Shown one piece after another: positions 1 through 64,000 of a DNA stretch of 64,000 nt (positions within the stretch are counted from its first letter, which is position 1; every line of letters begins with the position of its first letter). The notes under the pieces are model-generated. The model had not been told where the DNA came from. It saw nothing but the letters and a program-made list of their open reading frames with translations, and made no database searches. Origin of the DNA: a bacterium (GTDB lineage: Bacteria > UBA8248). The stretch spans positions 3,456,001 to 3,520,000 of the forward strand of contig OY843592.1 in the NCBI GenBank assembly GCA_963692865.2. The letters are read 5' to 3'. The position numbers and the translations under genes are program-made.

Positions 1-5
1 ACCAC

Positions 6-866
6 ATGGCGGGCTGCCTCGACATCGCCTTCAGGGAGACCGCCGACAGGCCGCCCGCGCGGGCGAACGACGAGGACTTCGCCGCCTGGAGCCCGGGCGA
101 GGCCATGCTCGCCGAGCTCCCGGGCCTCTCCCTGGACTGGATGGAAAACGAGGACGAAGACGCCGCCTTTGCGGCGATGCGGGCGCTGCCCGAAGCGGAG
201 AAAAAGGCCCTGTACGCGGCGGCGGTCGCGCGCTCGCTCAAGGGACAGCTCGCCTTCGAGCCGGACGCCCGGCCCGAATTCGAGGCCACGGTCGCCAGGC
301 TCGATATCGACTTCGCGAAACACGTGCGCCCGTCGGCGGACATGTTCTGGTCGCGCATCACGAAGGACCGCATCCTCGCCATCGCGCGCGCGACGCTGGG
401 TCCCGTCTGGGCCTCCGCCCGGGCGAAGTACAAGAAGGCGGACCTCGCTCTGGCGATGGAGGAGGCCTTCGCCGCCGACCCGCCCGAAGGACTGAAAGAA
501 AAGGCGCACGCCGCCGCACTCGCCTGGACGCCGCCCGGGTTCGCGCCCTTCGACACCGGCCGGGTGGGGGAGGCCGTGGAGGAAGACCCGCCGGACGAAG
601 AACCCGAAACGGAAGCCAATGACGGCGAGACGCCCGATGCCGCCTCCGGCGACGCTCCCACCGACGCGGAATCCGGCCCCGCCGCAGACGATACCGAGGG
701 GGGAGACGCCCCGGAGGGCGGGGAACTCGCCCGGGCAATCGATGCGATGAACGCGGTTCCCACCGCGGACGGGAGTCCCAGGGTGATCGTGCAGGGATTC
801 GACTCGGCGGACGCCCTCGTAAACGGCGAGGGGACCGATATCCCGGAGTTCCTACGCGGGAACTGA
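6..866 (+). CDS. ParB/RepB/Spo0J-family protein, C-terminal part (5' truncated by window edge)
   Basis: Frame open from window start; 'RPSADMFWSRITKDRILAIA...YKKADLA...WTPPG' resembles the C-terminus of ICE ParB-like proteins; acidic tail; context. Confidence 0.6.
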   Translation: MAGCLDIAFRETADRPPARANDEDFAAWSPGEAMLAELPGLSLDWMENEDEDAAFAAMRALPEAEKKALYAAAVARSLKGQLAFEPDARPEFEATVARLDIDFAKHVRPSADMFWSRITKDRILAIARATLGPVWASARAKYKKADLALAMEEAFAADPPEGLKEKAHAAALAWTPPGFAPFDTGRVGEAVEEDPPDEEPETEANDGETPDAASGDAPTDAESGPAADDTEGGDAPEGGELARAIDAMNAVPTADGSPRVIVQGFDSADALVNGEGTDIPEFLRGN

Positions 867-887
867 CCCGCAATTACGTCCAGAACG

Positions 888-921
888 GCGCCCCGCGGCA
901 CTCGCTGCGGGGCGCTTTTTT
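888..921 (+). terminator. Intrinsic terminator
   Basis: GCGCCCCGCGGC-ACTC-GCTGCGGGGCGC stem followed by TTTTTT. Confidence 0.8.
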
Positions 922-949
922 CGTTTTCACGCCAAAGGGAGTCCATGAC

Positions 950-2659
950 ATGAACGATACAACGAATGCCGCGTCGCACTCCGGGCGGATCCGCGCCCGC
1001 ATCCACGAGGGCGCTCTTCATCGCGTCACGAGGATGTATACGGCAGGCCTCGCCGACGTCTTCACCGAGGCGCTGCAGAACAGCCGCCGCGCGGGGGCGA
1101 CGCGCCTGCGCGTCACCACCCATGAGGCGTCCGGCGCGCAGGCCGTCACCATCACCGACGACGGGGCCGGGATCGCCGACCCCGCCGTGCTCCTCTCCTT
1201 CGGCGAGAACGGCTGGAGCGAGGAACTGGTGCGGCGCGAGGACGCGGCCGGGATGGGGTTCCTGAGCCTGGCGCGCCGCGGCTGCGCGGTCGCGTCGAGG
1301 ACGCGCTCCCTCGCCGGCTGGCGCGTCGACCTCACACCCGCCCATTTCCTGGGAGAGGCGGAGGCGGACGTCCTCCCCGACGAGGATGCGCCCCTGCCCC
1401 ACGGGACGGCGGTGCGCTTCCATACGGAAGAGAATCGAGAGGTCATCCGGCGCGCGCTCGAGAACGCGGCCCGGCACTACCCGCTCCCGGTAACGCTTGA
1501 CGGCGAGGTCCTCCCGCGCCGGAACTTCCTCGGAAACGCCGTCCATACGGAATCCTGGCGCGGCCTCGTCTTCGGCGTCCTGAACAGCGGAAGCCGCTAC
1601 CGCGACGAACCCGATCTCAACTTCCACGGCCTGATCCTGCCGATTCACCTGCCCACGGTCCATCCCGTAGACGGCCCGGCCTGGTCGGTGCGCGCCGACG
1701 TCGAGGATTGTCCGGAGCTCGAGCTCGTCCTGCCGGCGCGCAAGGAAGCGGTCGAGACGCCCTTCCTGGAGGAGATGCGAGAGGCCGCCCGTACCGCGAT
1801 CTACCGGGCGATGGCCAAGGCCGATCCCGTGCCCGTCGTCGCATTCGGGGAGTGGACGCGCGCGCGGGCGGCAGGCGTCGAACTGCCGGAACCGGCGCCC
1901 GCGCTGCGCCCCTGGCGGCCTCCCGTCGCCGATATCGACAACTGGCTCGCGGGACCCTCGCCCGAACCCCTGCCCGAAGACGCGCTCGTGATGGATGCGG
2001 ACATCGAACCCCCCGAGGCGCAGGCGCTCTGGCGCGCCGCCGAGCGCGGCGGGACGGCGCCGAGGCTCTTCGAGGCCGACCGCCGCTTCGAGGGATATGA
2101 CTGGTACGACGCGCTCCCCCGGGTCAAGGACGTACACACCGATGTCGCGCTCGGCGGCGAGGCCCGTCCGCTCGCGGATTTTCAGGCCCCGCCCGATCGG
2201 TCGGGTCCCTCCAACGAGCCGCTCCCGAGGCCGGACGCGATCCGCATGCGTCTCGACGTCGACCACCCGGACGGCACGACCGAGACCATCGCGCTCGACG
2301 CCGATCTCGCCTTCGCCGGCGAGGCATGGGCCTGGCTCGCGGACGTGCGGCCGCTGGTCACGGCGGACAGCGCCATCGAGGCGGCCGAACTCGCCGACCT
2401 CCTGCGCGACGCCTGGTTTTCGCCGTCGGACGAAGCGGACGCGGACAGCTGGGAAACGCAGCGCGCGCGGTTCGAGGAGGAAGCCCTGCACCTGGCCATC
2501 GGCCTCCTGTGCTCGGAAGAGGAGGCGCTCAGGCGCACGATCTCCTGCGCGGTGCGGCGCGAGCTGTTCTGGCTCATCCCCCGCGAGCGTGCGGTCACCA
2601 TCACCGTGCGAGGCGGAAAGATCGGCGTCGACTTCGCTGAAGGGGAGGACGTCCGATGA
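950..2659 (+). CDS. GHKL (HATPase_c/MutL-like) ATP-binding protein
   Basis: N-box EALQNSRRAGA, G1 DDGAGI, G2 GMGFLSL, G3 GTAV; 569 aa. Confidence 0.75.
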   Translation: MNDTTNAASHSGRIRARIHEGALHRVTRMYTAGLADVFTEALQNSRRAGATRLRVTTHEASGAQAVTITDDGAGIADPAVLLSFGENGWSEELVRREDAAGMGFLSLARRGCAVASRTRSLAGWRVDLTPAHFLGEAEADVLPDEDAPLPHGTAVRFHTEENREVIRRALENAARHYPLPVTLDGEVLPRRNFLGNAVHTESWRGLVFGVLNSGSRYRDEPDLNFHGLILPIHLPTVHPVDGPAWSVRADVEDCPELELVLPARKEAVETPFLEEMREAARTAIYRAMAKADPVPVVAFGEWTRARAAGVELPEPAPALRPWRPPVADIDNWLAGPSPEPLPEDALVMDADIEPPEAQALWRAAERGGTAPRLFEADRRFEGYDWYDALPRVKDVHTDVALGGEARPLADFQAPPDRSGPSNEPLPRPDAIRMRLDVDHPDGTTETIALDADLAFAGEAWAWLADVRPLVTADSAIEAAELADLLRDAWFSPSDEADADSWETQRARFEEEALHLAIGLLCSEEEALRRTISCAVRRELFWLIPRERAVTITVRGGKIGVDFAEGEDVR

Positions 2660-3138
2660 AAAAGTCCTGGACCGTCCGGTGCGGGTACGCGGCCCGCTTC
2701 GCCGATACGGTCACCGTGGAAGCGGAGACCTTGGAAGAAGCGCTGGAAAAGGCCGTCGAGAACGCCAGGACCGATGAGGATTGGCGGGAGACCGGTGATT
2801 GCAGCGACATATTCGTGGACGCCGTCTGTGAGGGCGTCCATGCCGATCCCGGAGATCCGGACGTGGCCTGGCCGGTCCCCGACCGGTTCACCGAGCGGGG
2901 CGAGCCGCCGATCATTACCCTGACCGACCCCTGCCTCCCGGGCGGCGCCGTCGAGGTGTCCCGGGGGCGGGTCCTGCTCCGCTTCGAGACACCCGGCGCC
3001 ACGCTCACGAACGAGATATCCGATCCGCCCCACCCGCGCGGCAACAAGCCGCTCGTGACGATCCGCCGCCGCGCCGACGGGGCGCCCGGCATCACCGTGA
3101 CCGGGGGCCGGGCGCGGATCCGGGTTCTCGGCTTCTGA
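2656..3138 (+). CDS. Hypothetical protein
   Basis: ATGA overlap with upstream stop; GGAGG RBS; 160 aa. Confidence 0.7.
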   Translation: MKKSWTVRCGYAARFADTVTVEAETLEEALEKAVENARTDEDWRETGDCSDIFVDAVCEGVHADPGDPDVAWPVPDRFTERGEPPIITLTDPCLPGGAVEVSRGRVLLRFETPGATLTNEISDPPHPRGNKPLVTIRRRADGAPGITVTGGRARIRVLGF

Positions 3139-3192
3139 GCCCCGCGCAGACTCGCCGTTCCACATCCGTCTTTCACATAAAGGAGAACGCCG

Positions 3193-3576
3193 ATGGAACT
3201 CGTCACACCTGAGCAGCGCGAAAGGCTGCTCGCCAACGGCGCGCAGCGCGGCGCCGACCACGTGCCCGTTCTCAAGCTGTTCAACCCCTGCGGCGCAGGG
3301 ACCTGGCTCCTCACGGAACTCGACCCCGAGGATGAGTCCATAGCGTTCGGACTCGCGGACTTAGGTTTCGGCACACCGGAGATCGGGAGCTTCAGCCTCT
3401 GTGAACTCGAAGCCTTCCAGGGGCCCTTCGGCCTGGGAATAGAGCGCGACCTGTACTTCGAGGGGAAGTTCACCCTCGCCGTCTACGCCGAGGCCGCCCG
3501 CGCGGCGGGACGGGTCGTCGAATACGGCTCCGAACTCGACGCAGCCGGGCGCAGGAGCACCACGGCCTGCGGCTGA
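3193..3576 (+). CDS. DUF2958 domain protein
   Basis: 'PVLKLFNPCGAGTWLLTELDP...AFGLADLGFGTPEIGSFSLCEL...IERDLYF' signature; AAGGAG RBS. Confidence 0.85.
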   Translation: MELVTPEQRERLLANGAQRGADHVPVLKLFNPCGAGTWLLTELDPEDESIAFGLADLGFGTPEIGSFSLCELEAFQGPFGLGIERDLYFEGKFTLAVYAEAARAAGRVVEYGSELDAAGRRSTTACG

Positions 3577-3611
3577 CCTGTCCGTTTTCCGTACACATTC
3601 TGGAGAGAACC

Positions 3612-3929
3612 ATGCCCGACACCGAATCCCGGACTGCGAGCAAACACCCCATGGACCCACGTCGCGGGGAGGGTCTTTCCCCGATGTTTCAGGCCTTTCT
3701 CTGCTGGCTGCTGGAACTGCCGCCCGTGACGGAACCCGTCATCACGGGCGTCGCCCTCGCGGGGGACAGCGTCCTCGCGGCCACGGACAGCGATCCCTTC
3801 TTCAACGCGCACCTCGGCAGTCTCACCGACTTCGAGCGCAACATCCGGGGCTGGGGAGAGGCCTGCGGCGCCGACGCCGCCACGGTCGAGGGCCTCGTCA
3901 CGAAATTTCGCAGCGCCGGCCGGACCTGA
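3612..3929 (+). CDS. Hypothetical protein
   Basis: GGAGA RBS; co-oriented; 105 aa. Confidence 0.6.
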   Translation: MPDTESRTASKHPMDPRRGEGLSPMFQAFLCWLLELPPVTEPVITGVALAGDSVLAATDSDPFFNAHLGSLTDFERNIRGWGEACGADAATVEGLVTKFRSAGRT

Positions 3930-4047
3930 TCCGCATTCGCGCCGGACAGAGGGCGAGTCCGGCCAGGCCGGGGCGTCCGGGAGGTTCCGGGGGAGCGATC
4001 CCCCGGGGACGGCCTCCCCCATTCCCACGACATCCGAGGAGAGAGCC

Positions 4048-7000
4048 ATGTCGCAAGCCCTGACGGCGGAGGTGCGTCCGCACGCCGCCCGCTCCACAGC
4101 GCCGAACGCATCCGAGGCGCTCTACGAAGCGGCCCGGGCCCTGCTGCCCGTCCTGGCGGCCGGTCGTCCGCTCGACAAGAACGCGCTGCGCGACGCCATG
4201 ACGGGCGCCTTCAGCGCCACCGACGCCGAGGGCGCCTGGGTCTGGAAGGACGCCTACGAGGCGGCGGAAGCCGCCGTCGTGCTCTTCCTTAAGCGCTACG
4301 GACGGGCCATGCGCCAAAGGGCCGGGGCCGGAGCGGAGGGTCCCTCCGCCATGCTGGCCATGCTGGAAAGACTGGCCGCGCTGGAACCCTCCCACACCAG
4401 GCGCTCGGAAGACCAGGTTCGCCTGCAGCAGTTCTCGACCCCGCTCGGCATCGCCTACGCCGCGGTGCGGGCGGCGGCGCTCCGGACAGGCGACGCCGTT
4501 CTGGAGCCCTCCGCCGGGACCGGGATGCTGGCCGTGATGGCGCAGTGCGCGCTCGGGAACGAGAACTCGCTTCACCTGAACGAGATCGCGAACACGCGCG
4601 CCGGCCTCCTCGCCCGCCTGTTCCCCGGGGCAAGCGTCACCCGCCACGACGCGGAAGCCGTCGCCGACCGCCTCCCGGGAGTCCGGCCGGACGTCGTGCT
4701 CATGAACCCGCCGTTCTCGGCGACGCCGGGCGTCGCCCGGGTACGTCATGACGCGGACCTCCGGCATCTGCGCTCGGCGTTTTCAGCGCTGGCGCCGGGC
4801 GGGCGCCTGGTCGCCGTCACCTCGGCGGGCTGCCTCCCGGGCGATGCGGCTTGGAGAACCGCCTTCTCGTCCGTGGAAGCGCCCGCCCGCATCGTCTTCA
4901 CGACGGCGATCGACGGGCGCGCCTACGCGAGACGGGGCACGACGTTCGACACGCGCCTCACCGTGATCGACAGAAGCAACGAACCCGGTATCGAGGTCGA
5001 CCCCCAGGCCCGCGTGATGGACGCAGCCGAACTGCTCGACGCGGTCACGGCGCGGGTTCCGCCGCGCATGGCGCACGAACCCGCCGCCGGGACGCCAGCG
5101 CCGGACGTCCCGCTCCGCGATCTTTTCGGCGAGCAGGCGGCGCCCGGGACGAAAGCGCGCAAGACCGGGGTGAGGGAGGGCGCGCGGCCGGCGCCCGGGC
5201 CGGCCCGCGACTTAGGCTCCGTCTCGGAGCTCGCATACGAGGCGGCCCCGCCGTGCGGCGAGGACGAGACGGCGGGCCCCTACGCGCCATGGCGGCCGAG
5301 CGTCGCCTCCGTCCCGGGCGCTGTGGCGCATCCCACGCCCCTCGTCCAGTCCGCCGCCATGGCCGCCGTCGCGCACCCCGCGCCCACGCACCGCCCGCTG
5401 CTGCCCGAACGCGTCGTGACCGAGGGGCTGCTCTCCGACGCCCAGCTCGAGAGCGTCGTCCTGGCCGGCGAGGCCCACGGCCGCCATCTCTCCGCCCGCT
5501 ACCGGGTCGGCGCCGGCTGGGAGACGGTCCGCCGCTGCGAGGAGGACGATACCGCTGAGGAGACCGTCACCGAGGACGGCGAAGTCCTATCGGCGCCGGT
5601 CCGGTTCCGCCGCGGCTGGATGCTGGGCGACGGCACCGGGTGCGGCAAGGGACGCCAGGTCGCGGCCGTCATCCTCGACAACCTGCTCCGCGGGCGAAAG
5701 AGGGCGCTCTGGCTCTCGGCCTCGGCCAACCTGCTGGAAGACGCGCGCCGTGACTGGGCCGCGCTGGGGGGGCGCGATGAGGACGTGATCCCCCTGGGCA
5801 ACTTCCGCCAGGGGGCCGGTATCCCGCACGAGAGCGGGATCCTGTTCGCGACCTACGCCACGCTGCGCGCGCCGGCCCGGGAGGGCAAGGCCTCGCGGCT
5901 CGATCAGGTGGTCGCCTGGCTCGCAGGTGGTCTCGACGAGGAAGACCGCCACGGGTATGAGGGCGTGATCGTCTTCGACGAGTCCCACGCCATGGCGAAC
6001 GCGGCGGGGTCGAAGGGATCCCGGGGCGCCGTCAAACCCTCCGCCCAGGGACGGGCGGGACTCAGGCTCCAGCGCGCGCTCCCCGGCGCCCGGGTGCTCT
6101 ACGTCTCGGCCACCGGCGCCACCACCGTGACCGGCCTCGCCTACGCGGGACGCCTGGGGCTCTGGGGCGCGGGCGAGACCCCCTTCGAGAACCGGGAGGA
6201 ATTCGTCGCGGCGATGGAGGCGGGCGGCGTCGCCGCCATGGAGGTGGTCGCCCGCGACTTGAAGGCCCTGGGTCTCTACCAGGCGCGGGCGCTTTCGTAT
6301 AAAGGGATCGAGGTCGACATCCTCGAACACCCGCTGAGTCCCGAGCAGCGGCGCATCTACGACGCCTACGCCGGCGCCTTCAAGGTCATCCACGCCAACC
6401 TGCACGACGCCCTCGAGGCCACCGGCATCATGCAGGGCGAGGAGACCCTGAACCGTAACGCGAAATCCGCCGCGCTCTCCGCCTTCGAGGGCGCCAAGCA
6501 GCGCTTCTTCGGCCACCTCCTGACCTCCATGAAGTGTCCCTCGCTCATCCGCGCCGTGGAGAGCGACCTGGAAGCCAGCCGCTCGGCCGTGATCCAGCTC
6601 GTCTCCACGGGCGAGGCCCTGATGGAACGGCGAATCGCGGAGATCCCGCCCGCCGAATGGGACGACCTCTCGATCGACTTGACGCCGAGGGAATACGTGC
6701 TCGACTTCCTCGCCCACGCCTTCCCGGTGCAGTTGCAGGAGCCCTTCACCGACGAGGAGGGGAACCTCATGAGCCGGCCCGCCGTCGACGGGGATGGGAA
6801 CCCCGTCCTCTCGCAGGAGGCCCTGGCAAAGCGAGATGCGCTCATTGCGAAGCTGGCGTCGCTGCCGCCCGTGCCCGCGGCGCTGGATCAGATCGTGCAC
6901 CGCTTCGGCCACGACGCCGTGGCCGAGGTGACGGGCCGCTCCCGGAGGGTGCTCCGGGTCGAGGACGCCCAAGGTGAGCGGCTCGCCTTGCGCCCGCGAC

Positions 7001-8487
7001 CGGCCTCGGCCTCACTCGCCGAGACGGCGGCCTTCATGGACGGCGAGAAGCGGATCCTGGTCTTCTCGATGGCCGGGGGCACGGGGCGCAGCTACCACGC
7101 CGATCTCTCCGCCGCCAACACGCAGCGCCGGGTCCACTACCTGCTGGAGCCCGGCTGGCGGGCGGATATGGCGATACAGGGCCTGGGTCGCACCCACAGG
7201 ACGCACCAGGCTTCGGCCCCTCTGTTCCGGCCCGTTACCACCGACGTGAAGGGCGAGCGGCGCTTCATCGCCACCATCGCGCGGAGGCTCGATTCCCTGG
7301 GCGCCATCACCCGGGGCCAGCGCGACTCGCAGACCGCCATGGCCGGGAGCGAGGCCACGCTCTTCCGCGCCGCCGACAATCTCGAGAGCCCTTACGCCCG
7401 CGCTGCGCTGCGCCTGCTGTACGGGGCGCTCTGGCGAGGCGGGGTCCCCGGCTGGCCGCTGGAGCGTTTCGAGGAGGCGACCGGCTTGAAACTCACCTAC
7501 GAGGGAGCGCTCAAGGAGGACCTCCCTCCCATGCCGAGGTTCCTGAACCGCCTGCTCGCGCTTCCCATCGACGAGCAGAACGCGCTGTTCGCCGAACTCG
7601 AATCCCGCGTCGAGTCCAACATCGAGGCGGCCGTCGAGGCGGGGACGTACGAGGTCGGCGTCGAGACCCTGATCGCCGACTCGCTCACGGCCACAGGCCG
7701 CGAGACGCTCTACACCCACCCAGGTACCGGAGCTGCGACAGGCCTCGTCGAGGTCCTCCGCCGCGACCGGCTCGTGCCGACGACGGCCGAGGCCGCGCTC
7801 GATGCGGCCGCGAAGGCCGGCGCGCCTGCGCTCCTCGTCAACGCGCGCTCGAAACGCGCGGCCGTCCTCCTATCCGCGCCCTCGATGCTGTTCGACGACG
7901 GGGGCGTGCAGGAACGCGTAAGGCTCCTGAGACCCGCCGTCCGCGAGGGAATGGCTAGGGCCGAACTCGATGCCTCGAACTGGCGCGAGGCCGAAGAGTC
8001 CGAGTGGCGCGCCCTGTGGGAGGCCGAAGTCGCCGGCCTGCCGTCGCACACCGAATCGCGCTTCTGGCTCGTGACGGGGCTCCTCCTGCCGGTCTGGGAC
8101 CGGCTGGGGGCCGAGAACATGCGGGTGCGGCGCCTCGCCACCGACGAGGGAGAGGCGATGATCGGACGCGCCTTGGACGCTGGCGGCGTCCGGGCCGTGC
8201 GCGCCGCCTTCGGGCTCGACGGGGGGCCGTCTCTCGGCGCGGATGAGGCCTTCGACGCCGTCATGGGACGCGGCGAGGTGCTGCTCCTCGCGAACGGCTG
8301 GCGCCTCGCGCGCCGCCGCGTCATGGGGGCGCAGCGCCTGGAGATCGAAGGCCCCGACGACCGCCGGCTCACGGCCCTCAAGCGCGCGGGCTGCACGGTC
8401 GAGATCGTCTCCTGGAGAGCGCGCGTCTTCGCGCCCGACGCCTCCGTTCTCGCCCGCGTTCTCGAAGACCGCCCTCTCGCGGACTGA
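4048..8487 (+). CDS. Class I SAM methyltransferase fused to Strawberry-notch-family SF2 helicase
   Basis: QQFSTP, LEPSAGTG, NPPF methyltransferase motifs; GDGTGCGKG Walker A, DESH, SATGA, QGLGRTHRT helicase motifs; 1479 aa. Confidence 0.9.
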   Translation: MSQALTAEVRPHAARSTAPNASEALYEAARALLPVLAAGRPLDKNALRDAMTGAFSATDAEGAWVWKDAYEAAEAAVVLFLKRYGRAMRQRAGAGAEGPSAMLAMLERLAALEPSHTRRSEDQVRLQQFSTPLGIAYAAVRAAALRTGDAVLEPSAGTGMLAVMAQCALGNENSLHLNEIANTRAGLLARLFPGASVTRHDAEAVADRLPGVRPDVVLMNPPFSATPGVARVRHDADLRHLRSAFSALAPGGRLVAVTSAGCLPGDAAWRTAFSSVEAPARIVFTTAIDGRAYARRGTTFDTRLTVIDRSNEPGIEVDPQARVMDAAELLDAVTARVPPRMAHEPAAGTPAPDVPLRDLFGEQAAPGTKARKTGVREGARPAPGPARDLGSVSELAYEAAPPCGEDETAGPYAPWRPSVASVPGAVAHPTPLVQSAAMAAVAHPAPTHRPLLPERVVTEGLLSDAQLESVVLAGEAHGRHLSARYRVGAGWETVRRCEEDDTAEETVTEDGEVLSAPVRFRRGWMLGDGTGCGKGRQVAAVILDNLLRGRKRALWLSASANLLEDARRDWAALGGRDEDVIPLGNFRQGAGIPHESGILFATYATLRAPAREGKASRLDQVVAWLAGGLDEEDRHGYEGVIVFDESHAMANAAGSKGSRGAVKPSAQGRAGLRLQRALPGARVLYVSATGATTVTGLAYAGRLGLWGAGETPFENREEFVAAMEAGGVAAMEVVARDLKALGLYQARALSYKGIEVDILEHPLSPEQRRIYDAYAGAFKVIHANLHDALEATGIMQGEETLNRNAKSAALSAFEGAKQRFFGHLLTSMKCPSLIRAVESDLEASRSAVIQLVSTGEALMERRIAEIPPAEWDDLSIDLTPREYVLDFLAHAFPVQLQEPFTDEEGNLMSRPAVDGDGNPVLSQEALAKRDALIAKLASLPPVPAALDQIVHRFGHDAVAEVTGRSRRVLRVEDAQGERLALRPRPASASLAETAAFMDGEKRILVFSMAGGTGRSYHADLSAANTQRRVHYLLEPGWRADMAIQGLGRTHRTHQASAPLFRPVTTDVKGERRFIATIARRLDSLGAITRGQRDSQTAMAGSEATLFRAADNLESPYARAALRLLYGALWRGGVPGWPLERFEEATGLKLTYEGALKEDLPPMPRFLNRLLALPIDEQNALFAELESRVESNIEAAVEAGTYEVGVETLIADSLTATGRETLYTHPGTGAATGLVEVLRRDRLVPTTAEAALDAAAKAGAPALLVNARSKRAAVLLSAPSMLFDDGGVQERVRLLRPAVREGMARAELDASNWREAEESEWRALWEAEVAGLPSHTESRFWLVTGLLLPVWDRLGAENMRVRRLATDEGEAMIGRALDAGGVRAVRAAFGLDGGPSLGADEAFDAVMGRGEVLLLANGWRLARRRVMGAQRLEIEGPDDRRLTALKRAGCTVEIVSWRARVFAPDASVLARVLEDRPLAD

Positions 8488-8585
8488 ACCCGCGCCCCCG
8501 CCGGCCCGCATACGTATGGCCGTCCTGCAGACGGCTTTCGCCGGGGGGCGCTCCATTGTCTTCATCATGCAAGGGAGAACAAACC

Positions 8586-8846
8586 GTGACCTCACAGACA
8601 CTGCCGGAAAACCCCGACTTCGCCTTCTGCCCGGCCTACGGTCCGGCCGACGCGCCGCAGGAGATACGGCTCGTCATCGACGGAATGACCGGGTGCATCC
8701 CCACCGCCCTGCTCGCCCTGACCCTGGAAGACGCCGAGAACTTCTGCGATCGCCTGAACGCCCGGCTCGGGATGGACCGGGAGGCATGGTCCGCCCTGGC
8801 CGCGCGCTCGATGGGACAGGCGCAGGACGGCGAGACCGCCGGTTGA
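8586..8846 (+). CDS. Small hypothetical protein (GTG start)
   Basis: AAGGGAG RBS before GTG at 8586; 86 aa. Confidence 0.55.
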   Translation: MTSQTLPENPDFAFCPAYGPADAPQEIRLVIDGMTGCIPTALLALTLEDAENFCDRLNARLGMDREAWSALAARSMGQAQDGETAG

Positions 8847-8938
8847 GCCGCCCTCGCCGCAATGCAGCCGGCCCGGTGATGCCGGAGGACGTTCACGCGC
8901 CGGCTCTTTTTCTTTCCGTTATCGAGAGGAGGTCCGCC

Positions 8939-9934
8939 ATGTCCCGAACACCATCTCCCGCGGCCGGGATCGCCGCCGCGCTCGCCTCGCGCGCCGAGGA
9001 AGTCTGCCGCCGCTATCTGCCCCGCGGCAAGAAGCAGGGCCGCTATTGGGTCGCGGGCGACGTCGACGGCTCGCCGGGACGCTCGCTCTTCGTCCGCCTC
9101 GAACCTCCGGGCGCGCCGGGCAAGTGGACCGACGCGGCCACCGGGGAGCACGGCGACCTGCTCGACCTCATCCGCAGCCGTTGCGCCGCGCCCACGCTGC
9201 GCGCGGCCATGGATGAGGCCCGCGCCTTCCTCGCCCTGCCTGTCCCACATTTGCCGGGCGGGGGGCCGCCATACGACGCGAGGGAATCGGCGCGGCGCAT
9301 CTGGCGGAGTTGCCGCCCGATTGAGGACGGCCCGGCCGAGGCCTACCTCCGCGCCCGGGGCATCACGCGATTCCGCTTCCCCTCCCTGCGCTTCCACCCT
9401 GCGCTCTACCACCGCGAGGCCGACCGCCGCTTGCCCGCTCTGGTCGCCGCCGTGACCGATACCGAAGGCGCGCTCCACGGCGTGCACCGCACCTGGATCG
9501 ATCCCGATGCGTCCGACAAGGCAGGCGTCGCCCCGCCCCGCAAGGCGCTCGGCCGGGTCTTCGGGCGCGCCGTGCGCTTCGGGATCCCCGGCTCCACGCT
9601 GCTGGTCGGGGAGGGCGTCGAAACCGTGCTCTCGATCGTCACCGCGGCGCCCCGGGTCCCCGCCGCGGCAGCGCTTTCCGCAGGGAGCCTCGGCGCATTC
9701 GTCCCGCCCAGGGAGGTCACCCGCCTCCTCATCGCGCGGGACAACGATCCGGAAGGAGAGAGGGCGGCGGAACGCCTGGCCACGCGCTGCGCGCGGGCGG
9801 GCGTCGCGGCCACGGTCATCGTCTCCGAGCGGGGCGATTTCAACGACGACCTCGCTGCGCTCGGCGCCGCCGTCCTCGCCGCACGGCTCGGGCCGCTCTT
9901 CCGCTTCGCGGGAGTCGGAGAGGAGAGGGTCTGA
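8939..9934 (+). CDS. TOPRIM-domain DNA primase-like protein
   Basis: GAGGAGG RBS before ATG 8939; 'GKWTDAATGEHGDLLDLI', 'YLRARGI', 'GEGVET', 'ARDND', 'GDFNDDL'. Confidence 0.85.
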   Translation: MSRTPSPAAGIAAALASRAEEVCRRYLPRGKKQGRYWVAGDVDGSPGRSLFVRLEPPGAPGKWTDAATGEHGDLLDLIRSRCAAPTLRAAMDEARAFLALPVPHLPGGGPPYDARESARRIWRSCRPIEDGPAEAYLRARGITRFRFPSLRFHPALYHREADRRLPALVAAVTDTEGALHGVHRTWIDPDASDKAGVAPPRKALGRVFGRAVRFGIPGSTLLVGEGVETVLSIVTAAPRVPAAAALSAGSLGAFVPPREVTRLLIARDNDPEGERAAERLATRCARAGVAATVIVSERGDFNDDLAALGAAVLAARLGPLFRFAGVGEERV

Positions 9935-9965
9935 GCGGGGTAGAACCCCGGTGGAAGGAGAGAGA

Positions 9966-10193
9966 ATGGACACCGTCACCTTCAAGCGGATCACCCCGCA
10001 CGAGTCCCGCATCTACGCCGGGGGCGAGCATGTCGGCGACGTCTACCGCCACGACGATATCCTCGCCCCCGGCCATGTCTTCTACGTCGTGCACCTCTAT
10101 GATGATCCCAGGCGTCCTCGGCGCGTGCACGAACGCCTCCGCATTCGCGAGGTCGCCCAGCGCCTCGTCGATTCACACCCTCTATGGTCGTAA
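9966..10193 (+). CDS. Small hypothetical protein
   Basis: GAAGGAG RBS before ATG 9966; 75 aa. Confidence 0.6.
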   Translation: MDTVTFKRITPHESRIYAGGEHVGDVYRHDDILAPGHVFYVVHLYDDPRRPRRVHERLRIREVAQRLVDSHPLWS

Positions 10194-10282
10194 TCGAGAG
10201 TACGGCGCCCGCCGATCAAGGTCGGGCCCGACCCGGGCGGGAGGGTCTGACAACCGCCGCCCTGCTGCGCAGCCGGCCCGCC

Positions 10283-10530
10283 GAGGGTATGTGCTGCCGA
10301 CCTTTCGGCCGCCGGGGGGTCGCCGGCCGGCCTCGACTCCGCTGCTCGTCGGATACGTATAGCCGTCCCGAAGCCTTCCGGGTTCCTTCTCGTCGGCGGC
10401 GGGGGTAAGGCCACCCCGCTGCACCGCCGACAGGACCCCGGCACGCTACGCAGGATGGTAAGCAGGGAACTTGGCTGCGAGGCCGGATACGAACACATGG
10501 GGCGGCCGAAATCCGACAGAGTAGTCCCTC
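10283..10530. promoter_or_regulatory. Long nested imperfect inverted repeat (candidate ssDNA promoter/ssi-like hairpin)
   Basis: TTTCGGCCGCC(10303)/GGCGGCCGAAA(10501), CCGGCCTCG(10327)/CGAGGCCGG(10478), inner GTCGGCGG/CCGCCGAC. Confidence 0.45.
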
Positions 10531-10855
10531 CAACGTGACATCGCCGTCCCTACCGCCACAGTCGCCGACAACCCGGCACCGAAAGCCTCACCGCTCGATA
10601 CGCATCCGTCTGCCTATGCCTCCTCCATCCGAAACCCGGACCGGGGGCGTGTACGTCTGGCGCCCGGTCCCGTCTATCTCCGGTTCGACTCGGCGGGGGC
10701 CGTGGCCGTTCACGCTCCGTGGACGGCCCTCACCGGACGTGATCCTCCCAGGGGAGAGGCAGAGCGAAGCGGGGAGCCGGGCAAAGGCCCGGCAGGGGAG
10801 AGGGAGACGGTCTCCCGGTCCCGCCGCCGGCGACAACCCGATAGGAGGCTTGGCC

Positions 10856-10978
10856 ATGTACGAGAACGACTTCGACGTCGACGTTCCCACCGCAGATGAG
10901 TTGCTCGCAGAACTCGGACTCGACGCGTACACGATCCGCAAACTGCGCGCCGAGGCGGAGGAGTTCTGCAGCGTTTAG
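10856..10978 (+). CDS. Small acidic hypothetical protein (40 aa)
   Basis: AGGAGG RBS before ATG 10856; immediately upstream of ssb. Confidence 0.55.
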   Translation: MYENDFDVDVPTADELLAELGLDAYTIRKLRAEAEEFCSV

Positions 10979-11054
10979 GTCGAACCGGGGGGCGGGGAGA
11001 GAGGCTCTCTCCCTCCCGTCAGTTTTTCACACTCTCACCATAAGGAGAATCATC

Positions 11055-11501
11055 ATGGCATTCGGACTCAACAGGGCGGAACTGATTGGGCGTCTCGGCG
11101 CCGACGTCACCATCAACCATCTCGCGAGCGGCGGTCGTGTCGCCAACCTCTCGATCGCCACCGACGAGGGCTACGTCGACAAGCAGAGCGGCGACCGGGT
11201 GGAGAAGACCGAGTGGCACCGGGTCGTTACCTTCCAGCCCGGGCTGGTGGACATGTTTGAGAAGCACGCGAAGAAAGGCCGCCTGGTCTACGTGGCGGGC
11301 AAGCTCCAGACCAGGCGCTGGAAGAAGGACGAGGAGGATTCGGATCGGTTCTCGACCGAGATACTCATCGCGCCTGGCGGGCGCGTGCAGTTCCTCGACA
11401 AGGTGAACGGGAACGGCAATGGGAACGGTAACGGCGCGCACGCCGAGACGGCGGACGTGGTGGCCACCTCCGGCGTAGCGGGCGAAGACATTCCGTTCTA
11501 G
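11055..11501 (+). CDS. ssb: Single-stranded DNA-binding protein
   Basis: 'LNRAELIGRLGAD', 'TEWHRVV', 'KGRLVYVAGKLQTR', C-terminal DIPF; TAAGGAG RBS. Confidence 0.95.
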   Translation: MAFGLNRAELIGRLGADVTINHLASGGRVANLSIATDEGYVDKQSGDRVEKTEWHRVVTFQPGLVDMFEKHAKKGRLVYVAGKLQTRRWKKDEEDSDRFSTEILIAPGGRVQFLDKVNGNGNGNGNGAHAETADVVATSGVAGEDIPF

Positions 11502-11509
11502 GCTCACCA

Positions 11510-11542
11510 GGGGCCGGCGCTGCGGCGTCGGTCCCTTTTTTT
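11510..11542 (+). terminator. Intrinsic terminator after ssb
   Basis: GGGGCCGGCGC-TGCG-GCGTCGGTCCC plus T-tract. Confidence 0.7.
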
Positions 11543-11837
11543 GTTCGTTGTCCCGAGGAAGTCCGCCCGTCCGGCCCCTCTCGTCTACAGGGAGCTTCCG
11601 GTAAATCTCCGGTTCCGTGAACGATGAACCGTGTTCACGGAAGATCGGCTTGCGCCCGCAATCATTCCAATATTCAGGAGAGTGGCTCGATCTACCCCCC
11701 GCTGCGGGAATTTCGGGCCGGAAAAGACGGCCCGAAATGACCCTTTCCGCAGCATGAGAGATTGTTTCCCGATGAGCTTCGCCTTCATCGTGAAACCCAA
11801 AGGCTCTTGTGTCCCGGTGGCGGTACTGATGTCTCTC

Positions 11838-12068
11838 TCTTAGCGTCCTCATTTTAGCACGAACGCCGGGCGAATAAAGGGTGGCCGCGAGCGGCCATCA
11901 TTTTCCGGTACCCCCCAAAAAACGCCGAGCGGCAAAAAACAGGAGCGCCGCTCTATGAGGCGTGTTTTTCGGGAACCCCCCGGAAAATGACAAGCCCTTG
12001 ATTCGCCCGCCTACGGGCATCGGCAACATCGCCCGATGCCCTTACGTGCTGAAAATGGGGCGCTAAGA
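11838..12068. promoter_or_regulatory. ~230-nt nested hairpin, Frpo-like single-stranded promoter candidate
   Basis: TCTTAGCGTCCTCATTTTAGCACG / CGTGCTGAAAATGGGGCGCTAAGA outer arms; inner CGGGCGAATAAAGGG/CCCTTGATTCGCCCG and TCATTTTCCGG/CCGGAAAATGA. Confidence 0.6.
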
Positions 12069-12103
12069 AGCATATCCGTTAACTCTCTACGAAGGAGAAA
12101 GGC

Positions 12104-12475
12104 ATGGATACCACCGTGGTAAACCTGAACGACTATGTCGAGGAACAAGGCAGCGGCTTCCTGGTGAGGATCGACCGCATGACCAAGTGGGGAAATCCCT
12201 TCCGCATCGGCCCCGACGGCGAGCGCGCCGACGTCATCGAGAAATACCGGCGTTGGCTGTGGGAAAAAATCCAGCGCGAGGAGGTGAACCTCTACGAACT
12301 CGCCGACCTTCACGGCTGCGAACTCGGCTGCCACTGCCATCCCCTCCCGTGTCACGGCGACGTCCTCGCGCGCGCCGCCGAATGGGCGGCCAAATATCTC
12401 GACGAGATGCCCAAAGAAGTGAAGCGGGACGATTTCGGCTACGCTCTTCCCGAATTCAACCATCCCCTCGCTTGA
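12104..12475 (+). CDS. DUF4326 domain protein
   Basis: 'IDRMTKWGNPF...VIEKYRRWL...LGCHCHPLPCHGDVL' signature; AAGGAG RBS. Confidence 0.85.
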   Translation: MDTTVVNLNDYVEEQGSGFLVRIDRMTKWGNPFRIGPDGERADVIEKYRRWLWEKIQREEVNLYELADLHGCELGCHCHPLPCHGDVLARAAEWAAKYLDEMPKEVKRDDFGYALPEFNHPLA

Positions 12476-12496
12476 GGACAACGAAAGGAGTGAACG

Positions 12497-13456
12497 ATGA
12501 CTGCCACCGCAACGCACAACCACAAGGAGATGATCATGAACGAGTACGCGGAACACGACGCCCAGAACGAATCCTTCACCGCCATGGTCTGCGAGCAGGC
12601 CGCCCTGTTCGGCGCGACGCCCGGGCCGGACGAGTTCGACAACCGCCCCGTGTGGGACGAGGGCGAGGCCACCGCCGCCGTCATCAGGGCCTTCCACCTG
12701 CTGGCCGAAGCAGCGCCCGACGGCACCCAGCTGGCGGATGAGCGGGCGAGCCTCCTGTGGGGCTTCGTCAACACCCTGGACGCGCAGACACAGCGCCTCG
12801 ACCGCGCCGCCGACAAACTCATCCCCGGGGTCCGCGAACTCCAGCGCGAGCAGGACGGCTCCGAAATCAGATCCCGTGAACTCGAACTCGCGACCGACAG
12901 GGCCAACAACCTCACGGAACGCAGGGACGCCTTCGAGCAGCTCAGGGACGCCGCCGCAGAGGCCTACCGCACCGAGACCGGAGAGGTATGGAGGCCGAGG
13001 CGCGGATCACACGTCAGCCAGACCGGCAAGCTCACTTCCGCCGTCATCGAGGCGCGCGACTTCCAAAGGGCGAAAAAGGACCGCGAGAACACGGCCCACC
13101 TCCCGCAGGGAACGCTCGTCGCCGTCGCGGGCGGCAAGGAGGCGAACGACGCGGGAAAAATCATCGCGCATCTCGACAAGGTCAAGGCCAAGTACGCCGA
13201 CGTCGTTCTCGTCCACGGCGGCGGTCCGGGTGCGGAGAAGATCGCGGCAGGATGGGCCGAGCGAAACGGCGTCCACCAGATCGTCTGCAAGCCCGACTGG
13301 GACGCGCACGGCAGGGCCGCTCCCTTCCGCCGCAATGACGAGCTCTTGAGCCTGCTCCCCAAGGGCGTGGTCGCGTTCCCGGGTTCTGGCATCACGGACA
13401 ACCTCGTCGACAAGGCCCGAAGCCTTGGCATCCCCGTCCAGAAAATCGCCGCCTGA
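12497..13456 (+). CDS. DUF2493 / SLOG-family protein
   Basis: 'VLVHGGGPGAEKIAAGWA', 'PDWDAHGRAAPFRRN', 'AFPGSGITDNLVDKARSLGIPV'. Confidence 0.85.
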   Translation: MTATATHNHKEMIMNEYAEHDAQNESFTAMVCEQAALFGATPGPDEFDNRPVWDEGEATAAVIRAFHLLAEAAPDGTQLADERASLLWGFVNTLDAQTQRLDRAADKLIPGVRELQREQDGSEIRSRELELATDRANNLTERRDAFEQLRDAAAEAYRTETGEVWRPRRGSHVSQTGKLTSAVIEARDFQRAKKDRENTAHLPQGTLVAVAGGKEANDAGKIIAHLDKVKAKYADVVLVHGGGPGAEKIAAGWAERNGVHQIVCKPDWDAHGRAAPFRRNDELLSLLPKGVVAFPGSGITDNLVDKARSLGIPVQKIAA

Positions 13457-13775
13457 CGTGAACGCTCACGGGTCGCGTCGCCACCCCCGGCGGCGCGGCC
13501 CTTCTTCACGCCTTCGTCCACTCCTCCCCGCATCGTTCCACTCGCTTCTTCCCGCTCACTCGCCGCGGCGGCTCCCGCTCACAATTCTCGCCGGCGAAAA
13601 TTCCCCCGTCGTTCGTTCCCACGGATTCGGCAATCTGACGCCCTTCGGCGGCTCGGGTTCTACACCGGACGCATCGCCGATGCGGGTGTCGTGGGGACTG
13701 CGAATGTCCTCGTTCCCCTGCGCCCCGCCTTTATGGATCATCCCCCCGCGCATCCCCGTCGCGTCGGGAAAAGTA

Positions 13776-13930
13776 ATACCAATCTGGTGGCATGCGAACT
13801 CTTTGAAATCCCTGCATTTAAGAGCGGCGTATGCTCTTTGTAATACGGTGTAACTCGGGGTGTTTCCTGCAGATACCAAATTGGTGGCGCTCAGTCCTGC
13901 GCTGCGCTATGATGAATACCGATTTGGTAT
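13776..13930. repeat. Three ATACC-N4-TGGT motifs (candidate RHH binding sites / oriT region)
   Basis: ATACCAATCTGGTGGC (13776), ATACCAAATTGGTGGC (13873), ATACCGATTTGGTAT (13916). Confidence 0.55.
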
Positions 13931-14063
13931 CGCTGGATTCCGGCATCGATTCGAGACCTTCCCAGTTCGCGACGAGTGTATTCGGCACAAAGAAAACCGG
14001 AATTTTCCGATCGTTTTGGATCGGAATCGATGAAAACCCTCACAAAAAGGAGCGGCAAAACGA

Positions 14064-14378
14064 ATGGTGCAGACGGCACAGAAGAACATCCGTTTCACAT
14101 CCGAACAGTGGAAACGCGTCGAAAAAGAGGCGCGAGAGCGGGGAATTTCGCCGAACCGGCTCGTGGTCGAGCTCACTATGGAGGGCCTGGAGCACCAAGA
14201 ATGGCCCCGCACGGAGACGGAAATCCACTTGCTTCGCTCCGCTATGTTCACCGCTCAGGCAATCATTCGCGACATGGAACGAGACGGAAGAGAGAAGGAA
14301 ATTGACCTAATCAGCCAAAATATTTCCGAAATCGCGCCCGAATTGCCTAGAAAATTGGCGAAGGGACAGAGTGATTAG
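14064..14378 (+). CDS. Ribbon-helix-helix (CopG/MobC-like) DNA-binding protein
   Basis: 'QKNIRFTSEQWKRVEKEARERGISPNRLVVEL' RHH pattern; AAGGAG RBS. Confidence 0.65.
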   Translation: MVQTAQKNIRFTSEQWKRVEKEARERGISPNRLVVELTMEGLEHQEWPRTETEIHLLRSAMFTAQAIIRDMERDGREKEIDLISQNISEIAPELPRKLAKGQSD

Positions 14379-14462
14379 ATTGAGTAGTGGTGCATAAAAT
14401 TGAGCGATTGACCGCAAGTTTGGTTTTATGGGTGACGTCTAGTTGTAGTTGTATTTCAAACT

Positions 14463-15344
14463 CTACCTTAAACCGGAAACTTTAACGGCTCCTAGAGCAT
14501 GATCATGCTTTCGACCAGATTCGAATCCCGTAAATCCTGGACGACGCAAGGTATTTCTTGTCGGATCATAATAAACACTCACAATTCCAGTAATAAGAAA
14601 TTGAAGTGCTAAATGTTCTTCGTTCTTACCATAGGTATGCCCAACGAACTTGGCTTCTTCAGGTGTACTTTTGGGTTCAGGGCGCTTTTTAAAGACGCTT
14701 CCACAATTGTTTATTACTCCGATAAACCCGATAACTTCGTCAAAGAGAGGTGCCGGAGAAGTAGGATATGCTGATGAAACCTTCTTGAAAACTGTTTTGG
14801 GCATATTCCTGGTGGAGTAGTTTTTCTGATAATCCATTCCGATGATCGCCAGATACGGACCACGCCTCGATTGCCCCTTGACATCAAGGCTCCTGCAAAG
14901 CTCCGCCGCTTTCCGGAGCGATTTGCACTCCGCATCGATATCCTTTGGTCGTAAAGTTTTCTTAACAGAAACTATGCCTACTACGCTTTCAGGTGGCACA
15001 ATCACGGCATCGACGAAGCGTTGAAAAACCGGATAACGAGCAGAATCGTACACGATGATATCTAGTTGGGTTGAATGTTCGTCTCGGTGACTTTTACGCT
15101 CCCGTCCATTTACACCGGTCTTCACAGCAGGACGAAGAATAAACCCCGAACTTACGGCCAAATCACCAGGCAGGAATTTATCTAAACAAGCCCGAACAAG
15201 CGACTCAACAAATCGACCATCCTCGCCGGGATGCCCAGCACCTTTTTGGTTTTGGGCGGGCACGAGCGTCTCGAATTGCCGATATGTAGCAAGCAGAGCA
15301 TTCACCTCTCGGGATAAATGTCCTCGAACTCTCACTCCATCCAC
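14463..15344 (-). CDS. DUF6602-like PD-(D/E)XK nuclease-fold protein
   Basis: 'HPGEDGRFVESLVR...FLP...SSGFI...STQLDIIVYD...VPPESVVGIVSVKK'; GAAGGAG RBS before GTG 15344. Confidence 0.65.
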   Translation of the reverse strand: MDGVRVRGHLSREVNALLATYRQFETLVPAQNQKGAGHPGEDGRFVESLVRACLDKFLPGDLAVSSGFILRPAVKTGVNGRERKSHRDEHSTQLDIIVYDSARYPVFQRFVDAVIVPPESVVGIVSVKKTLRPKDIDAECKSLRKAAELCRSLDVKGQSRRGPYLAIIGMDYQKNYSTRNMPKTVFKKVSSAYPTSPAPLFDEVIGFIGVINNCGSVFKKRPEPKSTPEEAKFVGHTYGKNEEHLALQFLITGIVSVYYDPTRNTLRRPGFTGFESGRKHDHALGAVKVSGLR

Positions 15345-15774
15345 CTGAATCTCCTTCTTCCCAGCCAATTTAAATGATGGGCAGACCCAGCCCTGAGTGA
15401 GCTGACAATTCTTCCATTTTTCCAGGGCCGTTTTAGCATATGGGAACCACTCTGCCGAGGTTTACAGATACAGGGCAAGATTCTGCGAAGTCTCAATTGT
15501 AAGTGGCCAGACATTAGTTAAACAGTTCGCTTTCGCCATAACAACTAAAAACGTGCAAACAAAACCCCCAGCATTTCTCGCCTGAAAAACCACTTAAAAA
15601 TACAGCGCATTTTAATCAGGTGTCGTTCTATGCGGAAGGGCGATCTTGATGAGGCGTTTGGTGGTCAATTGTTTCCCTAAAAGTTAGGACCAAGCATACG
15701 GTAAGACGTAATTAGGTATCCAAATAGGCCAAGAGGTGCATAACCTAGATTATAAAATCATCCATTCACGATAA

Positions 15775-16926
15775 TCACTGCGAAGCGTTTGCAGATATAT
15801 GCAAGGCATCAAATTGCGCCATCTCCCAAGCTTGATAGTCTTCCGTTGCTCGCCAAAATTCTTGCCAAGCGGAATTGAGAAGACTGGTGATAGGATTTAA
15901 CGCATCCGGTTTTGCTGTTACCAAACCGGCTCCCACGATACCTTCCTGTGCCGCCGTAACGATTTTGGACAGCAGATGATCCGGGTAAGCTTGACGATAT
16001 TCAGCCATTGGACGGTAGCCCATAACCCCAACAAAATCCTGCCAAGCCTGTTCAATCAGCTTCATTTCCGTATCGAAGCCGGTTATCGCCAGCATCATTA
16101 GCACCGTGCGCATTCTTGCATCATCTGCCGGGTGAGTTGACACGGACACTATAGGTGTTTCAAAGGGGTTGCCGCCACGTTTGACGCAAAGGTGATAGTG
16201 CGACCAAACAAATGCTGGGCCCACCATCAGCACGCCGAACAGGTCACAGAAAAATTCTTGCATCCAGAATTTGTCCCAACAAGTGCGCCATAGCTGAAGT
16301 TGGTAGAAAATACCCTCCGGCTTCCGCACACGTTCGGCAGATATGATTTCATTGCGGAAATGCCTTACCATTTCGAACCGGCTTCGCTTGTAGGCTGCAT
16401 GATACGATTCAAGCTTCGGAAGATTGGAATTTTGTTTCTGATGAAATGGATGACAGAGTTCGTGATAAATATCGGGAAGGTGAAGGAAGAACCGGCTCTC
16501 CATCAACGGTAAGCAAAGGAGATTGAATTCTCGATAGATATGAAAATAGTTTTGAGATGTATGGCTGACGACTGGAGGAATCAGGGGATAGTTGATTTCA
16601 CTGCAGATATTCGTGATCAAGCAGTTGAGAAAGTCATCATCTTGACTCACTCTGCTGAGGGCGTAAGCTCCAATGTTTTCAACAGTTTCGATTTGTTCCA
16701 CAATACGTTTGAACCCTCTCACTCGTAGAGGAGATTGAAGCGTTATATCGACTACTGTCTCCTGAGCGAGGTGCTGAAGAGCTGCCTGTGCAGCGTCGAG
16801 ACGAGTCAAACAAATTTGTCGCAAGCCGTCATATTCGCGGCGATATGGTTCTTGTACGATTTGTCGCAGTTGTCGTATCCGCTCCAGGGATTGTCCGATC
16901 GAGCCAATGAGATAGGTTTCGATCAT
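15775..16926 (-). CDS. Soluble HExxH zinc metallopeptidase (gluzincin; M48/Lit-like motif order)
   Basis: HELCH, downstream EFFCD, then THP; TGATG overlap with upstream gene; 383 aa. Confidence 0.65.
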   Translation of the reverse strand: MIETYLIGSIGQSLERIRQLRQIVQEPYRREYDGLRQICLTRLDAAQAALQHLAQETVVDITLQSPLRVRGFKRIVEQIETVENIGAYALSRVSQDDDFLNCLITNICSEINYPLIPPVVSHTSQNYFHIYREFNLLCLPLMESRFFLHLPDIYHELCHPFHQKQNSNLPKLESYHAAYKRSRFEMVRHFRNEIISAERVRKPEGIFYQLQLWRTCWDKFWMQEFFCDLFGVLMVGPAFVWSHYHLCVKRGGNPFETPIVSVSTHPADDARMRTVLMMLAITGFDTEMKLIEQAWQDFVGVMGYRPMAEYRQAYPDHLLSKIVTAAQEGIVGAGLVTAKPDALNPITSLLNSAWQEFWRATEDYQAWEMAQFDALHISANASQ

Positions 16927-17291
16927 CAACGCCTCCAGAGTCGGCGGGCAACCTTCACTCGTTCCTGTTCTAATCCTTGGGCGAGTTCCTCAAGCTGATG
17001 TATGTACGCTTGGTCCACCTCACCGTTCCGAAGTCGTTCACCTAGTTGTTTCAAGTTAGCTAAAGACTCACCCGTACTTGTCCTAAGCAGACTGTCTAGA
17101 GTTAATGCTTCGAGGCACTGAGACTTTAGCCCTTGATCACTCGCGTCGATAAAAAGCTGAGCCAGTTTCTTCTGATCCGGATCGGTCGGATCGGCCTCTC
17201 CCCGTCCCAGCCGTTCAATTACTCTGTCTATCAGAGCGCCGTATTCCTCGACATCGGCGTATACGCCAGTCAGTAAACTCAAATCGCTCAT
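16926..17291 (-). CDS. Small predicted all-helical hypothetical protein (121 aa)
   Basis: ATGA overlap with pAgo stop; CAGGAG RBS; Leu/Glu/Gln-rich. Confidence 0.75.
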   Translation of the reverse strand: MSDLSLLTGVYADVEEYGALIDRVIERLGRGEADPTDPDQKKLAQLFIDASDQGLKSQCLEALTLDSLLRTSTGESLANLKQLGERLRNGEVDQAYIHQLEELAQGLEQERVKVARRLWRR

Positions 17292-19666
17292 ATTGTGCTC
17301 TCCTGATGTTTGTCGTCGGGTTCAAATTCGATGGCGTCTTGATCGTATTCCACGGCTTCATCGAACAGGCTGCGATCGCAAAGTTTGACCGAAATTGGTA
17401 GACGCATCGCACCTTCCGGCCGGGTCCAAGTCAGACAACTGAGTGAAAAAACATCTGATAGGCATTGTTCCATCGACATAGCGCCAGCCGCCCGGCGGAT
17501 ATGTAGAGGGTTGGATGTGCCTGGAATTTGGAAGGGACGCCCAGTGGTGCAGACGTAGCCTTCGTTTGGAGCGGTAAGTGTCCAATGACCGACCATCGGA
17601 TTTTCGACCCAGAGCCCTTGCCCGTTTCTTGATGGTTTCACATCGAATAGCCGAAGCGGCACAGGTGCGGACTTGGATATCTCGACAACCGTGAGGTGCC
17701 AATCCTTTTCGAGATAACCGTCTTTTGCAAGACGTTCGCATGCCTCATTGAGACCTTCGACTTCCGCCGGCCAAGCGCGTCCATCTCGATGGACGACAAT
17801 CTGTTTCGGGCGTCGCTTGAAATTGGGTCCTTCCTTACACATGAGATCAATCACGAATTTTTCAACTTGGGTTTTAAGTAATTGCTCCTTCTGACGCGAT
17901 GGGCTCATGGTAAATCTGATAATCTTTCCACCATCGGCAATCAGAGTGAAGGCTGCGGTGTTATTCTTGACGTCAATCCCGATCACCACCTCCGCATATA
18001 ATGGTTTATCCAGGATGAACGGCCATTTCCCATTGGTGAGTAGAATCTTATTGAGCGCGACATTGCGTAGATAACCGGAGAAACGCTTGCGCTGGGTATC
18101 CTTTACGACGTAACGAGTCTCGCCCTTTCGCGTCACGCTCGTGTAGGTTTTCTTTGCCATATCCGTGTGGATTACAGCTGCGTTGAGTCCGAACTGAAGT
18201 GGAAACTCCTTCACCGTCCATGCTGCCAATTGATCGGCCGACCTTGGGCGACGCTCATAGCGGTGTACCATCACAAGCGCATATCCCGGTTTGACGTGGG
18301 TTGCGCATTCTACAGCCTTTTGAATCGCACGGGACTGTCCAACAAAATCCCGGCGATGATTGAGGTCGTCATAAGGAATCACTATAGGATCGTAGCTCCC
18401 GCCTTTGGGATAGAGGTCATCCACGTGCGATTTGAGGTCCATGAGAAACTGTGAACCATAGCTATTCATAACACTCTTGGGCAGCACGAGATATTGCCGA
18501 TCAAGGAGACTCTGCTCAAAAAACCCCGCATCTTTATCTTTCAAGAGACTCAATCTTCTTCGTCCATAATCTTTGAAGGCAACCGGCGCAATGCGCTGGT
18601 TCTTTTCAAACGACAGTGTCACGTCGTTGCCGAACCGCAGGGCGGGCAAAGAGAACGGCTTCGTTCTTGTCCGCCCCATCCGATCCGAAACCGAGAGAGT
18701 GACGTCACCGACCGGCACCTGACTTAGAAACATTTTAACGAGGCGCTTAATCTGACGGTGTCGACTATTGGGATCGATAACGGTCTTGGATTGATACTTA
18801 GCTCCCTCTTGGCCATGTGTGTCTTCAACTAGATAGCAAAGCTCTGCCGGGGCTGATCGTTGCTCCGGCCCATTGGTTCTATAGTAAATTGCGGCACCGT
18901 CCGGTGAGAGGTTCGCAATCGAGGCCGGCACGGGTTTCGGAGACTTTGTTTGCAGATAGTCCATCAAACTGACTGGTTTTCCTTCAAGTGGAATCGAAGG
19001 TTCGTTGACCCTCATATCAGCGAGCCCGGTGAGAGTGACCTCGAACCAACTATGACCCATTTTGTAGACGCATGAGCGGCCTTTTAGTTTGTTGATCTGT
19101 TCGCGCGTAGAGGAAACTGGGAGCGGCGATCTTGAGACAAGTTTCCGGCGAAGATCGACGTTGAGTCCGAACCCACCTTCCGGGTGTGTCATGACGCGTA
19201 TGGCGAAGCCCCCATAGAGGTCGACTACGCCGAATTGTTGCTCCGGTTTCTTGAAGAAAAATGGCTTACCTGCACCGGGCTGCCAGAGGCGCGAATCCTG
19301 AAAGAGCGGATCCTGAAAGATGAACTGGAGAAAACGCAGTCGAACAGGATCAAGTTCCGAGCGGTCTGGGCTGAAATCAAGCTCGACTTCATTTCCAGTG
19401 TCTTTTAATGAGGCGACGGTACCAACAAGCATGACATGATCTGGGGGGTCTCCGTAACCGGTTGGAACGACCAAAAGGGTCTCGCCCTCTATGTCCTGGG
19501 TCGTAACCGGCGCTTTCATGTTAAAGCTCAACCGGCGGACAAGCCGTTGCACATTACTATAGTATTCTGGAGTATCTCGTTGTAGACCAGCGATCTTGTA
19601 CAGTCGATATGTGGTACTTAATGCGTTTAAGCCGTCAATACGAAAGCAATTCGTTTCAATGGGCAT
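17288..19666 (-). CDS. Long prokaryotic Argonaute (N-PAZ-MID-PIWI), putatively catalytically active
   Basis: PIWI motifs VIGIDV, KEQL, IVVHRDG, VEISKS, GTSNPL, LPISVKLCD; 792 aa from ATG 19666 with GGGAGGAG RBS. Confidence 0.9.
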   Translation of the reverse strand: MPIETNCFRIDGLNALSTTYRLYKIAGLQRDTPEYYSNVQRLVRRLSFNMKAPVTTQDIEGETLLVVPTGYGDPPDHVMLVGTVASLKDTGNEVELDFSPDRSELDPVRLRFLQFIFQDPLFQDSRLWQPGAGKPFFFKKPEQQFGVVDLYGGFAIRVMTHPEGGFGLNVDLRRKLVSRSPLPVSSTREQINKLKGRSCVYKMGHSWFEVTLTGLADMRVNEPSIPLEGKPVSLMDYLQTKSPKPVPASIANLSPDGAAIYYRTNGPEQRSAPAELCYLVEDTHGQEGAKYQSKTVIDPNSRHRQIKRLVKMFLSQVPVGDVTLSVSDRMGRTRTKPFSLPALRFGNDVTLSFEKNQRIAPVAFKDYGRRRLSLLKDKDAGFFEQSLLDRQYLVLPKSVMNSYGSQFLMDLKSHVDDLYPKGGSYDPIVIPYDDLNHRRDFVGQSRAIQKAVECATHVKPGYALVMVHRYERRPRSADQLAAWTVKEFPLQFGLNAAVIHTDMAKKTYTSVTRKGETRYVVKDTQRKRFSGYLRNVALNKILLTNGKWPFILDKPLYAEVVIGIDVKNNTAAFTLIADGGKIIRFTMSPSRQKEQLLKTQVEKFVIDLMCKEGPNFKRRPKQIVVHRDGRAWPAEVEGLNEACERLAKDGYLEKDWHLTVVEISKSAPVPLRLFDVKPSRNGQGLWVENPMVGHWTLTAPNEGYVCTTGRPFQIPGTSNPLHIRRAAGAMSMEQCLSDVFSLSCLTWTRPEGAMRLPISVKLCDRSLFDEAVEYDQDAIEFEPDDKHQESTI

Positions 19667-20597
19667 GAGACTCCTCCCAGCAAATGCCGCGGAATGCACA
19701 GCGTTGGCAGGTTTCTGCGTGGACGGCGGACCGAAAATCACTAACACATAGATCGGTGTATTTGCTGCCTTCGGTCAAACAGGCAATTTCATAGGCAGAG
19801 CTAAGCATATATTCCTCTGCCTCTATGATTTGTTCTTTCTCAAGTGAGTGTTTCCTTACGACGTTAGTCAGGAGTTGGACTTCATAGAGCGCTGACTCTT
19901 GAGGTTGCATTTCAAAGCCACTTGGAAAATCTTTATGCGGCTTACAACGGCTGAGCGCGATGGCGTAGATTGCTAATTGTAGCCAGGCATCATTCGTGCC
20001 GAACGCATGAACTTTCCAGTCAATGATCGCTGGTGGAGCATCGTCCCGAAACGCAATCGCGTCTGGATAGGCGAGTACCGTCACGTCGTCCATTAACGTG
20101 AACTGAAGCGCACGCTGTGTGACGATGTAATCGGATGAAGCGAAGATGCATTTGATAGCGTCTGATGTAAATAGGTTAACCAGAGCTGTTTCAATCTCAC
20201 ACCATGCCTGCTCGATTTCATTCTCTGGAAGTTCGCCTTTGTATTCCATGGCGTGAAAGACTGCGAAATCATCTCCCTCCTTAGATACCTGCAGACTTAA
20301 ATCGTTGATTGGATGCCGCTTGGCATAGACTAGCTGCCGGTCGAATAAGGCACGGGCGCGAGTCTTTGCGTCTTTCAGTGTGATACGTAAGTCGCGGTTG
20401 AGATTCGGTATGAGCGTATTTGATATCACGGTATCGACGATTCTGCCGCGCCAAGCGCTGATACTTTGAAGTTTACCGAGTAAGTAGGCACGCTTTCGGA
20501 ATGAATCCTTAGCCTTTGGGCTTGCGGCGATGTTTTTGAAAAACCATTGCCGCTGACACTTCCGAAACGAGCGGCTTGCTGAATATGACCACCGCAT
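19656..20597 (-). CDS. Cas4/RecB-like PD-(D/E)XK nuclease with Fe-S cysteine staple
   Basis: N-terminal WSYS..C; PD...DWK; QLAIY; C-terminal CxxCx5C. Confidence 0.85.
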   Translation of the reverse strand: MRWSYSASRSFRKCQRQWFFKNIAASPKAKDSFRKRAYLLGKLQSISAWRGRIVDTVISNTLIPNLNRDLRITLKDAKTRARALFDRQLVYAKRHPINDLSLQVSKEGDDFAVFHAMEYKGELPENEIEQAWCEIETALVNLFTSDAIKCIFASSDYIVTQRALQFTLMDDVTVLAYPDAIAFRDDAPPAIIDWKVHAFGTNDAWLQLAIYAIALSRCKPHKDFPSGFEMQPQESALYEVQLLTNVVRKHSLEKEQIIEAEEYMLSSAYEIACLTEGSKYTDLCVSDFRSAVHAETCQRCAFRGICWEESHAH

Positions 20598-20956
20598 TAT
20601 TGCCTCCGCCTTCGCGACCGGATGAACTGCAGATATTCCACAAGCGCTTCCTCTTCTTCAGCTGTGACTGCACCAATGCGAGCGGCGAGAGTGTCAATAG
20701 TGAAGCGATGTTCGGCAGATTGAGCTACCGGGACCGGATAACCGGCAAGTTCCATCAAAAGCTCATAAGGTACGCGATATATCTCCGATAGCTTGTATAA
20801 ATTCTGTGGTGCTGGGGTTTTTATTTTCCCGTGCTCCAACTGGCTCAAATAGGCGCTTGATATCCCTGTTTCTTCTTCTACGGCCCGTAACGTAAGCTCT
20901 AGCTTGTTTCTTGTTGAGACCAGAAAGATTCCGAGTTTGTCTTTGGATTCTGACAT
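20597..20956 (-). CDS. XRE-family HTH repressor, CapH-like
   Basis: 'LTLRAVEEETGISSAYLSQLEHGKIKTP...LMELAGY...EEEEALVEYLQFIRSRR'; TAATG coupling to the Cas4-like gene. Confidence 0.85.
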   Translation of the reverse strand: MSESKDKLGIFLVSTRNKLELTLRAVEEETGISSAYLSQLEHGKIKTPAPQNLYKLSEIYRVPYELLMELAGYPVPVAQSAEHRFTIDTLAARIGAVTAEEEEALVEYLQFIRSRRRRQ

Positions 20957-21000
20957 AATGCTAAATATATTTATTGTTGCTAAATTTGTCAAGCAAATTT
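20957..21000 (-). promoter_or_regulatory. Sigma70 promoter of the Argonaute operon, probably leaderless, with operator-like repeats
   Basis: TTGACA(20992-20987)-17 bp-TATATT(20969-20964)-7 nt-ATG; AAATTTG-N5-CAAATTT palindrome over -35; TTTAGCA twice. Confidence 0.7.
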
Positions 21001-21403
21001 TTGACTCCCACCTGAGAGTTCCTCTATCCGGTTATTCCTTTTGATTTCGTTTGGATGGGGACTTGTGTCGGTATCTTGCCGATTCCGGGAGTCAATCAAC
21101 GAATCCTGTGCTAGATGCACATACCGGGCCATGGTCTCGCCATTATTTAATCAAGTAACGGTCAAGTTCTTTTCCTTCGCCCACCACGGCACATATCACA
21201 TCAACCTTGGACCGATGGGATCGTTAAGCATGACAATACCTTCATCATTAGTTCCTGCGACCGGCCGCAAAACCTGCGCGCTGTTGTGTGTCTCGATACA
21301 AAATCGTCCGCACACACCTGGGGTGTGTGTGCTCGAAAGAACGAGGAATTGGCTTCAGGTTCGGGTACTAGGTAAGCACCAGAACAGTGGTTATGAGAAT
21401 TAA

Positions 21404-21439
21404 TTGCGCAAAGGATTTAAAAATGATACTTTATGCGCA
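21404..21439 (+). promoter_or_regulatory. Promoter of abiE operon with TGCGCA boxes
   Basis: TTGCGC-17 bp-TACTTT-6 nt-ATG; TGCGCA at 21405 and 21434. Confidence 0.45.
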
Positions 21440-22242
21440 TGAAAATAAAATCACATCGCCTACATGCCAAAGATTATATCAGAGACCTTCTTGCTGCCGG
21501 GCGCTATCATTTTACTTCGAGTGACGCTCGCAAGGCGCTTGGCGTGTCTGCGGACGCCGCCAAACTTGCTCTGAACCGCCTAGCCCGGCAGAATATAATC
21601 GCTCAGCCCGCCCGGGGTTTCTACGTCATTGTCCCGCCAGAATACCGCTCTCTGGAATGTCTGCCTGCGGATCAGTTCATCCCCGCATTGATGCAGCGGC
21701 TCGGGCAGCCCTACTATTCCGGGTTGCTTTCCGCCGCACAATACTACGGTGCGGCTCATCATCGACCGCAGGAATTCCAGGTGTTGCTCGTTAAGGCACG
21801 CCGGCCGATCCATTGCGGCCGGGTGCGCGTGATCTTCATCGTCCGCAAGCGCCTCTGGAATGTCTCCGTGCAAACCTTCAACACCCCTCGCGGCACGATC
21901 CGGGTCTCTACACCGGAAGCAACGGCCGTGGACCTCGTCGGCTATTACCACCACGTGGGTGGGCTCGACCAGGTGGCGACCATCCTCTCCGAACTTGAAG
22001 AGCAGATCGATCCGGAAAAATTGGTGACGGCCGCGCAGAACGCGCCGATTACGTGGGCGCAGAGGCTTGGATACCTGCTTGAGCTTGTCAATGCCCACGA
22101 ACAGATCGTTCCTCTGAAAGCCTATGTCAAGAATGAAGCCCGGCGAACGGTTCCGCTTTTCCCAGCTACATCATCCGAAGAAGCGCCTCGCGATGCGAAC
22201 TGGAAACTTTTCATCAACGCCGACGTGGAGCCGGACCTATGA
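21433..22242 (+). CDS. abiEi: Type IV toxin-antitoxin AbiEi antitoxin
   Basis: 'RGFYVIVPPEY', 'YYSGLLSAAQYYGAAHHRPQEFQV', 'STPEATAVDL'; start may be 21439. Confidence 0.85.
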   Translation: MRMKIKSHRLHAKDYIRDLLAAGRYHFTSSDARKALGVSADAAKLALNRLARQNIIAQPARGFYVIVPPEYRSLECLPADQFIPALMQRLGQPYYSGLLSAAQYYGAAHHRPQEFQVLLVKARRPIHCGRVRVIFIVRKRLWNVSVQTFNTPRGTIRVSTPEATAVDLVGYYHHVGGLDQVATILSELEEQIDPEKLVTAAQNAPITWAQRLGYLLELVNAHEQIVPLKAYVKNEARRTVPLFPATSSEEAPRDANWKLFINADVEPDL

Positions 22243-23060
22243 TCCCGCGCGACTATATCACTGAGTGGAGGGCGCAGGTGCCGTGGGTGCAGGATTTCCA
22301 GGTCGAGCAGGATCTCGTCATCAGCCGGGCGTTGATTGCGATTTTCAATCACCCGCTCCTCAAAGAAGTGCTGGCCTTCCGAGGCGGTACGGCGCTTTAC
22401 AAACTCCACATTCATCCTCCGGCACGCTATTCGGAGGACATCGACCTTGTACAGCTCAGGGCCGAGCCAGCCGGGCCGATGATGAACGCGGTTCGGGAAG
22501 TGCTCGATCCCTGGCTTGGGAAACCGCAATACAAACAGACCGAAGGACGAGTGACCTTCAGTTATCGCTTCCAATCCGAGGATGTGCCGCCTCTTCAACT
22601 CCGACTGAAAGTGGAAATCAATTCGCGGGAACACTTTGCGGTCTACGGATACACGCGCCTGCCGTTCACAGTCTCTTCACGCTGGTTCGAGGGTAGTAGC
22701 GAGATCGCTACTTACGCGCTTGAGGAGTTGCTAGCCACCAAACTCCGCGCCCTCTATCAACGTCGTAAAGGCCGCGACCTTTTTGACCTTGCGGTCGCAC
22801 TTGAGGAATCGGTGATCGATCCGGATCGGGTCATTTTAGCGTTTTCGAAATATATGGAGCGAGGTGGTCACGACGTGACGCGCGCCCGGTTTGAGCAGAA
22901 CATCGAAGCGAAGCTGCGCGACCCACAGTTCAATGCCGATATCGGCCCGCTTCTCGCCACCGGGTTTTCCTGGGACGGCGAAGAGGCTGCGGCAACCGTC
23001 CGTTCCAGACTTATCGCGCGATTGCCAGGCGAGCCATGGAAGGGCGGCAACAGGGCCTAG
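22239..23060 (+). CDS. abiEii: AbiEii nucleotidyltransferase toxin
   Basis: 'QVEQDL', 'FRGGTAL', 'RYSEDIDL', 'KLRALYQRRKGRDLFDL'; ATGA overlap. Confidence 0.9.
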   Translation: MIPRDYITEWRAQVPWVQDFQVEQDLVISRALIAIFNHPLLKEVLAFRGGTALYKLHIHPPARYSEDIDLVQLRAEPAGPMMNAVREVLDPWLGKPQYKQTEGRVTFSYRFQSEDVPPLQLRLKVEINSREHFAVYGYTRLPFTVSSRWFEGSSEIATYALEELLATKLRALYQRRKGRDLFDLAVALEESVIDPDRVILAFSKYMERGGHDVTRARFEQNIEAKLRDPQFNADIGPLLATGFSWDGEEAAATVRSRLIARLPGEPWKGGNRA

Positions 23061-23347
23061 GAAACTTTAATGTAAATACGATGAGAAGATGTAGGAAGAA
23101 GGGCGATGTGGCATGTAATTGCGAGGATGACTACACAATCTTCCAACTCGGAACCGCCAAGCTCCGCAGAAGTTGTAATTGGTCTGATTTCGTTTTGCGA
23201 AGCAAGGACTGAAACGATTTTTGTGAAAATACATGATTCCCAATTTTATTAGCAGTATAGAAGGTTATCACCGCCAATACCCCTCACATCCATAAAGTGC
23301 GAAAACAGGCAACAAAATGTCTTTCAGTGATTAACATTCTGCTTGAA

Positions 23348-24451
23348 TCACTTGATGCTGATGAATCTGGCAAACGACCGATCACTCTGTTCGTATCGTG
23401 AGAGCGGTAACAACTGCTTGGGTCTAAAATCGGAAAGCCATTGAAACAGAAGACAGTGGCTCACTATCATAAGTTTTAGTGACACTTTCCAATGTGGTGC
23501 AAGTTTAGAGTTCATCATTACAGAAGAGTTTGCGCTGAGCGGCATGACCACTCTTTTGGCAGTCAAGGCCCTTACGGGATAGAGCAGGATCAGGATGTTG
23601 TAGGTCGTATCAAACGCTTCAGCGATACACTCGTGCTGCTCGCCGTTCATGTCGGCAATCGGGAGTAAAACGGGTTTTGTCATTTTGCGGCCAATTGGAA
23701 GCACCTGCCATAGAAAATGATCTGGTGTGACTACATCGATAGAAGGTCGCCCGAATTGAGCAAGAAAAGCGGGCGAGGGTTCAATTCGTCGCACAGGCGC
23801 CTGGAACCCGGAACCTTTAATTTTTTCCAGCGGTTCAAGAACAAAAACGACGCACGCTCTCTGGTTGGTTCGGGCAAATTCGCGAGTGGAGGCATAAACC
23901 GAAGCCCCGAATGTCTTGGCGAGTTTGATCGGTGTCTTGATCTCGAATGGACAATCGGCGGCGTATTCGGCAAAGGTGCTGCCTTTGAATAGCACAAACC
24001 GCGCATAGTTGTTGGCTTCACGCTCAAATTGGTCGGCGACCTCGGGCTCTAGAGTCCTTTTGCAGTCCTGGAAGAATTGAAACATCTTGCGATGGGTCGG
24101 CATATCGTGGTGCCCGGTTTCATGGAGCTTGAGAAAGGTCTGTTTTGATTCGACCACGGAATTATCGATATGGATGGCGGCATCACCGGCATCGTAAAGT
24201 CCGAATACCTTGGTTATCGCCGACTTGATACGAACACTCGTGTCGACAGTCTTGGTTTTAAGGTAAGAGAGTAAGGCTACGGGGTCGAAAATGTTAGTGG
24301 GAACAATATGGACCTTTGCCGCGGCAAGAATATCGTCGATCGGGACTGGGAACCGATCCCAGGCTTCCGCGCGGTCGAGAAGTTGTCGGGCTCGCCCCTC
24401 GACCACGCGTAGATCATCCGGGTCGAGAGCGCTGTCATCTGGTTTTGTCAC
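23348..24451 (-). CDS. capP: ImmA/IrrE-family metallopeptidase, CapP-like
   Basis: 'TFLKLHETGH', 'FEREANNYA'; GGAGG RBS before GTG 24451; overlaps the HTH gene. Confidence 0.8.
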   Translation of the reverse strand: MTKPDDSALDPDDLRVVEGRARQLLDRAEAWDRFPVPIDDILAAAKVHIVPTNIFDPVALLSYLKTKTVDTSVRIKSAITKVFGLYDAGDAAIHIDNSVVESKQTFLKLHETGHHDMPTHRKMFQFFQDCKRTLEPEVADQFEREANNYARFVLFKGSTFAEYAADCPFEIKTPIKLAKTFGASVYASTREFARTNQRACVVFVLEPLEKIKGSGFQAPVRRIEPSPAFLAQFGRPSIDVVTPDHFLWQVLPIGRKMTKPVLLPIADMNGEQHECIAEAFDTTYNILILLYPVRALTAKRVVMPLSANSSVMMNSKLAPHWKVSLKLMIVSHCLLFQWLSDFRPKQLLPLSRYEQSDRSFARFISIK

Positions 24452-24803
24452 GTCTCCGCCTCCTGCTACGTAAGAACTCAAGGTACTCCAGCAACTCGGA
24501 TTCCTCCTCCGGCGTCAAATTGTACTCGGCGAATGTTGCCATCCGGCCGTGTGGGTCATCGTTTGAACGTTTGGCTGACGACATGAGATAGCCGGCCCTG
24601 TCCATGAGGTTCTCGAAGCTGACGGCGTAGGTCTCGGCCAGGGTATGAAGGATGTTGGGCGAGGGTTTTTGGATTTTGTTGTTTTCGATTTGGCTGAGAT
24701 AGGCGTTCGATACCTGCTTGTTGGTTGCTTCCTCGACTTCGCGCAGTGTCATTTTGCGATCTGTACGAATTGAAGCGAGGTATTGTCCTAATGTCAGCTT
24801 CAC
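24435..24803 (-). CDS. capH: XRE-family HTH repressor, CapH-like
   Basis: 'MTLREVEEAT...SNAYLSQIENNKIQKPSP...EEESELLEYLEFLR'; GTG 24803 with GGAGGG RBS (alternative ATG 24818); divergent from the Ubl operon. Confidence 0.8.
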   Translation of the reverse strand: MKLTLGQYLASIRTDRKMTLREVEEATNKQVSNAYLSQIENNKIQKPSPNILHTLAETYAVSFENLMDRAGYLMSSAKRSNDDPHGRMATFAEYNLTPEEESELLEYLEFLRSRRRRRDKTR

Positions 24804-24866
24804 GATGATCCCCTCCATTGCAGGACGGTCAAAGATTCAATCTCCGGAGATGAGCTTGTAGTTAGA

Positions 24867-24946
24867 ATTCTAGTTCCGATTGCTGTCATGGTCAAGCGTG
24901 CTCAATTTATGCTTGACATAAATAGTATGCTATGAAATAATAGCAT
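24867..24946. promoter_or_regulatory. Divergent sigma70 promoters with palindromic operators
   Basis: Minus: TTGACC-17-TAGAAT (24895-24867). Plus: TTGACA(24913)-17-AATAAT(24936). Palindromes ATTTATG-N5-CATAAAT and ATGCTAT-N6-ATAGCAT. Confidence 0.7.
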
Positions 24947-24994
24947 CACTCTTGGGCCATGGTGGCGCAGAGATTTTCTGTTTAGGAGAAAACT

Positions 24995-25351
24995 ATGGAA
25001 ATATCGGAAAAACCTGAACTGGTGCAGGACGAGATCGATGAGTCAGGCGTGGAAATTGTCCTTGATGACATTATCGACCTCGAGGAATACGCGAAGCTTG
25101 GGAAACGCCCACCGCTGGCGAAGGGTTATCGCATCAAAATCAATGGTGACTCCTATGTCGTCCACGATCCGACGCCGACGGGCCGTGAGGTGCTGACCCT
25201 CGCCGGTTTGTTACCGGCGAAAGATTATACGCTCCGGGTTAAGCTCGCTGGTGAAAAGCCGAGGAAGGTGGAGCTTGACGAAAAGGTTGATCTCCGTCAC
25301 CGAGGCGTCGAAAAATTCAAGGCGTTGCCGCGAGATCAGACGGAAGGTTAA
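24995..25351 (+). CDS. Ubiquitin-like (multi-ubiquitin domain) protein ending in Gly
   Basis: 'YRIKING...TGREVLTLAG...VDL...GVEKF...QTEG*' beta-grasp pattern; AGGAG RBS. Confidence 0.8.
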   Translation: MEISEKPELVQDEIDESGVEIVLDDIIDLEEYAKLGKRPPLAKGYRIKINGDSYVVHDPTPTGREVLTLAGLLPAKDYTLRVKLAGEKPRKVELDEKVDLRHRGVEKFKALPRDQTEG

Positions 25352-25355
25352 TGCA

Positions 25356-25757
25356 TTGGTCCTTCGTCATCAGTTCGACTTGTTACCGCAAGACGAAGAG
25401 TTCCTGAAGGAGTACGGCCACCCCTGGGAGACCATCATCGATGGCTCCCAATGGGTGCTGATCCACGAGTTCCCAACCCACGAAGGGTACAATCACCCAT
25501 GTGTGACGGCGGCAATCCGAATGGAAACGGGATATCCGAACACGGAATTGCAAATGGTCTACTTCTTCCCGGCCTTGGCCCGCAAAGATGCCAAGATGAT
25601 CGGCGCAACCCAGGCTACGCAGACGATTGACGGGAAGAAATATCAACGCTGGTCGCGTCACCGTACTCCAGAAAATCCGTGGAGAGTCGGTCTCGACTTT
25701 TTGGACACGCATGTCATTCTGATTGAGGATTGGCTCGCACGGGAGTTTGAGAAATGA
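25356..25757 (+). CDS. Prokaryotic E2/UBC-like protein
   Basis: 'GYPNTELQMVYFFPAL', 'YQRWSRH...W'; TTG start after GGAAGG. Confidence 0.75.
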   Translation: MVLRHQFDLLPQDEEFLKEYGHPWETIIDGSQWVLIHEFPTHEGYNHPCVTAAIRMETGYPNTELQMVYFFPALARKDAKMIGATQATQTIDGKKYQRWSRHRTPENPWRVGLDFLDTHVILIEDWLAREFEK

Positions 25758-27169
25758 CCGTACCGATAAACCTTTCATTTTCAGGTGATCAGCATGAGCA
25801 TCTTAGAAGCTTCCTGTTTCCGGGCGACGGAAAGGAAGCCGTTGCTCTTCTCTTATGTGGCCGCCGCGCGGGTGATCGACGTGAGCGCCTCGTCGTCCGA
25901 GAGGTCCATGACATACCCTATGATTTATGCTCTGAACGCACTGCCACGCTCGTAACTTGGCCACCTGATTATATTGCGCCGCTACTCGATCGGGCGGCCG
26001 ATAAAGGCTTTTCAGTAATCAAAGTGCACAGTCACCCGAGCGGTTACTCTGCATTTTCTGCGACCGATGATGAAAGCGATGCTCGTCTGCTGCCGATATT
26101 CCGGGGCTGGGTCGAAGCGGATATTGCGCATGGCAGCGCTGTTATGCTTCCCGACGGGAAAATGTTCGGGCGCGTACTTCGTTCTGGCACTTCACTGGAG
26201 CAGATCAGCTGTATCAGCGTCGCAGGCGATGATCTTCATTTCTGGTACGCAGACACGGATAATGTGGAAGCACCAAGCTTCGTCGCTTCTCATGCGCAGA
26301 TCTTCGGCGAGGGCACGATTGAGCGGCTGCAACGTTTGTCGATAGCAGTCATTGGTGCTTCGGGCACCGGCAGTCCAGTTATCGAGCAATTGATTCGGTT
26401 GGGCGTAGGGGAGCTCGTAATTGTCGACGACGACCACATGGAAGACCGTAATGTCAATCGTATTTTGAATTCTACTGTGAAGGATGCGGCAGAAAAACGA
26501 CTCAAGGTCGACGTTCAGACGGACGCGATTGAACGGGCAGGTCTGAAGACCCGGGTGATCCAGATAGACCGAAATCTCTGGAATCCCGATGTCATTCGTG
26601 CCGTAGCGCAATGCGACGTTCTGTTCGGATGCATGGACAGCATTGATGGGCGTTTTTTGTTGAACACTCTGGCTACGCATTACACTTTGCCATACTTCGA
26701 TATTGGAGTAAGACTCCAAGCAGTACCGTTCGGGCCGGACATGGGACGTATTCGCGAGGTTTGCGGCACGGTCAACTATCTACGTCCGGGGAGGTCGAGC
26801 TTAATAAGTCGAGGCCTCTTCACGATAAGCGAAGTGGCTGCCGCGGGCTTGCGGCGCAACGATCCAGATGCGCACGATCAACAGGTGAAGGACGGTTACA
26901 TCGCAGGAGTAGCCGTACAACGCCCCGCAGTGATCAGTGTCAATATGTTCGGCGCTTCTCTCGCGGTCAATGAGTTTCTGGCGCGGCTTCACCCGTTTCG
27001 GGAGGAACAAAATCACAACTACGCCGCTGTTACGTTCAGTCTCGCGAGTATGGAATTGATCCCGGACCCGGAGGAAGGCATCTGCGAGATCATGGCTAAG
27101 AATGTAGGAAGGGGTGACGTTAAGCCACTTCTCGGGTTGCTGGAGCTGGCGGAAAGGCATGGAGCGTGA
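25754..27169 (+). CDS. JAB/MPN peptidase - ThiF/E1 fusion
   Basis: JAB: KEAV...VHSHP...S..D; E1: IGASGTGS, DDDHMEDRNVNR, GCMDS. Confidence 0.85.
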   Translation: MTVPINLSFSGDQHEHLRSFLFPGDGKEAVALLLCGRRAGDRRERLVVREVHDIPYDLCSERTATLVTWPPDYIAPLLDRAADKGFSVIKVHSHPSGYSAFSATDDESDARLLPIFRGWVEADIAHGSAVMLPDGKMFGRVLRSGTSLEQISCISVAGDDLHFWYADTDNVEAPSFVASHAQIFGEGTIERLQRLSIAVIGASGTGSPVIEQLIRLGVGELVIVDDDHMEDRNVNRILNSTVKDAAEKRLKVDVQTDAIERAGLKTRVIQIDRNLWNPDVIRAVAQCDVLFGCMDSIDGRFLLNTLATHYTLPYFDIGVRLQAVPFGPDMGRIREVCGTVNYLRPGRSSLISRGLFTISEVAAAGLRRNDPDAHDQQVKDGYIAGVAVQRPAVISVNMFGASLAVNEFLARLHPFREEQNHNYAAVTFSLASMELIPDPEEGICEIMAKNVGRGDVKPLLGLLELAERHGA

Positions 27170-27531
27170 CACGGCTGCGCTGCTTCGTCAGGCGAGTTTG
27201 GAAGTGGGCCGTGCATCGGTTCGTCCGCCCCTACCGAATGTTGGTTGTCGAAGAAACATTACCGGAGCGACTTGAGCGGCGCATCCTATACATAGTGCGT
27301 GAAGACGGGTTCAACGAGCAGGCTGCGTTGCTGTGTCCATGTGGTTGCGGTTCTATTCTCCACATTAACTTGCTACCCGATGAATACCCTTGCTGGCGTG
27401 TGACGCAGAATATCGATGGGACGGCGACACTCTACCCGTCGGTTTGGCGGAAAAAGGGCTGCGGCTCGCATTTTTGGCTCCGGAATGGTCACATCCAATG
27501 GTGTCAGGTAGCGAAACTATCTGCGCACTAA
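27166..27531 (+). CDS. DUF6527-family Cys/His protein
   Basis: 'LLCPCGCG', 'TLYPSVWRKKGCGSHFWLRNG'; GTGA overlap. Confidence 0.75.
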   Translation: MTRLRCFVRRVWKWAVHRFVRPYRMLVVEETLPERLERRILYIVREDGFNEQAALLCPCGCGSILHINLLPDEYPCWRVTQNIDGTATLYPSVWRKKGCGSHFWLRNGHIQWCQVAKLSAH

Positions 27532-28125
27532 TGGTGGTGCAGACAATCGTCAACTACTTTATACCCGAATAATTTCCCTTAACTTTACGATGGCCGATAT
27601 CTCCTACTCCTTGCTAGAGAGTGTAAGCGAATAGACCAGCATTCGTTCCGTAAGCAGGACCATGTGCACTCCGTCACAGGCGCGGACCGGAGCATTTGGG
27701 TAAAATTTACAGGTGTCTGAGCATGGTCACAATGAAGCCATTACGAGCTGAACTTTGGAGGATGCGTAAACGTTCATTCTGGCCGTGACAGATTAGGTCT
27801 CAGAACCAACCAGAGCCAAATTGACAGTGACCACTAGGAGAAGAAAGTCGATGTCGGTATGTCGTTCATCCACCCAGAGCACCTGAATATTCTGCCGAAT
27901 TAGATGGTGCCGAAAACATTAGGCCGGGCCAGTCACGTTTGGACAGACTCCGAACTACCACTGCTCGGCTGCTGTCATCACGGCTTGGATGAACGGATAC
28001 GAGGATGCTCCGACAAGTAAACGTTCGGCGACAGGGTGACGGCCTGCTTTTCTCATCCCGGATAATCGAGGAGATTCCCTTGCGGGGGCTGGTAACGAGA
28101 TTCGACATGTGCTAATCATGTCGGC

Positions 28126-30480
28126 ATGAAGATTTGCACGGAAGATGTTCAGGCGGAAGTTTCGTTGGTCGAGAGGCCGGATGACCCACGGCCTCATCCC
28201 CCCGGGTTGCCCGCAACCGCAGAGGCGTACTGGCGTTCGCTGTACGAGCGGGAGCGTGCGCGCGCGGAGGCTGCGGAGGCGCGCTGCGAGGAGTTGCGGT
28301 GGAAGGAAGCCGATTCCCGCTCCCGTGCGGGCAGGCTGAAGCGGCAGTACGACAAGTGCCGGAAGAAGCTCGAGGCGGCCGCCGGGGAGGCGAAGGAAGC
28401 CCGCCGCGCGGCGAAGGACGCGCTGTCGCTCAAGGCGGAAGTGGAGCGGCTGGAGAAGCTGCTCGCGGAAGCGGGGGTCGAGCCGCGCAAGCGCAGCCCG
28501 CTCATGTCGTTGCGCATGGAGGTCGTCCGGCTTCGCAAGGAGCTCTCGGGCGTGCCGTCGCCGGGAGAGGCGGAGCGGGTGCGCAAGGCCCTGGAGGAGC
28601 GCAGGGAGACGATTCGCGCCCTGCGCAAGGAGGCCGGCCGGCGGGAGAAGGAGATTGTCCGGCTGGAGGAAGGATTGGCCCGGGAGAAGCAGAAGTCGGC
28701 GGCTCACAAGGAGACCATCCGGGAACTGGACGAGGAGGCCATCGGGCTCTACAGGAAGTTGCGGCGATTGCGCGACCAGGCGGAGGTGGTCGAGTCGTTG
28801 TCCGCGGAGGTCTACCGTCTTAAAGTCTCCCTCGGTGCTGCGGACATCGCCAGGGAACGGCTGAAGGCGCGGCTGTTGCGCGCGATGGAGGCGGCGCGCT
28901 CGAGGCCGCCGTCGCGTGGGGACGAGGAACTGCGCAAGGCCCTGGGGAGGTCGCGTCGTCAGAAGACGGCGCTCAGGTCGCTGTCCCGGGAGAACGCCCG
29001 GCTGTCCAGAGCGCTCCGCAGGTCGGAGACCCGCCGGGCACGGCTGGAGGCCGAACTCGCGAAGCTTCGCGCCACCGGAGCGGCGCTGGCGAAGAGGCTG
29101 TTCGGGCGCAAGAGCGAGCGGCAGGAGAAGCCGCGCTCGGACCGCAGGCGCGGCGGGCAGCCCGGCGCCCGGGGCCACGGGCGGACTCCCCGGCCCGCGC
29201 TCGATGAGAAGACCGAAGTCCGCAACCCGCCGGCCGATGCGCGCGTCTGCCCCTGTTGCGGGCAGCCCTACGCGGCCAACGGCGCACGTGTATCGAGCAT
29301 TATCGAGATCGAGGTCTCGGCCCACAAGCGCGTCATCCACCGTCCGAGGTGGCGGCGGGGGTGCGAATGCGCATCGTCTCCCGCCGAAGTGTCGGCGCCG
29401 CCCGCGCCGCGCCTGTTCGCGGGTACGCCTTACGGGACGAGCGTGTGGGCGCTCTTCCTGTTCGAGCGCTACGCCTGCTTCCGTCCGCTGCGCCGGGTCG
29501 CCGCGTGGCTCTCCGACCAGGGGCTCCCGATCTCGGCGGGCACGCTGGGCGACAGCATGCACCGGTTCACGCCGCTGTTCGAGCCGCTGGCCGGGGCGAT
29601 CCTCTCCCGCCAGAACGAGGCGGCGCTGCGCCACGGGGACGAGACGACCTGGCGCATACAGTCGCTTCGCGAGCAGGGACGCTCGAGCCGCGCCTGGCTG
29701 TGGACGTCGGTCAGCACGGACTCCGTCTACTTCCACGTCGACCCCTCGCGGTCTGCTGAGGTCGCGATGAAGCTCTTCGGCGCGTCCGGCCGCCATACGG
29801 TCCTCGTCTGCGACCGCTACAGCGCCTACAAGAAGCTGGCGCGCGAACTCGACGGCGCCGTAATCCTGGCCTTCTGCTGGTCGCACCAAAGAAGAACCAT
29901 CATCGACTGCGCCGCCGGCGAGGAGCGGCTGACGCCGTGGGGCGAGAGATGGATCGGGCGGATTGCGAAGCTCTACCGCCTGAACGATGCGCGCCTGGCC
30001 CGTTACGACCCGGGCGCCGAACGACAGGGCGCGGCGTTCGACGCGGCGCAGACTGCGCTCGAGAAGGCGCTCGATAGCCTGTTCACGCAGGCCCAAAGTG
30101 AACTGGCCGCCTTGCCGGCGCAGGCGCCCGAGGGCAAGGCGCTTCGCTCGCTGCTGAACCACCGCGAGGGGCTGAGCGTCTTCCTCGAGCGCCCATGGGT
30201 GCCTATGGATAATAACCAATCGGAGAGATTGCTTCGGGGTCCCGTGATCGGCAGACGCCTCTCGTTCGGCTCCGACAGCGAGGCCGGCGCCCGGTTCACG
30301 GCGATGATGTACTCCGTCCTCGGTACGCTCTCGTTAAACGGCATCGACCCGCTCCGCTGGCTCGATGCATGGCTCACGGCCTGCGCGGAGGGCGGCGGCC
30401 GGGCGCCCGGTGACATCTCGTCCTGGCTGCCCTGGTCGATGAGTGAGGAGCGCAGGCGCGCCCTCAAGGCGCCGGGATGA
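28126..30480 (+). CDS. tnpC: IS66-family DDE transposase with long N-terminal coiled coil
   Basis: LFGRKSE, CPCCG zinc finger, HGDET, VCDRYSAY, CWSH, DNNQSER. Confidence 0.9.
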   Translation: MKICTEDVQAEVSLVERPDDPRPHPPGLPATAEAYWRSLYERERARAEAAEARCEELRWKEADSRSRAGRLKRQYDKCRKKLEAAAGEAKEARRAAKDALSLKAEVERLEKLLAEAGVEPRKRSPLMSLRMEVVRLRKELSGVPSPGEAERVRKALEERRETIRALRKEAGRREKEIVRLEEGLAREKQKSAAHKETIRELDEEAIGLYRKLRRLRDQAEVVESLSAEVYRLKVSLGAADIARERLKARLLRAMEAARSRPPSRGDEELRKALGRSRRQKTALRSLSRENARLSRALRRSETRRARLEAELAKLRATGAALAKRLFGRKSERQEKPRSDRRRGGQPGARGHGRTPRPALDEKTEVRNPPADARVCPCCGQPYAANGARVSSIIEIEVSAHKRVIHRPRWRRGCECASSPAEVSAPPAPRLFAGTPYGTSVWALFLFERYACFRPLRRVAAWLSDQGLPISAGTLGDSMHRFTPLFEPLAGAILSRQNEAALRHGDETTWRIQSLREQGRSSRAWLWTSVSTDSVYFHVDPSRSAEVAMKLFGASGRHTVLVCDRYSAYKKLARELDGAVILAFCWSHQRRTIIDCAAGEERLTPWGERWIGRIAKLYRLNDARLARYDPGAERQGAAFDAAQTALEKALDSLFTQAQSELAALPAQAPEGKALRSLLNHREGLSVFLERPWVPMDNNQSERLLRGPVIGRRLSFGSDSEAGARFTAMMYSVLGTLSLNGIDPLRWLDAWLTACAEGGGRAPGDISSWLPWSMSEERRRALKAPG

Positions 30481-30484
30481 CGCC

Positions 30485-31357
30485 GTGATCGAGTGCCGCT
30501 ACTACGGACGCGACTTCACGAGCGAAGAGATGGCGCTGCTGCGCGCGCTGATCGCAGGCCCCCCGGCGCTCAACCGCCACGCGCTCTCCAGGGAGTTCTG
30601 CCGGCGCATCGGCTGGTACAAGCCCGACGGCGGGCTCAAGGACATGATGGCGCGGGTGACCATGCTCGCCATGGACAAAGACGGCCGGATCACGCTACCC
30701 CCGCCGAAGTGGCGCCAGAACCGGCCCGGCCCGATCGTCTTCGGACCCGACACCGAGGCGCCCCTCATCCCGGCGCCCGGGACCCTCGACGAGGTACGCC
30801 CCCTCGATATGCGCATCGCCGTGCGCGGGACCCGCGAGGGCAGACTCTGGAACGAGTTCGTCGCCCGCTACCACTACCTCGGCTACAAGACCCTCGTCGG
30901 CGCCCAGATGCGCTACGCCGTCCTCGACCGCGGCGGCAGGCCCCTCGCCATGCTCGGCTTCTCCACCGCCGCGTGGAAGCTCGCCCCGCGCGACGCCTTC
31001 ATCGGATGGACGCCCGAATTGCGCGAGAAGAACCTCCCCCTCGTGGTCGACAACCCGAGGTTCCTCATCCTGCCGTGGATCAAGATCCCCAACCTCGGCT
31101 CCCACATCCTCGCCATCGTCCGAAGGCGCCTGCCCGGAGACTGGACCGAGCGCTACAACACGACCCCCGTGCTCATCGAGACCTTCGTCGAGACGCCCCG
31201 CTACACCGGCGCCGTATACCGGGCCTCGGGATGGATCCGCGTCGGAACCACACAGGGCCGTGGACGCTACGACAGGCACAAACGCTTCGACAAGCCCAGG
31301 AAGGACGTCTGGCTGAGACCGCTCCGCAACAACTGGAAGCACGTCCTCAACCGCTGA
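30485..31357 (+). CDS. DUF4338 (DruA-like) domain protein
   Basis: 'YHYLGY...GAQMRY', 'RDAFIGW', 'RFLILPW...NLGSHIL', 'ETFVE...YTGAVYRASGW..VGTTQGRG'. Confidence 0.8.
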   Translation: MIECRYYGRDFTSEEMALLRALIAGPPALNRHALSREFCRRIGWYKPDGGLKDMMARVTMLAMDKDGRITLPPPKWRQNRPGPIVFGPDTEAPLIPAPGTLDEVRPLDMRIAVRGTREGRLWNEFVARYHYLGYKTLVGAQMRYAVLDRGGRPLAMLGFSTAAWKLAPRDAFIGWTPELREKNLPLVVDNPRFLILPWIKIPNLGSHILAIVRRRLPGDWTERYNTTPVLIETFVETPRYTGAVYRASGWIRVGTTQGRGRYDRHKRFDKPRKDVWLRPLRNNWKHVLNR

Positions 31358-31873
31358 AACAACTCCCGTCACCCTGTCGCCGAACGTTTACCCCGACAAC
31401 TACTCCCCAGGGTACGCAGGCCTTGTAACGAATCCGCTTTCGGTTTGATTACGGGTTGTGAAGGGCGAATTCCATCAGAAACAGATATCTGCAATAATAT
31501 CAACAGGATAAATGGATTTTGCCGTTGCTGGATACGGCTTGAATAATCTAATTTATCGAAAAACCACGTGAATTTATCCGAATTTATACAATTTTTCAGG
31601 AATTCCCCTGGCCCCGAGCGGAGAGGGAGAGAGGGTGGTCGAGGAGTGAAAATTCCTCCCCCTCTCAATCCGAATCGCCTTTTCCATTTTCTTCCCTCCT
31701 CCCGCCGCCGGGAACGGCTTTTTCCCGCGCCGGAATTCTCGCCTATCCCGGCGAAGACGCGATAACCGCAAATGCGGGGAAATGCGCCCTTCGACGGGTT
31801 CAGGACGGACCCTTCGATACGCGGTTTCGCCGCTACTCGGGGTGAGGGAATTCCGATCATCGAATCGTTCACC

Positions 31874-32278
31874 GCAGGGACAGGCCCCCGCGCCTGTCCT
31901 GATGAAGCGCACCCCCTCGATACGGACGGCCGCGGAGGCCCCGCCGTTCCGTTGGGGTCGCCCCACGCATGTATGCGTCCCATGATCGGAAGAAAGGCCG
32001 GGCCGCATGTCTGCGGCTCCTACGGAAAGCAATCCGCTGCCCCCCTTGGCAGGGTTTTTCAACAGCCCCGATGAGGGAGCGATTGCAATCGCGGGCATGG
32101 TTCGCCCGTCATGCCGGAACCCTATCGTCCGGCATCCTGTAGGGGCGGTTCGCGAACCGCCCTGCTTTCTTAGGTCGAAATTTCCGCGCCTTATCCTGAA
32201 ATGCGTGTGCTTTGGGTTGAAAATAGATGACCGATTCCAGGCGAGAGATTGTGTAGGGGCGGACCTATGTGTCCGCCC
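31874..32278. repeat. Cluster of GTAG-type REP-like palindromes
   Basis: GCAG-GGACAGGC..GCCTGTCC (31874), GTAG-GGGCGGTTC..GAACCGCCC (32139), GTAG-GGGCGGAC..GTCCGCCC (32253). Confidence 0.65.
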
Positions 32279-32409
32279 AATTTTTCGTCATTCCGGTATT
32301 TAACCCGACTGAGGATGGGAGATTTTCTGAATCCAGAACTTGGCCAGCTAGGAACCACGCCCGAAAATATGCGACACTCCCGTCCCATGAACACGCAGGG
32401 GAAAGAATA

Positions 32410-35400
32410 ATGTCGGAACAAAACCCGGCGAGCGCGCTTCGCGCATATCGCCGTGAGGTGGAACAGGCGCACGCGACCGGGCAGGCGACCGAGCACAGCT
32501 ATCGGCCCGCACTCAAGTCGCTCATCGAGACTTTGGGCGGCGATGGTGTCCTCGCACTGAACGAACCCGCGCACGTCGCCTGCGGCGCGCCTGATTTCAT
32601 CGTCGAGCGGAGCGATGTCCCCATAGGCCACATCGAATGCAAGGACGTCGGCCTCAATCTGGATCGCGTCGAAATCGACGATCAGTTGAAGCGCTACCGA
32701 AAGGGCCTGCCGAATCTCATACTCACGGATTACCTGGAGTTTCGCTGGTTCGTGGAAGGAGAAATACGCGAAACGGCGCGTTTGGGGCGCATTGACGCCC
32801 AAGGCAATATCGCGGTGGACAGGGCAGGCTCTGAAAAGGTCAAGGCGTTGCTCGGCGCATTCTTCGAGGCTGATCCGCCTTCCATCAACAGCCCGCGCGA
32901 ACTCGCCGAACGCATGGCGGCCAAGGCGCGCCTGTTGCGGGACGGCATCGGACGCATTCTTGAACGCGGCGATCAGGCGGGTTCGCTGCGTGAATTGCTG
33001 GAGGGCTATCGCAACGTTCTGATCGCCGGTCTCTCGACGGAGGAATTCGCCGATTTACAGGCGCAGACCGCCGCCTACGGTTTGTTCGCGGCGCGCTGCC
33101 TCCACGATTCCCAGGCGGAGCCGTTTACGCGCCAATCCGCCGTGTTCACGGACACGACGCCGTTTTTGCGCGACCTCTTCGGCCGCATTGCCGGTCCCGG
33201 CATCGACCCCCGCCTTGCGTGGATCGTGGACGATCTGGCGTTGTTGCTGAAGCGGGCGGACATGGCGGCGATCCTCGCCGATTTCGGCGGACGAACGCGG
33301 CGGGAAGACCCGGTGGTGCATTTTTACGAGGATTTTCTGGCCGCCTACGATCCGGGGCTGCGCGAGACGCGCGGCGTCTACTATACGCCGGAACCCGTGG
33401 TTTCCTATATCGTGCGGAGTCTGGATCGCCTGCTTCGCGCCCGCTTCGATCTGGCGGACGGACTTGCGGATACCGCAGCAATCACGCTCGAAACGCCCGA
33501 CGGCGGAGGGGCGTCGAGTCCGAGAGTGCTGATTCTCGATCCCTCGGCGGGCACGGGCACCTTCCTGCGAGAAACAGTCGCCACGATTCGCCGAACGATT
33601 GAGGAGAAAGGACTGATCGGCGCCTGGCCCGATTACGTTCGGAAACATCTTTTGGAGAGGTTGTTCGGCTTCGAGTTGCTGATGGCTCCCTATGCGATCT
33701 GCCATCTCAAGCTCGCGCTCGAAATCGGCGGCGCGGACGCCGGGTTCAGAATGCCGGACGGCCAGCGTCTCGGCATCTTCCTCACCAACACGCTGGAAGA
33801 GGCGCACGAGAGAACCAGCGACCCGTTGTTCGCTTCCGAGATATTGCGCGAGGCGGCCAGCGCGGACGCCGTGAAGCGCGAGAAGCCCGTGATGGTGGTG
33901 CTCGGCAATCCTCCCTATTCCGGCCACTCCGCCAACAAGGGAGCGTGGATCAGGGCCTTGTTACGGGGAGACGGAGCCGGAGCGGCCGGCAGTTATTTCC
34001 ATATTGATCGGCAATCAATCGGCGAAAGGAATCCCAAGTGGCTGAACGATGATTACGTCAAGTTCATCCGCTTTGCGCAGTGGCGGATAGAGCGCACCGG
34101 CGAGGGCGTTCTCGGCTTTGTTACAAATCACGCCTATCTCGATAATCCAACTTTTCGGGGAATGCGCCGCAGTTTGATGGAAACTTTCGATGAGATATAC
34201 CTGCTCGACCTGCACGGCAACGCCAAGAAGAGAGAAAAGGCGCCGGATGGTGGGAAGGACGAGAACGTGTTCGACATTCAGCAGGGCGTCGCCATCGGTC
34301 TTTTCGTCAAGCAGGGTGAAACTGCCGACACTCCGGCGCGGGTATTTCATACCGATCTTTGGGGCGCGCGGGAAGCCGGGCCGGACGGTGGCAAATACGG
34401 CTGGCTGGCCGCCAACGACGTCGAAAGCACCAAATGGACGGAGCTCTCGCCCAAATCGCCTCTTTACCTTTTCATTCCGCGCAACGAAGAACTGGCCGGG
34501 GAATACGAGAAGGGCCATAAACTCACCGCAATTTTTCCCGTCAATTCCGTCGGAATCGTAACGGCGCGCGACAGGCTGGCGATTCAGTGGACGGCGGACG
34601 ATATGTGTCGGGTCGCCGAGGACTTCGTTTCGCGTGATGCCGAAGATGCAAGAAACATTTTTGCGCTCGGCAAGGATTCCAAAGATTGGAAAGTCGTAGA
34701 TGCACAACAGGACATACGAGACCATTCCGAAGTGGATCAGCGGACCACGCCCGTACTATATCGACCATTCGATACTCGGTTCACTTATTACACTGGTCGG
34801 GCTGGCGGCTTCATTTGCCGTCCTCGTCCAAATGTCATGCAGCACATGCTGGCCGGGCCGAATTTGGGTCTCTCAAGTACCAGATCGACTGAAATAGCCG
34901 GGGGCTGGGAACACGTTTTTATCTCACGAACTATTACTCAACATCACACGGTATCGCTGAAAGAAGTAAATTATCTCTTTCCTCTCTACCTCTACCCGCG
35001 GGAAACCCCATCGGATGCCGGTCAGGCGCGTGAGCCGAATATCGACAGGGAGTTTGCCAAGGCAGTCGCTTCCGCCGTCGGCCTCGAATTCGTCTCCGAG
35101 AACAAGGGCGATCTCGCGGCCACATTCGGGCCGGAGGATTTGTTTCACTACATCTACGCCGTGCTTCACAGTCCCGAATACCGCCGCCGCTATGCGGATT
35201 TTCTGAAATCGGATTTTCCAAGGGTTTCATTCACAACAGACCGCGCGCTCTTCGCCGCTCTCGCCGGCATCGGCGCGCGCCTCGCCGCCCTTCACCTGAT
35301 GGAAGCCGATGCAGGCGATAAGCCCGCCTTTCCGCGCTCAGGCGACAACCGGGTGGATAAAGTGCGCTATGCGCCGCCTTCCAAGGACGCGCCGGGCCGT

Positions 35401-35634
35401 GTGTGGATCAACGACGCGCAGTATTTCGAGGGCGTGTCGCCGGAAACTTGGGCCTTTACCATCGGCGGCTACCGCCCGGCGGAGAAGTGGCTGAAAGACC
35501 GCAAGAACCGCGTCCTTTCATACGACGAAATCGCCCATTACGCGCGAATCTGCGCGGTCTTGGCCGAAACGCCCAGGGTCATGGTCCGCATCGACGAAAC
35601 GATTGAGGCGCACGGCGGCTGGCCGCTCGCTTGA
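32410..35634 (+). CDS. Single-chain restriction-modification enzyme (Type IIG/IIL-like; N6-adenine MTase, Type ISP-like C-terminal specificity domain)
   Basis: N-terminal PD..ECK nuclease; GVYYTP, LDPSAGTGTF, GNPPY; no helicase motifs. Confidence 0.85.
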   Translation: MSEQNPASALRAYRREVEQAHATGQATEHSYRPALKSLIETLGGDGVLALNEPAHVACGAPDFIVERSDVPIGHIECKDVGLNLDRVEIDDQLKRYRKGLPNLILTDYLEFRWFVEGEIRETARLGRIDAQGNIAVDRAGSEKVKALLGAFFEADPPSINSPRELAERMAAKARLLRDGIGRILERGDQAGSLRELLEGYRNVLIAGLSTEEFADLQAQTAAYGLFAARCLHDSQAEPFTRQSAVFTDTTPFLRDLFGRIAGPGIDPRLAWIVDDLALLLKRADMAAILADFGGRTRREDPVVHFYEDFLAAYDPGLRETRGVYYTPEPVVSYIVRSLDRLLRARFDLADGLADTAAITLETPDGGGASSPRVLILDPSAGTGTFLRETVATIRRTIEEKGLIGAWPDYVRKHLLERLFGFELLMAPYAICHLKLALEIGGADAGFRMPDGQRLGIFLTNTLEEAHERTSDPLFASEILREAASADAVKREKPVMVVLGNPPYSGHSANKGAWIRALLRGDGAGAAGSYFHIDRQSIGERNPKWLNDDYVKFIRFAQWRIERTGEGVLGFVTNHAYLDNPTFRGMRRSLMETFDEIYLLDLHGNAKKREKAPDGGKDENVFDIQQGVAIGLFVKQGETADTPARVFHTDLWGAREAGPDGGKYGWLAANDVESTKWTELSPKSPLYLFIPRNEELAGEYEKGHKLTAIFPVNSVGIVTARDRLAIQWTADDMCRVAEDFVSRDAEDARNIFALGKDSKDWKVVDAQQDIRDHSEVDQRTTPVLYRPFDTRFTYYTGRAGGFICRPRPNVMQHMLAGPNLGLSSTRSTEIAGGWEHVFISRTITQHHTVSLKEVNYLFPLYLYPRETPSDAGQAREPNIDREFAKAVASAVGLEFVSENKGDLAATFGPEDLFHYIYAVLHSPEYRRRYADFLKSDFPRVSFTTDRALFAALAGIGARLAALHLMEADAGDKPAFPRSGDNRVDKVRYAPPSKDAPGRVWINDAQYFEGVSPETWAFTIGGYRPAEKWLKDRKNRVLSYDEIAHYARICAVLAETPRVMVRIDETIEAHGGWPLA

Positions 35635-35742
35635 GTCGCGCCTCGCCTGGATGAACGCGCCCGCCGTTATAGTCGTTATCAATCAACACGCATTCGGCTT
35701 GCGCCCGAAAAGCCCTCAATCCGCTCATCGAAAACGATGCGG

Positions 35743-36408
35743 TCAATCGACTCCCATCGATGCCAGAAATCGTATCTTGTCCCGAAAATAACAAAAACTG
35801 GGCGATTCGTTCTTTTCTATATCCATGACCGGCGAAATGTTATCGGCCCATTTCGACTTTTCCATTCCTACGGCCTGCCATCCATTTTTCTGTAAAGCGA
35901 CTACTCCGCCGGGATAAACGGCGTCGGCCAGGGTTTCCCAAGTGCCGCAAATCGAATCCTTCACATAGTTATCGAGTATCGTCTTTTTGGCATTTGGGTA
36001 GGCCCGCATGACCGCCGCAAGATCGCCTAGTAACCAAGCCTCTCCTTCTTCTATTGCAAAGCAGAAATTGGTTTTCGGTTTCGGGTGAATGGCGTTCAAA
36101 AGATTGATAAGCTCGGCGCGAAATTCCTTGTGGCACTTGTCGTCGAGATCACAGACAAAGATCAGCGCAGCGGAATATCCGGGCGGATGATTAGAGAATG
36201 TCCGCCCATACGCTCTCAGCAGACGAGGAAGTTGATCGAGCAGGATGCGTTTCCAAGGATCAGTCTTTGGCACAAGGCCTTTGGGGAGTCGCCCGATACC
36301 CTTGTAAAAGATGACTTTGCAGGTATGTTCGTCTCCAATGATTTTAGGAACGATGACATCCAGCATTCTTTTGCCTGATTGGTCCTCGACCAGAATTTCA
36401 AAGTGCAC
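35743..36408 (-). CDS. DUF4276-family (TOPRIM-like) protein
   Basis: 'ILVEDQSG', 'CDLD', 'EEGEAWLLGD', 'NESPSF'; GTG start 4 nt after the ATPase stop. Confidence 0.7.
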   Translation of the reverse strand: MHFEILVEDQSGKRMLDVIVPKIIGDEHTCKVIFYKGIGRLPKGLVPKTDPWKRILLDQLPRLLRAYGRTFSNHPPGYSAALIFVCDLDDKCHKEFRAELINLLNAIHPKPKTNFCFAIEEGEAWLLGDLAAVMRAYPNAKKTILDNYVKDSICGTWETLADAVYPGGVVALQKNGWQAVGMEKSKWADNISPVMDIEKNESPSFCYFRDKIRFLASMGVD

Positions 36409-36412
36409 CCGA

Positions 36413-37684
36413 TTACTTTCCGTCCAAATAGTCGCTGTACCACAGCCCCCCCAAAGGAAGCCCTTCGGCAACCAGATTCGTTATCGCCTCATCTTCGCTG
36501 GCGCGCCTTACCTTTGCGAAACCATCGTCACCTTTTTCGAGTATCCAGACTTCCTCGGGGTCGAGAGCATCGACAAAATATGGCTGATGCGTGGTGATGA
36601 AAACCTGCGACCCGCCTCCTTTTCCGGTAGCATGAGCGCGAAATTCTTGAGCCAGCGTCTCGAGTAATTTGTGGTACAAGCCGTTTTCCGGTTCCTCGAT
36701 ACACAAGAACGGCGGTGGCGAGGGATCTTCGAGCAATAGAAGATATGCGAAAACCTTCAACGTCCCATCCGACATTTGCTGGGCGTAGAATGGATCCTCA
36801 AACCCCTTGTCGTTGAACCGCAGCAGCAAACGGCCGTCGGGCGTTCGTTCGGTGTCGATTTGATCTACTCCCGGAATCTTCTCCGCTATGCGCGTCAAAA
36901 TAGACTGAAATCGTTTGGGGTGCTCCCTCTGCATGAATTGGACGACGTTTCCAAGGTTATCGCCATGAATGTTCAGGTGCTTTTGGGGACCGGCGAGCGG
37001 CAGATCCCGAGCCGCGTCCGGAGTGAAATAGCTTAAATACCAATCCTCAATGAAACGCCGAAAGGCTGCGATTCGAGGATGCTGCTTCAACGAACCCAGC
37101 GTCGCTATGCCGAGATGGCCGGCGTCATCGAGTTCGACGGCTTCTTGTTCCGGCGATTCACTCAACTCCGTATCCGGAATCTGTGTTCCTGAGATGTCAT
37201 CGTCATCATTGATGGTATTAAGAGCCTCTTCGCCCTTCCAGGCGACGCCTCGGCCACCTTCGAGACGCAAGAACGAGAAAGGACGACCGCGCCCTTGCCC
37301 CTTACGTCTTTGCCGGAGGCGCTCGCTTGAGACGAATGGCCGCCCTTGTTGCTCGTCAATGGACAATTCGTAGGTAATCGGGCGGGAGTTGCCTTGCTGT
37401 CGATAATATATTTCGAACCGAATCGGGTCGGTTAGCCCTTGCGTGCGAAGGCGTTGAAATCCTCCGCGCCCACGGGAATCGCACGCTTCCTCGACACCGG
37501 ATTTCAACGCATCGGCCAGAAAACCCAAAGCATCGAAGATGGTGCTTTTCCCGACGCCGTTCTTGCCGATGACCGCCGTCATGGGCGTTAAGGGATCGAT
37601 TTGCTGAGTATTCCAGAGCTTGCCGAGCGTTACGTCTTTGAGAACGCGATAATTTTCGATGCGAAATCCTTCAATTGTCGCCAT
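36413..37684 (-). CDS. ABC/AAA_21-type ATPase
   Basis: GKNGVGKS Walker A, MSDGT signature, IEEPENGL Walker B, TTH. Confidence 0.9.
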   Translation of the reverse strand: MATIEGFRIENYRVLKDVTLGKLWNTQQIDPLTPMTAVIGKNGVGKSTIFDALGFLADALKSGVEEACDSRGRGGFQRLRTQGLTDPIRFEIYYRQQGNSRPITYELSIDEQQGRPFVSSERLRQRRKGQGRGRPFSFLRLEGGRGVAWKGEEALNTINDDDDISGTQIPDTELSESPEQEAVELDDAGHLGIATLGSLKQHPRIAAFRRFIEDWYLSYFTPDAARDLPLAGPQKHLNIHGDNLGNVVQFMQREHPKRFQSILTRIAEKIPGVDQIDTERTPDGRLLLRFNDKGFEDPFYAQQMSDGTLKVFAYLLLLEDPSPPPFLCIEEPENGLYHKLLETLAQEFRAHATGKGGGSQVFITTHQPYFVDALDPEEVWILEKGDDGFAKVRRASEDEAITNLVAEGLPLGGLWYSDYLDGK

Positions 37685-37948
37685 GACAACAGTCTCCGCC
37701 TCCGAAAAAAATCGCACCCTTTATTATTGCTTGCCCTGAATCCTGGCCTGGCGAATCGGTGCTTTCGCCCTATCGGAACTAAATCATCGCTCACGACTCG
37801 GCCATAGTCTCATATCAGAACGATGCATAGAATAGCCGGTATCGCCTCACACAGGATTCCGAAACCTCTATAAGTTTCCAAGGCGAGGCCAACCCTCTCT
37901 TTTACGGCCTGCAACAAACAGCTATCGCACTTCCCGAACCGCCCCCCC

Positions 37949-38929
37949 CTACACACTCACCCCCAGCGCCTTCTTCGCGGCGTCGACGACGTTGGTTGTG
38001 TTGGGGAGAACGAAGTCCTCGAGGCGGGGCTCGAAGGGGATGGGCGCGTCGAGGGCGGCCACGCGGCCGATGGGGGCGTCGAGGTAGTCGAAGGCTTCCT
38101 CCTGGACGGCGGCGGATATCTCCGAACCCACGCCGCTCCTGAGATGGCCTTCCTCGACGATGATGCAGCGGTTCGTCTTGCGGACCGATTCGGCGAGCGT
38201 CTCGGTGTCCAGCGGGGCCAGGGTTCTCGGGTCGACCACTTCGGCGCTGACGCCCTCCTTGGCGAGTTCATCCGCCGCCGCCAGGCAGTTGTGCACCTGG
38301 TAGCCCACGCCGATGAGGGTGATGTCGGCGCCCTCGCGCTTCACGTCCGCCTGCCCGAAGGGGGTTACGTGCTCGCCCTCGGGAACGGGGCCCTTCATCT
38401 TGTAGAGCATCTTGTGCTCCACCATGAGCACGGGGTTGTCGTCCCGGATCGCCGCGCACATGAGTCCTTTCGCATCCGCGGGGTCGCTCGGCGCCGCCAC
38501 CTTGATGCCCGGAATCTGCATGAACCAGGCCTCCAGGCACTGGCTGTGCGTGGGGCCGTACTGCACGCCGCCGCCGCCGGGGGTGCGCACGACCAGGGGC
38601 ACGCTCAACTGCCCGCCCAGCATGTAGCGCAGCTTGGCCGCCTGGTTGATGAGCGGGTCCATCGCCAGCATGATGAAGTCCATGAACATGATCTCGACGA
38701 TGGGCCGGTAGCCCGCCATGGCGGCGCCCACGCCGGCGCCCACGATGCCGAGCTCGCTTATGGGCGTGTCGCGCACGCGGTCGCGCCCGAACTTCTCCGC
38801 GAGTCCCTTCGTCACGCCGAAGACGTAGGCCAACTCCACGTCCTCGCCCATGACGATCACGCGCTCATCCCTCTCCATCTCCTCGTGATGGGCTTCGGTC
38901 AACGCATCCACAAAAGTGATCTCTCGCAT
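37949..38929 (-). CDS. Pyruvate/acetoin/2-oxoacid dehydrogenase E1 beta subunit
   Basis: 'MGEDV', 'DTPISE', 'EIMFMDF', 'HSQ', 'EVVDPRTLAPLD'. Confidence 0.95.
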   Translation of the reverse strand: MREITFVDALTEAHHEEMERDERVIVMGEDVELAYVFGVTKGLAEKFGRDRVRDTPISELGIVGAGVGAAMAGYRPIVEIMFMDFIMLAMDPLINQAAKLRYMLGGQLSVPLVVRTPGGGGVQYGPTHSQCLEAWFMQIPGIKVAAPSDPADAKGLMCAAIRDDNPVLMVEHKMLYKMKGPVPEGEHVTPFGQADVKREGADITLIGVGYQVHNCLAAADELAKEGVSAEVVDPRTLAPLDTETLAESVRKTNRCIIVEEGHLRSGVGSEISAAVQEEAFDYLDAPIGRVAALDAPIPFEPRLEDFVLPNTTNVVDAAKKALGVSV

Positions 38930-39170
38930 GTCGCCTCTCTCCAGTGTTTTTATTCAAGCGCACCGCGCCGGGGGACGGGGTTTTCCAGAGAAATTATATA
39001 CTTCTGTCGACAACTCCTTTTTGGCCGGTCAATTCACAATTCCTTCTCGAAAACAACTATCTGCCGCCCGGGCTTTTTTCACTCCCCCCTTGCAGAGCGC
39101 CAACCGACCACTCTCCACTTTCCGGGACTGGCCTCCATGCCTGTTCTGCTACGCAAAACGCGATGGCATT

Positions 39171-39424
39171 GTAGGGGCCGCATATTATGCGGCCCTGCCT
39201 TTTCGCCCTCACAACACGGGTCGCATGATATGCGACCCCTACACTCCGAATACGGGATGATGAAACACGGCGCTCGCTCCCAGGGTCGGGTTTTTCAACG
39301 ACCGCATAATATGCGTGGGGCGCTCCCAAGGAGGGAGCGCCACCTACAAAAACCGCTCCCTCCCCAGTCGCGTCATATCCTCGTTAATCATCACTTTTCC
39401 AACACTCCCTCAAGGGGGGAGTGA
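39171..39424. repeat. Inverted GTAG-REP doublet plus further palindromes between the E1 genes
   Basis: GTAGGGGCCGCAT-att-ATGCGGCCC (39171-39195) and GGGTCGCAT-gat-ATGCGACCCCTAC (39218-39242); CACTCCCTCAAGGGGGGAGTGA (39403). Confidence 0.7.
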
Positions 39425-39441
39425 TTCCATCATTCCCTTCC

Positions 39442-40431
39442 CTAGGCGTATACGTCTTCGAGCGCGGATTCGAGCGTGGCCTCGGGGCTTCCCTCCGCAA
39501 ACGCGATGGCGTCGTTCAATTCCTCGTCCACGGCTTTCAGGTGCGCCTTTTTCTGCGCTTCGGTCAATTTCAGCATATCCGCCGCGATCGTCAGCGGGTC
39601 GCGCTTTCTCCACTCGTCCACCTCTTCCTTCGTGCGGTAGGGGCCGAACTGGGGGTCGCCGCGCGAGTGGCCGAAGAAGCGGTAGGTCTTCGCCTCGATG
39701 AGGCTGGGGCCGCCGCCCTCGCGCGCGCGGCGCACGGCCTCGGCCGTCGCCTCGTAGACGGCCACCACGTCCATGCCGTCCACCGTGAGGCCCGGCGCGT
39801 TGTAGCCCTGCGCGCGCACGCTGATGTCCCTGACGGCCGTTGAGCGCTCCACGTGGTAGCTCACCGCGTAGTGGTTGTTCTCGCAGAAGAAGACGACCGG
39901 CAGCTTCCAGATGGCGCACAGGTTCATCGACTCATGGAAGCTGCCCTGGTTGGACGCCCCGTCGCCGAAAAAGACCACCGCCACGCGGCCCGCGCCTTCA
40001 AGCTGGTAGGCGAGGCCCATGCCCGTGGCCATCGGCATGTTCGCCCCCACGATGGAGTGCGCGCCGTAGTGGCCCTTGGAGATGTCGGCGATGTGCATGG
40101 AGCCGCCCCGCGCCTTGCAGAGGCCGGTGGACTTGCCGAGCAACTCCGCCATCATCTCGGGCATCCGGGTGCCCTTGGCGATGGAGTGCCCGTGGCCCCG
40201 GTGGGTGGTCAGGATGGCGTCTTCGTCGTTCAGTGCCGCGCAGACGCCGACCGAGCACGCCTCCTGCCCGATGCTCACGTGAACCGCCCCCTTCACCCGG
40301 CCCGCCATGAAGAACTCGTCCGTCTTCTCCTCGAAGCGGCGGATGCGCAGCATGTTGCGGTACATCGCGTTCAGGTCCTTTTTCGTCAACCTCTTCGGCT
40401 TCGCCGACCTTCGCTTCGCCCTGGTGGCCAC
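39442..40431 (-). CDS. TPP-dependent dehydrogenase E1 alpha subunit
   Basis: 'GQEA', 'HRGHGH', 'GGSMH', 'FFGDGASNQG...ENN', 'TYRFFGHS'. Confidence 0.95.
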   Translation of the reverse strand: MATRAKRRSAKPKRLTKKDLNAMYRNMLRIRRFEEKTDEFFMAGRVKGAVHVSIGQEACSVGVCAALNDEDAILTTHRGHGHSIAKGTRMPEMMAELLGKSTGLCKARGGSMHIADISKGHYGAHSIVGANMPMATGMGLAYQLEGAGRVAVVFFGDGASNQGSFHESMNLCAIWKLPVVFFCENNHYAVSYHVERSTAVRDISVRAQGYNAPGLTVDGMDVVAVYEATAEAVRRAREGGGPSLIEAKTYRFFGHSRGDPQFGPYRTKEEVDEWRKRDPLTIAADMLKLTEAQKKAHLKAVDEELNDAIAFAEGSPEATLESALEDVYA

Positions 40432-40461
40432 GGCCTCCTCCTTGAGGGTTTGATTTGTTCC

Positions 40462-40531
40462 GTAGGGGCCGCATATTATGCGGCCCGCCTTGTGGGGGCG
40501 AAAATCAGGGTCGCATGTATGCGACCCCTAC
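40462..40531. repeat. Second inverted GTAG-REP doublet
   Basis: Same two REP sequences as at 39171-39242. Confidence 0.75.
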
Positions 40532-40802
40532 TACGTTCACCTCCTCACTCCTCGCTCGCAGCAATCGCTCCCGCATCGGCCGCGAGAATTCCTCCTTCAT
40601 CAGTCGGAACCCACCCATTCTCTTCAAGTCATATATATGATTCCGTATTTCAGGCTTTTATGAGTATCACATGGCGCGGTGGCGGTTCAATCGGCGCGGT
40701 GGGGGGTCGTTGGAAAAGTCCTGGGAAGCGATTTTGGGTTGCGCGCATGCTTTTGAAGTTCACTCCCCCCTTGAGGGTCATCTCATCACTCGCGAGATAA
40801 AC

Positions 40803-41006
40803 AATCACTCCCCCCTTGAGGGGGAGTCGAAGAGCTAAGGGCGAATGCCCGAAAGCGATTCGGTGGGGGGAGAATTCCGACTGATGAAAGAGGGATTCCT
40901 ACGACCAAGGACAAAGGATTTCCTATAAGAAAAAGTTCCCCCCACCACATCGGCCTTCGTCCATAGGACTCGGCCTCTGTGACTCCCCCTCAAGGGGGGA
41001 GTGATT
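40803..41006. repeat. MITE-like element with 26-bp terminal inverted repeats
   Basis: AATCACTCCCCCCTTGAGGGGGAGTC ... GACTCCCCCTCAAGGGGGGAGTGATT; inner GTGGGGGGA/TCCCCCCAC. Confidence 0.7.
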
Positions 41007-41077
41007 CTTGCTCATTCATCGGTCGCGTAAAACCTTCGTTCATAGGCACTTTCTAAACACCTCCGCTGAGCGTGCCG

Positions 41078-41752
41078 TCACTCGCGCTTCGCCTTGTAGC
41101 GCAGGAACAGCTCATCACCCTCCCGCCGGACCTCCGCGAGCGTGAGTCCCAGAAACTCGCCCGAGCGGAATCCCGGCCCGTCCATGAGGGTCGGGGCGTC
41201 GGAGCCGCCGGCCAGCCAGGGGGTGAGCGTCACGTGAAATTCGTCGATATATCGGGCGAACTCCCATACCAGGTTTCCGCCGCCTTCGAGCAACACGTTC
41301 TTCATCCCCCCCTCCCCGAGATGAGCCAGCACCTGGCCGGCGAGAGATTCCGCCTCGTTCAGAACGACGATCTGCGCACCGCCGGTTTGGGCTTCACTTA
41401 GGCGGCGCGCGCCCTCCCGCGCCGTGAAAATGAACCGCTCGATCCCATCGGCTGAAAACCAGGGCAGTTTATCGGGGAAAGCGCCGCTTTTCGTGATCAG
41501 CGCGTTCGCCGGGTGCGGCGGCAGGCCGCGTTCCGCGCGCTCGCGGGCGAGGGATTCCTCGCGCACCCTTGCGGGATGCCGCGCCGTCCTGAGCGTCTCG
41601 CCGCCCCATACCACGACGTCCGCACAGGCTCTCAGCCGATCCATCTCCAGGCGATCCGCTCCCGAACCCAGGGAGAAATCCGCGCGGTCGAAACTCGCGA
41701 TTTTCCCGTCGAGCGTCATGGCCAAGTTCGCGTATACGAAGGGCTTCTCCAC
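41078..41752 (-). CDS. RibD C-terminal (pyrimidine reductase/DHFR-like) protein
   Basis: 'AMTLDGKIA', 'LRACADVVVWGGET', 'VLLEGGG'. Confidence 0.9.
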   Translation of the reverse strand: MEKPFVYANLAMTLDGKIASFDRADFSLGSGADRLEMDRLRACADVVVWGGETLRTARHPARVREESLARERAERGLPPHPANALITKSGAFPDKLPWFSADGIERFIFTAREGARRLSEAQTGGAQIVVLNEAESLAGQVLAHLGEGGMKNVLLEGGGNLVWEFARYIDEFHVTLTPWLAGGSDAPTLMDGPGFRSGEFLGLTLAEVRREGDELFLRYKAKRE

Positions 41753-41860
41753 TATAATTCTCGCTCAAGCTTGTGGTGCGCCCGCATAAGGCAGTAAAGT
41801 TTCCTGTCGCCTCGTCTTCATGAACGCGGGGCATTCATCAGACAAAGGAGAGAAAACGAC

Positions 41861-42508
41861 ATGGGCGAATTCGACCAGAGAGTGGACCTTCCGGCGCTCG
41901 ATTTCCAGAAACTCAACATCGGCCCCTACAGCAACAACGTGTACGTCCTCACGTGCAAGGCGACGAAGGAGTGCGTCATCATCGACACCTCCCATTCCGC
42001 CGAGCCGATTCTCGCCGCGTGCGAAGGCGCCGCGCCCAGGTACATTCTACAGACCCATTGCCACGGCGACCACATCGACGCGCTCGACGAGGTGCGCAGC
42101 CGCACGGGCGCGCCCCTGGGCCAGCACGCCGAGGACGCGAAGGAGTTCGGCATCAGCCCGGATTTCACCATCGCGGACGGCGAGGAGATAACCTTCGGCG
42201 AGATCACGCTCAGGGCCATCCACACGCCCGGCCACTGCAAGGGCATGCTGATGTTCCACTATCCGGGCCACTGCGTCTGCGGGGACACGATTTTCCCCGG
42301 CGGCCCGGGAAAGACCTGGAACCACGGGCAACTGCTGACCTCGCTCGATTCCATCGAGAACAAGGTCTTCGCCTTGGCCGACGAGACGGTCCTCTACCCC
42401 GGCCACGGGGCGAACAGCACCGTCGCGCAGAGCAAGGCGGAAGTCGCCCGATTCCGGGCCGCGGGCAGGCCGGGGCCGGACGAATTCGGGGACGTGACCT
42501 GGGACTGA
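41861..42508 (+). CDS. Metallo-beta-lactamase-fold hydrolase (glyoxalase II-like)
   Basis: THCHGDH, HTPGH, GDTIF, YPGHG. Confidence 0.9.
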   Translation: MGEFDQRVDLPALDFQKLNIGPYSNNVYVLTCKATKECVIIDTSHSAEPILAACEGAAPRYILQTHCHGDHIDALDEVRSRTGAPLGQHAEDAKEFGISPDFTIADGEEITFGEITLRAIHTPGHCKGMLMFHYPGHCVCGDTIFPGGPGKTWNHGQLLTSLDSIENKVFALADETVLYPGHGANSTVAQSKAEVARFRAAGRPGPDEFGDVTWD

Positions 42509-42586
42509 CGGGCGGGAAAACCATCTGACATCGGCGCGCGCGACAGCTTCGCGCGGCCCCGGAGAATAAGAGACAGGAGCCAAGCA

Positions 42587-42979
42587 ATGAGTTCAGCCGG
42601 CATCGTATTCGATCACGTGCACGTCATCAGCAAGGACCCCGAAGCGAGCGTGAACTGGTTCGTCGAGAACCTCGGCGGCGAACGCGGCGAGGGCGGCGTG
42701 TTCAAGGGCGCGCCGCAGATTCCCGTACAGTTCGACGGCGCGACGGTCATCGTCCGGGGCGAGAGAACGGGCGAGAGCGCGGGGGAGAAGAGCGGCCTGG
42801 AGTGGGGGACGGATCATTTCGCCTTCGAGGTATCGGGGGATTTCGACGCCTATTGTGAAGATCTCAAGAACAAGGGCGTGAAATTCACGGTGGGCCCGGT
42901 GCAATTCAACCCCGCGACGCGCATCGCCTTCATCGAGGCGCCCGACGGCGTCAGCATCGAACTGCTGCAGAGATCATGA
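42587..42979 (+). CDS. VOC/glyoxalase-family protein
   Basis: 'FDHVHV', 'DHFAFEV', 'FIEAPDGVSIEL'. Confidence 0.9.
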   Translation: MSSAGIVFDHVHVISKDPEASVNWFVENLGGERGEGGVFKGAPQIPVQFDGATVIVRGERTGESAGEKSGLEWGTDHFAFEVSGDFDAYCEDLKNKGVKFTVGPVQFNPATRIAFIEAPDGVSIELLQRS

Positions 42980-43018
42980 AGCCGGAGAGCCTTCCCTCCG
43001 CCCGATGAGGGACCCGGT

Positions 43019-44095
43019 TTGAAGAGAAATACCTTGTTTCACCTCACGCGAATCGCGGCGCCGCCTCTCCTGATAGCGGCGCTCGTCGGGGCGCCCGCGT
43101 TGCCGGCGCATGCGCAGGACGCGCGCGCTCAGGCGCAAGAGGAATTCCCTCCCGAACCGCCCCTGGGCCTCGACGACGTGCCCGTGCCCGAGGACAACCC
43201 CATGACGCGGCCCAAGGTCGAACTCGGGAGGCTGCTCTATTTCGAGAAACGCTTCTCCGGCGACGGGAAGGTCTCCTGCGCGACCTGCCACGCGCCCCGC
43301 CGCGGATTCTCGAACGCGCGCCAGTACGGGACGGGTTTCGAGGGCAGGCTCACGCTCAGGAACGTGCCCACCGTCATCAACGCGGCCTACAACGAGTCCC
43401 AGTTCTGGGACGGACGCGCCGCGAGCCTGGAGGAGCAGGCCAGGGGCCCCATTCTCCATCCGAGCGAGATGGCGTCGAGCGAGGAGAAAATCATCCGCAC
43501 GATCGGGGCGATCCCCGAATACCGGGAGCGATTCGCAGCGGCATTCGAAAGCCCCGGGGTCAGCCTGGAACGAGTCGTTCAGGCCATCGCCGCGTTCGAG
43601 CGCACCCTGCTCTCGGGGAACTCCCCGTTCGACCGCTGGAAATACGGGGGCGATGAGTCCGCGCTCTCGCCCCGCGCCCTCCGGGGGTTCGAGGTCTTCA
43701 TGAAGCGGGGGAATTGCGTGAAATGCCATCTGGTGGATGAATTCAGCGCGCCCTTCACGGACGACAAGTTCCACAACCTCGGCGTCGGGATGGACAAGAA
43801 GCCGCTGCAACTCGGACGAGAGGCGATCACGAAGAAAATCAAGGACCGGGGCAAGTTCAAGACGCCCACGCTCCGCCACGTCACCCAGACGGCGCCCTAC
43901 ATGCACGACGGCCGCTTCGTATCGCTTGAGGAAGTCGTCGATTTCTACGACAAGGGCGGCCACCCGAACCCCCACCTCGACCCGGACATGAAGCCCCTCC
44001 AGCTCACGAAGACCGAGAAAGAGGACCTGATCGCCTTCATGGGCGCGCTCACGGGCGACCTCCCCGAGGTCAAAACCCCCGAGTTGCCGAAGTGA
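43019..44095 (+). CDS. Di-heme cytochrome c peroxidase / MauG family
   Basis: Signal peptide; CATCH, FWDGRA, CVKCH, FKTPTLR, APYMHDG. Confidence 0.9.
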   Translation: MKRNTLFHLTRIAAPPLLIAALVGAPALPAHAQDARAQAQEEFPPEPPLGLDDVPVPEDNPMTRPKVELGRLLYFEKRFSGDGKVSCATCHAPRRGFSNARQYGTGFEGRLTLRNVPTVINAAYNESQFWDGRAASLEEQARGPILHPSEMASSEEKIIRTIGAIPEYRERFAAAFESPGVSLERVVQAIAAFERTLLSGNSPFDRWKYGGDESALSPRALRGFEVFMKRGNCVKCHLVDEFSAPFTDDKFHNLGVGMDKKPLQLGREAITKKIKDRGKFKTPTLRHVTQTAPYMHDGRFVSLEEVVDFYDKGGHPNPHLDPDMKPLQLTKTEKEDLIAFMGALTGDLPEVKTPELPK

Positions 44096-44160
44096 GGCTT
44101 TTTCGGCAAACTCATCTTCGACGCCACCCAAGGTGATTCGGAGGATCAAGGACCTTCCGC

Positions 44161-44880
44161 ATGACACGCATGAAAAAGCTTTTCCCCCTCGCGCTCACGG
44201 GCGTTCTGTCCCTCCTGCTCACGTGCGCTCATTCCCGTGGCGCGGAGGTGGGCGAGGGAAAATCCCTTTTTCAGAACAACAACTGCGGAAGCTGCCACAC
44301 GCTGAAAGGCCCTGAAACCAGGATGCCCCCGCCCGCGCGCCACGGCATAAAAGGCCCCACGCTCTGGTATGCGGGCAGCAAGTTCCGGCCCGGCTTTCTG
44401 GCGAAATGGCTGGCCGAGCCGGAACCTTTCCGCGGCGTCGTCTACGGAACCATGAAGCGCGGCAGATACCCGCACCCCGCCCTTCCCGAGGAGGAGGCGG
44501 CGAAAGTCGCGGCTTATCTGGAAAGCCTGAAAGACCCCGAAATGCCCGTGGGCGTCGTTCCGCGCTGGAAGAAAATCCCCCGAAAAGTGCTCAGGCGCGC
44601 GAGAATCCTGTTCCAGAAGAAACAGCCGTGTTATTCGTGCCACATGGTCTCGATACGAAAGACGGTCTACCGCACGCGCATCGAGGTGGGCGGCCACAGC
44701 GCGCCGAATTTCATAGAGGGGGGCCGCAGGCTGAACCCCGATTTCATCGTCGCCTTCCTCAAGAAGCCTGCGCGCTACAACCCCAACGGCAGGATGCCCG
44801 TGTACGGGGATAAGGCGTTCACGAAGCTGAGCGAGAAGGATTTCATCGCGCTCGCCGCCTACATCGCGAGCTTCAAATGA
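44161..44880 (+). CDS. Di-heme c-type cytochrome
   Basis: Signal peptide; CGSCH and CYSCH. Confidence 0.85.
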   Translation: MTRMKKLFPLALTGVLSLLLTCAHSRGAEVGEGKSLFQNNNCGSCHTLKGPETRMPPPARHGIKGPTLWYAGSKFRPGFLAKWLAEPEPFRGVVYGTMKRGRYPHPALPEEEAAKVAAYLESLKDPEMPVGVVPRWKKIPRKVLRRARILFQKKQPCYSCHMVSIRKTVYRTRIEVGGHSAPNFIEGGRRLNPDFIVAFLKKPARYNPNGRMPVYGDKAFTKLSEKDFIALAAYIASFK

Positions 44881-45305
44881 AGTTTCACTCTCTCGCAAGA
44901 AGGCTGATTCTCGCCCTCGCAATGGCGGCGACGGGCGCCCCCCTCCCGGCAGGCGCGGAGGAGCCTGCAAGCCGCGTGAGCGCGCAGGAGAACTTCCGCT
45001 GGTACTGCATCCAGTGCCACGGCCCCAAGGGAGACGGCAAGGGGGTCAACAACACCAGGAAGCTGCCCGTGAACCCACGCAACCTCACCGACGGGAAGGA
45101 CATGGCCCAGTTCTCGGACGAAGACATGGTGCGCACCATCACCCACGGGGGCGGGGCGAGCGACCTCTCCCCCATCATGCCGCCGTGGGGCAACGTGTTT
45201 ACAAAACGGGAGATTCGTGATTTGGTGGCCCTGATCCGCAAGATGTGCAACTGCCGCTTCGACCCCAAGGCGAAAGAGGCTTTTCTGAAGCAACAAGGCC
45301 GCTAG
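44877..45305 (+). CDS. Mono-heme cytochrome c
   Basis: Signal peptide; CIQCHG..G.G; MPPW. Confidence 0.85.
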   Translation: MKFHSLARRLILALAMAATGAPLPAGAEEPASRVSAQENFRWYCIQCHGPKGDGKGVNNTRKLPVNPRNLTDGKDMAQFSDEDMVRTITHGGGASDLSPIMPPWGNVFTKREIRDLVALIRKMCNCRFDPKAKEAFLKQQGR

Positions 45306-45315
45306 GTTTCATACC

Positions 45316-46287
45316 ATGCGCGACATGACTCTCCCACTCGTCATCCTCTCTCTTCTGCTCTCGGCGCCCGCTCCAGCGCTCGGGGCGGGCGAGCGGATTC
45401 TCGTCACGAACACGCGCGACGGCACGCTGAGCGTCATCTCGCGCGATACGCACGAGGTCATCAAGACGATCCCGGCGGGCAGGAAGGCGAACCGCCTCTC
45501 GCTCGCGCCGGACGGCCGCCACGCCTACGTCATCAACGACGGCAGCGCCTTCGTGCGCGTATTCGACACGCACACGCTCCAGTTCGTCCGCCGCGTGCGC
45601 GCGGGGCGCGACCCCTACAACCTCGCGTTCTCCCCCGACGGCGCGCTCGCCTATTTCGTGAACACCTATTCGGACAACGTGACGGTCCTGGACATCGCGG
45701 CGCGGAAGATCATCGGCCTCATCAAGCACGGGGGCAACAACCCGGTGAACATCAAGCTGAGCCCCGACGGCCGCCTCGCCTTCGTGGCGAACGAATTGAG
45801 CGAGGACGTCTCCGTCGTCGATCTCGAAACGAGAAAGCCGATCAGGCAGATCGAGGCGGGCCACTACATCGAGGGCATCGACGTGACGCGCGACGGCAAG
45901 CGGCTCTACGTCATGAACGGGGAACGGAACTCCTACAGCGTGGTGGATTTGGAGGCGCTCGAAATCATCCGTACCGTCAAACTCTCCGGCGAGCCGCACG
46001 ACGCCCTCATCACGCCGGACGGGAAATTCCTCTACGTCACCCTGCCGCACAAGAACCGGGTGTCTGTCTTCTCCTTGCCCGCACAAAAGCGCGTCGCCGG
46101 CGTGAGGCAGGGGGTCCGGCCCGACCTCATCGCCTTTACGCCCGACGGCGCGCTCGCCTACGTGACGAACCGCGATTCCAGGGAAGTGTTCGTGATGGAC
46201 GCCAGACGACACCGCAACATCAGGAAAATCCGCGTGGGAAACGGGGCGCACGGCGTGCTCGTCGTGCCGCCCGCGCCGGTGAACTGA
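45316..46287 (+). CDS. YVTN/YncE-type beta-propeller protein
   Basis: Repeated 'PDG..AYV.N....V.V.D' blades; signal peptide. Confidence 0.85.
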   Translation: MRDMTLPLVILSLLLSAPAPALGAGERILVTNTRDGTLSVISRDTHEVIKTIPAGRKANRLSLAPDGRHAYVINDGSAFVRVFDTHTLQFVRRVRAGRDPYNLAFSPDGALAYFVNTYSDNVTVLDIAARKIIGLIKHGGNNPVNIKLSPDGRLAFVANELSEDVSVVDLETRKPIRQIEAGHYIEGIDVTRDGKRLYVMNGERNSYSVVDLEALEIIRTVKLSGEPHDALITPDGKFLYVTLPHKNRVSVFSLPAQKRVAGVRQGVRPDLIAFTPDGALAYVTNRDSREVFVMDARRHRNIRKIRVGNGAHGVLVVPPAPVN

Positions 46288-46474
46288 GGGTTTTCGCTAT
46301 ATTACGCGCGTCATCCCCTCGAACGAAGAAGCCCCGGGTCGGCCTCAACGTAACGAAGACCATCGCTCATCCCGAACGAGCGGCGCGGGCAATGGCGGAA
46401 GTTGCGTTCCCCTCCCTCATGCGCCATATTCGAGAGACGAGGTTATTTCCAATCCAGACCCGCGGAGAGGAAAA

Positions 46475-46756
46475 ATGACGGAATTTGAAATTGCAACGCT
46501 CGAATTTGCACGTATCGGCCTATGGATTTCTGCGATTCACGCCTTCATATCGCTCATCGTGGGCAGCGTTCAATGTTTTCTCATCATGTTTGGACTGAAA
46601 CAGATGAGCCGCGCTTCGGCAGCCAGAGACAAGCAGCACGAAGAAACCATGGCCGCTCTGGACACCCGACACCGCGAAATCATGGGGGCCCAGGAAGCCC
46701 GCCACCGCGAAAACATGAAGGCCCTGGAAGCCCTGATCGAGAGAACCTCGAAGTGA
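46475..46756 (+). CDS. Small membrane-anchored hypothetical protein
   Basis: GAGAGG RBS; one hydrophobic segment then HxExM repeats. Confidence 0.6.
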   Translation: MTEFEIATLEFARIGLWISAIHAFISLIVGSVQCFLIMFGLKQMSRASAARDKQHEETMAALDTRHREIMGAQEARHRENMKALEALIERTSK

Positions 46757-46879
46757 GCGGATAAAAAACCGCCGCTCCGCCTGATTTGCCCGATCATTCC
46801 CCGGCGAGCCGCAATCCTCCGCAACGCGCAGTTTGACTCCGCTCGTTTTCAGGCTCTGTGTCGTACGACTCGGGCCGTA

Positions 46880-47764
46880 TCAAGAACCCTCGCCCGTCGC
46901 GCAGCGAAAGCCGATCTTGTTGTTCGTATAATCGGGGCGACGGTGATAGCGGTTGTGCGCCGTGGCCCAGGCGACCGGACTGCCCCAGGACGCGCCGCGA
47001 ACGACCCTCGTTTTCCCCTTCGCAGGCCCGTGCGGGTCGCGCTCGGCCATTTTCCGGTAGGCTCTCGAACCATAGCGGTCGGCCACCCACTCCCAGACGT
47101 TGCCCGACATGTCGAGCGCGCCGAAGGAGCTCGCGCCCTTCGGGAAGCGGCCCGCGGGAGCGACGCCGGGGAACCCGTCCTTGCCGCCCTTCAGGTTGGC
47201 TCTCATCGCGTCGCGCGCCTCCCCCCAGGGGTAGCGTCTCCCGTCTCCGCCGCGCGCCGCGCGCTCCCATTCCGCCTCGGTCGGCAGACGCCTGCCCGCC
47301 CACCCGCAATAGGCCTCCGCGTCGGGCCAGCTCACGTGGGAGACAGGCTGCGTCGGCGTGGTTTTCCAGCTCGATTTCGGGCCTTCGGGCCGGCGCCAGT
47401 CAGCGCCTCTGGTCTTTCGCCACCCGCCCTTCCCCTTCCTGAGGGAAGCGTCCCACGTCCAGGACCATTTTCGCTTCTCGGCCGTCGTCTTGTAGCCCGT
47501 TTGGGCGACGAAGCGCGCGAAGCGCTCCGCCGTCGCTTCGGTCTCGTCGATCCAGAAGCCTGAGACAAAGATTTTCCGGGGCGGGCGCTCGTCCTTGTCG
47601 CCGGATTTGCTGCCCATCACGAACCAGCCCGAGGGAACGCGCACCAGCGCCGCGCCGTCGAAACCGGATACTTTCTTGCCTGCCTGCTGCGCCTGTACCA
47701 ATGAGCCGGTGCCGCCCAGGAGGCAGGCGATCAGCAGACAAACGAGGCGTCTGGTAGAAAACAT
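46880..47764 (-). CDS. Formylglycine-generating enzyme (FGE/SUMF1) domain protein
   Basis: 'FVMGS', '[15 protein letters not shown]', 'DMSGNVWEW', 'GFRCA'. Confidence 0.9.
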
Positions 47765-47831
47765 GCGTGCCCTTATCTCCTTGCCACTGGCAATGACGGG
47801 CGGATAGCGAGCGCCCCGGAAAAGCGAATCA

Positions 47832-48260
47832 CTAGTCCCTCAGCGGGTCTCTGGGGTCGTCCACGAACGTCGTGCCCGCCGCTTCCTTGTTGGGCATTCC
47901 GCCGTAGGTGAATATCAACTCCGCAGGCTCGTCCGCGCTCGGATTCTCCTGTCCGTGGATGCACCCGCAGGGAAAATAGACGAAATGGCCGACGGGAATC
48001 TCTTTCCTTTCAATCTCCCCGCCCTCTTTCCAGTAGATGTTGATGGGGCCTTTCACCACGTAGATCGTGGTGTCGCAGTTCTTGTGATAGTGCAGCGCGT
48101 TGCGGCCTCTCGGGGGGATGATGGTTCTCCCCATCGTGATGGTATCCGTCCCCGTCGTCTCCCGGTTCACGCCCCAGCGGATGTCGTAGGGCGGCTCATA
48201 GGCCTTGTCCTCGTCCACGTCCAGTGAATTTACGACTTGCGGTATCGGCAGATCCGCCAT
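47832..48260 (-). CDS. Cupin-domain protein
   Basis: '[15 protein letters not shown]', '[12 protein letters not shown]'. Confidence 0.8.
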
Positions 48261-48316
48261 GTGATCACCTCCAAAATATGAATGAAACCCGGAAAATTCT
48301 CGCTCCGTCCTTCGCG

Positions 48317-49540
48317 CTACCCCTCGGGCGGAGCGCTCCAGGACACGATGTTCTTCTCTCTCAATTCCTCGAGTTCGTCAGAACCCATGCCGAGCAGGTC
48401 GCCCAGAACTTCTCTGGTGTGTTCTCCCAGATAAGGCGCTCTCACGTACTTCATATCCGCGCCCGGCAGCCTGATGGGCGCCCCCAGGACCTTCATCTTC
48501 CCGGCTTCGGGGTGCTCCATCTCGACAATCATGTCCCGCGCCAGAATCTGGGGGTCTTCCATCGCCTGCGCCACGGTGTTCACCGGCGCGAAGGGAACAT
48601 GGCCCTGGAGCAGGTCTGTCCACTCCGCGTTCGTCTTTTCCTGGAACGACTTTTCTAAGATATCCAGCAGAACTTCCCGGTTCTCGAAACGGTCCTGGGC
48701 CAGCTTGAAGCGCGGGTCCCCGGCGAGCGCCGGCAAGCCCATGCGCTCGACGAGAACCGGGAAGAAGCTCTGCTTGAGGCAAAGCACGCTTATCCAGCCG
48801 TCCTTGGTCTCGAAATTCTGCGCGGGCACCATCGAGGGGTGCGCGCTTCGGGAGAATTTTTGCGGCGCGTAGCCGCAGTTGAGCGCCCAAGTGGCCATGT
48901 AGGCAAGCTGCACCAGGGCGCCGTCCATGAGCGCCACGTCGACGTCCCTGCCCTTGCCCGTGCGGTTCGCCTCCCACAGCGCGGCCAGCAGGCCCACGAG
49001 CGATATGAAGCCGCCCGAGAAATCGACGAAGCTCACGCCGGCCTTGGTCGGGGGGCCGTCGGGCTCTCCCGTCAGGTCCATGATGCCCGCATAGGCCTGC
49101 ATGAGGTAGTCATAGGCCGGTTCGGGCGCTCTGGGGCCCGTCATCCCGTAGCCGGAGAGAAAACAGCATACGATTTTTTCATTGTAGGGACTCAAGTGCT
49201 TGTAGGTGAGCTCGAGCTTCTCGGGCGCATCGCCCCGGCAATTCGCATAGAGCGCATCCGCTTTCGGCACGAGCCTGCGCAGTATCGCCTTGCCCTCGGG
49301 CGTGCGAATCCTGAGCGCGACGCTCTTCTTGTTGCGGTTGAAGGACTGGAAATAGTAGCTGTCGTTATGGGGAAGGGCATACGGGGGTACGGGCCGCGCG
49401 GAATCGCCGCCCACGGCGTGATCCTCTATCTTGATGACCTCGGCCCCCATATCACCCAACAGTTGCGATGCCAGCGGCCCGGCGCCGAACTGCTCCACCG
49501 CCAGGATTCGAAGCCCCTCCAGCGGCAATCGACCATTCAT
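48317..49540 (-). CDS. CaiB/BaiF family III CoA-transferase
   Basis: 'PLEGLRIL...AGP...LGDMGAEVIKIE', 'NRNKKSV', 'AYDYLMQA', 'APYLGEHT'. Confidence 0.92.
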   Translation of the reverse strand: MNGRLPLEGLRILAVEQFGAGPLASQLLGDMGAEVIKIEDHAVGGDSARPVPPYALPHNDSYYFQSFNRNKKSVALRIRTPEGKAILRRLVPKADALYANCRGDAPEKLELTYKHLSPYNEKIVCCFLSGYGMTGPRAPEPAYDYLMQAYAGIMDLTGEPDGPPTKAGVSFVDFSGGFISLVGLLAALWEANRTGKGRDVDVALMDGALVQLAYMATWALNCGYAPQKFSRSAHPSMVPAQNFETKDGWISVLCLKQSFFPVLVERMGLPALAGDPRFKLAQDRFENREVLLDILEKSFQEKTNAEWTDLLQGHVPFAPVNTVAQAMEDPQILARDMIVEMEHPEAGKMKVLGAPIRLPGADMKYVRAPYLGEHTREVLGDLLGMGSDELEELREKNIVSWSAPPEG

Positions 49541-49825
49541 CAAAAAATCCTCTCCAGAATCCCGTCCGGAGATTCAACTCACCAGACGGGAAAAATTCAT
49601 TTCGTGAGGCCTGGGATTCCTCCAAATCTCAAGCAATATCAACGCTTTTTAGCTGTGATTCACTCATCCGCAAAAATGAGCGCACATGAGATTATTACAA
49701 AACGTCGTGAAAGTATATTTGCGGTTTCTCTCTCGTCGCGTATTTGCTAGAATCATCTTGCTTTAACTCGATTTCAATTCACCCGAAAGGCTAAGTCTTT
49801 CATCATTTTGGGAATACATCTATTT

Positions 49826-50572
49826 ATGGTCACAAAAATATCGATTCAAAACCTGAGAAAAATCTATGACACGCCCGAAAGGCGGGTGCATGCCTTGGAA
49901 GGCGTGAACCTCAACATCGAGGACGGCGAGTTCATCTGCCTCGTGGGACTCTCGGGCTGCGGGAAGACGACGCTGCTCAACATGCTGGCGGGTTTCGTCG
50001 AGATCACCGCGGGCACGATCACCATGGACGGCAGGCCACTCACCCAGGATTACGACAAGGGCGTCGTGTTTCAGGAATACGCCCTCTTCCCGTGGCGCAC
50101 GGCGAGGCAGAACGTGGAATACGGCCTCGAAATCAGAAACTTGCCCGAGGAGGAGCGCAGGCAAATCGCCATGGAGTTCCTGCGTCTCGTCCGCCTCGAG
50201 GAATTTGCGGATTTCTTCCCCCACAACCTCTCTGGCGGAATGCGCCAGCGGGTGGCCGTGGCGAGAGCCATGGCGTTCGACCCGCAAATCCTCTTGATGG
50301 ACGAGCCCTTCGGCGCGCTCGACGCCCAGACGCGCGAGGAGTTGCAGGCACTTACCGTCGACGTATGGCAGAAGACGAAAAAGACGATTCTCTACGTCAC
50401 GCACAATCTGAGTGAAGCCGTCTACCTCGGGAACCGGATCGTCGTTTTCGTTCCGAATCCGGGGAGAATCCGCGAGATCGTGAGAGTCGATCTTCCCAGA
50501 CCCAGGGACGATCTCGCGCCAGAGTTCATCAGACTGCAACGACACGTGAATGATTTGATTCGCGATTTCTAG
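49826..50572 (+). CDS. NitT/TauT-family ABC transporter ATP-binding protein
   Basis: GLSGCGKT, LSGGMRQR, LLMDEPFGALD. Confidence 0.92.
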   Translation: MVTKISIQNLRKIYDTPERRVHALEGVNLNIEDGEFICLVGLSGCGKTTLLNMLAGFVEITAGTITMDGRPLTQDYDKGVVFQEYALFPWRTARQNVEYGLEIRNLPEEERRQIAMEFLRLVRLEEFADFFPHNLSGGMRQRVAVARAMAFDPQILLMDEPFGALDAQTREELQALTVDVWQKTKKTILYVTHNLSEAVYLGNRIVVFVPNPGRIREIVRVDLPRPRDDLAPEFIRLQRHVNDLIRDF

Positions 50573-50585
50573 AGAGGAATAATCC

Positions 50586-51512
50586 ATGCAGACATCCGAA
50601 GCACCGCCTGTTCCTCCATCTTTGGACGAGAAGAAAAAAGAGGTGAGATCGCCCATTTGGGTGAAGCTCAGGCCAATCTACCCGTTCATCGTCATCCTCG
50701 CCATCTGGCAGGTCGCCGCCATGCAGGCCCAGGGCAACCAGGGAAGGCTCTTCCCCACCGTGGACGCCATCATGTTCAGGGCCTGGGAACTCGTGACGGA
50801 CCCCTTGTTCCGCGCGCTGGCCGAGAACCCGAATCTCGACATCATGGGTTATTTCTGGAAACTCCTGGAGAGCCCGATACTGCTGCATACGCTCAACACC
50901 GCGTGGCGCCTCCCGTTCTCGTTCTTCATCGCCGCCATCGTCGGCACCATCGTGGGCATATTGATGGGCCGCTTCGCCTTCTGGGAATCGTTCTTCGTGC
51001 CGCTTCTCTCCGTGCTGCTGCCGATTCCGGCCATCGCGTGGACGCCCATCGTGGTCATCTGGTCGGGCATCGGGGACCAGACGGTCATCGTCATCACGGC
51101 CTTCGCTTCGTTCCTGCCCATCGCCATGGCGGTGTGGACGGGCGTGAAAACCGTGAACCCGGTATGGATACGCGCTGCCCAGTCGATGAACGCGGACAAG
51201 ATGACGATTTTCCGCACGGTCGTCCTGCCCGGCTCGCTGCCGATGATTCTGAGCGGCATGCGCATCGGCCTGGCGCGCGCCTGGCGCGCGGGCGTGGGGG
51301 CGGAGGCGTTCGCCGGCATCCGCTGGGGGCTTTCGGCCGGTATCTTCGACGCGCAGGAATATCTCGACATCGCGTTCATGATGGTCGCGCTCGGCATCCT
51401 CGGCCTCTTCGGCTTCGTGCTCGAGAAGGTGCTTTTCCAGCCCATCGAGAGCCGCACCGTCATCCGCTGGGGCATGATGGAGGCGATGGGCGCGCAGGAC
51501 AAGAAAGTATAA
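50586..51512 (+). CDS. NitT/TauT-family ABC transporter permease
   Basis: Multiple TM segments; 'PIPAIAWTP', 'AAQSMNA...VVLPGSLP'. Confidence 0.9.
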   Translation: MQTSEAPPVPPSLDEKKKEVRSPIWVKLRPIYPFIVILAIWQVAAMQAQGNQGRLFPTVDAIMFRAWELVTDPLFRALAENPNLDIMGYFWKLLESPILLHTLNTAWRLPFSFFIAAIVGTIVGILMGRFAFWESFFVPLLSVLLPIPAIAWTPIVVIWSGIGDQTVIVITAFASFLPIAMAVWTGVKTVNPVWIRAAQSMNADKMTIFRTVVLPGSLPMILSGMRIGLARAWRAGVGAEAFAGIRWGLSAGIFDAQEYLDIAFMMVALGILGLFGFVLEKVLFQPIESRTVIRWGMMEAMGAQDKKV

Positions 51513-51547
51513 TCAGGCAAGCAACGATCATCCCCATTCACCATTCA

Positions 51548-51581
51548 GCCGGGCGCGGCGAGAGCCGCGCCCGGTTTTTTT
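51548..51581 (+). terminator. Intrinsic terminator
   Basis: GCCGGGCGCGGC-GAGA-GCCGCGCCCGGT plus T-tract. Confidence 0.85.
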
Positions 51582-51682
51582 GTCTCGGGGAGATGTCCCC
51601 TGCGTCCCGTGTTGTCTATCCACGGGCGCAGGGAAATAGCTTCCTTGAGGAGGTGGCTGGTTTCAATAAGCAGAGGGGCTCC

Positions 51683-52052
51683 GTAGGGACAGGCCTCCGT
51701 GCCTGTCCTGTATCAGGGTGAATATGATCGACGGGCGGGCACGGTCGTCGTTTTGTTGCTTCGATTGCAGGGGACGCATGTGAGGCTGTTGAAAAACCCC
51801 TCCTCACCGGAATTGGCTGCCACCGTCATTCCGGCGAAAGCCGGAATCCGGAGCAGACGGGGATACCGAATCGCAGGACGACCAAGAAAAACGAGAAAGC
51901 GAAAAGACGAATACAGAAACAAAGTCCCTGGATTCCGGCTTTCGCCGGAATGACGGCGAGGGCAAACCCCTCGGAGAGGAAAAGCGGGTTCATCGGATGG
52001 GCCTGCGCAGGGCGCGATGGTTCTGTAGGGACAGGTCGCGACCTGTCCCTAC
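51683..52052. repeat. Composite repeat region: GTAG-REPs and a 27-bp perfect inverted repeat pair
   Basis: GTAGGGACAGGC..GCCTGTCC (51683); CCGTCATTCCGGCGAAAGCCGGAATCC (51823) and its reverse complement (51930-51956); palindrome GTAGGGACAGGTCGCGACCTGTCCCTAC (52025). Confidence 0.75.
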
Positions 52053-52121
52053 GGTGAACAATTCGATGATTGAGATGCCCTCCTCCTTTGAGGCTTTATC
52101 AACAACCCCGCGTCCAGCCTC

Positions 52122-52162
52122 AAACAAGAAACCCCCGGGGGTGCGAAACTCCCGGGGGCTTT
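52122..52162 (-). terminator. Terminator of first binding-protein gene
   Basis: CCCCCGGG stem with A/T tracts. Confidence 0.6.
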
Positions 52163-52185
52163 GGTGTTGCTTCTTGTCCGTCCGC

Positions 52186-53175
52186 CTAGTTGAAGCCGAT
52201 GTCCTTCGCGGCCCTGCGGAGGATGGAGTCATCGAGGTGCGGACTCTTGGTGAAGTCGGGGTGGCTCTTGATCCAGCCGAGCTGGATCTGCTTGTCCCCC
52301 ATGTCGTTCAGGTATTTCTTCACCTCTTTGCTCAGGAAAACCTCCGTCTTGAGCTTTTTCACGACCTTGAGAGTGGTGCTCTCCTTGGCCTTGTCGCCCA
52401 CTTCCTGCAGCGCCCTGGTGTAGACCTTGGCGTAGGTTCCGGGGTCATTCTTGAGCAACTGGTGCGCCTTCAGCCAACCCCTGAAGTACCTGTAGTAGAG
52501 ATCGGGGTGCTTCTTGATGGTGATGGGATTGCCCACGTGCATCATTCTCGTATTGTCGTATTTGCAGAGATTCTCCAGATAGCGAATCAGGCCCTGCTCG
52601 CGGGCGATTTCACCCTGCGGTTCGCCGACCATGGCCGCCTGGGCGGCGCCGGACACCAGCGCGGCGATGCGCTCGGTGGTGCGGACGCTCAGAAGCGGGA
52701 AGTCCGAGCGTTTCAGGCCATGCGCGGGTACGACGTAGAACTGGAACGCGAAGTCCGTGCTCGTGCCCTTCTTGTTGGCGAACACCGAACCCTTGAGGTC
52801 CTTCAGGCTCTTCGCCTTCGATTTCGCGGGCACGATAATGGCGACCATGCCGCAGATGTTCGCCGTCACCCCGATGGCCGTTATCTTCGCCCCCTTGGAA
52901 ATCGCCGTGGTGAAGGGAGAGAAGCCCGTTGTGCCGGTATCCAGGTTGTTCTGGATGATGGCGTTGCGCATCAGTTTGCCCTGCTTGAAGTGGCTCATCG
53001 TGTACTTCAAGCCCTCTTTCTTCCAGTAGTCCATGCGGTGGGCGACGACCTCGAAAGACCCCATCAGGGCCCGGTGCGCGCCGATGCGCAGCGTCGCCGA
53101 CTCGGCGGGTGTGACCACCACGAACGTACCCACCACGAACGCGGCGGCCAGTGCGAAACCAACTAACCGTTTCAT
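52186..53175 (-). CDS. ABC transporter substrate-binding protein (NMT1/SsuA-like), copy 1
   Basis: Signal peptide; 'SLKDLKG...KKGTSTD', 'GEPQ'; GGAGGAG RBS. Confidence 0.85.
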   Translation of the reverse strand: MKRLVGFALAAAFVVGTFVVVTPAESATLRIGAHRALMGSFEVVAHRMDYWKKEGLKYTMSHFKQGKLMRNAIIQNNLDTGTTGFSPFTTAISKGAKITAIGVTANICGMVAIIVPAKSKAKSLKDLKGSVFANKKGTSTDFAFQFYVVPAHGLKRSDFPLLSVRTTERIAALVSGAAQAAMVGEPQGEIAREQGLIRYLENLCKYDNTRMMHVGNPITIKKHPDLYYRYFRGWLKAHQLLKNDPGTYAKVYTRALQEVGDKAKESTTLKVVKKLKTEVFLSKEVKKYLNDMGDKQIQLGWIKSHPDFTKSPHLDDSILRRAAKDIGFN

Positions 53176-53414
53176 GCTTGCTCCTCCTTCGAGTGAATGA
53201 AGACTGCCATGGATAGACCGAAGCATTTCCGGAAAACACAAGGTTTGCGGCGCAAGGATGTCCCCGACGCCGGAAACTCCTTCTCTATTGGTTCGATGCC
53301 CTCCTCTCAAGGTGTGAAAAGAGAGATTCCGCCCCAAACAAGTTTCTTAACCATGTCAATATTATCTTAATTATACAACATGCGGGGAAAATACAACACG
53401 CAGGGAGATTTCAC

Positions 53415-53449
53415 AAAAAAACCCCCGGGAGCATGGAAACTCCCGGGGG
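53415..53449 (-). terminator. Terminator of second binding-protein gene
   Basis: CCCCCGGGAG..CTCCCGGGGG with a T7 tract on the minus strand. Confidence 0.75.
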
Positions 53450-53475
53450 CTTCGTTTCGCGTAAAGCGTAGTCGT

Positions 53476-54465
53476 CTAGTTGAATCCGATGTCCTTCGCT
53501 GCCTTGCGGAGGATGGAATCATCTATGAACGGACTCTTGGTGAAGTCGGGGCGGCTCTTGATCCAGCCGAGCTTGATCTGCTTGTCGCCCATGTCGTTCA
53601 GGTAGTTCTTCACCCGATCGGTGATGAAAACCTCGGTTTTGAGCTTTTTGATGGCTTTGAGCGTGATGTTCACCTTGGCCTTGTCGCCCACCTCGTTCAA
53701 GGCCTTGGTGTAGACCGTAGCGTACTTTTTGACGTCGTTCTTCAGCAACTGATGCGCCTTCAGCCAGCCCCGGAAATACTTGTAGATGAGATCGGGGTGT
53801 TTTTTGATGGTCTGCGGGTTGCCCACGTGCATCATGCTCGTGTTGTCGTACTTGCAGAGATTCTCCAGATAGCGGATGTAGCCCGCCTCACGGGCGATTT
53901 CGCCCTGCGGCTCGCCGACCATGGCCGCCTTGGCGGCGCCGGAGAGAAGCGCTGCGATGCGCTCGGTGGCGCGGACGCTCAGGAGCGGGAAATCGGAACT
54001 CTTGAGCCCATACGCGGGAACGACATAGGACTGGAACGCGAAATCCGTGCTCGTGCCCTTCTTGTTGGCGAACACCGAGCCCTTGAGATCTTTCAGGCTC
54101 TTGGCCTTCGATTTCGCGGGTACGATGATGTTGATGGCGGCGCAAATGTTCGCCGTAACGCCGATGGCCGTTACCTTGGCGCCCTTGGAGATCGCCGTGG
54201 TGAAGGGCGAGAAGCCCGTGGTGCCGGTATCCAGGTTGTTCTGAATGATGGCGTTGCGCATCAGTTTGCCCTGCTTGAAGTAACCTACCTTGTACTTGAG
54301 CCCTTCCTTCTTCCAATAGTCCATGCGGTCGGCGATGACCTCGAAAGAACCCCACATGGAGCGGTGCGCGCCGATTCGAAGCGTGGCCGACTCGGCCGGT
54401 GCGACCACCACGAACGTACCCACTACGAACGCGGCGGCCAGTATGAAACCAACAAACCTTTTCAT
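53476..54465 (-). CDS. ABC transporter substrate-binding protein, copy 2 (close paralog)
   Basis: Long identical stretches with copy 1; AAGGAGG RBS. Confidence 0.85.
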   Translation of the reverse strand: MKRFVGFILAAAFVVGTFVVVAPAESATLRIGAHRSMWGSFEVIADRMDYWKKEGLKYKVGYFKQGKLMRNAIIQNNLDTGTTGFSPFTTAISKGAKVTAIGVTANICAAINIIVPAKSKAKSLKDLKGSVFANKKGTSTDFAFQSYVVPAYGLKSSDFPLLSVRATERIAALLSGAAKAAMVGEPQGEIAREAGYIRYLENLCKYDNTSMMHVGNPQTIKKHPDLIYKYFRGWLKAHQLLKNDVKKYATVYTKALNEVGDKAKVNITLKAIKKLKTEVFITDRVKNYLNDMGDKQIKLGWIKSRPDFTKSPFIDDSILRKAAKDIGFN

Positions 54466-54774
54466 TCCATTCCTCCTTGAAGTGGATGAAGACTTCCTTG
54501 GACAGCCCAAGGCATTCTGAGAAGACGCAAGGCTCACCAAACGGGACATCTTTTGTGCCCGATCAAGCCATACGCCCATAAACCGAGAAAGATTCGCTTA
54601 GTATGCAGGAAAGCGAAATTTAATTAAAAATAAACTCAAAATACTTGAGGCTACAATACAATAAACCCCGGCTAAAACCAAAACTCGCCGACACCCCGGA
54701 ATCGGGATAGGGAGAGCCGCCCTCTACACCTCCAGACCCATGAGGATCAGTAGATTCCACATGGCGGCAATAAG

Positions 54775-54852
54775 TGGCGGGGCTGACGGGACTCGAACCC
54801 GCGATCTCTGGCTTGACAGGCCAGCGCGATAACCAAACTTCGCTACAGCCCC
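54775..54852 (-). tRNA. tRNA-Asp(GTC)
   Basis: GGGGCTG/CAGCCCC acceptor stem, CTGGC-CTGTCAA-GCCAG anticodon arm, TTCGAGT T-loop, encoded CCA. Confidence 0.95.
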
Positions 54853-54984
54853 CACGGGAAAGATTCCGAAAACCGCCCGGAGAATGTCGGTTTATAGCCC
54901 GCTCTCGGGGCCTAAGTCAACACGAGAAGACGACATCCCGCTTTGAAACGGCAAACTTGACGCCTCCGTACGAGGAGAAGCATT

Positions 54985-56043
54985 TCAACTCAGGATCGAG
55001 CCGAGAGACTCTCCTTCGGCAAGGCGAACCAACCCCCGTTCCGTCACCAGGGCGTCCACGAAGCGCGCGGGCGTCACGTCGAACGCGGGGTTGAACACGC
55101 GCACGTTCTCCGGCGCGACGGGCGCGCCGCCGAAGGAGCGGACCTCCTCCTCCGGGCGCTCCTCGATGGGGATATCCGCGCCGCCTTTCGCCTCCATGTC
55201 GATGGTGCTCGTCGGCGCCGCCACGTAGAAGGGCACCCCGTGCTCCCTGGCGAGCACGGCAAGGCCGTACGTGCCGATCTTGTTGGCGACGTCCCCGTTG
55301 GCCGCCACGCGGTCCGCGCCCACGACGATCGCGTCGATCCTGCCCAGGCTCATGCAGTGCGCGGCCATGTTGTCGGTGATGAGGACGACGGGAATGCCGT
55401 CGCGGCTCAACTCCCAGGCGGTAAGGCGCGCTCCCTGCAGGAAGGGCCTGGTCTCGTCCACGAAAACCTCCCGCACCCGCCCGTCCCGGAAGCCGCTGCG
55501 AATCACGCCGCCCGCCGTGCCGTAGCCCGCCGTCGCCAGCGCGCCCGCGTTGCAATGGGTGAGAACGCTGCTCTCCTCCGGCAGGAGTTCCGCGCCCAGG
55601 TCGCCTATCCGGCGGCAGACCGCCGCGTCCTCCTCGCGCATCGCTTCGGCCAGACGGAGGAGTTCTTCGGCCAACGCGTCGGGCGCGGAGCCGCTCTTGT
55701 CGACGTGCGACATCATTTTTTCAATCGCCCAGAAGAGATTGACCGCCGTGGGGCGCGTGGCGGCCAGCGCCCGGGCCGCCCGCTCGATCGCCTCGCGCTG
55801 CGCATCGGCGCCTGAACCCGCATGGCGGGCGGCGGCCAGGGCGATGCCGTAGCCCGCCGCTATCCCGATGGCGGGCGCGCCGCGCACCACCATGCTCCTG
55901 ATGGCCTCGGCCGTCTCGTCTTCCGTGCGGCATTCGAGATAAACCTCCTCGCGGGGGAGTTTCCGCTGGTCGAGAAGAACGAGCGCGCCGTCCCGATACG
56001 CGATGTTGTGGAAGTTCCCCTCAATCTCTTTATTTCCACCCAT
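54985..56043 (-). CDS. mtnA: S-methyl-5-thioribose-1-phosphate isomerase
   Basis: 'LDQRKLP', 'MVVRGAPAIG', 'RPTAVNLFWA', 'THCNAGALAT', 'ETRPFLQGARLTAWEL', 'NKIGTY'. Confidence 0.95.
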   Translation of the reverse strand: MGGNKEIEGNFHNIAYRDGALVLLDQRKLPREEVYLECRTEDETAEAIRSMVVRGAPAIGIAAGYGIALAAARHAGSGADAQREAIERAARALAATRPTAVNLFWAIEKMMSHVDKSGSAPDALAEELLRLAEAMREEDAAVCRRIGDLGAELLPEESSVLTHCNAGALATAGYGTAGGVIRSGFRDGRVREVFVDETRPFLQGARLTAWELSRDGIPVVLITDNMAAHCMSLGRIDAIVVGADRVAANGDVANKIGTYGLAVLAREHGVPFYVAAPTSTIDMEAKGGADIPIEERPEEEVRSFGGAPVAPENVRVFNPAFDVTPARFVDALVTERGLVRLAEGESLGSILS

Positions 56044-56085
56044 TCGGATTCTCCCACTCACGGCTTCGCGCGGGCGCGCGGCATT

Positions 56086-56379
56086 CTACGCCGAGGCGAT
56101 CAGGATATTCTTCACCTCTTTGATACTCATCCCTAAGATTTTCAGGCGTTTTCTGCGCGCGCCCGCGCCCGAGGCTATTCGTATGGCGCGCTTTGGTATC
56201 TTCATTTTCCGGGAGAGCAAATCGATGCACTGCCTGTTGGCGGCCCCGTCGGCGGGCGGCGCCGTCAGCCGCACCCGCAGGGCGCCATCGAGAACTCCAC
56301 TGATTTCCGCTTTGGATGAGCGCGGCTGGACCCGGACTTCAAAGCTGACGCCGTCCGCCTCCTCCCGGAGGCCGATCAC
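56086..56379 (-). CDS. yggU: DUF167 (YggU) protein
   Basis: 'VRVQPRSS', 'APPADGAAN'. Confidence 0.85.
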   Translation of the reverse strand: MIGLREEADGVSFEVRVQPRSSKAEISGVLDGALRVRLTAPPADGAANRQCIDLLSRKMKIPKRAIRIASGAGARRKRLKILGMSIKEVKNILIASA

Positions 56380-56954
56380 GACGCATCGCCCTCCGCTTTC
56401 TGGTTCAGCTTGATGACGTTTTCGCTTTCCTCGTCTGGTGCGTCTCCGCCTCCCTCCTCCAGGAGGCGGGCGAGGTCGACCCCCATGCGGACGCCTTCGG
56501 TTTCGAGCGTTCGCATCTGGGAGAGGAACGTCTCGTACAGATCCGTGAGAATCTTGTCCCTCCGCTCCGTCAATCTCGCTATTTCCTCGCGCAGCCCTTC
56601 GGTATCTTTTTCGGCTTTCGCCCGAATCCGCTCCGCCTCGGCGCCGGCCTCTTCGATGATCCCTTCGGCGTCGGCCTCCGCCTTCTGCACCAATTCGCCG
56701 GACTTGGCCGCCGCCTGGTCCTTGAGTTCATTCACGGAGATGAGGATTTTCTGCAGATTGGCGTGCTCTTCCCTCAAACCATTGTATTGCTCGAACAGGT
56801 CCTTGCATTGCAGGCTGAGCTGTTCGTTCTTGCGCACCGACTGATCCAGCCAGTCGGCCACCTTGAACAGGAACGCATCGACTTCGAGCCGATCGTAGCC
56901 CCGGATCTTGCTCGAAAAGCTGTGGCTACGAACGTCGTTGCCGGTGAACTTCAT
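56376..56954 (-). CDS. DivIVA-domain protein
   Basis: 'F...IRGYDRLEVDAFL' followed by a coiled coil. Confidence 0.85.
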   Translation of the reverse strand: MKFTGNDVRSHSFSSKIRGYDRLEVDAFLFKVADWLDQSVRKNEQLSLQCKDLFEQYNGLREEHANLQKILISVNELKDQAAAKSGELVQKAEADAEGIIEEAGAEAERIRAKAEKDTEGLREEIARLTERRDKILTDLYETFLSQMRTLETEGVRMGVDLARLLEEGGGDAPDEESENVIKLNQKAEGDAS

Positions 56955-56975
56955 CGCAGGCTCCCAGGGTGAAAA

Positions 56976-57272
56976 TCAACGCAGCATGCTCGCCAGATCA
57001 AAAATACTCTGTACCAGGAAACTTTGCAAAAAGAATATGATCAACAACACCACAATCGGACTCGCATCGATGCCTCCGATGTCCGGCATCCGGTAGCGCA
57101 CGGGCGCCAGCACCGGCTCCGTCAGGCGATACAGTATCTGGACTATCGGGTTGTAGGGGTCGGGGTTCACCCACGACAAAAGCGCGCGGATGATGATGAT
57201 CCAGATGTAGATGGTGAGCAGATAGCTGAGAATCACCCCGATTCCGTGCATGAAATTCGATATCAAGAACAC
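56976..57272 (-). CDS. yggT: YggT-family membrane protein
   Basis: 'RALLSWVNPDPYNPIVQILYRLTEPVL...IDASP'. Confidence 0.92.
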   Translation of the reverse strand: MFLISNFMHGIGVILSYLLTIYIWIIIIRALLSWVNPDPYNPIVQILYRLTEPVLAPVRYRMPDIGGIDASPIVVLLIIFFLQSFLVQSIFDLASMLR

Positions 57273-57296
57273 GGCCGAGCCCCCGTTTGAGAAAAT

Positions 57297-58103
57297 CTAG
57301 CCACGGCCCAACTCCTCGCTCCTGCGCGCGGCGGCGCGCACGGCGTTCATGACGGCGGAGCGCAGCCCTCCGTTTTCCAGCGCGTGCAAACCGGCGATGG
57401 TCGTTCCCCCGGGCGACGCCACCATGTCCTTCAAGCGCCCCGGATGCTCTCCCGTCTCGAGGACCATCCGGGCGGAGCCCAGAACGGTCTGGGCCGCCAG
57501 CAGCATCGCCTCCTCGCGCGGCAGGCCCGCCCGCACCCCGCCGTCCGCCAGCGCCTCGATGAACTGAAAGACGTACGCGGGGCCGCTGCCCGACAAGCCC
57601 GTCACGGCGTCCATCAACGACTCGGGCAGTACCACCGCCTTGCCCACGGACTCCAGGAGCCCCCTCGCCTGCGACAAGTCCGCTTCCAACGCGCCTCCGC
57701 CCGCGCACAGCCCCGCTGCGCCTTCCCCCACGAGGGCGGGCGTGTTCGGCATGACGCGGACGATGCGCGCCTCATCGCCCAGAATCCCCGTGAACCGGTT
57801 CGTCGGCGCGCCCGCGACGACGGAAATCAGGAGCGGGCGGTGCGCCAGGGCGTCCTTCAGGCCATCCAGAACGACGTCCAGCACCTGCGGCTTCACGGCG
57901 AGCACCACCTTGTTCGCCTGGGGAGCCGCCTCCGCCCCGTCGGAGACCACCCGAAATCCCGACGTTCGCCCGAGATATTCGGCGCGCTCGGCCAGGGGTT
58001 CCGCGATGACGACCTCATCGACTTTCGCATAGGCGGAGTTCACCATTCCCATGGCGAGCGCTTCGCCCATGTTGCCGCCGCCGACTACGAGGATTTCCGC
58101 CAT
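57297..58103 (-). CDS. proC: Pyrroline-5-carboxylate reductase
   Basis: GGGNMG, LAVKPQ, RVMPNTP, GLSGSGPAY, SPGGTT. Confidence 0.95.
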   Translation of the reverse strand: MAEILVVGGGNMGEALAMGMVNSAYAKVDEVVIAEPLAERAEYLGRTSGFRVVSDGAEAAPQANKVVLAVKPQVLDVVLDGLKDALAHRPLLISVVAGAPTNRFTGILGDEARIVRVMPNTPALVGEGAAGLCAGGGALEADLSQARGLLESVGKAVVLPESLMDAVTGLSGSGPAYVFQFIEALADGGVRAGLPREEAMLLAAQTVLGSARMVLETGEHPGRLKDMVASPGGTTIAGLHALENGGLRSAVMNAVRAAARRSEELGRG

Positions 58104-58196
58104 CTCAGAAAAACCTTCCGTATATGGGGTCGAAACCGTCCTGAACTCCGGAGCCGGCCCATCCTACTGAAATGACCGGCTTGGTTCAAATTCGCT

Positions 58197-58913
58197 TCAG
58201 TTCGTTTCCCTCGGCCCGAAAATGGCCGTGCCGATGCGGACGAGCGTCGCTCCCTCGGCTATCGCGACTTCGAAGTCGTTCGACATGCCCATCGACAACT
58301 CCCGGACATGGGTGAGACCGGCGTCTTGCGCCTCATCCCTCAGTTTTCTCAACAACTCGAAGTGGGGGCGGCTCTCCTCCGCCTCCCGCCCCAGGGGAGG
58401 GATGCACATCAAGCCGACCACCCGCAAGGCTTCCAGACCGGAGGCCTCCCGCACGAACGCCGTCGCATCCGCCGGAGCAACCCCTCCCTTCTGGGCTTCT
58501 TCCCCGGTATTGACCTGAACGAACACTTCGAGGGGGTCTCCCCCCGCGCCCGCCACGCGCTTGTCCAGCTCCCGCGCGAGAGCGAGAGAATCGAGCGATT
58601 CCACCACGTCGAACAGTCCGGGCACGGCGCGGGCCTTGTTGCGTTGTAAGCTGCCGATGAGATGCCACATCGCCCTGCCCGCGACTTGCAAGTCAATCCC
58701 GCCCCGCTTGCGCTGGGCTTCCTGCACCCGGTTCTCCCCGATGATGTCGACGCCCGCCTCGATGGCTTCGACGACGCGCTCGGGTGGCTGGGTCTTGCTC
58801 ACGGCCAGAACGCGGATTTCATCCGGGTTCCGGCCGCAGGCCAGAGCGGCGTCCGCCACGCGCCCCTTCACCATCTCGTATCGCCGCCCAATCCCGCTCA
58901 CCGTCTTCCTCAT
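58197..58913 (-). CDS. yggS: PLP-binding protein YggS
   Basis: 'AVSKT', 'GENRVQE', 'WHLIGSLQRNK', 'LSMGMSNDF...VRIGTAIFG'. Confidence 0.92.
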   Translation of the reverse strand: MRKTVSGIGRRYEMVKGRVADAALACGRNPDEIRVLAVSKTQPPERVVEAIEAGVDIIGENRVQEAQRKRGGIDLQVAGRAMWHLIGSLQRNKARAVPGLFDVVESLDSLALARELDKRVAGAGGDPLEVFVQVNTGEEAQKGGVAPADATAFVREASGLEALRVVGLMCIPPLGREAEESRPHFELLRKLRDEAQDAGLTHVRELSMGMSNDFEVAIAEGATLVRIGTAIFGPRETN

Positions 58914-59707
58914 CCTCGTATCCAGATGACCGACAACAGTCTCCCCGTGGGCGTCCCGTCGCGGCGGTAGGAGAAAAATCTCGATGACTCGGAGAACGTG
59001 CAAGGCCCCGGCGCGCCTATGCGGCTCTCGGGAATCCCCGCCGAAGCCAACTGAAACCTCGCGGCCAGGGGAAGATTCAGCAGCCACTTGCCCCTTCCCG
59101 AGGGCGCGGCGAAATCTCTCCAGTTCGAGTGCCGTTCGCGAAAAGGCGGCAGGCACTCCTCGCCCACCTCGTAGCGCTCCCCGGAAATGGCGGGGCCCAG
59201 GGCGGCCCGCATGTCCCGGGGGTCGCAGCCGTACTCCTCCCGCATCCGCTCTATCGTCGCGGGCAAAACGCCGCAGGCCACGCCCTTGCGTCCCGCGTGA
59301 ACGGCGGCGACGGCCTCCTTGCGGGCGTCGGCGATGAGCACGGGAATGCAATCCGCCGTCTGAACCGCCACGCCCAGGCCCTTGGCGTTTGTAATCAGAG
59401 CGTCGCCGCACGCCCTCTCACCGGGGGAGATACGCTCGGCGGGGAGAACGCCGCACCCGTGCACCTGTTTTGCTTCCACCAGGCGGCCCGACGGAAAATC
59501 GGCGGCTTCAAAAAAACGCCTTCTGTTTTCCGCCACGTTTTCGGGAGCCTCGCCCCCGGCGCGTCCGAGGTTCAGGGAACCGAATCGGCCCTCGCTCACA
59601 CCGCCCCTGCGGGTGCTGAACCCGTGACGCAAGAAACCGAGTTCTTCCAGCAGGGATGACCCGAGAAACTCAACGCCGCCGGATTCGCGGCGCTCCAAAG
59701 AATTCAT
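58910..59707 (-). CDS. pgeF: Peptidoglycan editing factor / purine nucleoside phosphorylase PgeF (YfiH)
   Basis: 'HGFSTRRGGVS', 'QVHG', 'TADCIPV', 'HAG', 'FFSYRR'. Confidence 0.92.
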   Translation of the reverse strand: MNSLERRESGGVEFLGSSLLEELGFLRHGFSTRRGGVSEGRFGSLNLGRAGGEAPENVAENRRRFFEAADFPSGRLVEAKQVHGCGVLPAERISPGERACGDALITNAKGLGVAVQTADCIPVLIADARKEAVAAVHAGRKGVACGVLPATIERMREEYGCDPRDMRAALGPAISGERYEVGEECLPPFRERHSNWRDFAAPSGRGKWLLNLPLAARFQLASAGIPESRIGAPGPCTFSESSRFFSYRRDGTPTGRLLSVIWIRG

Positions 59708-59923
59708 CCGCAATCCATCCCGGACGACGAGAAATCATCGAACACCTCTGAACAAACCCCTTGCCAGGCTTCATTATAATGAGAGGTTCGCGCCGCCACA
59801 AGAAACAGGCCCATGCCGTCGAGAGAGGCGGGGCTGGGGGAGAATGCTCTCCCCCAGGCGCGTCTATGGGGAATGCGTCGTCAGGCGCGAGAGAGGCCCC
59901 CTCGTCCAAACGACGTTGGGGGG

Positions 59924-61072
59924 TTAGTCAACCTGCTTACGCAGGAAGGTAGGCACGTCCAGATCGTCGTCCTCCAGGTTGTCCGCGACGCCGGATTGCG
60001 TCTTGTTGCTTTTCAGGCGGATATAAGCCGGAACCGAGATTTTCCCGCCCTCGGTGCCCGTGGCTTCCGATTCCAGGGGGGGGACCTCGCGGACCGACTC
60101 CCGCCCGAAGCCCGTCGCGATGACGGTCACGCGAATCTGGTCGTCCATGTTCGCGTCGATCACCGAGCCGAAAATGATGTTGGCGTCCTGGTGCGCTTTT
60201 TCATGAACGAGTTTGCAGGCTTCGTTCACCTCGAACAGCGAAAGGTCCCTTCCGCCGGTGATGTTGATGAGTACGCCTCGGGAACCCTCGATGGTCCCCT
60301 CTTCGAGCAGCGGACTGTTGATGGCGTTCTGCGCGGCGATGACGGCGCGGTTCTCACCCTGGCCCATGCCGCTGCCCATGAGCGCCTTGCCGCCCATGTC
60401 GCGCATGATGGCGCGCACGTCGGCGAAATCGAGATTGATCAGACCGGGTGTGGTGATGAGGTCGGCGATTCCCTTGCACGCCTGCAACAAGACGTTGTTC
60501 GCCTTCTGGAAAGCCTCCATCATCGGCGTGGAGCGCTCGACCATTCCCAGGAGGCGCTGGTTGGGGATGGTGATGAGCGTGTTCACGGCGTCGCGCAACT
60601 CCTCGATCCCCTCGTCGGCCTGGCTCATCCGGCGCGGACCCTCGAAATCGAACGGCTTGGTGACGACGCCCACCGTCAGCACGCCCGCCTCCTTCGCGAT
60701 GCGCGCGATGACGGGAGCGGCGCCCGTGCCCGTGCCGCCGCCCATCCCGGCGGTGACGAACACCATCTCCAGGTTCTGCATGAACTCGGAGAGACGCTCG
60801 GTGTCCTCCAGGGCGGCTTTCCTGCCGACATCGGGATTTCCGCCGGCCCCCAGCCCGTGCGTCAACTCCTGGCCGAGCTGGATTTTTTCGGACGCGAGAG
60901 AGCGATCCAGAACCTGGGCGTCCGTGTTGGCGGCCACGAACTGAACACCCTCCATGCCCGCTGAAATCATGGTGTTGACGGCGTTGCCTCCGCCACCTCC
61001 TACGCCGACGACCGCGATTCTCGCGCTGCACGGCGTTTCCTGCTCCAATGTGAAAAACGTCGAATCACTCAT
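59924..61072 (-). CDS. ftsZ: Cell division protein FtsZ
   Basis: [28 protein letters not shown]-terminal DVPTFLRK. Confidence 0.98.
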
Positions 61073-61120
61073 TCTCCCCCCCCTTCGATCCTGGGAAGCT
61101 CCTCCCGCCTCCCCTCCCGA

Positions 61121-62362
61121 TCATTTGAATACGCTAGCCAAAACATGGCGGATTTTTTCCGTTGTTTGCCGAATGGGGCCATGCGCCGCCCCGTTCGCAA
61201 TGCCGCGACGCCTCGGGGCGCCCATTTTCATGGCGTAAATCACCAGGCCCACGGCGGTGGAGTAGATGGGTCCGTTGACCATATCCACCAGCCCGCCGAT
61301 GCCGCCGGGAACGCCCAGCCTCACCGGAAGCTGGAGCACGTTCTCGGCCAGTTCATCGGCGCCTTCGATGATGCTCGCCCCGCCCGTGAGCACGACGCCG
61401 GCGGGCAGGAGATCCTCCATGCCGCTTTTCTGGATCTCGCGGCGGATGAGCGTCAATATCTCCTCCATGCGGGGCTCGATGATCTCGGCGAGCATCTGCC
61501 GGCTCAACACGCGCGGCGGGCGGCCGCCCACGCTGGGCACCTCGATCTCCTCGTCGTGCGACACCCGGGCGGCGAGGGCGCAGCCGTGCTCCTGCTTGAT
61601 TCGCTCCGCCTGGTAGTCCGGCGTCCGCAACCCTATCGCCATATCCCGCGTGATGTGGCTTCCGCCTACGGGGATGACGGCCGAATAGCGCAGCGCGCCT
61701 CCGCTGATGACGGCGACGTCCGCCGTGCCGCTGCCGATGTCGACAATAGCCACGCCCAGGTCGCGCTCGTCATCGCTCAGCGCGGCCAGCGAGGAGGCGA
61801 AAGGCTGAAGCACCAGGCGCTCGACGTTCAAGCCCGCCCTCTCGACGCTGCGGGTGATGTTCTGGATCGCGGGAATCGCGCCCGTTACGACGTGGACCTT
61901 GCACTCCAGGCGAACGCCCGCCATGCCCGCGGGTTCGGTGACGCCCTCCTGATCGTCGACGATGTATTCCTGCGGCAGCACGTGGATGATTTCGTGATCC
62001 GTCGGCATCGTGACCGCGCGCGCCTGCTCGACGACGCGATCGATATCCTCTTGCGTCACGATTTTGTTCTTGATGGCCACGATCCCGTTGGTGTTGAAGC
62101 TGCGGATGTGTCCCCCCGCCACGCCGACGTATGCGGACCGGATGGGCGAGCCGCTGATGAACTCCGCCTCTCCCACCGCCGTTTGAACCGACTCCACCGT
62201 CTGGTCGATGTTCACCACCGAGCCCCGGTTGAGACCTTTCGAGGCGGTTTTTCCCAAACCCACGATCTCCAGGGAGCCGTCTTCGTTCACCTCGGCCACG
62301 ACCACGCAGATTTTCGAGGTGCCGATGTCCAGACCCACCAGCACGTCGCCCTGTTTGTTCAT
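61121..62362 (-). CDS. ftsA: Cell division protein FtsA
   Basis: GLDIGTSK, DIGSGT, VLTGG, TAVGL. Confidence 0.97.
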   Translation of the reverse strand: MNKQGDVLVGLDIGTSKICVVVAEVNEDGSLEIVGLGKTASKGLNRGSVVNIDQTVESVQTAVGEAEFISGSPIRSAYVGVAGGHIRSFNTNGIVAIKNKIVTQEDIDRVVEQARAVTMPTDHEIIHVLPQEYIVDDQEGVTEPAGMAGVRLECKVHVVTGAIPAIQNITRSVERAGLNVERLVLQPFASSLAALSDDERDLGVAIVDIGSGTADVAVISGGALRYSAVIPVGGSHITRDMAIGLRTPDYQAERIKQEHGCALAARVSHDEEIEVPSVGGRPPRVLSRQMLAEIIEPRMEEILTLIRREIQKSGMEDLLPAGVVLTGGASIIEGADELAENVLQLPVRLGVPGGIGGLVDMVNGPIYSTAVGLVIYAMKMGAPRRRGIANGAAHGPIRQTTEKIRHVLASVFK

Positions 62363-63273
62363 CCTGTTGTCCCTCCATCCTTTGTGTGCGGCCGAACGAT
62401 AACCCTTCCGGGAAATCTCAGATCAAACCGGAGGCCGCCCGCTCCGAATTTCTTCTGGCGGAGAACGTCACCCGCAACGGCCCGGAGCCGACCGGCCTGA
62501 CTCTCCATCCTCTCTTCACTGACCACCAGTTCCATCTTTCCCTCCAGGACGCGAAGCCGGAGTTGACCCGCTCCGGTGTCCCGGACGGAAATGCACCCGC
62601 CGCGAATCCCCGGGGAATCCCGGAATAAAAAGGCCGCCTCCATGGAGCGCGCCAGGCGCGGGTCGCGCACTACGTCGCCCGGCCGCCGGCGGCGCGAGTC
62701 GAATCCCTCGATCACGGGCAGACATCCCGCAAGCGGCGCGACGGGTTTGCCGAGCACGACGCCGTCCTCATCCACCGCGAGAGACCCATCGCTCATGATG
62801 AGCGCGGCGGGTCTGCGCTCGAGAATATCGACCTCGAGAAAATGGGGCGGGCGCGTACGGACGCTCGCGCGTTTTACCCACGGATGAGAAGCCACCCGGG
62901 CGCGCACGGCCGCCAGATCGGCGTCGAACAGGTTCGTCCCAGGCTCGACCCCCACGAGTTTTCTGATGGTCTCGGCCCGAAGCGTTCGCTGTCCGGTCAC
63001 CACCACCTCGCTCAACTCGAAATGGCGGCTGCTCTTCGCCCATCGGACCGCGTGCCCGCCGAGGAGAAGCACCTCCACGAAAACCAGAAAACCGATTGCG
63101 GGCCATATCCAGTTTCCGCCACGTTTCTCCTGGTCTTCACGCCTGACTCTTTTGGGGGCGTCTCGCTTGACGCTCTTTTTGACGGTCCGGGGGAGTTCGG
63201 CCGTCCGGGCGAGATTCAGGAAAACCTCCCGGCTCCCGGCTTTCCCCCTCCACTTGAACGATAAACGCCTCAC
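62359..63273 (-). CDS. ftsQ: Cell division protein FtsQ/DivIB
   Basis: Basic N-terminus, one TM, POTRA 'PWVKRASV', 'DLRF'; GTGA overlap with murB. Confidence 0.85.
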   Translation of the reverse strand: MRRLSFKWRGKAGSREVFLNLARTAELPRTVKKSVKRDAPKRVRREDQEKRGGNWIWPAIGFLVFVEVLLLGGHAVRWAKSSRHFELSEVVVTGQRTLRAETIRKLVGVEPGTNLFDADLAAVRARVASHPWVKRASVRTRPPHFLEVDILERRPAALIMSDGSLAVDEDGVVLGKPVAPLAGCLPVIEGFDSRRRRPGDVVRDPRLARSMEAAFLFRDSPGIRGGCISVRDTGAGQLRLRVLEGKMELVVSEERMESQAGRLRAVAGDVLRQKKFGAGGLRFDLRFPGRVIVRPHTKDGGTTG

Positions 63274-64000
63274 GCCGGGTCCTCCCCGATGACGTTCAAC
63301 TCCAGCGCCAACTCGATGCCTCGCTGTTCCAGAATCGTTCTTTTCACCTCGCCGATGAGCGCCAGAACGTCCCCCGCCGTAGCCCCGCCGAGATTCACCA
63401 TGAAATTCCCGTGCGCCTCGCTCACCTGCGCGCCGCCGACGCGCATCCCCTTGAGGCCCGCCGACTCGATGAGCACGCCCGCGCGCTCGCCGGGCGGGTT
63501 CTTGAATATCGACCCGGCGCAGGGCGCCCCCCAGGGTTGACGCTCCCGCCTTTGAACGGCGCTTCGCCTCAGTTGCTCCCGCAGAGCGCCGGCGTCCGCC
63601 GGCCGGAGCGAGAAGCGAACGGACAACACCACGCCCGGCGCGGGCAACTCGGCGCGCCGGTACGAAAAACGCAAGTCCTCCGCGGGAAGCCGCTCGGGAG
63701 CGCCCCCGTCCAGAGGGACCCAGCGGACGCTCTCCACGGCGTCTTCGATATAGGATTCGGCGGTGCCCGCGTTCATGGCCAGCGCGCCTCCCACGGTGCC
63801 GGGAACTCCCGCCAGACATTCGGCTCCCGCCCAGCCGCGCTCGGCGGCGAAGCGCACCAGCGCCGGAATCTTCTCCCCCGCGCGCGCTTCGAGCAGCACG
63901 CGCTCCGCGCTCTCCTCGATCACCTCGATTCCCCTGAAGGCCTTGGGAAAAGCGACCACCACTCCACGAACGCCTCCGTCGCGCACCAGGGTGTTGGCGC
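63270..64000 (-). CDS. murB: UDP-N-acetylenolpyruvoylglucosamine reductase (5' truncated by window edge)
   Basis: 'GVPGTVGGALAMNAG', 'FSYR', 'AGSIFKNP', 'HGNF'. Confidence 0.93.
   Translation of the reverse strand, partial: ANTLVRDGGVRGVVVAFPKAFRGIEVIEESAERVLLEARAGEKIPALVRFAAERGWAGAECLAGVPGTVGGALAMNAGTAESYIEDAVESVRWVPLDGGAPERLPAEDLRFSYRRAELPAPGVVLSVRFSLRPADAGALREQLRRSAVQRRERQPWGAPCAGSIFKNPPGERAGVLIESAGLKGMRVGGAQVSEAHGNFMVNLGGATAGDVLALIGEVKRTILEQRGIELALELNVIGEDPA

Follow-up and report, generated by a model that had tools for sequence, protein, structure and literature searches.

A putative M48-like metallopeptidase and a small partner protein in the operons of PliAgo-type Argonautes

Introduction

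Argonautes (pAgos) of the PliAgo type are, to our knowledge, the only programmable nucleases guided by DNA and aimed strictly at RNA, and their development as RNA tools is under way. Elsewhere in immunity, nucleic acid recognition is joined to proteolysis, and the protease arms of CRISPR and CBASS systems include Craspase (TPR-CHAT/Csx29-Csx30), CalpL-CalpT-CalpS, and the SAVED-CHAT and SAVED-peptidase effectors. Lit (U49), from prophage e14 of E. coli, is an abortive-infection protease that cleaves EF-Tu, and in the CapP/CapH, ImmA/ImmR and BlaR1/BlaI pairs a protease cleaves its cognate regulator on a signal of stress or infection. Metalloproteases can in turn be held in check by other proteins, as with the TIMPs and the serralysin inhibitors Inh and APRin, which plug the enzyme with their N-terminus. 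Finally, DNA binding is a property of certain zincin-like domains, ArdC and PprI among them.

What is the role of a PliAgo-type pAgo in the cell, and what is the reason for the five-gene operon in which it is found? According to the main text of published accounts, PliAgo alone is able to slice RNA in vitro, and recombinant PliAgo, RslAgo, PnyAgo and HpeAgo are active without any product of the two genes considered here. The same literature gives the catalytic residues of the PliAgo group and describes the natural function of these proteins as unknown by the authors' own account. The operons of PliAgo, RslAgo and PnyAgo are described there as containing an HTH regulator or a sigma factor together with a PD-(D/E)XK nuclease (Lisitskaya et al. 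2022, PMC9360449). The text of that paper, Fig. 1b and the supplement aside, does not name the two genes, and no literature was found that names either of them; both may be drawn already in that paper's Fig. 1b and Supplementary Fig. 1. The present analysis assigns these two uncharacterised genes, for a protease-like enzyme (the zincin) and a partner predicted to plug its cleft, to a conserved core in both the PliAgo and PnyAgo groups. It starts from a window of 64,000 nt, meaning the whole stretch of DNA that was analysed, on contig OY843592.1 of assembly GCA_963692865.2 from a UBA8248 bacterium.

Organisation of the operon

The operon lies entirely on the minus strand (Table 1). The open reading frame of the zincin, at 15775..16929, comprises 384 aa when read from a TTG, and its next codon is the ATG at 16926. 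Since the homologues begin MIE.. and this ATG is preceded by the Shine-Dalgarno sequence GGAGG, the real product is taken to be 383 aa, the length given in an earlier note made from the sequence. The ATG overlaps the stop of the 121-aa frame as TGATG, and the ATG of the 121-aa frame in turn overlaps the stop of the pAgo gene as ATGA, with a further Shine-Dalgarno sequence, AGGAG, upstream. The earlier note had reported the two frames, the direct coupling of the smaller one upstream of the larger, and the motifs HELCH, EFFCD and THP, all of which are borne out by the overlap, the list of open reading frames, the homologues and the structural model.

Table 1. Features of the Argonaute operon in the window. 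Residue numbers follow the 383-aa zincin; in the text, zincin motif residues follow the 384-aa frame.
Feature	Position	Strand	Remarks
Putative M48-like gluzincin, 383 aa	15775..16926	-	Helix bundle, residues 1-94; catalytic domain, residues 95-383
HPADDAR, HPxxxxR motif	16114..16134	-	Residues 265-271; preceded by T (THP)
EFFCD, ExxxD motif	16243..16257	-	Residues 224-228; Glu is putative third zinc ligand
HELCH, putative HExxH zinc-binding/catalytic motif	16450..16464	-	Residues 155-159
Acidic helical partner, 121 aa	16926..17291	-	pI 4.8; directly upstream of zincin
PliAgo-group long pAgo	17288..19666	-	Probable start Met28 of an 819-aa ORF listed as reaching 19747
Cas4-like PD-(D/E)XK nuclease, 313 aa	19656..20597	-	PADLOC Aga_Cas4-like_Nuc 2.9e-124; Pfam PDDEXK_1
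XRE/CapH-like HTH regulator, 119 aa	20597..20956	-	Probable start ATG 20956
Sigma-70-like promoter, TTGACA-17-TATATT	20964..20992	-	11/12 matches; consensus match only

The TTG at 20992, listed as the start of the XRE gene, falls within the promoter-like site as part of its -35 hexamer. Since 7 nt separate the end of this site from the XRE ATG, a leaderless mRNA is possible; sites of such quality number 6 in the region, against 6.7 expected. The surrounding region is a low-GC island that holds further toxin-antitoxin (TA) and Abi genes. A DUF6602/NucC-like gene (14463-15368) lies downstream of the zincin and was considered as a further member, and it is placed outside the system because it has zero matches across the related loci, where no gene downstream of the zincin is conserved.

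Linkage to Argonaute

The related loci number 38, of which 30 have the more than 450 nt of upstream sequence that allows them to be judged, the other 8 being without room. The pAgo gene lies directly upstream of the pair in all 30, and in 29 of these an intact frame of 118-122 aa sits between pAgo and zincin. Scanning genome contigs with the single zincin protein as query gave 2 loci, viral contigs gave no relative, and among 51 genomes of the phylum one encodes the zincin, within the Argonaute operon. Plasmid records gave 5 matches, and in the 3 that were examined the pair is accompanied by pAgo every time. For instance, the plasmid of Runella slithyformis on which RslAgo is encoded carries the same five genes in the same order, whilst an Emticicia plasmid holds a sigma-70-type operon in which the sigma factor is followed by a 180-aa protein and then by the same core order. 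A cyanobacterial plasmid also has this core order with no regulator annotated (its PLSDB annotation is incomplete), and at one further locus a ThiF-JAB gene takes the regulator's place directly upstream of the nuclease. As the pair is present in a sigma-factor-type operon too, the core is, on gene order, assigned as four genes, namely nuclease, pAgo, small protein and zincin, standing behind a variable regulator.

It is very likely that partner and zincin work in the same pathway as pAgo. Could they still be an independent toxin-antitoxin or addiction pair for which the pAgo island is simply a vehicle? The gene of a small acidic protein does overlap and precede that of a putative enzyme, in an island where other TA and Abi genes also occur, as would be expected of such a pair. 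This is nevertheless a very improbable account, given that the pair behaves nowhere as an autonomous two-gene module, having never been seen without pAgo in the 30 loci and 3 plasmid records (counts that leave out the most distant zincin members, at 22-25% identity), that the start codon of the partner overlaps the pAgo stop, and that the only zincin among the 51 genomes of the phylum is found inside an Argonaute operon.

The Argonaute and its regulator

The pAgo aligns with the structures of PliAgo at E values of about 1e-210 (1.9e-210 to 7r8k). Its aligned motifs, GIDVK, E, HRDGR and KLCD, contain an intact DEDD tetrad and the group-specific lysine, and DEDD is kept in 17/17 zincin-linked pAgos. 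Judged by these residues, the protein belongs to the PliAgo group and would be of the DNA-guided, RNA-cleaving type. Since the tetrad is intact and PliAgo slices RNA alone, the pAgo should require no effector, unlike the inactive pAgos. The suggestion that the pair is an Argonaute effector module thus stands as regards the strict linkage to pAgo and falters as regards the need for an effector, the pAgo being to all appearances a catalytically intact RNA slicer. The likeness to the described operons of PliAgo, RslAgo and PnyAgo extends from the pAgo itself to the start of the operon, where genes for an HTH regulator and for a PD-(D/E)XK nuclease precede pAgo here as they do there (PMC9360449, main text).

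The regulator introduces a second possibility, that the zincin acts on the regulator of its own operon, either XRE or an anti-sigma-like partner, cleaving it on a signal of stress or infection and so turning the operon on, with the 121-aa protein gating the cleavage. The first gene does encode a CapH-like XRE protein (PADLOC capH, 4.4e-05; 47% identity over 74 residues to a neighbouring capH-like gene), XRE is detected in 13 of the 15 loci long enough for the Cas4-like gene, the 180-aa protein of the sigma-70-type operon could be an anti-sigma factor, and BlaR1 is amongst the fold matches of the zincin at a Z of 4.9. We consider it unlikely all the same. The pair is constant and the regulator is not, being XRE, sigma-70 with the 180-aa protein, ThiF-JAB or nothing annotated, which weakens the alternative raised in the earlier note that XRE is the substrate. 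The protease gene also closes the operon, coupled to pAgo and separated from the XRE gene by three others, unlike known regulator-adjacent pairs and without the XRE adjacency that is a feature of M78 proteases. Nor does the zincin have an M78 signature: PF06114 does not match it and matches 3/63 members of its family, with a best E of 0.084, and PADLOC capP gives no match.

The zincin and its family

A first search returned 340 homologues of the zincin and an exhaustive profile search 916 cluster representatives at E<=1e-3. Across 63 aligned members, which span 22-63% identity, the residues H156, E157, H160, E225, D229, H266, P267 and R272 are invariant (63/63), and the HExxH, ExxxD and HPxxxxR motifs are likewise invariant in a second alignment of 71 members (71/71). 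Conservation of HExxH, on which the earlier reading had been made to depend, is hence complete in these alignments. The AlphaFold model has the three-helix bundle that had been anticipated as a helical N-terminal region of about 100 aa, at residues 1-94. HELCH lies on a helix in both the full-length and the catalytic-domain models (helix 153-163 in the former), and E225 and D229 are on helix 205-236. The protein is without any hydrophobic stretch, its highest Kyte-Doolittle 19-residue mean being 1.41, and so has no segment resembling a signal peptide or membrane helix, in agreement with the absence of an obvious signal peptide remarked upon before.

With the full model as query, VIA-align returned helical bundles only, which match the N-terminal 94 residues, and for this reason the catalytic domain was folded alone (pLDDT 96.9). 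Compared with 48,161 chains, its first 18 matches are all zinc metallopeptidases of the M13, M48 and minigluzincin classes at Z scores of 7.5 to 4.6, values that are all below 8, where according to the tool a match may mean a common arrangement alone. The best is Zmp1 (Z 7.5, rmsd 4.5, 180 aligned residues), with BepA (7.4), neprilysin (7.4), ZMPSTE24 (7.1), 3c37 (6.6) and Ste24p (6.3) close to it, and abylysin (5.3) and the already mentioned BlaR1 lower. Foldseek against the PDB gave nothing at E<=0.001 with either the full model or the catalytic domain, and no match was found in the viral BFVD at that threshold. Foldseek, proposed as a check in the earlier note, was thus empty, and VIA-align pointed to a zincin fold, with all Z scores at or under 7.5.

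Profile comparison points in a similar direction, at moderate probabilities. Aligned by hhalign with 14 M48 frames, the zincin family scores a probability of 36.7% (E 3.6e-4) over 159 columns with the three motifs in register, pairing HELCH with HEvaH, EFFCD with ElEAD and STHPADDARM with STHPaDetRI. With 28 M48 frames the probability is 59.4% (E 9e-5) over 55 columns that cover ExxxD..HPxxxxR, against 0.1% for a reversed control and at most 0.2% for ten column shuffles. A profile search of PDB sequences from the zincin alignment returned coiled-coil noise only. No Pfam family matches the zincin at E<=0.1, and there is no match in NCBIfam or PADLOC. The Pfam M48 model (PF01435) misses it, matches 1/63 members (E 0.0076) and, when run on the zincin's own genome, finds two other genes and not this one. 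The U49/Lit model (PF10463) does not match at E<=0.1 and found nothing in 21 genomes, a search in which the controls gave no match either. In a language-model atlas the nearest named clusters carry U49 at a score of 0.79, which is treated as a lead only.

The motif order once attributed to M48 and Lit peptidases accordingly survives in its gluzincin-like, M48-registered part, together with the zincin fold matches, and the M48 and U49 Pfam models do not recognise the protein. The zincin is in all probability a metallopeptidase. With motifs in register with M48, yet with Pfam models of M48, U49 and M78 all failing, the sequences place it in a new, M48-like family of gluzincins. Like M48 (Ste24/ZMPSTE24, HtpX, BepA, Oma1) and M56 (BlaR1) it has HExxH, ExxxD and (S/T)HPxxxxR in order and in register; unlike them it lacks membrane helices and a signal peptide and has an additional N-terminal three-helix bundle, a dedicated small partner and an Argonaute operon around it. 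It resembles Lit in having the HExxH motif of a protease and a place in a defence setting, Lit being latent until it meets a peptide or protein signal and latency being proposed for the zincin also; unlike Lit it gives no PF10463 match, and nothing points to EF-Tu.

Might the fold instead have been reused without proteolysis, as a scaffold or nucleic-acid-binding adaptor for pAgo? The zincin-like DNA-binding proteins ArdC and PprI do figure amongst the fold matches (Z 4.2 and 4.1). A decayed enzyme is not expected when the catalytic-type residues H, E, H, E, D, H and R are all invariant down to 22% identity, and such a reuse is the least probable of the explanations considered.

The partner and the predicted complex

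The 121-aa partner has 195 homologues, amongst which M1, S2, Y11, D22, L87, L100 and A104 are conserved. Its N-terminal peptide follows the pattern MS..S/G..G.Y, and in orthologues position 5 is small and position 6 mostly hydrophobic. NCBIfam and PADLOC contain no match and the language-model atlas no usable one; an identity as DUF2017 was set aside as a weak match (E 0.015) below the cut-off.

Prediction of the complex between zincin and partner passed, with a median ipSAE of 0.72 (runs of 0.55, 0.72 and 0.78), where the controls, best of 3, gave 0.00. The pass mark is one reached by 116/157 solved complexes and 2/215 mismatched pairs, a calibration that holds only roughly here as the alignments were self-made. 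At least 92% of contacts are common to the runs, and the pLDDT of the partner is 82 or higher. In the model, partner residues 1-10 contact zincin residues 127-134, 153, 156-157, 160, 224-225 and 228, with partner residues 5-6 nearest to the catalytic residues. That these same two residues are touched by H156/H160 and by E225 places the three putative ligands together in the model. Of the partner's other residues, the invariant D22 and A104 are part of the predicted interface, as is E101, which is nearly invariant, and the partner's helices are predicted to clamp helix three of the N-terminal bundle of the zincin. The zincin probably binds the partner. Of the earlier proposal of a toxin/inhibitor or protease/substrate pair, it is the inhibitor or substrate element that gains from the predicted placing of the partner's N-terminus in the cleft. 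The arrangement is like that of TIMPs, Inh and APRin, with the N-terminus of a small protein in the catalytic cleft and its body alongside; unlike these inhibitors, the partner is all-helical, cytosolic and co-encoded with the protease, and has no similarity to the families searched.

The same geometry could belong to a maturation or housekeeping protease that trims the 121-aa protein, pAgo or nuclease a single time and has no signalling or killing role. What occupies the modelled cleft is indeed the partner's own N-terminus, with a small residue and a mostly hydrophobic one nearest the catalytic residues, and co-inheritance with pAgo is strict. Set against this are the activity of the four recombinant pAgos without the pair, at least as the published text has it, the cost of a 383-aa enzyme and a clamping partner for the removal of a few residues, and the fusions to CHAT and CBASS-type peptidase domains described below, which point to an output role. 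Mere maturation is, on this balance, quite improbable. Copies of the partner's N-terminal motif, L..[LIV][ST]..Y, occurring once each in the pAgo N-terminus, XRE and the partner, were also considered as true cleavage sites, and this was dropped because the resemblance is short, post hoc and lost in divergent orthologues.

A proposed latent protease coupled to Argonaute

The best overall explanation makes the 383-aa protein a cytosolic zinc metalloprotease and the 121-aa protein its dedicated partner, together forming a latent protease coupled to Argonaute. This is the likeliest reading, at a probability of roughly 0.45 with the full chain of mechanism included. In the first step, which the sequence shows, nuclease, pAgo, partner and zincin are translated as a coupled unit. 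The N-terminal peptide of the partner is then predicted to thread the zincin cleft beside H156, E157, H160 and E225 and, as a pseudosubstrate plug or first substrate, would keep the protease latent. A signal from pAgo activity, which may be guide loading or the binding of target RNA during invasion, would displace or cleave the plug. The freed zincin would then cut a protein target and add a protease arm to RNA slicing, the target being possibly a host or invader protein, leading to growth arrest, or a regulator, giving a transcriptional switch.

A broader proposition, which is possible and on balance doubtful, is that pAgos of the PliAgo and PnyAgo groups serve as the sensing half of an immunity by protease signalling, in which recognition of invader RNA releases or cleaves the plug, the M48-like protease cuts a host, invader or regulatory protein, and some lineages pass the output to fused CHAT or CBASS-type peptidase domains. 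There are clear parallels with Craspase, CalpL and the SAVED systems, where a nucleic-acid-sensing module is similarly co-encoded with a small partner and a protease, the latter latent by proposal here. The sigma factor of one pAgo group can likewise be set beside CalpS and RpoE in the CalpL and Craspase systems. Unlike those protease arms, the sensor would be an Argonaute rather than a CRISPR complex or cyclic-nucleotide receptor, and the protease an M48-like zincin. If true, Argonaute immunity would have a protease output, as is so far known of CRISPR type III and CBASS; the operon would be the Argonaute counterpart of Craspase and CalpL, with a new gluzincin family of unusual latency mechanism. 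The findings give specific experiments on the cellular role of PliAgo-type pAgos and on the reason for their five-gene operons.

Fused relatives

Some relatives of the zincin are joined to effector-type domains, as in SAVED-CHAT and SAVED-peptidase proteins. One of them, P0125, has a C-terminal extension that matches CHAT (Pfam, 4.3e-09; PADLOC chat, 3e-14; PADLOC SAVED_CHAT, 1.9e-11). Such effector-protease fusions could mean that the zincin is a module serving upstream or in regulation and is not itself the terminal effector. Relatives of about 800 aa have matches to the peptidase portion of 'SAVED_peptidaseM48', a CBASS effector in PADLOC (4e-19, 5e-14 and 8.8e-12), and there are seven clusters of 783-801 aa.

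The Argonaute operon

The candidate protease (hereafter the zincin) and its small partner belong to a run of five tightly packed minus-strand genes encoding an XRE/CapH-like regulator, a Cas4-like nuclease, a long Argonaute (pAgo), the partner and the zincin. The partner ATG and the stop of the preceding 819-aa ORF (pAgo) overlap as ATGA, with AGGAG ahead of this start. The partner/zincin junction reads ...GGAGGCGTTGATG... on inspection and, since this shows an ATG at 16926, the zincin starts on sequence grounds there rather than at the listed TTG, giving the 383-aa product of the earlier note; this ATG shares one base with the partner stop, a Shine-Dalgarno sequence lies within the partner ORF, and the homologues begin MIE... 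At the head of the operon, the TTG listed at 20992 as the regulator start coincides with the -35 hexamer of a TTGACA-17-TATATT site with 11/12 consensus matches, which ends 7 nt ahead of an ATG. The gene probably starts at this ATG (20956), and a near-consensus promoter directly ahead of it suggests a leaderless mRNA.

Features of the window (listed ORF limits unless stated)
Feature	Position	Strand	Detail
Low-GC stretch	14000-28000		about 50% GC (47-53%)
1479-aa ORF	4048-8487		
DUF6602 / NucC-like PD-DExK protein	14463-15368	minus	Pfam 1.6e-19; PADLOC NucC-type effector 7.5e-10
Zincin	15775..16929	minus	384 aa, TTG start
Partner	16926..17291	minus	121 aa
pAgo		minus	PADLOC pAgo_II, E 0
Cas4-like PD-(D/E)XK nuclease		minus	PADLOC 2.9e-124
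XRE/CapH-like regulator, from ATG	20597-20956	minus	
Promoter-like site	20964-20992		
AbiEi/AbiEii toxin-antitoxin pair	21433-23060		Pfam 2.3e-51, 5.6e-38
capH/capP-like pair (XRE and M78-like protease) with adjoining multiubiquitin / Prok-E2_E / ThiF-JAB operon	23348-27169		PADLOC capP 1.1e-11

The pAgo matches the crystal structures of PliAgo at E about 1e-210, and its GIDVK, a glutamate, HRDGR and KLCD align with D563/K565, E592, D626 and D762, respectively, PliAgo residues named in PMC9360449. The text of that paper describes PliAgo, RslAgo, PnyAgo and HpeAgo as nucleases with DNA guides and RNA targets, places a PD-(D/E)XK nuclease upstream of the pAgo, accompanied in the PliAgo group by an HTH regulator and in the PnyAgo group by a sigma-70 factor, and calls the natural function of these proteins an open question; the text passages covered leave the two genes downstream of the pAgo unnamed.

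Because the operon sits in a 14-kb stretch of low GC surrounded by DNA of 63-73% GC, the region is, by its composition, a horizontally acquired defence island. The zincin occurs in one of 51 genomes of the phylum, namely this one. The sequence of the 1479-aa ORF in the high-GC flank suggests a methyltransferase-helicase fusion of the kind found on mobile elements.

Conservation of the gene order

A scan of genomes and another of metagenomes yielded 38 related loci. Thirty of them have more than 450 nt of sequence ahead of the zincin gene, and in each of these tblastn places a pAgo gene directly upstream; the other eight are without room to judge. An intact ORF of 118-122 aa, mostly overlapping the zincin start, lies between the two in 29 of these 30, a count that includes six loci missed by tblastn; in the remaining one (L022) it is present as a fragment only. 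Such linkage contradicts the proposal that the pair is an autonomous toxin-antitoxin system, which is very improbable. The Cas4-like gene is found in every locus long enough to show it (15/15), and an XRE gene in 13 of these 15, twice as a 26-residue fragment only; L025 has no room for one, and L024 has a ThiF-JAB gene in that place (2708-4252, 52 nt upstream of the nuclease gene). DEDD is retained in 17/17 linked pAgos.

Five plasmid records match, and gene order was taken from three. Runella slithyformis pRUNSL03, the source of RslAgo, has HTH, nuclease, pAgo, 125-aa and 378-aa genes; Emticicia pEMTOL01 has sigma-70, 180-aa, nuclease, pAgo, 128-aa and 382-aa zincin genes; and a cyanobacterial plasmid has nuclease, pAgo, 145-aa and 381-aa genes, with a regulator not annotated. 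The Emticicia pAgo has GIDVH, with the PnyAgo-type histidine, the small protein starts MSETTYLMKDY, and the zincin carries HEKGH, EEFLCD and HPADEAR. From gene content across loci and plasmids, the conserved core is nuclease, pAgo, small protein and zincin, with an interchangeable regulator.

This bears on the earlier note's alternative that the zincin cleaves the operon's own XRE repressor. The idea is attractive in that repressor cleavage is known for M56 and M78 zincins and the regulator here is CapH-like, but the regulator differs between operons (XRE, sigma-70, none annotated, or a ThiF-JAB gene in its place), which weakens the idea and leaves it unlikely.

No downstream gene is conserved among the related loci, except between near-identical contigs, and the DUF6602 gene 400 nt downstream of the zincin is therefore placed outside the system. 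Some copies look damaged: the pAgo of L001 is broken into two parts with about 0.9 kb between them (5555-6491), that of L006 changes frame (5957-5964), and an insertion of about 1.1 kb interrupts the zincin gene of L034 (3044-4129).

A proposed gluzincin family, distantly M48-like

The motifs on which the earlier note rested are present at HELCH 155-159, EFFCD 224-228 and T-HPADDAR 264-271 in the 383-aa numbering; residue numbers from alignments, used from here on, follow the 384-aa numbering and are one higher. The maximum Kyte-Doolittle mean over 19-residue windows is 1.41, so that no signal peptide is visible, in agreement with that note, and no membrane helix. A word-indexed search gave 340 homologues, of which the 120 listed have 54-100% identity, with no Pfam domain or informative name among them; an exhaustive profile search gave 916 cluster representatives at E<=1e-3, of which 256 reach E<=1e-30. 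Across 63 members with identities of 22-63%, E84, H156, E157, H160, E225, D229, G237, H266, P267 and R272 do not vary. The catalytic-type set among them (HExxH, ExxxD, HPxxxxR) is equally invariant in a 71-row alignment, which contradicts a non-catalytic scaffold, the least probable of the alternatives.

The protein goes unrecognised by sequence models: nothing is found in Pfam, NCBIfam or PADLOC, the only matches among the 63 members are stray sub-threshold ones to M78 in three, M48 in one and M50 in one, and PF01435, run against the whole genome, hits two other genes and not the zincin. A language-model atlas, taken as a lead only, puts unnamed clusters on top (0.96) and U49/M48 clusters at 0.79. 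Profile-profile comparison by hhalign with 14 M48 ORFs from related genomes aligns 159 columns (probability 36.7%, E 3.6e-4), pairing HELCH with HEvaH, EFFCD with ElEAD and STHPADDARM with STHPaDetRI; with 28 more diverse M48 ORFs the probability is 59.4% and E is 9e-5, for the half that runs from ExxxD to HPxxxxR, against 0.1% for a reversed and at most 0.2% for ten shuffled controls.

In the whole-protein model (pLDDT 86.7), residues 1-94 form a bundle of three helices at the N-terminus and residues 120-141 a small sheet, while HExxH lies on helix 153-163 and E225 on helix 205-236. Since the bundle dominated fold searches with this model, residues 95-384 were refolded alone with 71 sequences (pLDDT 96.9). 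Foldseek gives neither the whole model nor this domain a match at E<=0.001. In an exhaustive VIA-align search of 48,161 chains the first 18 rows are all zinc metallopeptidases: Zmp1 (Z 7.5, rmsd 4.5, 180 aligned), BepA, PepO and neprilysin (7.4 each), ZMPSTE24 (7.1), ECE-1 (6.8), M48-like 3c37 (6.6) and Ste24p (6.3) are matched, as are the minigluzincins abylysin, jannalysin and selecase (5.3-4.7), BlaR1 (4.9) and M1 aminopeptidases, with thermolysin, ArdC, PprI and SPRTN in lower rows. As every Z is below 8, where by the tool's own guidance a match may reflect no more than a shared arrangement, the fold argument rests on one superfamily heading the list and not on any single score. Given that sequence models miss the zincin while profile comparison, at moderate probability, and fold matches link it to M48 and other zincins, it is taken, on sequence and model, as a new gluzincin family, distantly M48-like. 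The gluzincin-like character named in the earlier note is supported, and the protein is not filed under M48, U49 (Lit) or M78, whose models fail.

The partner and the predicted complex

The partner has 195 homologues and matches no family in Pfam, NCBIfam, PADLOC or the language-model atlas. It is acidic (pI 4.8), and orthologues from the related loci retain M1, S2, Y11, D22, L87, L100 and A104 with overall identity down to 20-30%. Prediction of the complex with the zincin passed at a median ipSAE of 0.72 (runs 0.55, 0.72, 0.78) against 0.00 in all three controls, a mark reached by 116/157 solved complexes and 2/215 mismatched pairs, counts that serve as a rough calibration because alignments built for this analysis were supplied for both chains. 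Contacts agree between runs to at least 92%, with partner pLDDT of at least 82. In the predicted clamp, partner helices 12-30, 53-75 and 101-119 pack against zincin helix 61-85, and invariant D22 contacts zincin 68/71/72, R71 being invariant among the 22 closer homologues of the zincin alignment. In the predicted plug, partner residues 1-10 occupy the catalytic cleft, where residues 5-6 contact E157, H160, E225, C228 and edge strand 127-134. In this model the partner N-terminus looks like a pseudosubstrate plug or a bound substrate, and the peptide may run in either direction.

Fused relatives and proposed mode of action

Some members of the zincin family are extended at the C-terminus. In P0125 (609 aa) the extension is a CHAT domain (Pfam 4.3e-09; PADLOC chat 3e-14, SAVED_CHAT 1.9e-11), and in P0147 (632 aa) it gives a sub-threshold CHAT match (21.1 bits, cut-off 24). 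In a group of about 800 aa (P0148 and P0390-P0396; besides P0148, seven 90% clusters of 783-801 aa) a second HExxH domain is present, and this matches the peptidase portion of SAVED_peptidaseM48, a PADLOC model for a CBASS effector (4e-19, 5e-14, 8.8e-12). The window's own zincin matches neither the CHAT nor the SAVED_peptidaseM48 models. At sequence level the fusions tie the family to defence outputs; the zincin may be the final effector or an upstream switch, and they fit either. A maturation role for the zincin agrees with the predicted plug, but is at odds with these fusions and with the activity of recombinant pAgos without partner and zincin, and is quite improbable.

The preferred reading, with a probability of about 0.45, is that the pair is a latent Argonaute-coupled protease. 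On the observed linkage and motifs and the predicted fold and complex, the partner would keep the zincin inactive through clamp and plug; we infer that a pAgo-linked signal would lift this block and that the released zincin would cleave a protein target.

Searches of the main text of openly accessible articles found no description of these two genes or of a pAgo-linked protease. Ryazansky et al. (2018), in the passages covered, give nucleases, helicases and DNA-binding proteins as pAgo neighbours, with no peptidase, and Song et al. (2023) treat long-B pAgos with a downstream effector, either a nuclease, SIR2 or a membrane protein. Partner proteins encoded alongside a pAgo are known; what appears new, from sequence and modelling, is a putative protease with a predicted plug partner beside an active RNA-slicing pAgo.

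Neighbouring defence genes

The capH/capP-like pair and ubiquitin-like operon lie 2.4 kb from the pAgo operon, with the AbiEi/AbiEii pair in between; in L024 an AbiEii-like gene follows the zincin. Metagenome contig L013 (207-3875) has the same layout, with capH-capP immediately upstream of XRE and the ubiquitin-like system directly flanking the pAgo operon, and the Runella plasmid has multiubiquitin/ThiF/DUF6527 313 nt downstream of the zincin (L054:8285-10464). With the ThiF-JAB gene of L024, this makes four cases in some dozen long-flanked loci, which could reflect defence-island clustering or a functional link.
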